DNA of 64,000 bases from Rhynchopus sp. YZ270_cl-10 (GCA_964035575.1 OZ037837.1:1302001-1366000), one strand, 5' to 3'. Counted from the first letter of the stretch, positions 1-64,000 are shown. Made by a program: numbers and translations. Notes: generated by a model from the sequence alone, not told the origin.

Positions 1-1
1 C

Positions 2-1348
2 ACTCCGGACGGATGCCACGTGGTCTCATGCTCGTATGATCGTACAGCACGCCTCTGGAGCCTTTCCACTGGGGAGGAGGTGATGGCGTTCGACAGCGAT
101 TTTGGGTTGCAGTCGGTAACCGTCACACCCGATGGATGCCATGTAGTTGCGGGGTCTGCCAACTACACGATTTGCATCTGGAGCGTGTCAACGGGGAGGG
201 TGGTGACGGTCTTGGAGGGGCATACCTTCAAGGTGATGGGTGTTGCCGTGACACCAGATGGATGCCACGTGGTGTCTGCCTCTTGCGATAAGTCTGTGCG
301 CGTGTGGGACATCATGGCTGGGAAGGAGACTCTCGCTCTGCAGAGCCACCTCTTCATCGTGAACAGTATTGCAGTCGTCTCTGATGCATCTCTCCTATCA
401 TGCTGCCACAATGTGATGTCCACATGGAACCCATCCACGGGCAAGCAGATCCAGCTGTTCGAAGGGCACACCGATACCATATGTGATGTAGCCGTGTTCC
501 CGGACGGATCTCATGTTGTTTCTGGCTCTGTGGACATGACACTACGTGTGTGGAACAGTGAGACCGGCAAGGAGGTGCCTTTCCGCAATCCCAACGAGAA
601 GGTGGTCCATGCAGGTCACATACGGTCCGTGGCAGTGTCACCTGACGCGTCTCACGTGGTATCAGGTTCCGCAGACAAGACTGTCCGTGTGTGGAGCCTG
701 TCGACTGGGAAGGAGGTATCCGTGTTTGATGCAACCTCAAGCGACGTCAATGGAGTCGTAGTGACTCCTGATGGAGTGCATGTGGTTTGCGCCATCGCCA
801 AAACCGTGTGCATGTGGACACTGCACACTGGTGCGGAGACAATGGTGTTCGAAGGGCATACCGACCGAGTTGTGCGTGTGGCTGTGACCCCCGATGGGTC
901 TCGTGTTGTTTCATGCGCGTGGGACCAGACCGTGCGTGTGTGGGACGTCGCCAGCGGGAAGGAGGTGCACACCCTATTAGGGCTTTCTTCCGATCCGTTT
1001 GGGGTGGCAGTGACACCCGACGGAGCGCACGTCGTGTCGTCCGCTGCAGACGGCACTGTGCATGTATGGAGCATCACTACTGGCGAGGAGGTGGCTGTGA
1101 TCCATGGGGATTGTGCTGCATTGCGCAGTATTGCTGTGAGCCCCGATGGACGTGAGGTGATGTGTTGTTCCGAAAAATGCGTGCGCGTGTGGAGCATTTG
1201 CAGGGAAGACGGCACGATTGATGGGAAGACGAGGTTGAAGAGAGTGATCGGTGCCCCTGCCACAGTTCCTCGTGCATCAGGCTGTCGCAATGCTGATGCT
1301 GTGGAGCCCGAGCTTGCGAGACGGATTCTTCTGGACAAGAAGGTGTGA
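2..1348 (+). CDS. WD40-repeat protein, 5'-partial; paralog of the C-terminal propeller region of 6830-12274
   Basis: About 10 GH...VAVTPDG..VVS.S.D.TVRVW repeats, and the frame is open to the window edge. The C-terminus (RLKRVIG.P.TVPR..GC.NADAVEPELARRIL) and downstream DNA are shared with the copies ending at 12027 and 15045. Confidence 0.88.
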   Translation, partial: TPDGCHVVSCSYDRTARLWSLSTGEEVMAFDSDFGLQSVTVTPDGCHVVAGSANYTICIWSVSTGRVVTVLEGHTFKVMGVAVTPDGCHVVSASCDKSVRVWDIMAGKETLALQSHLFIVNSIAVVSDASLLSCCHNVMSTWNPSTGKQIQLFEGHTDTICDVAVFPDGSHVVSGSVDMTLRVWNSETGKEVPFRNPNEKVVHAGHIRSVAVSPDASHVVSGSADKTVRVWSLSTGKEVSVFDATSSDVNGVVVTPDGVHVVCAIAKTVCMWTLHTGAETMVFEGHTDRVVRVAVTPDGSRVVSCAWDQTVRVWDVASGKEVHTLLGLSSDPFGVAVTPDGAHVVSSAADGTVHVWSITTGEEVAVIHGDCAALRSIAVSPDGREVMCCSEKCVRVWSICREDGTIDGKTRLKRVIGAPATVPRASGCRNADAVEPELARRILLDKKV

Positions 1349-2421
1349 GTGCGCTCTGGGGCGTTCTTCTGCGTTGCCTCTACCAATGCGAATGCAGTCT
1401 GAGTGACGCTGCTAGGTCTTCATCAGCAGGTGAAGCAGTCGCGTAGGGTAAGAGCATCCCCTGGCACATTAAAGTGTGCAAGCCTGTGTAATATTTCCTA
1501 CTTTTTACTTCTTTACCTTTCCAGTTCGGGAGGATCTTGTCTTATTGTTCCGTTTTACAACGGGAGGAAGCGTTCAGCACTTTGCATAGTTACACAGTTA
1601 CAAAGCTTTCAGAAATAAATTTGACTTGAAATACGTTGACCAGGTTGACACCTGGTAAACAAAACAAAAGTTACACAGTTACACCTTCAATTGTATTATT
1701 TTTATGCCTCACTGTGCATATCCGTGTTAACACTTTCATCAGGGTCCACTTTGGGTAAACCACTTGTCCATAAAAATAGTTTTTGTTTCATTCTTGTCCA
1801 AATAAGGCGGATTTCGGGATTTTTGGAGTAACTTTGGCGACTTTTTTTGGACTCCGAACATATTTAGAGTCGTGGAGAGCAAATGGGTTGGGTGGAGTGC
1901 ACAAAAAAGGTGAAAAGAAAGAGCCAAGAGTGCAGCCTTGGACAGGTCCATAGCAACACATTCTTTGCGGATACCACTTTTGTTTTTGATTTTAGTAGCC
2001 AAGCACGCGAGGCTAGGTTCACCTCACAAACTGTTCTTTATTTCATTGATTTTGTTCGCACTTTTCTGCATTTTGAATACAACAACACAAAAGGCCACAC
2101 ACCCCTTAACGAATTGAGGATGTTTTGTTGATGTGTCTAAGTGCATGAAGCGCAGATGTGTTGCAACTTTTGAGTGAAAGAGTACTTGAAACACTTGAAG
2201 TGCTTTTGGACAGGAATGAGGAATGTTTTGCACGAAAGCAAATGGCTCATACCCCCTGGTGCCTTCTGCTCCACGCAGGTAGGGTAGGGTAGGGTCCTGT
2301 GACTGCGCCTTCTGTCGCTGTGATGTGCCCGGTGCCTTCCTACCTTCTTTGCCCTCATCTTTCCACACAACACAGCATTGAGAGGGAACGTCATACACAC
2401 ATTGACAAGAAGTGGAAAATA

Positions 2422-3531
2422 ATGCCCAAACGACACGCAAACAGCGATGAGAAGGTTCCAAAGAGAAGAAAGATTTCTGCAGACGAAGTCTTGGTGGAGG
2501 CTGCGAGGAACGGCGACACTGCTGCCGTGCGGGCGGGACTTGAGAAGCTATCCCCAGTGGCAGCCTGGCAGCCGGAGAGGAGAACTGTCGTCTTCGTCTT
2601 CGATGCTGTGCACGAGGCATGCAGAGGGAACCACGATGAATGTCTCGCACTACTTCTTCCGTATGTTGAGACAACGCAAATGGGCTTCGGGATGCTGCTG
2701 AGTGAGTGTGTCCACGCAGACCACACTGCGTGCACGGAGGTACTCTTGCAGCATTGGAAGTCTGTCTGCAGCAACGTCGCGTTTGTGCCACACGGGTTAG
2801 AGGAAGGCAGCGACGGTCAGGCACCTCGTGCCTGTCCAGCCATGTGGGCGGACCCTGCAGTGTGTCAGGTGCTCATTGATGCAGGGGCAGACATTAAGGC
2901 AAAGGACAGCAATGGGCGTTCGCCTCTGCACTGGGCCAGCGAGGAAGGGCATCTCGCGAACGTGAAGCTGTTGGTTGAAGCAGGTGCGGAAGTGCGTTCC
3001 ACAGACAACAAAGGTCGTACGTGCCTTTTCAGCGCGGCACCGCACACCGAGACTGTGCGCTATCTTGTGGGCTTGCCAGATGTGGAAGTGGATCACGTAG
3101 ACGACACCGGCTGCACTGCGTTACACCGCGCAGTGATGCATAAACGCGCAGATGTGGTGCAGGTGCTTGTTGATGCAGGGGCAGACGTAGAGGTGCTGAA
3201 TGGGGACGGACGTTCGCCTCTGCACGTCGCGAGCAAGAGCGGGGAACGCAAAGCTGTGCAGATATTGCTGGAAGCGGGTGCAGGGATGCGTGTCACAGAC
3301 TACGGAAGGCAAACATATCTTGCCCTTGCGGCGGCTGCGGGACACACTGCGACTGTGCGCTCTGTTGCTGGCTTGCCGGGGGTGGAACTGAACCACCAAG
3401 ACGAGCACGGCTGCACTGCTCTGCATTGTGCTGCGAGGGGCGGACATCTGGATGCGGTACAAGTTCTGCTTTATAACGGTGCGGACTGGACCTTGCGCGA
3501 CCAGTACGGTTGCACAGCATTGGGCAATTAG
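2422..3531 (+). CDS. Ankyrin-repeat protein with putative bipartite NLS
   Basis: Repeated GRSPLHxA / GCTALHxA...LLxAGA ankyrin motifs; N-terminus MPKRHANSDEKVPKRRK. The start was taken as the ATG at 2422 within ORF 2299-3531. Confidence 0.88.
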   Translation: MPKRHANSDEKVPKRRKISADEVLVEAARNGDTAAVRAGLEKLSPVAAWQPERRTVVFVFDAVHEACRGNHDECLALLLPYVETTQMGFGMLLSECVHADHTACTEVLLQHWKSVCSNVAFVPHGLEEGSDGQAPRACPAMWADPAVCQVLIDAGADIKAKDSNGRSPLHWASEEGHLANVKLLVEAGAEVRSTDNKGRTCLFSAAPHTETVRYLVGLPDVEVDHVDDTGCTALHRAVMHKRADVVQVLVDAGADVEVLNGDGRSPLHVASKSGERKAVQILLEAGAGMRVTDYGRQTYLALAAAAGHTATVRSVAGLPGVELNHQDEHGCTALHCAARGGHLDAVQVLLYNGADWTLRDQYGCTALGN

Positions 3532-4472
3532 GCACTGTGCTGTGCTATCGCACATACACTGAAGTATTACGGTGTTGGGCACTTTGCCTTTCTCAGGCAT
3601 ACGTTCGCACCCTAGACACTGACCACCTAAACCTGACAGCCGCCGCCACATCGTGTGTCAGTGGAGAAAAATAATAAAGCATCCCCCATTCTCACAAACA
3701 CCGTATATAAAATTAGCCCCCACGATTTTCGCAAAGCGAACCCAGCAAAATGGGGTCGGGGTTTTTTTTTTTTGCACTTTCAACTTTTCTTTTTTTAGCG
3801 ACTCAGGGTTTGTGCTCCTCTATAGCCTCTCCCACACTGCGAAACGGGCAGAGGACTAACCGGACCCTACATCACACAGGATTCATGTCGCTGTGTTCGC
3901 ATTGATCCCCGTTCATCTGGCTGATGAGTGGAAAGCGGGAGTACCTATCAGATGTACACCACGAAATGGATTGTAGGACTGCATGGTTGGTGTCACAGCC
4001 GGTCATACCAAGGTACACTGTCAGAGGACTTTGTATTTCAAGTCAACTTTTTTTTGGACTTGCTATTTGAGGGTGTTGGTCTGTGGCTTGGATCTTCTTC
4101 TTTTCTTCTTGTGGCGTGTGAATATTTTGTGTAGGTGATCGGAGGCGGGGTATGAAGATTAGCGTCACTGGCGACCATATCATGACAGCTTCCTTCCAAT
4201 CCTGACGCAGAGGGGCTGGCGAAATGGGGCAAAGGGAACATTCAGCGGCACGTGGAAGAGGAGAGTAAGGTGACAGCTCGACACACATTCTTTGTTCGTG
4301 TGGGGCTCATGCGGGCTGTACCTTTGCTGGGGAGTTGGCCGCTGAATGGGGAACTTCGTATTTGCCATTGCGAGTCCTGTCCCGTATTTTTGAGGAATTC
4401 AAATTATTGCTTTCCCTCCCAACACCCAACCCCCTCCAGACACCCTGCACCCTCGCACCCGAAACATAGAGT

Positions 4473-5855
4473 ATGGGGTGTGACACGCAGCCCACCGCAC
4501 CACAGATGCCGAGCTGTGAGAACTGTGGCGTGCCTGCACAGCTGCAGTGCGGGAACTGCACGGATCTGTTCCTCTGCGACACACCTGCGTGCTATGACGC
4601 TTGCCATGCAAGGCCACGTGACCGTGAGACACATCGCGCTTCTGTGACTGCGTACGGGACATCGTCGAAGTGTGCACAGCACTCAGGACAAGAGCTGTGC
4701 GTTGTCTGTGAAGACCCTGCGTGTGGAGACGCGTTGATCTGCATGCGTTGTGCTTACTTCGGACACACGGGACACAAGACAGTTGACATCACGGACTACA
4801 TGAAACGCCAGCGTGACACCCTCTGCTCACACGTGACAGACCTGACAACACAGCGGACTGCTGCAGAGGAGAAGTGCCGTGTGCTTGAGGCACTCCCACC
4901 CACGGAGGACAGGTACAAAGACCTTCTCCTGCAGACACACGTCGGGCACCTCGTGATGCGTGAGGATGTGTCGCGCAGCGAAGTCGTGTGTGAGGAGGAG
5001 GTGGCACGGAGCTTCCTCACACAGGCACTCAGTCGTGAAGGGGAGGTGTGTGCACTGAAGATGTTTGTTGCGAAGGCAGGACACATGATTGCTGAGTGTG
5101 AGGCGGTGTGCCAGCTTGGGGACGACCAGGTGCTGCGTGCGGTCACAGAGTCGCAGGCCGTTGTGCGGAACATCAACAGCATGGCAGCGAGTGGAGACCG
5201 CCACCGCCTTGTGGGTGCTGCACACCCACACACAACGTTTTCCCTGAAGCTGCCTGTTTCGAACGTGCACGACGCCCTTGCCCAGATGTCTGCGCTTGTT
5301 GTGCCTGTCCTTGTGCAGGGGTTGGATGGAGTGGAACACGAGATTGAGGTGAGTGTGTATGACACAGGCAGGGACTTGCTTCGGAAGGTGGCGTCTGCAG
5401 TGGGGTTGCGTGAAGGTTGCTTCGACATGACTTTCAGAGATGAAGTGATTGCAGAAGGAGAGGACGTGGTGCAGCTGAGGGGTCACAGGGTTGTTGTGAC
5501 GCAGACCAGCACAGAGAGGAGGAAGCAGGATGCCATTGCAGCACTTCGTGCGTTGGGTGAGACGACACTTACATCACAACGGTTGGAGCAGGTGACTGAT
5601 CCGAAGGTGGCTTGCTTGCTCCTGCAGGCACAAGTTGCGACTGCGATTCCAGACAACAGACAAGACGTTGGGGCAAGGACAGGTGAAGGGCATAAGCGTA
5701 GAAGGCGAGGGTGCCGGGGAGGGCAACATGCAAAACGGAACGCAGTCGAATATCGTGCGCTGCCGCCCGCACCCCGAAAGTGGTTCTGTATGACATGCCG
5801 CAGCATAGCCATGGGAAGCCACTGCGAAATGTGCGCATGGCACAGAGTTAGATAA
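4473..5855 (+). CDS. B-box zinc fingers + helical/coiled-coil + ubiquitin-like domain + C-terminal RanBP2-type Zn finger
   Basis: B-box1-like CENC..CGNC..LCD..C...H and B-box2 CAQH..LCVVCED..C...ICMRC...GHTGHK; Ubl-like VLVQGLDGVEHEIEVS..DT..DLLRKVA; C-terminal WFCMTC..HCEMC. Confidence 0.78.
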   Translation: MGCDTQPTAPQMPSCENCGVPAQLQCGNCTDLFLCDTPACYDACHARPRDRETHRASVTAYGTSSKCAQHSGQELCVVCEDPACGDALICMRCAYFGHTGHKTVDITDYMKRQRDTLCSHVTDLTTQRTAAEEKCRVLEALPPTEDRYKDLLLQTHVGHLVMREDVSRSEVVCEEEVARSFLTQALSREGEVCALKMFVAKAGHMIAECEAVCQLGDDQVLRAVTESQAVVRNINSMAASGDRHRLVGAAHPHTTFSLKLPVSNVHDALAQMSALVVPVLVQGLDGVEHEIEVSVYDTGRDLLRKVASAVGLREGCFDMTFRDEVIAEGEDVVQLRGHRVVVTQTSTERRKQDAIAALRALGETTLTSQRLEQVTDPKVACLLLQAQVATAIPDNRQDVGARTGEGHKRRRRGCRGGQHAKRNAVEYRALPPAPRKWFCMTCRSIAMGSHCEMCAWHRVR

Positions 5856-6812
5856 ACTGAAGACGGCAGAGAGAGAGAGAGAGAGCCATTTTACGCACAA
5901 TTATCCGGGTTGTCTTCCCCCTTGCAACACTGTGTCGCTCCTCTATGAATGGTTTATTTCAATTGTGACCAAGGTTACTTCTTATCGTGATGTGCATTGA
6001 TCTGAGTCATGCGTCTGCTCCCGTTTATAGTCTTTTGTACGAGTATGCAAGTTGTCATGAGTCTGTCCGTTTTCCCCTCCCCTCACCCCCGTACTTCAGG
6101 ACGCGGGTTTTCGGGGGGTTTTTCGGGATGGATGCGATCAACAAATAACAAACAACGAATAAATAAAGAAGGGGGTATTTCATTTTGAGCAACACGCAAA
6201 GAGTTACGAATCTCTTGAGAATCTGTATTGTTCTCGGTCCTCGCCACTCTGAGGTGATTCCGCGAACAGCAATCCTCACAGTTACCTTCTTTTTTGGAAA
6301 ATGCTCTAACCTAGAATGCCCACCAAGAACAGCTGCGCCTTGCCCTCCTGCAGCACAACCTTGTCTGATGAAGATCCACCTCACCCAGACCATCACCTTC
6401 AACTCCGACATGAAGGTCGTCTCCTCTGTGACCGCCAAGGCATGAGGGGTGCGCTCATCCTGTCACGGATGGTTCTGCCTCCGTTTTTATTCTTTGTTCA
6501 AATGTGCGGATTTTTCTGGTTTTGATGCTATAATTTTCACCTAATTTTTATTCCCACTTCTTCTCGTTTCTCCACAAAGCAAACCTCTGTGTACACAACC
6601 AGTCTCAGCACAGGAGGTCATTGTCGATGCAACAGAAACAGCGAAAGAACGAAACCCCACGACCCACCACCCATCACCCTACTTCACTGTTTGTTGCCCT
6701 TCTTGGGCCTGTTATAGCCAACGTTGCCTATGCGACTAGGATGCTTCTTTTCCCACACCGCGATATGTACACACAGGGACAACACACCCACCTCTGTGAA
6801 ACACACGAGACA

Positions 6813-6825
6813 CATTTTCTTGCAG
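6813..6825 (+). promoter_or_regulatory. Candidate (trans-)splice acceptor: pyrimidine tract + CAG just upstream of the ATG
   Basis: cattttcttgcAG|aaagATG. Similar arrangements precede 13631 (cattttgtttcAG|gaagATG) and 31337 (ctcttcttttcgtacacctcAG|aacaATG). Confidence 0.45.
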
Positions 6826-6829
6826 AAAG

Positions 6830-9800
6830 ATGGGGTCCGGAGCGTCGAAGCCTGAAAAGGACGAGATTGCAAAGGCAATCACAGAGAAGGAGAGGCCCGT
6901 GGACGCAGTGGACAGCGTGGACAGGAGGACAATGCTGCACAGTGCCGTGCTTGCGGGGGATGTGGAGGCAGTGCGGTTTCTTGTGAAGAATGGTGCAGGG
7001 AACGTGCGTGACAGGGACGGGAAGGTGCCGCTGTGGTACGCACTGCATCACAGGGACGCGGATGTGCGGGGCCGACTTGAGGCGGAGCTGGGGGCGCATG
7101 CAGCAGAGATCCTTGGTGAGGTGGAGGATGCTGTGCAGGTGTATCTCACTGACGGTGTTGCGACAACAACAACAACACCAGCACGTGTGTCGGTGGAACG
7201 GAGCAGTGGAGATGCAACGACAGCACTTCTTGCTGACCCTCACATGGACAAGGCAAAAGACACGAACACCTTGACTGGAGATAGGCACCTGGGAGAGGAC
7301 GATCTTTACGGGGACACGGAAACACTGCGGCATACAGACGGACGGAAGGTGGAGTGGCTGCGGAAAACAGACGACAACAAGAACAAGAACAGCAGTGGAG
7401 GTGAAGACCTGCTGTGCTGGCTGCGTGGTCTGCCAAAGGTGGATCCGCCGTTGGGCTACACAGACGAACACGTGCGGCACATGGAGGGAGGGTTCCGTGT
7501 GGTGTGCAAACGTCTGCTGGAGGACATCAGAAGACGGAGGGAGGCTGCGGGGACACGTGGTGGGCACGTGGAGGTGGAGGACTGGATGGCGGCACGCGAC
7601 CCGTTTGAGCTGCTGCTGTCGGGATTCCTGTTCACGTCTGACTGTGTGGAGTATGTGCTGGACAGCGGCGGGGATGTTGTGTGTGACGAGGACGGCACAC
7701 CGCAGATTGCGAAAGGGCCTGACGGGAAGCTGCGGTACATCCGTCTGACGGAGCGGGCTGTGCTGGACCACCACGGGAGTGCTGCTGAGTCACAGTCGCT
7801 TGCGCTGTACGCAACGATGAACACTGCGATGCGTGCTGTGGGGTGGCTGCCTGCGGTGAAGGAGTGGAAGGGGACGGCAGCACCGAACGTGTTTGAGCTG
7901 TCACCCGCACCCCCGCAGCTGCACGTGATTGCGACCTTTGCGCCGCTGATCCGTGGTCTGGACCGGCTGATTGGGAGCCGGAGGAAGCAGCTGCGGACTG
8001 TGTTCCGTGGGATCAATGTGAACGTGTCTGCGAAGTACGCGTTGGGGACGCACATTGTGTGGAACTGCTTCACGTCGACAACACTGAAGCGGGATGTGGC
8101 TCGGAGCTTCATGTACGGGAAGGGTGGCACGTTCTTTGTGGTGGTGGCGAAGGAGGGTGCTGCAGACGTGAAGTTCTCTTCTGTGTATGCTTCGGAGGAC
8201 GAGCTGCTGTACACAGCGAACATCGAATACCGTGTGCAGTGGAAGCTTTCGCCTACGTTGCTGCGGATGATGGGGCTGCGCTTTGACGTGATTGTGATGC
8301 AGGAGGTGTGCACGGGTGTGGGGGAGACGAGTGCAGCTGAGCAGGTGGGTGCGCTGCAGGAGGTGATGGGACACACAGTCGCGTTCTTTGAGGACTACCT
8401 TGCGCAGTACGTGGAGGGGCGTGTGGGGGACGACACACGTGTGGATGAGTCGGAGACACGTCCACTGATGGAGGAGGTGCGGAGGTGGCTTCGTGCACGT
8501 GGAGGTGGAGAGATGTCTGCAGTGTGCACACAGGCAGCAGCGGGCACAGAGCGCAAGCCTGATGTGGAGGCGAGAGAAGAAAGACAAGAGACGTGTGGTG
8601 TACTGTGTGTGATCGGAGAAGGAGGGAGCGGGAAGACGTCTGCTTCGATTGCAATTCTGAGCGACCTTGCAACATCTGCGAGGAAGAGCGAAAACATCAG
8701 CAGCGAAGGCACAAACAGGAACAGAAACAGTGTGGTGAGTGATGTGACTGCGGATGCGAAGCCGTACTTCCCTGTGTTTGTGGCGCTGCCGACAGTGAAG
8801 CAGCACCTGCTTGAGAAGGGAGGGTTGGACAGGTTTGTGCTGGAGTCGTTTGCGCTGCGGGAGGCGGACCGTGCGTACCTTGCGGAGACGTACGAGGTTG
8901 TGCTGGTGCTGGACTCGCTGGACGAGGTTGGTCTGACGCAGGAGGATGTGGATGCTGTGGTTGCTGAGGGTGGCCTTCTGTGCCGGCACCCGTGGGTGGA
9001 GGCACACTGCAGCGTTGTTGTGACTGTGCGTGGTGAGTACCTGAAGGGTGTGGACACGTCTCCGTCTGGTGTGTGTGGGGCTGGTGTGCGTGCTCTGTAC
9101 ATGCAGCCGTTCACAGAGGTGGATGCGAGAACGTACATCAAGCGTGCAAACACAGCCTGGGAGAAGGAGAAGGAGAAGTCAGCCCACAAGGAAGAGCGCA
9201 CAGTCTTCGTGCGTGAGGAGGACGTTGAGGGACTTGTGCAGCTGCGGAACCCGTTTGTGTTGCATATGGCGTGCCACGCACAGTGCAGTGGGAAGGCTTC
9301 TGAGGAGGTGATCTACGAGACCTACCTGGAGACGTGGACGAAGAAGGAGATGGCGTCTGGTGGAGTTGCTGTTGCTGATGCTGGTGCTGTTTCGGATGTG
9401 TCTTTGGAGGATGTGGTGCGTGCAGGGGAGCTTGTTGCATGCAGGATGCTGGAGACAAACGAGTGGCAGGGGACTGTGGGTGTGGCGTCGAAGCTTCTTG
9501 ATTCACAGCACGGTGTGTGTGAGGCTGTGCGTGATGCGTGCTTCCGCTGCCTGCCGTTCCGGATTGAGGACTTTGGGGAGGAGCGGAGTGCGTTCACGTT
9601 CCGGCACAAGTCGCTTGGGGAGCACCTTGCAGCACGGCGGCTTGCACGTGATCCAGCAGGGACACTGGGGACGCTGGTGCAGCGGAGCTTCAGCAAGGAC
9701 TCGCAGCGTGTGCTTGGGTTCTTTGCGGCGCTGGTGTGTGGAGACAGTGTGCTGTACGAACGTGCCTGCACAGAGCTGCTTGCGGCTGTGAAGGCGACAC

Positions 9801-20211: not shown

Positions 20212-20249
20212 TTAGGGGGAGGAGGGGGCAATCAACAACCCTACAGGAA

Positions 20250-20342
20250 GGTGAAGTAAATGATTTGACTTGTGATTTCACCGTTGTAAACCAAACGGTG
20301 AAACCACAAGTAAAAACCACAAGTCAAATCATTTACTTCACC
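20250..20342. repeat. Short foldback (25-bp arms), MITE-like
   Basis: ggtgaagtaaatgatttgacttgtg ... cacaagtcaaatcatttacttcacc; a degenerate relative lies at ~29615-29665. Confidence 0.7.
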
Positions 20343-21071
20343 GTCGTGTGTACGGAACGTCAGTACCCAACTTCACCTTGTTAATCCCAAAAAAAAGCAG
20401 TGTCAATGCAACAAAAGATGCGACGCACAAAATTTTCCCCTCCCTCTTCCCCCCCTTTTTTTTTTCTCCCCCCACGGAGTGTCAGTTCATTCGTCCGCTG
20501 TCAACTTCATCATTTTAGACAGATCTTGCGCTAAAGATATGTGTACAAAAAAAGGCTAAAAAACCCACATGCATCTTCTGCATATTTTCTTGTCCCACCC
20601 TCTGAGTGTCCCCTTTGTGCTCTTCCTCCCTCCTCCCTCTCTCTCCCTCCTTTCGTTCTTTTAAAAGATGAAAAAATAAAAAAAAGATATCTGTGCACGA
20701 AGAGGCATATCTTACAATTTTTTTGCTTTATTTTCTCCCCATTCTCAACCTCTTCCCTTTACTGTCCTATACCCAACCACCTACCCTATGCTGCAGAAGT
20801 GCGTAACAGAGGTGAACACGGATCACCCACTACATTGTTATTTTTTTTTTGCAACTGACGCGCTGGAGAGGCCCTGGCCAAACATGGCGTGTTAGGGGAA
20901 ATATATTCGTCGCACAGATTAGATCAGAGACCCCACCCGATATGTTTCTCATTTTACCTCTTTTGTGCTCCGCCACCGACACTCCCATTTTCTGTACTTC
21001 AGGCAATAATCATATACCATCACACACTGACACAGTCCGCGTGTGCTGGAAACAATCAATTTTTTCAAAAA

Positions 21072-24000
21072 AAAAGAAGGATTATATTTTGTGTAACCAA
21101 ATATCAGCCTTTTTGTTTTCGGCTAGCCAACTCTGCAACCGATTCAGAAATCATGAGAGATGATTTCTGCAACCGACTCACAAATCATGTGATATGATTA
21201 CAATGTTATGCAAAACGTGACCATGACATTTAAAAATTTCTCACTGTTTTGTATATCCTACGGTTTGCCTAGGTGGTAGAGACTAGTCAACCCCCCCTCC
21301 CCTCTTCCTCAAGGAAAGAAAGAAAGCCTCCCCCCTCCCATTTCGCGGTTGGGCGTCTCCCACCCCATCCTCTTCGCTTTGTTCCTCCGGTGTCTGCTGC
21401 GCGTGTTCTGGTTTGAGTTATCTGTGTGATTGGGGTTCTATTGCCGAGTCATGGCACGTGTGCTGCCTGATGGGTGTCTTCCTTATCAGACGGTTCCTAA
21501 CAGTTTTTCTGACCGCAGGTGCGGTTCACGAGTGCCTTGACATGGGTGCTACGACTTCTTCTGGCTGTGACGGGTTTTTGTGTGTTGTGTGTTTCTTTGC
21601 TGTGGTGGTGCCTACACACGTGTGGCTTGTGTTTATCTTGTTAACCTCTGCAGACTGATTCTATGTGCCCTGTGTTGTGTGTCTCCAGTCTCCTCCTCTT
21701 CTATGTCGTCTTGCTTGCCTCATCTTCTCCGTAATTGTTGTGTCTGAGGTGTCTGTGGTATGTATCTCTCATCTGGTAAATAGATATGGGTACTCGAGCT
21801 CCTTCCTTTCATGAGTGCTTCATCGAGTACCTACTGTTCCCTGCCGGTGGGCTCTTCCTTGCGCGTCTGTCTGCCTGCTTAGTTCTCGAGTACCTACTCT
21901 TAGTTACGTGGTGTGTATCGGGTAGCGTTGGTATAAATAATTCCCGCCGCCTATCCATAGGTGTAGCGTTGGTATAAATAATTCCCGCCGCCTATCCATA
22001 GGTGTAGCGTTGGTATAAATAAGTCCCGCCGCCTATCCATAGGTGTAGCGTTGGTATAAATAATTCCCGCCGCCTATCCATAGGTGTAGCGTTGGTATAA
22101 ATAAGTCCCGCCGCCTATCCATAGGTGTAGCGTTGGTATAAATAAGTCCCGCCGCCTATCCATAGGTGTAACGTTGAAGATCTGTGTGTTTCTCGGGGGC
22201 CGGTCCTTGACCATGCGCCGATGCGTTCTGTACTCTGTCCGTGTGGTCGGTCCTGCCCGTGGTACCTCTATCCTCTGTGTGTGTCGTATACCCTTTCCTA
22301 CCGTGGTGATCAGGTCTGCCTGTCCCCCTTCCGGTTCTTGGTCGTCTGGGTGTGTGGTCATGAGTATGTCTTCTACCTTCAGTCCTCTTCTTCCCTTGCC
22401 TGTCTTGTTCGCCGAGTTCTTTCCTGTCTCTGTTGCATCTGTCGGGTCTGAGGTGTCTATGTGGTGTGCGATACCTTGGCTGGAACAGCGCATCTTCGTA
22501 CCCACGCACGTGGAGGATCCTGCTGCGCTACCACCCGCGACCCGGCTACGGAATACGACGTCTGCCCCTGCTGTACCCAACACGCATGCGTCTGCTGCCC
22601 CGAGTGCGCCTTCCCCAAGTACGGCTCCATCTGTGCTGTGCACCCGTGCGACGAGCACCAGTGCGATGCTGTAGGTGCTGTAGTGCCGCTGGGATCTTTC
22701 TGCGTCAGCCAAGAGTGATGTATGGAGGCATCGACCGGTACGAGGCCAGGCACCTTACGCAGTGGATGTACGGACACGACGCTCAGTTGAGGCTACGTGC
22801 CGGTGGTGTGTCTGTGTTCGGGATTATGGCCGCTTGGACTTCCGCAGTTTCCGGGTTGACGAGGCTGTGGTCGCTTGTGAGTGAGCCGGTGAGGGCACTG
22901 CATGAACCTGATGCTGGGCAGGATCCTTCTGTGCCGTGCATCTTCTACGGGCCGTACTTGTCTGCGAAGCAGGTGGTGGTTTCAACGACGCCTCTCAGTG
23001 TGGCGATGGCAGTGATAGCCGACTATGCGTACGATGTTCCCTGTGTGTGGCTCGACGCATACCGCTACGTGAGTTCGTGTGTAATAGGATCTGCTTGATT
23101 TGTGATGGTGTCTTCAATCTATTCCTCTTCCCACTATGCCTCGTCTTGTTCGCCTCGTTCTCTCCGGTACCCCTTTGCGTCTGTCGGGTCTGAGGAGTCT
23201 AAGTGTTGTGTGATCTCTTGTGTCGTAGGTGGCTAGGCGTGTGAGGCTTGCGTCCATCTTATGATCTTTAATGACACACTGCCGCTAGTTCTTTGCATTT
23301 CACGTTTCATTGATCTGAGCCACGCAGTGTTTTCCGTATGGTTTGTGAGTCGTGTAGTATCTTCGGATTCTTCCTCTCAGTTCGTCCGACTGACTGTTGG
23401 TGTGTGACCCTGTCCGAACCAAGAGAGTCTTGGTTATTTGAGTATTTAACTTCCACATAGTTGTTTTTCCATCTGTGCGAGTAGAACCCTCGCCGAGCCA
23501 AGAGTGTCTGGGTGGCTTGAGATTCAGAAGAATTTCTCTCTATTCGCCGAGCTGCCTGTGTGTGCTATGAACTCTGTCCAAGTCTGAGTTCTCTGGGTTC
23601 TTGTGACAGGATGCTCCTCCTTCTTGGGGGCTGTCTACCTGGTGTTGGGTGTCTATGATATGTTGCTGTTCCTGCCCCTGCCAGTTCGCCTTTCCGGTAT
23701 GTCTTGCGACGCTTCGGCGTGGCTCAGTGCCGCGCCTGGACGCCAGAGCGATCCTGCTTGTGTATGGTGGCAGCACGGACATTGCGGCGATGTGGTAGGA
23801 GCCTCCGTGTTTTTGCCGCTTAGTTGAGGCTCCGTGCCGATGTCGTGTCTGTGTGTGGGATTGCGAGGCGCCGCTTAGTCTTCCGTACTTTCCGGTCTGA
23901 CAACGGCAATGAGGTTGTGGTCGCTTGTGGGCGGGCCGGTGAAGGCACTTCATGAACCTGACGCTGGGCAAGGTTCCTTCTATGCCGATCGCCTTCTGCG

Positions 24001-26275
24001 TGACGAACAAGAAGTCTGCTAGCAGAGGATTCGTGGTTCAACGATGCTTCTCAGTGTGCGCGACGGCGGTGGTAGCCTCCTGTGAGTGTGTGTTTTTATG
24101 CGTATGGCACGATACAGACCTGCTGCGTGAGTCCGTGTGCGACACGCTGGATACCTATGTTACGGACGCCGCGGACCCTTGCCGTGCGGATTTCTCCCTC
24201 GTATACCGCTGCTTCTTCTGACTCCCTGACATCATTGCTCCGTCGTTCTCGTCCTTCCGATGAACTCCTCACCTGCGTTGGGATATGAAAGCCAGAGATC
24301 TGCGTTGGGGATTTCATTATCTCTGAAGCTTTCTGGATTTCTCAAATTATCGTAGCGGTTCAGATCTCGAAATTTCATCTGAAAGAATTTCAGTGACGAG
24401 ATCAAAACACGCACGATTTTTCCCATCGCAGTTGAGCGATTCGGTAAGCTCAATCAAGCAAACAAAAGGTTAAAGAGGTAGGCGTTACGAAAACAAAAGA
24501 AGGATTATATTTTGTGTAACCAAATATCAGCCTTTTTGTTTTCGGCTAGCCAACTCTGCAACCGATTCAGAAATCATGAGAGATGATTTCTGCAACCGAC
24601 TCACAAATCATGTGATATGATTACAATGTTATGCAAAACGTGACCATGACATTTAAAAATTTCTCCCGCCCACCCACACCTGAGTAACTCTCTACGGTAT
24701 CATGGTTCACGTTTCTCTTCGCTGCACTCTCGTGGTGCAGATACGCCTGCGTTGCCTTCGTTGACGGGCACATCCTTCCCGGGTAATTTCGTGGTGTCTG
24801 CCCTCTCCTTATCTGCCATCACGGTACCGCACATTCCCTCCCGCACTTCGGAGTGGTCTTCGCGTGGATCCTCCCATTCCTCGGCTGACCTAGCTAGTGA
24901 ACGCGCGTGATATACTTTGTCGACTACGCTTGCTTCCATGGAGAAGTCTTCCTCTTCACCTGGCCTACACTGACTAGCTGACCTGCTGGATGGGCGCCAG
25001 ACTGTCTGGATGGAGACCTCCGTTTGGCCCCGTAGAGGTAGTTCACACTGGGCGTATTCATGGTGACGATGTACACGGCGTTGTCCATCCTCGTTTACGG
25101 CTGGTCGTCATCGCGAGGAGCTGAAGGTGCACACCGCAGTTTTCGCTACGATTGGCTGCCCTGCGGGTGTCTTCAGCGCGGAGCGTCTCAAAGAGAAGCG
25201 GATCCGTGTGCACGATTCTACATGTCGCTGAAGGTGTAGGACGCTGCTGCTGCTGTAGAGATGGCGCGTTCATCTAGGGTGCATGGATAAGAGGCAGGCA
25301 CTTTTTCCGCCGTAGCTTGGGAATGTGTGGCAGTCGGTTGTAGGGATTTGTGCTGTACATCGCTGCCACCACTGAGCGGGCCGTCCTTATCACGATCTGC
25401 CAGGAAGTGCGCTGCATCGAGGCTATGTGTACTAGCTGCTTACTGACGGTAGGCTTGCGCTCCTCCCCGAGATGCGTCACTACAAGTTTGCGGATCGACC
25501 ACATCTACGACGTGCAAGGGCAATGTATCGCCAGAGGGTTTAGATAGGCATTGTCTGCGATCTTGGATAAACGGTATGGCGAAGAGGCGCAGGGTTGTGG
25601 CTGCTTCTTTGGAAAGAGGCTCACCAATACGTGAAAGGACTACGGTGAGCTGTCGCATGCGTCGTATTTACTTGCCTTTGGACAGGTCTCATAGAAAACG
25701 AACAACTCTCTGTCTATATCACGTCTTGAGAGGTTCGCAGACGCTGGCATGTACGAACCCTTGAACAGGATTGCGGCCCTGGCTGAGTTTGCCATGACCA
25801 CAGTAGTTCCTTGAAGTGCCGCAAGTTTATATTGGTCACGTGGCTATCGAAATCCATCTCTTCACGGCTCCAGGTTCGCTATGTACTGTCGGACGTCTTC
25901 CTGCTCCGGAGCAGTGAAGAGTCCTCTGCAGGACTTTCTCACGGAGGTCCCCCCCCCAACTGCGCTCATACGGATTAGGGCCGGCGGGACACGCTGTTCG
26001 ATGTGTCAAGGTTCTCTAGATTCAAACATTTCATGGATAACCAGCTTCATTACCTTATATGATTATGTTTTCGCGCCCACCCTGGGGATTTCATTATCTC
26101 TGAAGCTTTCTGGATTTCTCAAATTATCGTAGCGGTTCAGATCTCGAAATTTCATCTGAAAGAATTTCAGTGACGAGATCAAAACACGCACGATTTTTCC
26201 CATCGCAGTTGAGCGATTCGGTAAGCTCAATCAAGCAAACAAAAGGTTAAAGAGGTAGGCGTTACGAAAACAAAA
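21072..26275. mobile_element. Element with split direct repeats A1...B1A2...B2 (non-autonomous tyrosine-recombinase retroelement-like, or head-to-tail dimer of same-ended elements)
   Basis: A (171 bp) at 21072-21242 and 24495-24665; B (193 bp) at 24306-24498 and 26083-26275. Copies appear identical by eye. Both outer flanks are A-runs, and there is no intact internal ORF. Confidence 0.72.
21922..22176. repeat. 41-bp tandem repeat, 6 full units + partial
   Basis: Unit gtagcgttggtataaataa(t/g)tcccgccgcctatccataggt, head-to-tail, with no spacers. Confidence 0.95.
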
Positions 26276-27695
26276 AAAAAAAAAAAAAAAAAAAGAGTGT
26301 CGGCAGGTGGAAGCGTGCAATGCAACAAACGGTCGAGATCTGATCAAGCGAAACGGATATATTTTCGATGATGTGCACGAGATAAGCATATTCATCTGCC
26401 TTCTCTTTGTTCTTCATAAGCCCATTCAAATACCCTCAAAGCCCTGTCTTTTTGGTATAGTCATTGCTAGGAGGGGGTGTTTTTTTTGCGGCAAAACGAA
26501 GAACGACCGAAAAATTTGAAATTTTAAAATCGTTGTTTTCCCCATTTTCAAATGAAAGCAGTTTTCTTTTCTGTCACCTCATGAAGGAGGAAATAGAAAC
26601 AAAGCATTTTGAACATACTTTGCGGTTCAGGGGACGAACTCGCGCTGCAGAAGCCACTCCTCACCAAACAGGTTGAGGGTGTGTGCGTTTCACAACCTCT
26701 CCCCTTGGGTTTTATCGTGTGATGAGTGTTAAGTTTCTATTCTCTACCCCCCCCCCGGAGAAAACTGTCGGAGCTCATAGTTGATACGAGCATTGATTTT
26801 TGGATTGGAGAGCAACCTTTGTTATATATTTTATTATTTTTACAGTGCAGTGCACATCCTCGGGATGTCTGCAACTAATATGCCCAAAGGTTTCAAAAAT
26901 AAAACAACGTGGATTGCCCCCGTTCGCGGGGGGAGGTACACGTTGCCAGTTTTCAAAAATAAGTATATAAAACCCATTTACCCCCTTTTCACTTTTTTTG
27001 ACCAGGCGTTTAGCAAATGTCCTTTGGTCATTTTTTCCCCCCCCGTTGACACCTACCTCATTGGGCTGTTGTCGGTATGGCATGAGGTGAAATATAGCAC
27101 CCCGTAAGGATGTGGGGACCTGACTAGAGGTACCTTCTTCTTGGGGTGTCATTTTTTTTCTTCAGAGTCAGAAGCCGGCCGCTGCCCAAAATCTTAGTGT
27201 TGTATACCTTTTTACCGTTCCCTCTCCCATTTTTATCCTTCTCTCCCTCCCCGTTCCCTCCCTGATTGTAAAATTTTCAACTTTCTTGCCTTCCAACTTG
27301 CAGCTGTGGTGTGGCTCAAAAACCCCCCTTTTGTACCACAAGAGGAGTAAAAAAAAACACTTTATTTTGGCGTGAGTCACACACAGATTGCACAACAAAA
27401 AAAAAATCGCATTTGATCAGTATGGGGCGGAAAGATTCGCGTCGGCACGAAATTAAGAAAACAAAAACAATATGGCTCGTTCCGAGGGCAAGCTAGATCA
27501 TCGTTTTTCTTTTTTTTTCGTGTGTCGTGAGTTTTTGTGCCCAACTGTATGTACCCCAAATAGTATCTATCCAACCCATTGTTGTTGTTCCCAACCCCCC
27601 ACCTACACCCGCATAAGATGGTTTTCCTAATCGCAAAAAAAAATATAGTGGAGATTGCACAACTGAGGCAACTACACTACTCCCAACAATTTATA

Positions 27696-28093
27696 TACCG
27701 TAATTGTAAAAATATTGGGGCGTAAAAAAGTTGAAACGTAAAAATGTTGGGCCGTAAAAATGTTGGGACAGCTGGGCGAAAAATTCCCGTCCCAACATTT
27801 TTACGGCCCAACATATTTACGTTCGGGAATTTTTACGTAGATTTTGTTAGGGAAGATTTGTCTTAGCTAGCAAAAAAAAAATTTTTTTTTTTCGATTACC
27901 TAGCGAGTAGGCGGGTTGAACGTCACTGGCACGTGTCAAAGTTTTCAAGAGGGCGTGGGAAAAAAACGCTAAGACAAATAGGCTCAAGCCAAAGTAGCCC
28001 AAAAAATGTTGGGCCGTAAAAATGTTGGGACGAGCGAGCCTTTTTTGGGCTGTCCCAACATTTTTACGGCCCAACATTTTTACAATTACGGTA
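27696..28093. mobile_element. Tc1/pogo-like MITE with TA target-site duplication
   Basis: TIRs taccgtaattgtaaaaat / atttttacaattacggta flanked by TA; subterminal tgttgggccgtaaaaa repeats; an empty-site paralog of the left flank lies at ~28514-28578. Confidence 0.85.
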
Positions 28094-31000
28094 TAAAAAA
28101 AGAGCGCACCCTTGGGTGCTCTCCATAAACACCACAAACCCGCAAATAAAGGGGGCAACAGTATTGAAGTGTACCATTGGTAAGCAATGGTATTTCAATG
28201 ATATAGGTGAGTGACGACACCTCCCCTTTTTTTGTCAGTTGTGTGCACGTTTAGGAAAGGCAACTTCCTATTAAGCCCGCCGACTCCATTTTTCTTGGAG
28301 CCTCCAGGGACCGTACATGCTCCGTTCCCCAAGGAATGGTAAAAAAGTTTTCAAATAAATCAATTATGGGCTTACTATAATTGGTTACAAACAGTGCTCC
28401 AGAGTAGAGGGCGCTCCCGCACAATAATTAAAAAAACCCATTCGCGAATCCCTCAATCAATCTACACTATTACAAATCTTTATAAAATACGTACTGCTAT
28501 ACCCCTAACAAAAGTGGAGATTGCACAACTGTGGCAACACAACGGGCAACTACACTACTCCAACAATTTATAAAAAAACAAAAACAAAAACAAAAGCAAA
28601 ATTAACAAAAAAATTTAAAAAAAGCAATCCATTCGAAGGCCCCCTTCAACAACTTGGAATGCCCACTCAAGGGATTCCCAATAATTTTGCTTTTTTTTTT
28701 TTTTTTTTGCCGTTTTTCAACACCCTCAGGACTCAAGCTTATAATTATCCTCTTTTTTTTTTTGTTCAGAACTACTCTAAACAGAATTAGAAGAAGAACA
28801 CCCACACTACCCTCAGAGGCAGTGCGGGGAAGCGATGAAAACCAAACTGGATACCATGGAAGCGAACAACAAACAACCTAAATTTTTCCTCTTCCCGTTT
28901 TTATCCTTTTGAGCAACAAGCAAAGAGTAACGAGTCTCTCGAGCATTTTTGGAGTCAGGCCAGCTTAGTGGGAGAGCTGCCACATCCAGGGGTGAGATGC
29001 GCTGCCTGTAAATGACTTCTCGAGTCCGCAGTACGCTTCGCAGGAGCTCGACTGAGCTGCGTTTTGAGCTGCGTTTTCACAACACCTTTTCAACCACCCC
29101 CTCGCCTGATGACTAACAAGAGGCTTATTCCGCAAACCCGCAAACCCAAAAGAGAAACCCCATTGATGCAGTTTTAGGTCCATCCCACGACCTAGGGGGT
29201 ATTTTTTACGCCCCATCCTTCTCCCCTCATCTGACTGAAAAGTTTCCCCGCTCCCGCTCCCGCTCCCGCTCCCGCTTGCATTCCATTTTTGTTTTTTTTT
29301 ACATCACCCAGCATTATTTTCTTTTTTTGTAAGATACTGAAAAGCTGAGTCATCTTCACATAGTTTCTGTTATTAACATAATAACAGTCAACCACACAAC
29401 CTCTTACACTCCATTACGTGGATTTTCCTCCTACGTCCTCCCCCCTGCGTCACTCGATCGGATACATAAGTAAATGCCTTGTGGTTTTATTAGTAGTTTC
29501 ATTGTCTTATTATAGGTCAAACGAAATTTGACAGGGGGAAAATGCAATGGTCGCTCTAACTGTTTTCACCCTTTGTGAAGATAGCTATTGACACTACCCG
29601 TAGTAGTTTTCATCAGCGAAACCACAATTAAAACTACAAATCAAGGTCATTTGCTTCACCGTTGTTAAAAACAGGGATACATAGAGATAGGCTGGTTGTG
29701 GTGAACTTTCATGGTACATAATTTTATTGAAAAATATGTGTGTTCAGGAGAGAGAGAATTTGTTATGAAGGAAGGTTCTGCGTGAGTAGTAGGCACTCTG
29801 AGTCATCTAAGTGCATGCTACATACAGCCAGCATCGTTCTCCCCCTTAGCCCCCTTAGTCTCCCCTCCACAGTGAAAAAAAAATACAAAAAATTAAAAAA
29901 GCCCAAAAAAAATAATACAAAGAGTACAAAAACATAAACATTTTCAAAAAAAAAATAACTTCCCCACAGTGTTGATATTCTTTGTGCTCCTTCCCATTTA
30001 TGGTTCAACCCCATTTCTCGTCTTGCCCCTCATTTTGGCCGTATAATATATAATAAGAACGCTTCCACCGAAGCGGTCCCGTGGTTGTCTATTGTCAGTA
30101 TAGCCAAGGACTTTCCACAAGGGAACACCAAAGGCCATTGAAATTCTCGCTGCGTACGTGTGCATTTGTTTTACATGAAGTGCCATTTTTGAGGGAATTT
30201 TTTTCTATATTTTTTTTTTTTTTTTTGTGGGGGGGAAAGTGCTCAAAGCCACGTATTGCTCCCCCCCCACCTTCCCCCGGTTTTCTTTTGTGTGTTTTTT
30301 TGAAAAAAAAATAGTTGTGGATTATTGACCGCTTTGTGAGTGTGTTTTTGTGCCTCCTTTTAACTGTGGGGTTAAAGGTGGCAATGCATGGTAAGAAAGT
30401 AATGACGAAAATGTAAGAGGCTGGCGCTCATCTTGAGACTACCTTCTATGACAAGAAAAGCGCCACACAAGAGAGATCATCGTGCTCGTCTGCGGTGGCG
30501 TAAAAATGTTTAGTATAGTGGAGCACACTCTACGGTGTCTACACTAATACAACCACGTTTTCAAAAGAAAAGAAAAGAAAAAAAAAGAAACAACAAATTT
30601 GATGAATAAAACGGTTTCCAAATGCATTTTTTTTACCAAAAAAAGTGTTGCTGTGTTTTTTTGAGTCATTTCAGAATATATTATTTTGGAGATACTGGTG
30701 TGGCGGACCAGGCGATTAAGACTCTTTTGGGCCATTCTTAGACCATCCAAAACCGTAAAATCCGCCACACCAGATACACAGTATTTTATTGAGGACATTT
30801 TATTTTATTTTTGCAATGCACCTTTTTTGTGACCCTGTCTTGCCATTTTCTTCCTGCCCCATTTTCTTCTTCTTTTTTGTGCAAAAACTTCACGTTTTCT
30901 TCTTCAGTGTCTGCATCTACCCATGAAACGGTTAGGTGTTTTGATGCACTTCCTACTTTATTACGCTTATTGTTACAGGAAAAAGTTTCCATATTTTTCA

Positions 31001-31336
31001 GAGTTTTGTACCCATACCAAAACCCTGTCCTGTCTGATACACAGGTACGACTTTGTGCAATGTAGGCAGTTTCACATGCTTTTTTGGTGAGCGGTTTGTG
31101 CACTCCACACTCCGCACCATTTACGGGCATGGCACGCCACAGTTTCTCTTTCACACGTTTTCTGCCATTGGTGCTGCTTCGTAGTCTCAGGAGCGACGCT
31201 CGCAACACCCGACAGGTTGTTACCCAAAAAGACCCACACCCTCTCATATTTTTGTACCTTGTTTCTGTCTTTTGTGCCATCCAACACCACACCACACCAC
31301 ACCCAGCAGTCTCTTCTTTTCGTACACCTCAGAACA

Positions 31337-33958
31337 ATGGTGTCATGCGGCATCCAGTCGCTGACAGTGCTGCTGTGTGTGGTGTTGATCCTGTCGACGG
31401 GTGCGATCATCGGTGGCTTCACTCTGTCAACATGGGACAACCTTCTGGAGAAGGCACGTGACACAGGTGACGAGGGTTTCATCATGTGTCTCGACAGTGG
31501 TACGGCGGACATCGAAGCAGTCTCGGGGCGCTACCTGCGCTCTGTCATGGGCAATGTGGACACGGCGGTGAAGGAGTACCTGAAGGTGCCTGAGCAGCTG
31601 GTGATGGCACTGGCGAACCTGGCACGGGCACACCACCCAAACGTCAGCACGAGCCCTGCATTTGCGAACAAAGTAATGCGTCCTGCTGCACTGGCTGCTT
31701 TTGTGGCTGGGAAGACGGCAGGGGTGGACGCCATATCGGCAGAAGCGTACCCCTGGTGCCAGGCACATCCCTTTCCGTGGAAGCATGGGGACGGCTTCGC
31801 AGGGTGGGGCTCACGCTTCGGGTTCAGAGGTTTGCAGACATCAAGCGGCATCCCTCCGACGGATGGCTCCCCAGGACCAGACCTTCTGTACGAGTCGCGC
31901 GACCTAGCGACACTATCGGTGGGGCTGTCGGACTGGGCGATGTACACAGAAAGCAACGGCTTGGGGGACATCAAGAACCGATCAGCGCCGTGCAACCACA
32001 TGCCGGACTACAGCAAGAACCAGGTACGTGGGATGTGCATCTACCCCACTTTTTATGTTGAACCCCCGGGCTCCAAAGTGGTCGACCAACGTGGAAGACG
32101 TATGTACTACCTGGGTGCCGACGAGCCTGCCCTCAACCCTGCGGACACGCTTGTCTACTCATCCATGCAGGTGCAGTGGGACATCGTTACGTGGGGGATC
32201 AGCTACACCTACACCCACCCAGACATGTACACGATGCACCCCAAGCAGGGCAAGCGTGTGGGTTCCGTCAATGGCCAAGTGAGTGCGAAAGGGGTCACCG
32301 AGGTGGTGGAATCACAGCTGCTCCCGGCCAGCACGTCGCTGTACCTGGTGCAGGAAGACCAGCAGGGCTCAGTGGGTCTCCTTGTCGCGTACAACATCGG
32401 GCGGCATGTGACAGTGATCCCTCGCGACAACGGTATTGGTGTTGTCACGGACTTCGTATACAGCATCAACATAACGAACCACTCGATGGACGACGCCACG
32501 ATTCACACCCCCTCAGTGATTGCAGAGCACGGGCGGTTTGTGTTCACACACCCACGGAACTACAGAGACCTTGCGGAGATGACAAAGACGAGGTTCATGA
32601 AGTGGTCTGACTCGAACGGCACGGAGTACTGGACGATGACGTCGACAATTGAGCACAAAACGATTGTGTGGCACGCAAACCTTGTGATCCCGAGGGCATC
32701 TGTGATGGATACGATTGATGCGTCGACGAATGCAATCCGTGAGAAGGTGGCAGCTGATCTGTCCTCTGCAGACGCACAGCAGGAGGATGCTGTGGTGGTG
32801 ATGGTGATTGTTACCGCCGTGGCGATCATAGTCCTTCTGGCCGTTGCTGTTGTGTTCACACACTACATCACGTCCCCTCTGCTGAAGCTTGGGGATGAGA
32901 TGGCAAGTGTGGCTGTGATGGACCTGGAGGCTGTGGACACAGGCCGTGCAGTGTCGCAGCTGAGTGAAGTGGGGGAGATGCAGCGCAGCTTTGTTACCAT
33001 GGTGGCGAACCTGGTGGAGTACCGGAACTACATGCCGCAGAGTGTGCTTGTCAACGACAGTGACAACGAGGAAGTTTCTGTGGGGCGCTCTTCACCGGGG
33101 TCGAGGACGCGTTCAGGCACGTCGAGGTCTTCTCGTGGAAGGAGCAGTGCTGCCAGCTCCGTGGTTGTACAGAACCAGAAGGCACTGCTGCGTGTGGAAG
33201 GCTTGAAGAAGAAGAAGGTGTCGCTGGCACACATGAACGTCGTGTCGTGGCACGCCTTCTGCAAGAAGCAAAAGGACGCAGAAGTGCTCTCCGCACACGG
33301 GGGTGTGATTGAGAGGATCCTGTCAGCAGTGCAACACAACAAAGGTGTGTGCGACACGTTCGCAGGAGACAAGATGCTTGCCACTTTCAACGCCTTTGTT
33401 CCGAAGGCGTCGCACGCTGCTTCCTGTGTGAAGGCTGCACACGAAGCAGCAACGGCACTTGGTGAAGTGCACAAGATCTCGTACGGGTGCACGACAGGCG
33501 AGGCACGTGTCGGGAACATGGGCTGCAACAGGATGAAGAAGGTCTCTATTCTTTCACACTGCATGTCGTGGGTGGTTGTGCTGGAACGTTGGAACAAAAT
33601 GCATACCCTGCCTGGTGTTGTTGACCGCACGATGTCGCGCGATCTGGAAGGACAGGTGGTACTGCGTTGTGCGGGTGCTGTGCTGTACGAGAAGATGACT
33701 CAGAAGGCACAGACCGTGTTCGCTGTGAAGGGTTTGTGCGACAGCGAAAACGAGGAGTGGATGTACCAGCTTGAGTCCGCCGCAGCCAACCCGCACGCAC
33801 TGTGGAACGAGGTCTTCGAGAACATCATCAAACAAGACTTTGAGAAGGCGTCTTCCCTGCTGGACAGCGTCGCTCAGGACCAACGTGCAGAGTACGAAGA
33901 GCTGCTCTGCCACGTTCAGCACAAGGTTTACGCACCGTTTGTTGTGGATCTGCACTGA
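31337..33958 (+). CDS. Receptor-type membrane protein: TM - large sensor domain - TM - HAMP - class III nucleotide cyclase-like domain (probably inactive)
   Basis: Hydrophobic helices LTVLLCVVLILSTGAII and VVVMVIVTAVAIIVLLAVAVVF; HAMP ITSPLLKLGDEM..SQLSEVGEMQRSF..M; YRNYMPQSV linker; cyclase core FAGDKMLATFN, GEARVGNMG. Confidence 0.85.
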   Translation: MVSCGIQSLTVLLCVVLILSTGAIIGGFTLSTWDNLLEKARDTGDEGFIMCLDSGTADIEAVSGRYLRSVMGNVDTAVKEYLKVPEQLVMALANLARAHHPNVSTSPAFANKVMRPAALAAFVAGKTAGVDAISAEAYPWCQAHPFPWKHGDGFAGWGSRFGFRGLQTSSGIPPTDGSPGPDLLYESRDLATLSVGLSDWAMYTESNGLGDIKNRSAPCNHMPDYSKNQVRGMCIYPTFYVEPPGSKVVDQRGRRMYYLGADEPALNPADTLVYSSMQVQWDIVTWGISYTYTHPDMYTMHPKQGKRVGSVNGQVSAKGVTEVVESQLLPASTSLYLVQEDQQGSVGLLVAYNIGRHVTVIPRDNGIGVVTDFVYSINITNHSMDDATIHTPSVIAEHGRFVFTHPRNYRDLAEMTKTRFMKWSDSNGTEYWTMTSTIEHKTIVWHANLVIPRASVMDTIDASTNAIREKVAADLSSADAQQEDAVVVMVIVTAVAIIVLLAVAVVFTHYITSPLLKLGDEMASVAVMDLEAVDTGRAVSQLSEVGEMQRSFVTMVANLVEYRNYMPQSVLVNDSDNEEVSVGRSSPGSRTRSGTSRSSRGRSSAASSVVVQNQKALLRVEGLKKKKVSLAHMNVVSWHAFCKKQKDAEVLSAHGGVIERILSAVQHNKGVCDTFAGDKMLATFNAFVPKASHAASCVKAAHEAATALGEVHKISYGCTTGEARVGNMGCNRMKKVSILSHCMSWVVVLERWNKMHTLPGVVDRTMSRDLEGQVVLRCAGAVLYEKMTQKAQTVFAVKGLCDSENEEWMYQLESAAANPHALWNEVFENIIKQDFEKASSLLDSVAQDQRAEYEELLCHVQHKVYAPFVVDLH

Positions 33959-34072
33959 GGTCCTTTTTCACACACGTTCTTTATTCATTTTTATTACACT
34001 GGTTCCGTTTTCAGAGGTGATTTTTTCAGTCAACATCAACAATTTTCCATTACTTCCACTTCTTTTATTTTC

Positions 34073-34517
34073 GGGATAAGGACAGTCTGGCCCACTCAGC
34101 GGCTTGGACAGTATGAGCGTAAAATGTTTGATAAAGACAGTTCAGACCCAGGCAGTGGTGGTGGTATCATGGCAGGGTCTGGTCGACAAGCACACTCGTG
34201 GGGTATGTGGGTTTTGCTGTCTTTCGGATTTTGCGGGTTTATGATTTACCCAACATGCTCGTGGGTTTTATGTGGGTTGATAAGCAGGCTTGATCAGAAC
34301 CCCGATAACTCACATAAAACCCACGAGCCTGCTGGGTAAACCACAAACCCGCAAAATCCGAAAGACAGCAAAACCCACATACCCCACGAGTGTGCTTGTC
34401 AACCAGACCCTGCCATGATACCACCACCACTGCCTGGGTCTGAACTGTCTTTATCAAAACGTTTTTGGGCCCATACTGTCCAAAAGCCACACTGAGTGGG
34501 CCAGACTGTCCTTTTCC
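34073..34517. mobile_element. Foldback/Mutator-like MITE, near-complete ~440-bp palindrome
   Basis: Arms of about 200 bp (aggacagtctggcccactcag ... ctgagtgggccagactgtcct). Termini and the gataaagacagttcagaccca motif are shared with 55398-57337. Confidence 0.82.
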
Positions 34518-36009
34518 ATTTATGTCTTTTGGTCTCTTTTAATCCACCCCCGTCGGGGGTGCCTGCATCAGCTCCCATTTCTTTTCTTTTATTTCCTCCC
34601 TCCCTCTTTTTTTGAGTGTCAGTGCCTGCGTCCCCGAGGCGTTTGCACTATCAACTTTTATTTGCAGTAAATGGCATGTAGCTTTTCATTGGAGAACCCT
34701 TTTCAAAAAAAAGCAGTGGCATGACAACGCTCATCAATCAAAACAACAGAATTTTTTACCCTGTTTTAGTTTGGTCTTTTTCTCCTCTCCCCACGGGCGT
34801 TAAAGACCACCAAAACAAAATAGAGCACAAAGCAAAAACAACAACTTTTCATGTCAAACTTCCCCCGGGCGTTAACTTCTTATTTGAACCTCGTTGTGTG
34901 TGCTTTCTCGAATGGAAAGTACATGAAATTGATTTGATGGGAGTTGTGCCCAACCACAGTACACAAATACCGCATTTGTACAAATTATCGACTGCGATAA
35001 TGTTCAACCTTTTCAGGATTTTTCTCGAAGTTCCACCTTTTTAAGGTCGATAATTTGTACGATTACGGTACCGTGTGAACCTAAATAAGACATTTATTGT
35101 ACATCAGAGCCCCTCCCCACATCGTTCCCTTTGCTTTCTTTTGTCTTGCACATATTTTATTTTGTTTTGAGTGTGCAAGAAACCTTGAAATGCGAAAAAA
35201 AGCTCAAAAAAAGCTCAAAACAGCTCCCTGGATCTGTCTGCAAAGACGTGCGTACCCCAGAGACCCCTCCTTCCCGGACCTCCCCACCCTCTTGTTCTTT
35301 TGTGTGATGATACATGAATTTTTATTCCTTTCTCTGATTTAAAGGTTGTGCACTCCTCCAGAAACAAAGAAACATTGAAATACTTCTGTCCCGAGGCTTT
35401 TGTCCATTTTAGCTTTAACCCGATTGATCACGGATACTGCTGGATGTGGCCAGATCTGGCAGTATCCGTGATTGGCTACCACCATTTTCCCCCCATTATT
35501 TCCCTAGTTTCGACAGCGAAACGTTTCTCCAAGTATTGCACGGGAAACAATATACAAACGGGTGCAGGGTGGTTCCGTGCATATCATAGAACCTGGCACC
35601 TTGTGTGTCTCCCAAAAAACCAAAAGCGTTGTGTGTGTAGTTTTGAAGGAAAAAATACAATACTGGAATGGTGTGGTCGAAAGTCGCGGAGTATACCGTT
35701 AAGACTTTGTCAAGACTTTCACTTCGACCCCGCCATGGAACAACGTGAGGTAGCTACTGTGTGTAGCTGTAGGATATGGTAGACGTACAAATGGTACTCT
35801 TTGTTTGTTAGGCTAAAAATATATCAAAATAATGGACAAAAGCACGGGAGAGTGCCCTCAAAAAGTTTTTTTATTCTCGGCTGTGAAAAGACCTTTTTGT
35901 TTGGTTTGGTTTTTTTGTTTTGTTTTTTCTTGCGAAAACAGCTTTTGAAAGACGAAACCAACGTCTCTCATCCAACCTTTTTCCTACCTTACCCCAAAAT
36001 GTTTTAAGA

Positions 36010-36216
36010 AAGACAGTTCAGACCCAGGCAGGTTCTCGGGGTTCTGATCAAGCCTGCTTATCAACCTACATAAAACCCACGAGCCTGCTGGGTAAACCAC
36101 AAACCCGCAAAATCCGAAAGCCCGCAAAACCTACATACCCCACGAGTGTGCTTGTCAACCAGACTCTACCATGATACCACCACCACTGCCTGGGTCTGAA
36201 CTGTCTTTATCAAAAC
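36010..36216. repeat. Partial copy of the 34073-34517 foldback element
   Basis: Matches one arm plus the loop (reverse orientation) of the 34.1-34.5 kb element. Confidence 0.8.
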
Positions 36217-36328
36217 ACAAATATTTTCGGGTGCGATAAACGAAAAAGTGTTTTTTCTTGTCTTTCATTTATGCTTTATGCTTCTCTGTCATATTCTGAA
36301 GTCGTTTTCTATTTTTTGAAAACCAGAT

Positions 36329-39063
36329 TACCGTATTCGTAAATATGTTCGACCGTACTAATGTTCGACCGTAATAAAGTTCGTCATTTTCCGGATTTTT
36401 CGGGAAGTTCGACACTTTTTACGGTCGAACATTAGTACAGTTGGTGGTAGAAAATTTTTTGTGATAGGGGGGTTTTTTTTTATGTGAAAGAGAAAACCGA
36501 CGCAGGAGTCTTTTATCGAAAACTGTTTTCTTCTCCGTTAACGCACAAAAACACTTGACAGAAAAAACTTTTTCACACAACGTTTTTTGCTATTCTTTCT
36601 CCTTTTTTAACTCTCTGCTTTTCATCTTTTTTAAAAATCCCACCATCCCACCCTTGAAGCTTGTTGTTTTTCTTGTTCAAATAGCGTTTTCGTTTTTGTT
36701 GTGTGTGAAAAGTCACATCGTGGTAGTAGTGCGACTGGTTCGACTACGCGAGGTCATGATGGCAGTGAGCCTCGTGCTTGACACTCCATTCTCGCCGATG
36801 TATGTGCATATTTTTGTTTTTCTTGTTGCATTTTTTGCTTTGGAGGGTACAAACATACGAAGCGGTACGTGTACGGTGGTACGGATATATACAAACCAAA
36901 GATTGGGCTCTTTCGGATCGAGTGACTGTAATAGTGTGTGTGCTCGGAAACGAGTACTGTCATTTTTTGTTGTGTTTAATGTTCATTGTGTGATCTGTGG
37001 TGAGGAAGCGTTCCAACTTTTCAACCTCTTCCCCAAGTTACCTTTCGCGCTTTCTTCACCCTCCCCTGTTTTAGATTCAACAGAGAGTGTACGGTACGTT
37101 TTTCTTTGTTTCCCCTCATTTTTTCCAATTCAAGCAAGACTCACAGAGTGGGGTCAAAAATGCAATTAGTCAGCTTGTGTGTGTGTGAAGTCACATCGTG
37201 GTAGTAGTGCGACTCGGGTCGACTACGGGAGTTGGGCAGTGTGCAGGAGCGATCCGACACGCAACTCTTGATGTGCCTCATCGGTAGTAGTGCGACTGGG
37301 GTTCGACTACGCGAGATGATGATGGCAGTGGGCCTCGTGCTTTACACTCCATTCTCGCCGATGTGTACCTGCCTCCTTAAAAGCCAAAGGGGGTGTAGTG
37401 CGTCACGGGTACGACTACAATAGGTTGCGGAAATCTGCAGAGTAGGATTTACTTCTGGCAGGCAACCTAGGGTGGCATACTTTAGCTGTATGTCAAGCAT
37501 TGTTTCTTCACATCGCGAGATGATGATGGCAGTGGGCTTCGGGCTTTACACTCCATTTCTCGCTGATGTGAGCCCCCACTTAAAAGCCAAAGTGGGGTTT
37601 GTAGTGCATCACGGGAACGACTACAATAGGTTGTGGAAATTAGCAGGTTAGGATTTACTATCTGACAAGCAACCTATGGTGGCATACTTTAGCTGTATGT
37701 CAAGCATTTTTTCTTTCACATCGGTAGTAGTGCGACTACGCGAGATGATGATGGCAGTGGGCCTCGTGCTTTACACTCCATTTCTCGCCGATGTGAGCCC
37801 CCACTTAAAAGCCAAAGTGGGTTTGTAGTGCATCACGGGAACGACTACAATAGGTTGTGGAAATTAGCAGGTTAGGACTTACTATCTGACAAGCAACCTA
37901 TGGTGGCATACTTTAGCTGTATGTCAAGCATTTTTCTGTTTTTCGTATTCTCTTTGTTGCATGGGTTTATTTTCACTAAAAAAGCTGCAACGGGAGCAAT
38001 GTGGCTCGGGTCGACGCATTTTATCATCTTATCTTTTACCTATGTAACCCCTGTGATTTTCTTTTAATTTGTGTGGTTGTCACCAATGTGTCATCGGGAG
38101 CAGGGCGACTCGGGTCGACTGCGAGAGAATTGTTGATAGTGTGCGGACGCAGCCGACACACAATCTCTGTTAGGACCGTGCGCATGGTTTGCGTCTTATC
38201 GTCATGTTTTTAGTTGTGTATCCTTTTCCTGTTTTTATGCACTCATGTGTTATGTCACTTAGGTTGTGCGAAATTTTGCAGGTAGGTCCTGACAGGCAAC
38301 CTGTGGTGGCATACTCTAGCTGTATGCCAAGCAATTCTTCTGTTTTTCTTCTCCTTGTCGCATGGGTCTGTTTTTTCACTAATAAAGGTGTAGCGGGAGC
38401 AGTGTGGCTCGGGTTGACTCACCTTATCATCCAATTTTTTACCTGTGTAACCCCTGCGTGTCTCTTTTAACTCGTGTGCTATGTTTCATATTAATGATCC
38501 ATCGGGAGCAGTGCGACTCGGGTCGACTGCGAGAGGCTGTTGTTGGTAGTGTGCAGACACGCAACCTCGGATGTGCTACCTATGCAGATGTTATTCTCAT
38601 GTTTGCTTTTTCTTCGTGGGGATGTTTCTCTCCCCCGGATAACTTTGAACTACTATTGACTTAGTGTTATATTGTCTTTATTGCTGCTTTAAAAGTCCCA
38701 TTTCCTGGTCGCGATAGCTCGCGAACTTTCCTGCAGTCAACGCAGGGAAAGAATAATCAACGATGTGATACAGGATATGGGTGGTTCAGTGATTCCACAG
38801 AACCGACACCATTGATGTGTCTCAACCAAAACCAAATAATTAGAAATTAAAAAAGAGAGAGTTTTTGAAGTAAGGAAAGAAAACTGGTTGGTTGGTCGGT
38901 TACAGTGAGCAAAAAGAAAAAAAAAAAAAAAAAAACCGCAAACATGTTCGACCGTACTAATGTTCGACCGTAAATATGTTCGACCGTAATAAAGTTCGTC
39001 ATTTTCCGGATTTTTCTGGAAGTTCGACACTTTTTACGGTCGAACATATTTACGAATACGGTA
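36329..39063. mobile_element. 2.7-kb non-autonomous TIR element (TACCG ends, Tc1/pogo-like) carrying a hairpin repeat array
   Basis: 29-bp TIRs taccgtattcgtaaatatgttcgaccgta / tacggtcgaacatatttacgaatacggta; about 90-bp subterminal block repeated at both ends; left TSD not intact. Confidence 0.7.
36712..38540 (+). repeat. Degenerate array of ~210-230-bp modules composed of conserved hairpins
   Basis: Recurrent gtagtgcgact..tcgactac, tgtagtgc..cgactaca, taggttg..gcaaccta and ggcatac..gtatg(t/c)c stems; module starts near 36714, 37192, 37278, 37508, 37717, 38092, 38500. Confidence 0.75.
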
Positions 39064-40495
39064 TATGGCGTCAATAACGCCCCCCTCGGTGAAGCGTACA
39101 ACTAAAACAATCCTCTTTTTTTTTGTTTCCCGTTTTTCCTGTGTTGGTGAAGGACAGCTATTGACACTGCAGTACTGTGTTGTGTCTACACTGCGATGTT
39201 TCCACATTGCTTCCATCCTAATTCAGTTTCAATTTTTGGACAAAAAAAAATACAAAAAAAGGGTTTAGGCGAACATATAATGTAGTTGGGTACACAGCCC
39301 CTAGTTGCCCCCACCCCCCTCGCCCCTAAAGGTGGGTAATTAGGCGATTTTTTGACACAACAAAAAATAAGTAAATGCACCCCTCCCGCATCCAACTGAT
39401 GAGTTCGTTTGTTTTCAAGTGTTCGTGTTGTCTTTTCCCTTTTGTCTCGTACGGTGCGGACCACTCACGTACCACCCTTTTCCTGAGCTCAACATGAGAT
39501 GCGTTTGTTTTTAGCACGCTCCACTCTTTGTCCCGTTGTTATGTTTTATCGGGAGGGTCCAAGATTTTATGATTCCATGCAATGCTAAAAGGAAATTGAA
39601 CACCGTATCCTACCCCCATCCTTTTTTCCATTTGTTCTAATCCGGGGTGGGTTGGAGTAGAACCACATTTCACCGACAGGTCGAGGTGTGTGCGTTTCAC
39701 CACAACCTCTCCCTTTTGTCTCTATTGTTTTTATTGCTTTATTGTTTTCGGGGGTGGGGGGAAAAACATAAAAAGGGAAAGTAGGGTGCGATTTCAATTT
39801 CACCATTTCCTTTTTCAGGGATTGCGCTCCATATACACAATAAGGTTTAAGGCACACCCACAATACTTTTGGCCGTGGGCTGGACCTAAAACTTGCATCG
39901 CCTGTAAGGGCTGTGCTGATTGATCTGACTGAATAAAAAGGGGAAAAAAACTCACGCGAAAAAAAGCGAGGTGTCTACATGTTATTAAATGTTCAAATTA
40001 TTCAAAAAGTTTGGGTACATTTAGTGCACCCTGCTATACATTACTATTCAGTAGAATGGACAGTATATGCAATAAAATATTCAACAGCCCCTTGAAGTCT
40101 CCCCCTTCCCTTCTCCCTTGCTCCATACAATGAAATACAATACCAAACAAACAGAGTAGCAAAAAACAAAAACAAAAACAAAACTCCCCCCTTCAAAAAA
40201 AATACCAAAAAATGCACAAAACAAAGCCCTCCCTACCCCCATTCAATCGAGTCCTCCACTACTGTGCATCCCCGCACAGGTGAGTTTGTGGCGCCGGAGA
40301 ACACGTTGACAGCATCAAGCGACGGACAGCAGACGGGATGGACCAAACTAAACTCCCCAGTGGGTTGAAACCACCCAGAAAACCCCCACCCTCCCCACTT
40401 TCCCTCCCATTTTTTTTGACACCCTCCACAGAAAACACTTTGAAAAACTCATCTATTTTCTTCTCCAATAATTGGGTTGGGTTGATATAGCTTTG

Positions 40496-41290
40496 ATGGG
40501 TGGACAGGAGTCGACTGAGGGGAAGAGACAGGGGCACTACGACGACTCCCATTCCGCTCGCACGACCCGACACGGCACACACACCCGCGCACCGCACCCA
40601 GGGTCCCCCGGGAAGAAGGTGCAATGGGGGTCGCTCCCTCACGGAAGCAGGCGTCCGGGGTCCCCTTCCCCACCACGCCCTGCTACCGGCAGGCCAAGCC
40701 CCCCAAGGACAAGCTCTAAACCTACACAACCACATCCTTCTTCCCCGCGTAGATCTGCTCCTTCCCCCTCTTCGTGGTATGCGTGCAAACCGGATACGAT
40801 TATTCCGCGAGGGAGTCCTGGGAGGACGCATTTTCAAGTACAACGTGAGGTGGGGTATTCTTGGCGTGATGCTGGGACCGGGGGGGTTCAGGAGCATGTT
40901 GTAGTGGGGGCAGTGTTCATACGGACGATGCACCTCGAGGTGTTGGGGGGGAGGGTGGGGGAGTTTGAGTCTCGCGCGGCGTTGGATGTGGCGCAGTGTG
41001 TAGGTGTGCCGCTGCCGGCGTGGTGTGTTGATGTGAAGGCGGATGGGACACCGGAAGGCATCTGCATGCGGTACTGCATCGCACTCCCCGCAGACGGCCC
41101 GCATGTAAGCGAAGTGCTCTCGCGCGTCGCAGCCGTGTACGCACAGCGCATCATCCGCCTGCAGAACACCGAGCTTGCCTACCACACCCTATCCGGTGTC
41201 TCCACCCCTGCCGTCATCGTGTATGAACGGTCTACCCTCCCTTCTGCAGTACATCGTACCCAAGCAGGGGTTACTGTACAACCTAGATAG
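40496..41290 (+). CDS. Hypothetical protein: MGxxxS N-terminus, Ser/Pro/Arg-rich region, globular C-terminus
   Basis: GC-rich ORF on the same strand as all other genes; MGGQES myristoylation-like start after an AG; no recognised domain; a partial duplicate of the 3' part lies at ~41432-41525. Confidence 0.55.
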   Translation: MGGQESTEGKRQGHYDDSHSARTTRHGTHTRAPHPGSPGKKVQWGSLPHGSRRPGSPSPPRPATGRPSPPRTSSKPTQPHPSSPRRSAPSPSSWYACKPDTIIPRGSPGRTHFQVQREVGYSWRDAGTGGVQEHVVVGAVFIRTMHLEVLGGRVGEFESRAALDVAQCVGVPLPAWCVDVKADGTPEGICMRYCIALPADGPHVSEVLSRVAAVYAQRIIRLQNTELAYHTLSGVSTPAVIVYERSTLPSAVHRTQAGVTVQPR

Positions 41291-41889
41291 AAGAGGGAGA
41301 GGGTGGAGGAGGAGGAGGACGTTTTAAAAATTGAAACTGCACTCCGACTTTTCCTTGTGTTTTCCCACCCCCCCTCCAAACCATAAAGACAAAAAAGGGT
41401 GAGGTTGTGAAACGCACACACCTCGACCACAGTGTGGTGTGCCGCTGCCTGCGTGGTGTGTTGATGAGAAGGCGGATGGAATACCGGAAGGCATCTGCGA
41501 TGCGGTACTGCATCGCACTCCCCCCCGCTGCTTTAGATATGCCACATAGGTACAGAGAGGCTCAAAGGTGGGGGTGTTTTAATTCAAAAAAACGGTATTT
41601 TCTAAAAAAAAAGTTTGTATTTTTATTTCCCCAACGTAAAGCACTACGAGGCTTAGTCATCTTAGATCCACCCTTTGAAGTATGTGTAATGCATGTGAGA
41701 CATATTTGTGTTTCAAGCTTTTGTTTTTCTTTTTCAGTCGTGCTTGGGCCTGTAGAGGTGTGTGGGCACGATCAACCCAAGGATTCTGTGGCTGCAGATA
41801 TAGGGTATTGTACCTTGGGAGAAAAGGACGGCGCGTGATTTGAAAGCTGCGGAAGCGTTTTAACCTTTTAGTAAACACGTAGTATTTGA

Positions 41890-41991
41890 CAAAATGCTCG
41901 AGACCCTCGTGAAAAGTCGCGCGTTCTGCGTATCCCCCTCCCCGCTTGTTTTGAGCAACAATCAAAGAGTGACGAGTCTCTCAAGCATTTT
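41890..41991. repeat. Small dispersed hairpin repeat (MITE-like)
   Basis: aaaatgctcgagaccctcgt ... acgagtctctcaagcatttt; partial relatives at ~6187-6222, ~28911-28950 and ~63782-63865. Confidence 0.6.
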
Positions 41992-42779
41992 CATTCTCTT
42001 TTCCCATTTTGTTTCTATTCGCGATTTATTTTTACTCCCATTTTTTTAGAATCAACAGTGTAAGTTAAGTTTTTGCAAAAAAAAAATAAAATTAGAAAAG
42101 GTCCCTGTGTCCGTAGATGGTACTGTACCTTGAGAGAAAAAGGACATCGCATTCAATATCCGGCATGCAAGCTGGACCGGGTTAATGTGTTGCCTCCTGT
42201 GGCTTGTAGACAGTACACATTCTGATTGTGTATAGACGGTCGCACAAATGTTTGTATACGATGTGTACTCGTAGCTTTCTTTCGTGTAAAATACGGTATA
42301 AAAAAAATGTCGAAATGAGTTTGTATATGTCATCTCTAACCTATGGGCATGGACTCAGCCTTACACAGAAGTCTGGGGTTTTTTGTGGTGTGCGAACTGA
42401 GCAACTTCTTTTCGCTGACAACAGCAGGTCGGCTGCTGTCTCTCTGCTTTCCGTAAGCTTGCTCTTTCATGTAGTATACTGTTCAGTGCTACAACATGGT
42501 CGAAGCTGTCGCATACATCAAAGCAAACGTGCTCCTTCTGTTTTGAGATGTGTGCACAGTCATTTGTGGCGTGTTCAGTATTCGTGTTCTTTTGCAGATA
42601 CTTAGCCTTTGTATTTATGTTGTGTTTTAGTTTTCTGTTCAATGCTGGCTCAATAATATTAAAAAAGGTTGCCCTTCTTCTTGTTGCAAATCATTTCCGA
42701 TGTATGCAGCTTACACCCCTCATCAATAAGTCACACCCAACCCCTTCCAGACACCCCTGCACCCTCCCACCTCTAAAAA

Positions 42780-44560
42780 ATGAAGCGTTCCTCCGTGACT
42801 GAGTCCCCCACCACAAAGAAGGCCCGGGTGGACGGCCCTGCACCCTCCCACCTCTCCGAAACACACAATGTGGTTGCCACGCAGCCCACCGCACCACAGA
42901 TGCCGAGCTGTGAGAACTGTGGCGAACCTGCACAGCTGCAGTGCGGGAACTGCACGGCGCTGTTCTTCTGCGACACACCTGCGTGCTTCGAAGCGTTACA
43001 CCCGAGGGCTCTCGACCGCGAGACACATCGCGGTTCTGTGACTGCGTACGGGACGTCGTCGAAGTGTGCACAGCACCCAGGACAAGAGCTGTGCGTCGTC
43101 TGTGAAGACCCTGCGTGTGGAGACGCGTTGATCTGCATGCGTTGTGCTTACTTCGGACACACGGGACACAAGACAGTTGACATCACGGACTACATGAAAC
43201 GCCAGCGTGACACCCTCTGCTCACACGTGGCAGACCTGACAACACAGCGGACTGCTGCAGAGGAGAAGTGCAGTGTGCTTGAGGCACTCCCACCCACGGA
43301 GGACAGGTACAAAGACCTTCTCCTTCAGACACGCGTCGGGCACCTCGTGATGCGTGAGGATGTGTCGCGCAGCGAAGTCGTGTGTGAGGAGGAGTTGGCA
43401 CGGAGCTTCCTCACACAGGCACTCAGTCGTGAAGGGGAGGTGTGTGCGCTGAAGACGTTTGTTGCGAAGGCAGGACACATGATTGCTGAGTGCGAAGCGG
43501 TGTGCCAGCTTGGGGACGACCAGGTGCTGCGTGCGGTCACAGAGTCGCAGGCCGTTGTGCGGAGCATCAACAGCATGGCAGCGAGTGGAGACCGCCACCG
43601 CCTTGTGGGTGCTGCAGGTCCACGTTTTCCCTGAAGCTGCCTGTTTCGAACGTGCACGACGCCCTTGCCCAGATGTCTGCGCTTTTTGTGCCTGTCCTTG
43701 TGCAGGGGTTGGATGGAGTGGAACACGAGATTGAGGTGAGTGTGGATGACACAGGCAGGGACTTGCGTCGGAAGGTGGCTTGTGCAGTGGGGTTGCGTGA
43801 AGGCTGCTTCGACATGACTTTCAGAGATGAAGTGATTGCAGAAGGAGAGGACGTGGTGCAGCTGAGGGGTCACAGGGTTGTTGTAACACAGACCAACACA
43901 CAGAGGAGGAAGCAGGATGCCATTGCAGCACTTCGTGCGTTGGGTGAGACAACAATTACATCACAAAGGTTGAAGCAGGTGACTGATCCGAAGGTGGCTT
44001 GCTTGCTCCTGCAGGCAGGAGTTGTGACTGCGATTCCAGAAGGCTTCTTCATGAGAACTGCAGTGACGTGTATTGATCTCAGTCATGCGTCTGCTGTGAC
44101 TGCGATTGGGCACGGATTTGTTCGTGACTGCACAGCTTTGACTAACGTTGATCTGAGTGGATTGCAAGCTGTCACCTCGATTGGTGACTCGTTCCTCTTC
44201 GGGTGCAAATCATTGTTGTCCGTTGATCTGAGTGGATTGCGACCAGTGACCTCGATTGGGAACTACTTCCTGCAGGGGTGCACATCATTGTCGACAGTTG
44301 ATCTTAGTGTATTCAAAGCTGTCACCACCATTGGGAACTGCTTCCTGTGGGGGTGCACATCATTGTCGACAGTCGATTTGAGTGGATTACAAACTGTCAC
44401 CTCGATTGGGAACCACTTCCTCGACAGGTGCACAGCGTTGAAGACCTTGCATGGAAAGGACAAGTGCAGCAGTGTTGTACGCAACAAGATCCCGACACTT
44501 GCGCCAGTGCCAAGTATGAGAGCGTTCAAATTCACACTTCCTCCAAGTCTAACACAGTGA
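42780..44560 (+). pseudogene. B-box/coiled-coil/Ubl/BspA-type LRR gene with a frameshift
   Basis: Near-identical to 57782-60004, but gacccacacaca is replaced by ggtcc at ~43617-43621 (net -7 nt), splitting it into ORFs 42780-43634 and 43490-44560; 6 LRR units including caps. Confidence 0.82.
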
Positions 44561-44942
44561 CACTTTGCTTCGTTGAGGTTTATTGTACCAACATTTTATG
44601 GATGAGAGGAGCGGGGGGTGGGGGAGGGGTGTTTGTGTGTGTGTCTAGTTGTAGGATCAAGAAAGGGAAGTCACGCCAGTCCCGCGCTCTGGGGATGGTG
44701 TGCTGTGTGTACCCCATGTGTGTCTGTGATTTAACGTAAAAGGTACGTGCTACTTGGCACAACATGCTATGCTTCGTCTCAACTTCTCTCACCACTAGTT
44801 GTTGTGTTCTTTTTTTCACCCCATTTCGTGCGATGTGAAGTTCGTTGGAGTGTGTCAATGAGCCTCATCGTTGGGTGCAATGACGCGTGTGTATGCAACA
44901 TGCACGCCTTGAGGCTTTTTTTTTTTTTTTGTCGAAAATATA

Positions 44943-45592
44943 CAGGGTATAAGCTTGGATTTTGGATTTTTTCCAGAATTAGGTTTTTTGAAATTTTTTT
45001 TTTGGTGGGGTTATAGACCAGCCCCGCCGCCAGGATTTTGGGTTTTGAAAAAGTTCTGTTGATGGTCCAAAAAAAAATTTTTGCGCTTCGCGCGAAAACC
45101 CCTGCAAAGCTCCTTCGTCGTGGCCTCCGGCGGAGAGATGCATGTTCCCCAAGCCCGGTCAGAGTTCCTCCGAATCAGCGACATTTGCTCTTTCCTCTCA
45201 CCATGCTGTACATTGTACTCTACGGTGGCCGTCCACAAGCCGTAGTGGGTGTCAGCCTTCTTATCAGTAAGCAGCGGTCATGGTACCCACAGATTCCTGG
45301 CGAAGCCACGGTACGCAACATTTTTAAAAAATGTTCCCATAAAATGGAACTGCGTTGGTGGGAGCTGCTTGCGCCGCAGGCGCACGGTACGCAACTTTTT
45401 TTTTTTCCAACACCCGATTTTGACTTTTTTGGGACGTTTGAGCACTCACCTCTCCATATCTTCTTCTCCTGAGATTTTTTGACAAGTAGAACGGGTCTGA
45501 ACCACTCAACAGAACTTTTTTTTTTTTTTTTTCCCGAAAAATTTCAGAATTAGGTTTTTGAACCTAATTCTGAGTACCAAGCTTATACCCTG
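44943..45592. mobile_element. hAT-type non-autonomous element (650 bp) with 8-bp TSD
   Basis: TIRs cagggtataagcttgg / ccaagcttataccctg; AAAATATA duplicated at 44935-44942 and 45593-45600. Confidence 0.9.
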
Positions 45593-48500
45593 AAAATATA
45601 ACAGGGGACATTGGTAGTTTGAGATTTTGAAAAAAAAGCCGGTGTGAGCCAAAAAAGCCGGTGTGAGGCAATTTTTTTTCCCCACGCATTTTTGGCAGAG
45701 ACCTCCACAACTCTTTCCCCTCCGCGCCCTTGTCTAACCATATGACATCAAAGCTTTTCTGGCGCACGGTACGCTACTTTTTTATGAGAGTTGCGAACAT
45801 CTATTTCTTTTGATTGAACGGACCGATTGGTCTTTATGGTGGGGTCACATGCACATAAGAAACCGCTACAGATGTGGTTGTAGCCTTGTATGAGGAGATA
45901 AAATTCAGAAAAAAAAACAAAAATCCGCCTTTTTCTTTTTTTTTTTTTTTTTCTCAAAATCCCCAGGGAAATAGCTTGGTTTTCCTCCAAAATCAGGAAT
46001 TATGCGAAAACGAATTTTTTTTTTCCGCCCGGTCGAAAGCGGGCGTTGCGCTTCGCGCAAGCCTCCCTGAGTGGAGAGGCGAAAGGTCAATTTGCGAGAT
46101 AACCAAAAACGGAATGTAATCCCTTATTACGGAGCTTGGTCTTGCACCTTACGTTCCACTAACCGTATGGAAAAAAATAAATGGCGCCGCAGGCGAAAAT
46201 AATAAAACCTACATTCTTGAACTCTTCTACACGACGTGATTTTCATTGGACGCATCCCCTTCTCCAATTCAATTCAACAAAACTGTAGCTTAGTCGTTCA
46301 ACATTGTGAGCAGCGTTTGGTGCAGAGATTTTTTTGTGGGGGGGTGGGGGGGGGGTAGGGAGCGCGGCGAGGCCCTTTTTTCTGTAACACTCAACAAAAA
46401 ATCATGAAAAAGTGTAAAAAAAATATCCGAAAACACAAAACCACCCCAGAAAACACATTTGTGGGACTATTTCTTACTTTTTGATGCCTTTTGGCACTTT
46501 CCTCCCCGATTTTTTGACACTTTTTGACACGTTTTCACCCTATTTCCCCCTTCTCTGAGGGTATTTGATAACAGGGCGATTTATAGAAAAATTCAAAAAT
46601 TTAAAATAGTCCAAAACAAGAGGAAAAGTGGTTTTTTCCAGTCAGATGTGTGCACAGAGTGATTTCCGTGGGGTTTTGGGGCCAAAAGTCCAGTTTTTTC
46701 AATGTCTTCGCCGAAAATATTGAATTTTTTTTATACACAAAAACCACATTTTAGCCGGGAGGAGCAAACCATTACAAAACCATTACACACTTTCTATTTG
46801 GACCTCCGGGCACCAAAATCGACCAGAAAATGGTTGCAAATACGATTTTTCAACCCCCATAAGGTATCTAAGATCAACCCCGGGGGTATTGGTGCCTTCT
46901 ATGGACGTTTTGTGGGCGATTTTTGGGTTTTGGGGTGACGAAAAGGGCTCAAAAACGAGGTAAAAACTGCCCCCTTTTCTGTCTCATCCACTCAAATACA
47001 CGCTCGGGCCCCAATCTGGACGCCCAAAAGCTTCGAAACCTACATATTTCCACTGCCGGACCTCACCGGAGGGGATGTGGGGTGGTTTTCGGCACCTTAG
47101 AAGAAAAACTGTGCTCCCGGATCCAGTTTTTTGAAAGCATTACATTCCTGAAGGAAATCTTACTAAAATCTTACTATTTTCGAGGCCGTTTTTTCGAAAA
47201 AAAGTGATTTTTTCCCGAAAATAAACGCTCAGTTTTGGTTGTTTGGTGTTTCATTGGGCAGAATCGACGAATTTTAGGCCACTTTGGGACCAGGTAGACC
47301 CACCTTGGCGGGTTTTATGACTTTTTTTCAAAAAATTCTTGAAAAAACACGAGCGTTACAGAGGGTCCTTAAGGATTTCCTTAAGGGCTGTGCCCCCTAG
47401 GTGGGGGGGGGTTCGACCCCCCTTGGGGGGTTTTTCAGACGTGTCCAGGGGGGGTGGAGAAAAAAAAAATCCGGGGGCCGAAAAATTTCCAGGGGGGGTG
47501 GCCCGGCATGCACCCACACTCGCCATGGGGCCATATTCAGCCTCATGCCTCGTGAACAAAGTGACCCCGTGCAGCCAGAACGCGACTCAATTAGTCAAAC
47601 GCCGAAGGAAAAGGAAGCATGCAGCATGGCGAAAGACAAAAAGTAGCGTACCGTGCGCCTGCGGCGCAAGCTTGCAACCCACCCTTCCCGTGACATAGTT
47701 TGGCGGTAAAAATGTGTAATTTTAAGCGCAAATTTTTGAAATGTTGCGTACCGTGGCTTCGCCAGGAACCTATGGGTGCCATGACCGCCGTTTCTTTTGT
47801 AAATGTACTGAGGTTGATAATTCGTGTGCCCCGTCTGCCTGGTGTAAATATCAGGGAAGTGCCGAACTCCGCAGTTGGACAACCACGGAATTCTCACATT
47901 CCGCCGGAGGCCCCCAACTTGAGCTAAGGTGGGGACCCGGGCGCGCGAAGCGCGCCCGGGCTCGGCTGACAAATTTTCGACCCCCCTTGAGGCCTGAAAA
48001 ACCGGATTGAAAAATAAACTCTGGTTTGGTGATACAAAAAAAAAACAAGTAATTGCTATCGGAAAAAAAACGGGTGTGATGTGGAACTCCATCCTGTAGA
48101 AATAATCTACAACACGCCCAGCATTCTGCTCTTCTGCAGGTATGCTAACGCTCTTCGTAAGCTCCCAGACCAACTGGGACGCCAGCATCTGAAACGTTCA
48201 AGAAGGGGGGCTGTCCTCTTCGTCCAGCACCATCTGCTCGATAGCGTTGTTGGACGTCGGCTCAGCAGGCTCGGCGTGTTCCAGCTCGTTTTTGTCCACA
48301 GGCTCCCCACATTGTCGTCGTCGTTGGAGCAGTGCCGAAGGAACACAGAATGCACAGACTACAACACATCGATCACACCAGGCGCATCAGCACCTCCAGC
48401 AAATCGCCAGGATGCTACGGTGGTTTCGAAAATCGCGCGGAGTTTTCCACAGCACACCCGTTTTTCCTTAGCAATTACTTGTCCTTGTTGTTACTGTTGT

Positions 48501-50834
48501 TTTCAACCACCTTCCTTCAACCCTTGTAGGGATCAGTTGTAATTTTTTTCGCGAAAACATGAAATTATACATTTCAAGAGAACAAATTAAAAAGGGTCCT
48601 TATTTGCATTTTTGGGCTCCGCCCGTGCAGTGGTGGGGTCAATCTCGAAAATTGGACAATTTTTTGACTACTTAAATTTTGAGAAATATGAGCCCGGTTG
48701 CTTATACGTGGGGCCCATTTTCAGCTAAAATTTTCCTCAAAATCTGGTTTTGTAAAATTGACCCTTTACTCCCCCCCCACATCGATTTCAATACTATACC
48801 TTACTTCACCTACGGTTACCCTTACAGGGGGGTGAAGGAAGGTAAGTTGAAAAGTGTGACTGAGTGTGGGGATGCGTTCAAGAATTAAACTCTTCCCCCC
48901 AAACCCCCTTTTCGTCTTTGTTTTCTTTATCCAAACGGCAAGTGGATGCGTAATAATTTCTAGCATGACCAATTCGCAACATGTGTGTGTGTTGGGGTTG
49001 TAAAGTCGGCAGTGGTGATGTACAGTGTGTACAACTTTGTTTTTGTTGTTTCTAGTTTTGTACATTTACTTTCCACACAGAGGGGTTACGAAGAACTGCT
49101 GATTGCGAGCCGTACTCTGAACGAGAAGATGCGTCAGAAGACGTTGGCGATGAAGGTGTGTAACACGTGCTTTTCACATCTATTTTTATTTTATTTTTCT
49201 AGCATGACCCATTCACAACATGTGTGTTGGGGTTGCAAAGTAGGCACTGGTGATGCACAGCGTGACACAACTTTTGTTTTTTAATTTTCTTGTTTCTATT
49301 GTGTACCGTTACCTACCCAACCGGACCCAACACAGCCCATCTGGACCACCTGGGGTCAATTATACCCAATTATACCCAAGTATATTGTTATATACAGTAA
49401 GACAACAAACATCGGAGGGGTAAAAAGCCTCCTTAGAGTTCTGAAATTCCGAAATTCACCTTAGTTTTTACCCCACCTATATTTTTACCCCGCCGGTGTT
49501 TGTCGTCTTACTGTATTTATTTTACACACAGTTGCAGTTGCAGTTGCTGATGGAGGAGAACACGGAGACGAGCCAGAGTTCTGAAAGTGCTTCAAGCAGC
49601 TCAGGTTCAAGTTCCGTAGGCCATGGTTCCGAGAGTTCATTTCATTGATATTATTATGAAATAATTTCAAACTTCGCACACTTTGCTTTTACAATACCCC
49701 ACAACAAATGATTTCTTGTGCTTTTGCAGATTTCTTGGGCACCCAAACCACCTAGTTACACATTCGTGCCCAACTCATGCAAGCAATTGGCAACGTCAGG
49801 TCACATGCAACGATTGTTCCGCAGCAAGAAGCATTACCCTGTGATCGTACAGACCGCACGGGATTCTCCCTAATGTACCCATAACTAAATTTAATAAGAA
49901 AGTGAACAAATACAGCCTCTGTTCCCACAGAGCGAATTAACCCCCCTCGCCGTATCCCGACGAAAACGGTAATTAGGATCTGGTTAGCACAGCTAAAAAA
50001 AAGTAAACAAACCCGAAAAACCCAGTCTTCGAGAAGAAGAAAAAAGGACAAGGCCACGTAAGTATGTAAACGGAATGGGATACACTGGAACCCTACCGAT
50101 CGTAAGGTAAGGGAAACCAGCCCTGTAGTGTAAGTAGTCCCCCGCAGAGAACAGACTTTGTGGATTACAAAAGTCGAATTTCTTGCACTAGCTATGCTCC
50201 CTGGGTAAATGGCTATAGCATTGGTTGATGTGCCCTCTGTATTGTGTTAGTAGCGCTGTCTACTGCAGGCGACAACAACTGCACTTATCGGTGGATGTCT
50301 TGGCTCTGGGATTGATGAAGACCGCAGCTAGACGCGATATTCAATGGGAATTGCAGAAGCATGAGACTCATCAGGTCGTCGAACGTATTTGCGGGCCGGG
50401 TTCGCCCACCTTCTGAAAAGACTCTAATTATACTCTATTTAGAGTTCAGTACGTGTTTTTAAAGACTCTAATTATACCTAACTGTCGACCCTAATGATCT
50501 AATTAAAGCGTAATGTACAAATGAATCCTTCAAAATGATGTTCCCCACCTATTGTATCCCTTTTTTGCAATGTGTTTTTCATTGAAGACGTAGCATGTTG
50601 TATCGGAAACGATTCGTATTCTTGCACAAAATGGTTTTGATGCATAAATCTTGTAAAATGCTCGCATGTGGTCTGCACGATTCCTGCATGTGAGATTGCA
50701 TGTGGGCATGATGCTCAAGTGATTGACGTGTGTGAATCATTTCCGATGTCTGCAGCTTACACCCCTCATCAATAAGTCACACCCAACCCCTTCCAGACAC
50801 CCCTGCACCCTCCCACCTCTTCAAAACACACAAC

Positions 50835-51104
50835 ATGTCTGGCATGCAGCCCACCGCACCACAGATGCCGAGCTGTGAGAACTGTGGCGTGCCTGCACAA
50901 CTGCAGTGCGGGAACTGCACGGATCTGTTCCTCTGCGACACACCTGCGTGCTACGACGCTTGCCATGCAAGGCCACGTGACCGTGAGACACATCGCGCTT
51001 CTGTGACTGCGTACGGGACGTCGTCGAAGTGTGCACAGCACCCAGGCCAAGAACTGTGCGTCGTCTGTGAAGACCCTGCGTGTGGAGACGCGGTGTTCTT
51101 CTGA
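50835..51104 (+). pseudogene. Truncated B-box gene copy (B-box1 + half of B-box2) fused to unrelated sequence
   Basis: Matches the 4473/57782 family up to CEDPACGDA (~51091), then diverges and stops; upstream 50640-50835 matches 57588-57782. Confidence 0.8.
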
Positions 51105-53329
51105 TGTATGGAGAGATGCGTACAAAAGTGTGTCACAAAACGGTTCTCAGTATTGATCTTCCGAAGCGTGCAAAGGCAGGCTCCTGCAGCATCACGCTGC
51201 GGTGCAGATGCTGCAACGACTGGAGGTGCCACTCCGCAGTGCTTCTTCTCCTGCAGGCAGTGTTCCATCTGCCGTGACACGACGTTCTTGCTTGAGACTC
51301 AGAGATGAGACCCTGCAGTGGAGTGCAAGCGTTGTCGTTGTGTGAAGTGAAGAGGTGTACGTGGAGGGGTGGGTGGGGAAGCGTAACAGTGCAATGAATC
51401 CTTTGAAATGATGTTCCCGACCTATTGTATCCCTTTTTGCAATGTGTTTTTCTAGGCCGATAAAGAGAGAAACGAAGTCAGAAAAAGAATTTAGTGGTAG
51501 AGTGTAGGGACAAAATCAAAATGTTTTCTCTGGATAAGTTGTGTCGTGTTTACATCGCTCACACCAAAAATTCGGGCACACCCAGATATGTTTTCATTTC
51601 CTCCCCTACAACCTTTGCAAGGCAGTTATTAGGGGAGCCTATACCGGTAATTTAGGCTCCTTTTGATTTTAAATTAAAATTTCTAAGTCTTTTTTGACCG
51701 ACGACCCCGGCAATGCATTTTTTGGGACTCTGTGGACTCAAATGAGCAAAAATTTAAACAAAATGCTGCCCGTTGGCACATTTAAACGCACATTTTGTTG
51801 AAAATTGTCATTTTACACTGGATTTGCCTTTGCCATTTTCAGTTTTTTTGCAGATTTTTTTGAACAAGATAAAACAATAAGCTCGCGTTTCTTTTATCGA
51901 ACAGATTTTATTCTCCGCCCCGTACCCAAAACGTAAACACCACTTTGAATCAGAAAAAATATTTTCCTCTCCTTTTTTCTTCCACACGCGCTGGTTTTTG
52001 TATTTCGCTAATTTTTATCAAAAAGCTTTCTTTATATGATACAACTGCGGACGTATGGCGTACGATGGCGTCTGCAGCAGCGCTGTGCGAAGACGGCTTT
52101 GACATGAGCTACCCCTTGAGGGAAGGTGATGCCCGAAGGTGCGGACTCACGCGGTTGAGCACTGGTGACACAACCGTCCTGGCCTAGACGCTGAACCTGC
52201 AGGAGCGATCCCGTGCACAGGCTGCGATCTGTGTGTCCACCACGACGCTTCGGGTTGGCGACAAACGACGCTGGGAGGCCATCTGCGGAAGAAGCAGAAC
52301 GACGTGCCTCCACAATCTTGTGTCACTCACACGCACGTTGGACGGCAGGTACCAGCAGAGCGTTTGAGCAGGACACCGTAGCACCCGCCGACAGCAACGA
52401 CCGCGCAAGAGTGGGCAGTGGTTGCCAGTGGTGTAGCGGGAGTTTTTCGTACACTCCGGTGACGGGAACGAAGGACGTATGCTGCAGGTGCTAGGCGCCA
52501 GCTTCCAGACGTGGAGGCTGTGTCGGACGGAACCTACACGACACTAGTGCCCGTTGCTTGCGTAGTTTTCCCTGCAATGTGACGACGACGAGCCCACTGA
52601 GCCTGTATGACGTTTACGGATGTACCTGGGATCCGGATCGGCTTCCCTGCTGAGGAGGCGTTGTTTTTTATGGGACGCTGTTCACGCTCCGTTGCGATGA
52701 CGCGGAACATGGAGCTGCAGGATTGCGGTGTGTGGGCGATTGAGCGCACGTGGAAGAACCAGAGGTACTACATCCTAGTCTGCATGGCTGTGGAAGTGAC
52801 GTTGATGTGTAGCGCCGCCCTGAAGGAATAGAGGGTGATCCGTATCACCAGTATTGTCCCCATCCGCAAGGCTGCCCCACTTTCAAGATCGCGCAGAAGA
52901 CCGATTGGCTCGCCTTCTGATCGATGCGAGGGAATACGACATAGGGGTACCACGCTCAGATGCTACCCCCTATACGACAAGAGTCTAAACCGGTTCTCCC
53001 TCACACCACAACTGCACGACATCGAGCGCTCACCCACAACCGTCTCTGTTGCGTAGATTCTCTAGGGGATGTCGGGGCCGCGATGCCTTAGTATGCCTTT
53101 GCGAAGTGATCCATCAGTCTCCGCACAGGAAAAGGCAGTGAAGATCCTTTGTGGTACGTGACTCCGCCGCGGAGTTGTCGTGGGAAGCCACCAGGCCGTA
53201 ATCTCGCGGGGCAACAGAGTCAGCTGCAGCCATGGCGATGAGGGCAGTTGAACAGCTCCTTAATGCGAATTGACGGGTACGCGCGTCGGCAGGAGAGTTT
53301 CCTACGAATCTGAAGAACTTTCCGACGAA

Positions 53330-53720
53330 TACCCACCGCATCCCCGAGAACATTGCCTTTGTTGGGACAGTGAACCCGTCGAAGAAGGACTCCTCGCTTG
53401 AGGGGGTTGCGGACATGGCGGCCGGGGAGAAGACAAACTCGGGTGCTGCAGCGGCCCTCGGGTTTTGACGTGACGCCGATGCCGCCGTCGCTGATCACCA
53501 CGTGGTGCCGTGGAAGCATCTGGCGGAGGGGCAGCGCGACATGTTCGTGATGCGTCTGATCTAGCAGTCGCGCAACCTTCCGCCCGAACCAGATTGTGGC
53601 GCTGTCGAAGCTGCTGCTGGATGCGCACAAGTTTGCGCAGATCAAGATGCAGGAGAAGCGTTCGACGAGGGTACGGTGTCGTCAGCGTTCCAGTTCACAC
53701 GCGTCTTCACCTTCATTGTC
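53330..53720 (+). pseudogene. Decayed AAA+ module fragment resembling RNF213/mysterin-type ATPases
   Basis: Stitched across frameshifts: RIPENIAFVGTVNPSKK..FDVTPMPPSLI..HVVPWKHLAEGQRDMFVMRLI..LSKLLLDAHKFAQ..FTRVFTFI. Recognised by eye only. Confidence 0.35.
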
Positions 53721-55397
53721 ATAGGGCCCAACAAGACAAAGGAGGCACCGTCGCTGGCGCTCGACCAGATATGGCAGACAGGCGCCTCCATCAACACACA
53801 TCGAGGCCCTCACCTCCGCACGGCGAAAGTCCTTTAGTAGGAGTAGCGTCGAATAGGGTCATAGTCCTGTCCCAGTCTACGGCTCTAGCGCAGTGGCAGC
53901 TAATCTGATGAGAGGGGCGGCAATCAGAGCGAATCCGGCAATTGGCATGCGCATGACCAAGTGTGTCCATCCGTAACACCCGATGTGGTGGGCTACCGCT
54001 CTGCATGTGAGGACCCGGGGGAACGGCGACACGAGCAGCTTACGCCTCCAGTTCTCGTCTGGCACACGGTCTTCGCCGTCATGTCCAGCTGAATGCCAAT
54101 GAACACAAGCAGCTGATCACTGCGTGCACGTGTACTTGTGTTTTTTAATCCTCTTGTTTCTTCATCCAAAGGTCACATCATGAGCAGTGCGGCTCGGAAG
54201 GTGGCCAAGCTGCGAGGGGACCCAGCCGAGCTGCTGTACACCCTCCCCTAGTACATGTTCCCCGTCGTCCGCTACTGGAAGCAACGCGGAGTGGCGTTCA
54301 GTATGTCAGACGTTCACAGCCTGGGACGGGAAACCTCTCTGTACTTCCCGGAGGTTCGCGACCACTCCTGGAAGCGAGTATCCCTGCAGCACTTGGCGTT
54401 GATGGGTGCGGCGTGGGGGACATGCTGGTTGTGTAACGCCACAAGGAGGTCGACACCCTCCGTACCTCTGGATAGTAATCGGGAGTCAGGAGCTACGCGT
54501 GGTCCCTGGAGTCGCACCCCTTGGTTGAGGTGGGATTCACGATATCACGGCGGATGTGGCAACACGTTGTGCGATTACTGCCCAGGAGACTGACGCGACG
54601 TGGCAGGGTTGCGACCTGCGTGACCACTGTGAGTGCCGTCCTCCGCAAACACAAGCGAGAGCTGGGTGTCAGGTCTCCTCCTCCCACCTACAGGGGTGGA
54701 CCCGCTGGTGGTTAGGTTGTTGTCAGGCATCAGGTCTTCGGAGAAGGTCTTGGTCGGGATGAAGGATGCGTCCAATAGTAGAAGAGTTCAAGAATGTAGG
54801 TTATATTATTTGTGCCTCTATGTACGGCACTCTGGGTTTGGTGTGAACGCCCAGGTGTCAGCTCAGGTTATCGTTTCTTGTTATTTCTGTGTCAAAGAAA
54901 ACCGACGCTGGAGTCTTTTATTGTAAACTGGTCGCGATAGTTTTCGCGAACTTTCCTGCAGTCAACGCAGGGAAAGAACAATCAACGATGTGATACAGGA
55001 TATGGGTGGTTCAGTGATTCCGCAGAACCTACACCATTGATGTGTCTCAACCAAAACCAAATCAATTAAAAAAGAGAGAGTTTTTGACGTAAGGAAAGAA
55101 AACTGTTTTTTCTCTTTAATGTAATCGGCGGCTCGTCCACCCCTTCCCTACTGCGGCAACGCTGTGGTCCCTTGTGCGGCAGGGATGGGTTGAAAAGGGG
55201 AGGGGGGGAGTTGTTTCTATTCCCTTGTTTCGAGTGCGAAACGTTTCTCCATGTATTGCACGGGAAACAATATGACAAACAGGTGCAGGGTGGTTCCGTG
55301 CTTATCATAGAACCTGGCACCTTGTGTGTCTCCCAAAAACCAAAAAAGCGTTGTGTGTGTAGTTTTGAAGGAAGGAAAAATAAAATCAAAAAAAAAA

Positions 55398-57337
55398 GGG
55401 GTAAGGACATTCTGGTACCCCCAAGTTTGACTTTTGGACAATTCAGACCCACAAGGTTTCGATAAAGACAGTTCAAACCCACAAGGTTTACGATAAAGAC
55501 ACTTCAGAACCACAAGGTTTGCATTTTGGACAGTTCAACCCCACAAGGTTTGCACTTTGGACAGTTCAGACCTTGTGGGTCTGAACTGTCCAAAATGCAA
55601 ACCTTGTGGGTCTGAAGTGTCCAAAATACAAACCTTGTGGTTCTGAACTGTCCAAAAGTCAAACCTTGTACGTGTTTTCTTCTTCTAAGGTGCTTGCTCT
55701 CCATACCTAGACCCTCGAATTTTTTTTCTTGACCCCATGCATATGGGTGCATTTCGACGATTTGAGGCCATTCAAAGCAAAAGTTGGCACTTTTGAGCAT
55801 CTGCGGGGGTCTAAAACACGGTTTTGCGTACACCACGCTGGATGATAGGGGTCACATGATAGGTCACATCATGTGGCCATATATCAAGTTACACCGCAAA
55901 AATCTACCAGACCCTGTCTTCGTACAACGCCGCAGACAGGCCAAACATGCGTTGGACTCAGAGGAATGCCTGCTGTGCAGGTATCAAACATGAGAACCAA
56001 CTCCCAGCAACAAGGGGCGCCTTTTGGCAGGCGTTGTTGAGGGTGTTTGGGGTGCAAAGTTTTCCACAATTTTGATGCGCGGGTACAGAAGTGTTGTCTT
56101 GTTCTTTCATCTCTAGGAAGTTAAATGTTCAATCGCGTTTAACTACCACTAGGGCTTGTTCAGTGAACCCACGAGGGGTCGAAGGGGGTTGGTTATCCCA
56201 TATCTATCAAAGGTTGTGTCGACCAGGCGAATCCACTATGTTACGCTGTACGTTGTTAAATCCGAAGAAATAACAACAGTGCATATGGCAGCGTCCGCAA
56301 ACCACCCCCCGGTTATTATATAAGGTTATTATCAACTGCAGGAAGTTTGTTAAAAAGAGTGCCTCACGCTACACAAACCACCACCCGCGATTGACTTAGA
56401 TGATAACTAGAGAATTCAGAACAAAACAACACCCTGCCCCATACACACTAAATTGTCATGCTCAAGAGCATGCCTGGGCCAAAATTACTGTGACAAGAAG
56501 GCAACAAGACCACCCACAAGGAGTGTGAAATGTGCACTGGTTTTCTGGGGGAACGCAATATTTTATTGTGCCTCGTCCTCCGCGAGCAGAGGACAGACTT
56601 TCCGGAAAGTTTCCAAAGGTCGAATTTCTTGCACTAGCCATGCTCCCTGGGTTAAATGGCAATAGCAGTGACTGACTTCTGAGAGAAACAGGGTACTTGA
56701 AACCCAATTTTCATTATTTTGGTGTAATCCTGTGAGGGATGGGTGGGGAGGTGTGGGTGTGGGTGGGTGAAAAAAGGTGCACGAAGACAGGGTCTGGTAG
56801 ATTTTTGCGGTGTAACTTGATATATGGCCACATGATGTGACCTATCATGTGACCCCTATCATCCAGCGTGGTGTACGCAAAACCGTGTTTTAGACCCCCG
56901 CAGATGCTCAAAAGTGCCAACTTTTGCTTTGAATGGCCTCAAATCGTCGAAATGCACCCATATGTATGGGGTCAAGAAAAAAAATTCGAGGGTCTAGGTA
57001 TGGAGAGCAAGCACCTTAGAAGAAGAAAACACGTACAAGGTTTGACTTTTGGACAGTTCAGAACCACAAGGTTTGAATTTTGGACACTTCAGACCCACAA
57101 GGTTTGCATTTTGGACAGTTCAGACCCACAAGGTCTGAACTGTCCAAAGTGCAAACCTTGTGGGGTTGAACTGTCCAAAATGCAAACCTTGTGGTTCTGA
57201 AGTGTCTTTATCGTAAACCTTGTGGGTTTGAACTGTCTTTATCGTAAACCTTGTGGGTCTGAATTGTCTTTATCGAAACCTTGTGGGTCTGAATTGTCCA
57301 AAAGTCAAACTTGGGGGTACCAGAATGTCCTTACCCC
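55398..57337. mobile_element. Mutator/foldback-like non-autonomous element with ~530-560-bp TIRs
   Basis: Left arm 55398-55923 is the reverse complement of right arm 56781-57337; GGGG/CCCC ends; A9 on both sides (compatible with a 9-bp TSD); ~31-bp subrepeats in the arms. Confidence 0.88.
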
Positions 57338-57781
57338 AAAAAAAAATTGAAGAAAAAAGGCTCAAAAGTGCCTGAAACCCGGCGGAAAGTGATTTTTGGT
57401 GAGGTATATAGGGTAGTTTCATCTATTTTTGGGTTTTTTTGCCGAAAGGCGCCAAATTTTCCGAGCCAAATGAAGGAATAGCCGGTGCATAGGCTCCCCT
57501 ACAGTTATCTCAAAAAAAGCAAAAAACGTATGATGTGGGTAGCGTACCAACTAAGCAAAAGACGAACGGGGTTTTTATTATTTTTGATGTCTAAATCTTG
57601 TAAAATGCTCGCATGTGGTCTGCACGATTCCTGCATGCGAGATTGCATGTGGGCATGATGCTCAAGTGATTGACGTGTGTGAATCATTTCCGATGTATGC
57701 AGCTCACACCCCTCATCAATAAGTCACACCCAACCCCTTCCAGACACCCCTGCACCCTCCCACCTCTCCGAAACACACAAC

Positions 57782-60004
57782 ATGGGGTGTGACACGCAGC
57801 CCACCGCACCACAGATGCCGAGCTGTGAGAACTGTGGCGTGCCTGCACAGCTGCAGTGCGGGAACTGCACGGATCTGTTCCTCTGCGACACACCTGCGTG
57901 CTTCGAAGTGTTCCACTCATCCTTGAGGGCACGTGACCGTGAGACACATCGCGCTTCTGTGACTCCGTTCGGGACGTCGTCGAAGTGTGCACAGCACCCA
58001 GACCAAGTGTTGTCCCTCGTCTGTGAAGACCCTGCGTGTGGAGACGCGTTGATCTGCATGCGCTGTGCTTACTTCGGACACACGGGACACAAGACAGTTG
58101 ACATCACGGACTACATGAAACGCCAGCGTGACACCCTCTGCTCACACGTGGCAGACCTGACAACTCAGCGGACTGCTGCAGAGGAGAAGTGCCGTGTGCT
58201 TGAGGCACTCCCACCCACGGAGGACAGGTACAAAGACCTTCTCCTGCAGACACGCGTCGGGCACCTCGTGATGCGTGAGGATGTGTCGCGCAGCGAAGTC
58301 GTGTGTGAGGAGGAGGTGGCACGGAGCTTCCTCACACAGGCACTCAGTCGTGAAGGGGAGGTGTGTGCACTGAAGACTTTTGTTGCGAAGGCAGGACACA
58401 TGATTGCTGAGTGTGAGGCGGTGTGCCAGCTTGGGGACGACCAGGTGCTGCGTGCGGTCACAGAGTCGCAGGCCGTTGTGCGGAGCATCAACAGCATGGC
58501 AGCGAGTGGAGACCGCCACCGCCTTGTGGGTGCTGCAGACCCACACACAACGTTTTCCCTGAAGCTGCCTGTTTCGAACGTGCACGACGCCCTTGCCCAG
58601 ATGTCTGCGATTTTTGTGCCTGTCCTTGTGCAGGGGTTGGATGGAGTGGAACACGAGATTGAGGTGAGTGTGGATGACACGGGCAGGGACTTGCTTCGGA
58701 AGGTGGCGTCTGCAGTGGGGTTGCGTGAAGGCTGCTTCGACATGACTTTCAGAGATGAAGTGATTGCAGAAGGAGAGGACGTGGTGCAGCTGAGGGGTCA
58801 CAGGGTTGTTCTAACGCATTCCAAGACAGAGAGGAGGAAGCAGGATGCCATTGCAGCACTTCGTGCGTTGGGTGAGACGACACTTACATCACAAAGGTTG
58901 GAGCAGGTGCCTGATCCGAAGGTGGCTTGCTTGCTCCTGCAGGCACAAGTTGTGACTGCGATTCCAGACTACTTCTTCTCGAGTACTGCAGTGACGTGCA
59001 TTGATCTCAGTCATGCGTCTGCTGTGACTGCGATTGGGAACGAATTTCTACACGACTGCACAGCTTTGACCAAAGTGGACCTTAGTGGATTACAAGCTGT
59101 CACCTCGATTGGGGACATGTTCCTCCGTGGGTGCACTTCATTATTGACAGTTGATTTGAGTGGATTACAACGTGTCACCTCGATTGGGTACTCGTTCCTC
59201 TTCGGGTGCACATCACTGTCAACAGTTGATCTGGGTGGATTGCAACGTGTTACCACGATTGGGTACTCGTTCCTCTCCAGGTGCACATCATTGACGACAG
59301 TTTATCTGATTGGATTACGAGGTGTCACCAGGATTGCGCACTGGTTCCTCTCTGGGTGCACATCATTGTTGACAGTGGACCTCAGCGGCTTACAAGCTGT
59401 GACCTCGATTGGGAACCACTTCCTCCACGAGTGCACATCTTTGTCAACAGTTGATTTGAGTGCATTCAAATCTGTCTCCGCGATTAGGGACATGTTCCTC
59501 TTCGAGTGCAGATCATTGTCGACAGTTGACTTCAGCGGCTTACAAGCTGTCACCTCGATTGGGAGTAACTTCCTCCGTAGGTGCACTTCGTTGTCGACAG
59601 TCGATTTGAGTGTATTCAAAGCTGTCACCAAAATTGGGGACTTGTTCCTCCAGAATTGCACATCATTGTCGACAGTTGATGTGAGTGCATTCCAAAATGT
59701 CACTGCGATTAGGCAAGCGTTCCTCATGGATTGCACATCATTGTCGAAAATTGATTTGAGTGGCTTGCAAGCGGTCACCTCGATTGGGAACTACTTCCTG
59801 TGGGGGTGCACATCATTGTCGACAGTTAATCTGAGTGGATTGCAAGGTGTCACCTCGATTGGAGACGAGTTCTTCTTCGGGTGCACTGCTCTGAAGACCT
59901 TGCATGGAAAGGACAAATGCAGCAGTATTGTACTCGGGAGTCTACCGGATAAAAGAAGGGGCGGGAGAATGGGTGGGAAGGGACCAAAAAAACGGGTCAC
60001 ATAA
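57782..60004 (+). CDS. TRIM-like (RING-less) B-box/coiled-coil + ubiquitin-like + BspA-type LRR protein
   Basis: Two B-box motifs, a helical region, a Ubl-like domain, then 13 25-aa repeats SIGxxFLxxCTSLSTVDLSGLQAVT (including caps); basic C-terminus. Confidence 0.86.
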   Translation: MGCDTQPTAPQMPSCENCGVPAQLQCGNCTDLFLCDTPACFEVFHSSLRARDRETHRASVTPFGTSSKCAQHPDQVLSLVCEDPACGDALICMRCAYFGHTGHKTVDITDYMKRQRDTLCSHVADLTTQRTAAEEKCRVLEALPPTEDRYKDLLLQTRVGHLVMREDVSRSEVVCEEEVARSFLTQALSREGEVCALKTFVAKAGHMIAECEAVCQLGDDQVLRAVTESQAVVRSINSMAASGDRHRLVGAADPHTTFSLKLPVSNVHDALAQMSAIFVPVLVQGLDGVEHEIEVSVDDTGRDLLRKVASAVGLREGCFDMTFRDEVIAEGEDVVQLRGHRVVLTHSKTERRKQDAIAALRALGETTLTSQRLEQVPDPKVACLLLQAQVVTAIPDYFFSSTAVTCIDLSHASAVTAIGNEFLHDCTALTKVDLSGLQAVTSIGDMFLRGCTSLLTVDLSGLQRVTSIGYSFLFGCTSLSTVDLGGLQRVTTIGYSFLSRCTSLTTVYLIGLRGVTRIAHWFLSGCTSLLTVDLSGLQAVTSIGNHFLHECTSLSTVDLSAFKSVSAIRDMFLFECRSLSTVDFSGLQAVTSIGSNFLRRCTSLSTVDLSVFKAVTKIGDLFLQNCTSLSTVDVSAFQNVTAIRQAFLMDCTSLSKIDLSGLQAVTSIGNYFLWGCTSLSTVNLSGLQGVTSIGDEFFFGCTALKTLHGKDKCSSIVLGSLPDKRRGGRMGGKGPKKRVT

Positions 60005-60267
60005 CGGGATTGATTCACTTTTTGGGGTTTGGGTGAGCAAAGATCAGGGTGGGTCATCAGAACAGGGGTTTGGCATTTTTAGTCACCCACACTTTCGCTT
60101 TGGGACGGGACGATCAACAAACAGCAAACGACAAATAAATCCGACGTGGGAGTATTTCATTTGCCATCCTTCATCCCTTCCTCCGACACCCTACACCCGA
60201 CACCCTACACCCGACACCCCAACCCACAGACATTACACAATCCTACCACACACTACCCAGCGCTCAT

Positions 60268-61539
60268 ATGGAAATCACAGTCGCATATCGCACCGACGGT
60301 CGTTCTGCCGTTGTGGTGGTGGGAGAGGACGAGACGGTGCTGTCCCTGCGACAGCGGACAGCGGCGCTGCTTGGGGTGCAGACGTGCGCACGGGGCACAG
60401 CACTGTTTGCTGAGACTGCCGCAGAAGGCACCGCACTGTGCGACACAGACCGTGTTGCGGACACAAGCGTTGTGTCTGGGATGAAGGTAACCCTACGTGA
60501 CGTGCACCCCACTGTGTCCGCACCCATGCACTATGCAACAGGCAGGCCACAGGTGTTGCTGCTGTCGCCACTGGGCGACCGTCTCTGTGTTGTGTCGACG
60601 GGAAACATCCTGCACATCTTCGACACCAACAGCGGTGCTCAGGTGATGCAGGCCACTGCTTACTATATGTCAAAACCTGCGTTTTCGCCGTGCGGGACGT
60701 GGGTGGCAAGCACCACTATGGGGAACGCACTTCAGGTACACCGTGTCTCAGACTCCTGTTCACGCCGTGCAGCCACCGCACACCGCGACCGTGCAGCCAC
60801 CGCGTGGTCGCCCTGTGGAACTGCCGTGCTGTCCTCCTCTGCAGACGGTTCTGTCTGCTGCTGGGAGTATGATGACAGCAGCGAGCCCCTTCCCGCACGC
60901 TGGGTGTGCAACGCTGCCACAGCACACACCGACGGGTGTGCCGTGGCAGCCCTACGCAAGCAGGTTGTGTGCAGCAGGCGAGGCGGAAGCTTTGTGGCAC
61001 TGAGCCTCACCGACGGTGCTGTGCTGTACGAGCTGCCAGGACATTCGCGCGATGTGCGTGACGTGCAGACCAGACAGGGCGGCTTCGTGTCGAGTGGGTA
61101 CGACTCAACGGTGCGGGTGTGGCACGTCAGCGATGCAGAAGAAGACACGCTGTGCCCTGCTGTGTGCATGCATGTGTTGCCCTGCGAGGCGGTTGTGCAC
61201 CGTGTTGCTGCTGCGGGTGATATGGTCGCTGGCTACACGCAGGAGGGTGTGGTGCTGTGGGTGGACGACAGCAGCACTGCAGCAGGAGGAGGGGGAGCAG
61301 GAGGGGCAGGGGGCAGTGGTGGTGATATGCGTGCTGTCGCCACCATCGCGTACACAGCCTCCTTCTGGTTCGGCGTGGCCTTGAGCCGCTGTGGGAACAT
61401 CATCTACGTTGCTGTGCGCGATGGTGTGCAGGCCACACCCGTCTCCTCCGCCATGTCGTGGGGTGCGCTTGAGCCCCCCAGCAGGGAAACAGTGGACACA
61501 GAGACACGGCCCCACCGCAGGCGTTGTGTTGTGTCGTGA
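60268..61539 (+). CDS. Ubiquitin-like + WD40 protein with C-terminal CaaX-like motif
   Basis: Ubl-like N-terminus (VVVGEDETVLSLRQRTAALLG..LF); WD40 LPGHSRDVRDV..FVSSGYDSTVRVW; ends RPHRRRCVVS. Confidence 0.78.
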   Translation: MEITVAYRTDGRSAVVVVGEDETVLSLRQRTAALLGVQTCARGTALFAETAAEGTALCDTDRVADTSVVSGMKVTLRDVHPTVSAPMHYATGRPQVLLLSPLGDRLCVVSTGNILHIFDTNSGAQVMQATAYYMSKPAFSPCGTWVASTTMGNALQVHRVSDSCSRRAATAHRDRAATAWSPCGTAVLSSSADGSVCCWEYDDSSEPLPARWVCNAATAHTDGCAVAALRKQVVCSRRGGSFVALSLTDGAVLYELPGHSRDVRDVQTRQGGFVSSGYDSTVRVWHVSDAEEDTLCPAVCMHVLPCEAVVHRVAAAGDMVAGYTQEGVVLWVDDSSTAAGGGGAGGAGGSGGDMRAVATIAYTASFWFGVALSRCGNIIYVAVRDGVQATPVSSAMSWGALEPPSRETVDTETRPHRRRCVVS

Positions 61540-62456
61540 AGTGAAGACGGGTACGTGGTGGGGGGGGTGGGAAGCGTAACAGTGCAATGAATCTTTCGAA
61601 ATGATGTTCCACCTGTATCCCTTTTTGCAATGTGTTTTTCATTGAAGACGTAGCTCGATGTTGTATCGGAAACCATTCGTATTCCTGCGAGATGACAACA
61701 TTACAAATCATCCGCCTCTCTGGGTGCAGCGCTGTTGTGTCACGAGCTGTGAAGAACCAGAACCTGAGTAAATTTGTGGTGAACACCCGTCCGAAACGGA
61801 AGCGAGCCAAATCACCTGACGAAGACCGCAATCGAGACTGTCGCAGTGACGTCCTACAATACTGCACAGCTTCATGCCATGTTCACCTGCACCTGCGCAG
61901 GGGCCTCAGAGAGAGCCTTTGACGTGTTGCACGACTGCAGGCTGTGCTGGTCTGCACCTGCTCCCGCACACTCACGTAAACCCGCAAACCCGCACCCCTT
62001 TTTCACAGCTGATTGCGAAGAACTGTACACGAAGGCACTTACCATATTGCTCGGTTAGCAAGAAGACTACAACGGGGGAGGAGCTGAGACAACTTCGATC
62101 TGTACCCACACAACAGTGAGTGATGTGTCCACCAGGGGAGGGAGGGAGGGTGGTGATGAATATAACCCAAGTTCCCAGCGACAAAACCCAAGACCCTCAA
62201 AACACCCCCAAGAAACCCCCCTTTCAGCCCTGTTGCTGATTTTCTCTTGTTTGCCTGCATGTCGCCCACCTCACACGCTGCCCATGCGGCGCTCTTGTGT
62301 GGGTGACAGATCTCGCTCAGAGTCGTCTTATTTTCATCACTTCTCACAACGAGGAACAACATTCAACACCTCTCCCCCACCCACCTCATCACTCCCTCCG
62401 CTTGTGGTGGAGCAAACGTGCTGATTTGCACCTTGTCACGGAAGTAGCGCCAAACA

Positions 62457-63575
62457 ATGGATGTGACCTTTGTGCTGGAAGAGTCAGGCGTGACTGCGAC
62501 AGTGGAGGTGCCGTGCGAGGCGAACGTTGCAGCGGCAAAGGAGGTTGCGTGCAGGGCGCTTGCTGTCTCGCCTGCGTCTGTCGAGATGCGCATCGGCACT
62601 GAGGTGCTGGAGGGGACGTCCCGTCTGCAGGACACTGCGTTTGATGCAGGGGTGCAGGTTGTGCTTGCCCGCTGCTGTGCCGACATCAAGTGTCCTGCTG
62701 AGCACAGTGTCGAGGCGCCACCTGGTAGGCGGGATATGAAGGTAGATTGCTTCTCGCTGTCTTCTTGTGGAGCACTCTGCCTCTTTACACAGGACGCGGG
62801 CTATGTCACCGGCCTCGATACAGAAACCTTCAGCCCTGCCTTCAAGTTCAAAATAGACATTGAGGTGGACGGTGCGCCTGCCATCTCACGGTGCAAGACA
62901 CGCTGCTACCTGGCGCACGACGAAGGCATACAGGAGATTGCGCTTCCGGGAGGGGAGGTGCTCCGCAATGTTGACGGCACCTTTGAACTGTGTGGTGGTG
63001 TTGTTATCTCGCGGTGTGAAGACGGCGTCTCTGTGTATGACGAAGACCTGATGTTGCTCCGCTCTCTATCACACGCAGGGTGCAAGCAGGTGGCTGTGTC
63101 GCACTGTGGTGGGTGGGTCATCACCTCTTCTCGTAGGGAGCCGAACGTACGTCTGTGGGATGTGAGCACAGGCGAAGCTGTTGCATGCGTAGCTGTGGAG
63201 TTTCCTCGCGCAGTGGCGGTCTCACGGTCTGCCTCTGTCTTTGCTGTGGCATCGTCTGCACCTGGCGTTCACCCTACCGAAATGCAACTCTATGATTGGA
63301 GTGGTGAGGCTCTGGGCAGCTTTGCCAACGCAGGGTATTTTCATGTCTCTGCCATGCAGTTCACACTGTGTGGGAAGTATCTCGTTATTGAGTCAGACGA
63401 TGAAGAAGATTATACCGACCTGCATCAGTACGATGTGGCGACCATGTCCTGTGTGCGTGTGTTCTCCGACGTCGCTTTCTACTCTTCATTTGCGCTCTCG
63501 CCGTGTTCACGTGTGTTACTCTTTTCAAACTCAGGGCAAGACACTATTGTGACGAGACATCTGTACCCCTACTGA
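62457..63575 (+). CDS. Ubiquitin-like + WD40-like beta-propeller protein
   Basis: MDVTFVLEESGVTATVEVPCEANVAAAKEVAC..RIGTEVLEGTSRLQD (Ubl); NVRLWDVSTGE and SPC/SHCG blades; paralog of 15447-16526. Confidence 0.76.
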   Translation: MDVTFVLEESGVTATVEVPCEANVAAAKEVACRALAVSPASVEMRIGTEVLEGTSRLQDTAFDAGVQVVLARCCADIKCPAEHSVEAPPGRRDMKVDCFSLSSCGALCLFTQDAGYVTGLDTETFSPAFKFKIDIEVDGAPAISRCKTRCYLAHDEGIQEIALPGGEVLRNVDGTFELCGGVVISRCEDGVSVYDEDLMLLRSLSHAGCKQVAVSHCGGWVITSSRREPNVRLWDVSTGEAVACVAVEFPRAVAVSRSASVFAVASSAPGVHPTEMQLYDWSGEALGSFANAGYFHVSAMQFTLCGKYLVIESDDEEDYTDLHQYDVATMSCVRVFSDVAFYSSFALSPCSRVLLFSNSGQDTIVTRHLYPY

Positions 63576-63953
63576 GTGATGTTTTGCGAGAGGTTGTGTT
63601 TGTATGCAGCTTCTCGCAGGCAGTCCACCCCAGAAGCACCTCCTCGCTGTCGCTGAGTGTTGCCATTATTGTCTTCGTTTCGCTGTGCCCCTGAATGCGT
63701 ATCTTTCTTTACTGTCAGGGGAGGGAGGACAAATGCTTTGTGAAGGGGAAGGGCATGGGGGGAAGGTGCGGGGCTTTTTTTTTTAGTAAACACGTAATAT
63801 TTGGCAAAATGCTCGAGACCCTCGTGAAAAGTCGCGCGTCTGAGTATCCCGCTCCCCGCTTGTTTCCCCCCTCCTTTCCCCCCTGTGCTCCACGACACTT
63901 TCTGTACTTCAGGCAAACACAACCACACCGTAAATCAAGTCGAGGAAAAAGAA

Positions 63954-64000
63954 CAGGGTATAAGCTTGGTACTCAGAATTAGGTTCAAAAACCTAATTCT
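63954..64000. mobile_element. End of a second copy of the hAT-type element (cut by the window edge)
   Basis: cagggtataagcttggtactcagaattaggttcaaaaacctaattct is the reverse complement of 45546-45592. Confidence 0.85.

What the first reader, a model, noticed from the sequence alone, without database searches (positions are those of the whole stretch)
6830..12027. NLR-like receptor with a built-in ADP-ribosyltransferase toxin domain (Myr-ANK-ART-NACHT-pentapeptide-WD40)
Seen in sequence: a complete R-S-E triad (VFRG, FTSTT, SEDELL with an E-x-E motif) directly N-terminal to a NACHT NTPase (GEGGSGKT, LDSLDE, HKSLGEHLAA), then pentapeptide repeats and a long WD40 sensor, plus an MGSGAS myristoylation signal. 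Established knowledge: NACHT-WD40 STAND proteins (fungal HET-E type, bacterial NACHT defence proteins) follow an effector-NTPase-sensor layout, and ExE-type ARTC enzymes are typically arginine-specific. Inference: this is a membrane-anchored, ligand-triggered ADP-ribosylating immune or cell-death receptor in a protist. I do not recognise it as a characterised system, and it is the best candidate for a novel system in this window.
Basis: partly seen in the sequence, partly recalled or inferred. Interest (0 to 1): 0.88.

Follow-up and report, generated by a model that had tools for sequence, protein, structure and literature searches.

The report
Protist immune receptors with ADP-ribosylating warhead
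This gene, from what is likely a marine diplonemid protist, belongs to a large family that joins a nearly unchanging enzyme domain with the predicted fold of an ADP-ribosyltransferase to an NLR-type switch and a sensor whose binding face differs in almost every copy, so it is likely an undescribed innate-immune receptor of single-celled eukaryotes, although neither its enzyme activity nor its trigger has been tested.

Summary
The architecture is real. ORF 6830-12274 encodes an MG start, ankyrin repeats, an R-S-E ADP-ribosyltransferase (Pfam ART above cut-off; predicted fold like HopU1 and ART2.2), a NACHT NTPase (NLRC4/NOD2-like fold, LDSLDE Walker B), pentapeptide repeats and about 14 WD40 blades. 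It is not a lone gene. There are 60 close copies, 27 of them on contigs of one identical length (probably one contig). All 60 keep R393, S416, E456 and E458. Among 44 of them the ART is 97% identical, but four WD40 positions per blade are only 31% identical, at the spacing of the positively selected sites of fungal HET-E/HET-D. Distant relatives come from diplonemid and kinetoplastid transcript sets and put the same ART-NACHT core before WD40, LRR, TPR or ankyrin sensors. Best reading: an NLR-like non-self receptor family that signals by ADP-ribosylation. Activity, substrate, ligand and cell death are inferred. This copy has a one-base frameshift near 11924 that loses a tail kept by 52 of 60 copies, and no RNA for it was found. 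Ten literature searches found no ART-NACHT receptor.

The parts
6830..6850 (+). MGSGASK, predicted N-myristoylation motif (MGxxxS/T-K/R)
   Evidence: Sequence; the motif is found in 57 of 60 close copies. Lipidation not tested.
6857..7063 (+). About two ankyrin repeats (residues 10-78)
   Evidence: Pfam Ank_2 and Ank_4 above cut-off
7400..8329 (+). R-S-E ADP-ribosyltransferase domain (residues ~191-500): R393 at 8006, S416 at 8075, E456-x-E458 at 8195-8203
   Evidence: Pfam ART; model pLDDT 88; Foldseek and VIA matches to Vis, HopU1, 6drh, ART2.2, ExoS; triad in 60 of 60 close copies
8585..9919 (+). NACHT/STAND NTPase with helical and winged-helix parts: Walker A 8615-8638, Walker B LDSLDE 8909-8926, FRHKS motif near 9600
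   Evidence: Model pLDDT 82.6; Foldseek NLRC4 E 1.3e-11, NOD2, NLRP3; K602, D695, D698, E699 in 73 of 73 aligned proteins
9920..10084 (+). Pentapeptide-repeat beta-helix
   Evidence: Pfam Pentapeptide above cut-off; short repeated strands in the model
10100..11899 (+). WD40 sensor, 14 blades anchored (likely two propellers), hypervariable at offsets -8, -6, +10, +12 from each PDG turn
11900..12027 (+). Conserved family tail (…VEPELARRIL…), out of frame in this copy after a one-base frameshift near 11924; the ORF instead reads on to 12274
   Evidence: tail in frame in 52 of 60 close copies; contigs of three runs are one base longer here
20..1348 (+). 3' end (WD40 and tail) of an upstream tandem paralog, P0053 (1689 aa, with a full ART-NACHT)
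13631..15045 (+). Internally deleted downstream copy: the first 17 codons are joined directly to WD40 sequence; ANK, ART and NACHT are missing; a second deletion changes the frame near 13965

Best explanation
This gene is one of at least 60 close copies of a NACHT-WD40 protein with a conserved R-S-E ADP-ribosyltransferase-fold domain and a hypervariable sensor face, and it likely works as an NLR-type non-self receptor that would switch on that enzyme when triggered. Steps: (1) shown: the layout is anchor motif, ANK, ART, NACHT, pentapeptide, WD40. (2) shown: effector and switch are nearly fixed while four top-face residues per blade vary. (3) inferred from STAND biology: the closed, ADP-bound protein is opened when a foreign or tampered protein binds the WD40 face, and it then oligomerises. 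(4) inferred from the ExE motif: the freed ART transfers ADP-ribose from NAD+ to an arginine of one shared host target, likely near a membrane, which would arrest or kill the infected cell. I put about 0.8 on 'non-self receptor with an NAD+-using ART output' and about 0.5 on the full chain including a host protein target. This copy may be impaired by its late frameshift.
For: ART fold: Z 13.6 to HopU1 (rmsd 3.7, 203 aligned), 13.5 to 6drh, 12.7 to ART2.2; the first 23 rows are ADP-ribosyltransferases or toxin chains, and the next row, an unrelated designed protein, has Z 4.3. R, S and the second E fall in or at the expected strands of the model. NACHT fold and the D[GAS]hDE Walker B that Kibby et al. 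give as the NACHT mark. Triad kept in 60 of 60 close copies and in 71 of 73 aligned proteins. Mean pairwise identity among 44 close copies: ART 97%, NACHT 96%, WD40 77%, the four variable sites 31%, with up to 17 residues at one site and up to 43 distinct four-site combinations in 44 copies per blade. The spacing 2-16-2 equals codons 7, 9, 25, 27 under diversifying selection in Podospora HNWD genes (PMC1805685). dN at these codons is 0.80 against scaffold dS of 0.27-0.36 (downstream copy) and 1.6 against 0.85 (upstream copy). Tandem arrays and broken copies fit birth and death. The same ART-NACHT core carries WD40, LRR, TPR or ankyrin sensors in distant relatives.
Against: No activity, ligand, substrate or death phenotype was tested. 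The codon test rests on three segments against two other copies (8-36 codons at the variable sites), and dS is also raised at those codons (0.54, 2.1, saturated), so it is not a clean proof of positive selection. Three of the four offsets were picked after seeing the entropy table, so the permutation result (0 of 100,000) is inflated. The 44 copies were chosen by WD40 similarity out of 73 aligned. Suicide is less obviously useful to a single cell than to a mycelium. This copy lacks the in-frame tail. P0070 and P0072 have lost the triad, so some members work without it or are decaying.
Confidence: 0.5

Rival explanations
1. Same receptor, but the ART acts mainly as an NAD+ glycohydrolase or makes a small signal, like TIR or SIR2 effectors on STAND proteins, instead of modifying a protein.
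For: NAD+-cleaving effectors on STAND proteins are a recurring theme (10.64898/2026.09.21.753143, abstract in listing). Some R-S-E enzymes, such as ART2.2, hydrolyse NAD+ (recalled). The fold cannot tell the two apart.
Against: Both glutamates of ExE are kept in 71 of 71 non-degenerate aligned proteins. The first E is the acceptor-specifying residue in arginine transferases (recalled). A large surface of the domain is invariant, which suggests a substrate or an intramolecular contact.
Confidence: 0.15
2. The activated ART attacks the invader directly (a protein or nucleic acid of an endosymbiont, prey bacterium or virus at a vacuole membrane), and the cell survives.
For: A single cell gains more from clearing than from dying. 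The predicted lipid anchor would suit a vacuole membrane. Diplonemids host Holosporaceae and Rickettsiaceae endosymbionts (PMC8061765, passages).
Against: The ART is the least variable part of the protein (mean entropy 0.07-0.09), which fits one fixed host target better than a moving foreign one.
Confidence: 0.12
3. The family serves allorecognition or an intragenomic conflict (self/non-self between conspecific cells, or poison-antidote drive), as HET-E/HET-D do with HET-C.
For: The variable sites match those of the fungal allorecognition genes. Large tandem arrays fit a conflict.
Against: Sixty paralogs with different faces is more than allorecognition needs. No partner gene or eraser was seen among the window's scanned ORFs. 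The blades within a gene are not homogenised (mean 27% identity), unlike HNWD genes.
Confidence: 0.1
4. A non-immune signalling family whose copies multiplied neutrally or by segmental duplication; the WD40 variation is relaxed constraint on surface loops.
For: Surface loops tolerate change. dS is also raised at the variable codons. Many copies are broken.
Against: Variation is confined to alternating top-face positions, while neighbouring and bottom-face loop positions stay conserved (PDG turn 0.1-0.3 bits against 2.5-2.8 bits at the three main sites). Sliding the pattern lowers the signal at every shift tested.
Confidence: 0.06
5. The family is as described, but this copy is a recent pseudogene (or the frameshift is an assembly error).
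For: One-base frameshift near 11924; the tail is kept in 52 of 60 copies. A deleted copy lies 1.4 kb downstream.
Against: All catalytic and switch residues are intact, and only 3 private substitutions occur at 763 conserved columns, within the range of its siblings. All 14 blades precede the break.
Confidence: 0.35

Closest known systems
Fungal HNWD/NWD receptors (Podospora HET-E, HET-D)
   Same: Effector-NACHT-WD40 layout, multigene family, four hypervariable top-face positions per repeat at the same spacing (PMC1805685 passages).
   Different: The effector is an R-S-E ART, not a HET domain; there are ANK and pentapeptide modules; repeats within a gene are not homogenised (27% mean identity), and the variation is between paralogs at matched blades.
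Animal NLRs and Apaf-1 (NLRC4, NOD2, NLRP3)
   Same: NACHT-type fold; tripartite layout; some distant relatives have LRR sensors.
   Different: Enzymatic effector in cis instead of CARD or PYD; 9-14% sequence identity; protist host.
Bacterial NACHT proteins (bNACHT, Avs; cyanobacterial NACHT-pentapeptide proteins)
   Same: D[GAS]hDE Walker B; the NACHT-pentapeptide part resembles bacterial NACHT-pentapeptide clusters by language-model features (0.94); enzymatic N-terminal effectors.
   Different: No ART effector was found in the texts searched; no PADLOC match for the window's domains; no close prokaryotic relative by pattern scan.
R-S-E (ARTC) mono-ADP-ribosyltransferases: HopU1, Vis, ExoS, the 6drh toxin, vertebrate ART2.2
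   Same: Fold, R-S-E triad, ExE motif and the Y-x-x-x-N-x-x-M-R helix.
   Different: Those are secreted toxins or ecto-enzymes. This one is fused inside a cytosolic STAND receptor, at 13-21% identity to the top matches.
TIR- and TeTIR-STAND NADase receptors (plant TNLs, TEP1-type)
   Same: NAD+-using enzyme coupled to a STAND switch and a repeat sensor (10.64898/2026.09.21.753143, abstract in listing).
   Different: Unrelated enzyme fold; transfer to a target is predicted here, not hydrolysis.

Membership tests
NACHT-clade STAND NTPase | Walker A GxxGxGK[ST] | tested here: met
   GEGGSGKT; K602 in 73 of 73
NACHT-clade STAND NTPase | Walker B D[GAS]hDE | tested here: met
   LDSLDE; motif definition from Kibby et al. 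legend
NACHT-clade STAND NTPase | NBD-helical-winged helix fold | tested here: met
   Foldseek NLRC4 E 1.3e-11, TMq 0.44; NOD2; NLRP3
NACHT-clade STAND NTPase | Pfam NACHT above gathering score | tested here: inconclusive
   15.7 bits against 26.7 for this protein; relative P0112 passes both NACHT (26.9) and ART (36.8)
NACHT-clade STAND NTPase | Ligand-induced nucleotide exchange and oligomerisation | not testable with these tools
   Needs biochemistry
R-S-E (ARTC) ADP-ribosyltransferase | ART fold with R, S-T-S-type motif and catalytic E on the expected strands | tested here: met
R-S-E (ARTC) ADP-ribosyltransferase | E-x-E motif of arginine-specific members | tested here: met
   E456-D-E458; both E in 71 of 73
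R-S-E (ARTC) ADP-ribosyltransferase | Transfer of ADP-ribose from NAD+ to an acceptor | not testable with these tools
   Needs an assay
Fungal HNWD/NWD family | NACHT plus WD40 with four diversifying top-face positions | tested here: met
   Offsets -8, -6, +10, +12 match the spacing of codons 7, 9, 25, 27
Fungal HNWD/NWD family | N-terminal HET domain | tested here: not met
   ANK and ART occupy the N-terminus; no HET match at E up to 10
Fungal HNWD/NWD family | Concerted evolution with near-identical repeats inside a gene | tested here: not met
   Internal repeats 27% mean, 62% maximum identity
Described anti-phage STAND systems (PADLOC 2023) | Match to a system's profile | tested here: inconclusive
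   No match for the window's ART or NACHT parts at E 0.1; the library dates from 2023
N-myristoylated protein | MGxxxS/T at the true start and modification in vivo | tested here: inconclusive
   Motif in 57 of 60 close copies; modification untested; absent in P0073 and P0074

The most novel reading that the evidence does not exclude
Diplonemids and related euglenozoans have a full NLR immune repertoire of their own. It is built on a fixed ART-NACHT core that swaps WD40, LRR, TPR and ankyrin sensors and diversifies its ligand face in an arms race. It would be a class of NLR in which a toxin-type arginine ADP-ribosyltransferase is the built-in executioner, in single-celled eukaryotes.
Probability: 0.55. 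Interest if true: 0.9.

Novelty: new variant of a known kind. Interest (0 to 1): 0.82.

Why it matters
How free-living protists sense and fight intracellular bacteria and viruses is largely unknown. This family gives a concrete, testable candidate in diplonemids, a very diverse marine group that hosts endosymbionts (PMC8061765). It would add ADP-ribosylation to the known NLR outputs (pores, caspase platforms, NADases, nucleases). It also shows the same four WD40 positions diversifying in fungi and in euglenozoans, which points to a general way to build a variable receptor. A named, cultured species (Diplonema papillatum, KAJ9461234.1) carries a homolog.

Tried and rejected
No whole genome is held for this window, so copy number comes from protein searches. 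Expression: no RNA holder was listed among 24 runs. Contigs laid on the start showed no spliced-leader end and ran on upstream like DNA. This says nothing for or against expression of this copy. Depth figures from those calls were not used as copy numbers. Pattern scans found no relative in viral contigs or in prokaryotic genomes, and one short hit in JGI metagenomes (L001); these scans see close relatives only. A PDB sequence search gave only a weak HopU1 match (E 1.1); the profile search was swamped by WD40. NCBIfam and PADLOC gave nothing for the ART. The Atlas search of the ART scored 0.84, a lead only. A local alignment timed out and was replaced, which left out P0039 and P0064 (rearranged). 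Haplotype duplicates were rejected as the source of the copies: only 1 pair among 55 has an identical WD40 region and the next is 87%. No complex prediction was run. The Pigoraptor (Filasterea) homolog is not taken as proof of spread outside Euglenozoa, because such predator cultures are fed kinetoplastid prey (recalled); the same caveat applies to Papus.

Full report
Observation. The window holds an open reading frame at 6830-12274 on the + strand, 1814 aa. Pfam scans of the parts give ankyrin at residues 10-78, ART above its cut-off (27.9-29.7 against 22.3 bits), weak STAND/NACHT matches below cut-off (nSTAND1 E 9e-5, NACHT E 0.013) and pentapeptide repeats above cut-off. WD40 fills the last third. 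After about 11924 the family's conserved tail lies out of frame, and the ORF reads on in unrelated residues to 12274. Contigs from three public runs are one base longer at this place, and 52 of 60 close copies keep the tail in frame. The break is therefore particular to this copy, or an assembly error.

Folds. A model of residues 191-510 (pLDDT 88) matches R-S-E ADP-ribosyltransferases. Foldseek ranks Vis, HopU1, ExoS, SpvB and C3 first (E 7e-8 and up). The independent wide search gives HopU1 Z 13.6 (rmsd 3.7, 203 aligned), 6drh 13.5 and ART2.2 12.7. Its first 23 rows are ADP-ribosyltransferases or toxin chains, and the first unrelated chain follows at Z 4.3. R393 and S416 lie in strands and E458 at the start of a strand, as expected; I could not measure distances. 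A model of residues 511-1090 (pLDDT 82.6) matches NLRC4 (E 1.3e-11), NOD2 and NLRP3. Its Walker B, LDSLDE, fits the D[GAS]hDE mark of NACHT modules (Kibby et al., 10.1101/2022.07.19.500537, passages).

Family. A search with residues 190-1000 returned 75 proteins among 7985 scored candidates. Sixty, this one included, are 83-100% identical over that region; 27 share a longest-contig length of 1,539,504 and 6 share the window's 798,917. A second full copy ends at 1348 of the window (P0053). An internally deleted copy at 13631-15045 joins the first 17 codons directly to WD40 sequence. Further truncated copies turned up. In an alignment of 73 of the 75, R393, S416, E456 and E458 are kept in 60 of 60 close copies and in 71 of 73 overall; P0070 and P0072 have lost them. 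The Walker A lysine and the Walker B acids are kept in 73 of 73. Named homologs are Diplonema papillatum KAJ9461234.1, annotated only as a putative WD repeat protein, and a Lacrimia lanifica transcript. In a FastTree of 34 chosen ART-NACHT stretches the window's gene nests with these and with an 'Hpha'-labelled transcript (support 0.92). The organism is thus likely a diplonemid (inferred).

The sensor face. Among 44 close copies, chosen for an alignable WD40 region, mean column entropy is 0.07-0.09 bits in the ART, 0.15 in the NACHT and 0.75 in the WD40; 102 of 592 WD40 columns exceed 1.5 bits, against 0 of 305 in the ART. Across 14 blades the peaks sit at offsets -8 (2.83), -6 (2.54) and +10 (2.66) from the PDG turn, with a lesser rise at +12 (1.38), while the turn itself stays at 0.1-0.3. 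Paoletti et al. (PMC1805685, passages) found diversifying selection at codons 7, 9, 25 and 27 of Podospora HNWD repeats, on the top face of the propeller: the same 2-16-2 spacing. Pairwise identity at the four sites is 31%, against 87% in the core strands and 97% in the ART. No random draw of 54 WD40 columns in 100,000 reached the observed mean, but three offsets were chosen after seeing the data, so this overstates significance; the match to the published spacing is the independent part. A codon comparison with the two other copies in the window gives dN of 0.80, 0.80 and 1.6 at those sites against scaffold dS of 0.36, 0.27 and 0.85. It rests on only 24, 8 and 36 codons, and dS is also raised there. 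Unlike HNWD genes, blades within a gene are not homogenised (27% mean identity). Copies with WD40 scaffolds only 46-65% alike still share ARTs 92-94% alike, and P0023 and P0052 share an identical WD40 region. This suggests exchange between paralogs (inferred).

Wider range. A full HMMER scan with the ART-NACHT region found 217 representatives at E up to 0.001 and listed 150. Of 139 newly stored proteins (134 representatives plus 5 cluster siblings), 82 have an ART directly before the NTPase. The query held both domains, so this share is biased towards fusions. Among 31 of them that I picked for Pfam, C-terminal sensors were WD40 or other propellers (6), LRR (3), TPR (2), ankyrin (1) or PDZ (1), and N-terminal additions included SAM, RCC1, ankyrin and an ANF-receptor domain. 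Of 10 looked up, 7 are named transcript-derived proteins: Lacrimia, Flectonema, Namystynia (3), the prokinetoplastid Papus and the filasterean Pigoraptor; the last two could be prey-derived (recalled caveat). So the family is transcribed in several euglenozoans, although no RNA was found for this copy. An earlier, unchecked note of this scan (e1-7216601) described the same kind of gene in another genome; I confirmed the diplonemid part and did not test its euglenid claim.

Mechanism. Shown: the layout, the two predicted folds, intact catalytic and switch motifs, a large and churning family, a fixed effector and a variable sensor face. From established STAND biology: such proteins rest closed and oligomerise when the sensor binds a ligand. 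Inferred: the ligand is a microbial or tampered-self protein; oligomerisation frees the ART; ExE directs ADP-ribose to arginine; the target is one conserved host protein near a membrane; the result is arrest or death. Rivals are NAD+ hydrolysis, direct attack on an invader, allorecognition and neutral expansion. Whether this copy works is a separate question. Its first 1090 residues show no excess decay (3 private changes at 763 conserved columns), but it has lost the tail.

Known or new. It works like a fungal HNWD receptor or an enzymatic bacterial NACHT protein, but it is not a member of the HNWD family (no HET domain, no internal homogenisation). Ten full-text searches listed no paper on ART-NACHT receptors or on NACHT proteins in diplonemids. 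Passages of PMC7159879, PMC8195603, PMC7955679, PMC12881547 and 10.64898/2026.09.21.753143 showed no such fusion. Subscription papers are not in the library. The 2015 review of ADP-ribosyltransferase evolution by Aravind and colleagues, which I know only from memory, may list such an architecture, so novelty is likely but not proven.

Verdict. It is a new variant of a known kind. Interest 0.82.

Noticed in passing
window 13631-15045 (+): Copy of the family whose first 17 codons are joined directly to WD40 sequence. A similar internal deletion (Walker A joined to late WD40 blades) is seen in P0088. Pseudogenes, or sensor-only decoys.
   Followed up: partly
window 57782-60004, 42780-44560, 4473-5855, fragment 50635-51099 (+): A second repeated family: B-box, a weak FERM_N (ubiquitin-like) match and BspA-type LRRs. 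One copy is intact, one is split over two frames and one is truncated. Possibly another variable receptor family.
   Followed up: partly
window 15447-16526, 60268-61539, 62457-63575 (+): Three small proteins with a WD40-like propeller behind a short N-terminal domain that looks ubiquitin-like by eye (not confirmed).
   Followed up: no
window 55398-57337 and 34074-34517: Long inverted repeats (560-base arms at 94%; a 454-base near-palindrome) with related pieces elsewhere in the window. They may be non-autonomous transposons.
   Followed up: no
window 31217-33958 (+): 913-aa ORF with hydrophobic stretches and no Pfam match at E 0.01. The C-terminal part resembles a degenerate nucleotide cyclase by recalled motifs.
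   Followed up: no
window 17449-18879 (+) and 2299-3531 (+): An amidohydrolase (Pfam Amidohydro_1) and an ankyrin-repeat protein lie among the receptor copies.
   Followed up: no
P0039 (2932 aa): Paralog with one ART-NACHT followed by three winged-helix/pentapeptide/WD40 modules in series.
   Followed up: no
P0133 (Namystynia karyoxenos, 2847 aa): ART-NACHT core behind an ANF-receptor ligand-binding region, a possible surface-receptor version.
   Followed up: no
P0070 and P0072: Full-length members whose ART has lost the R-S-E triad; possible pseudo-enzyme helpers or decaying copies.
   Followed up: no
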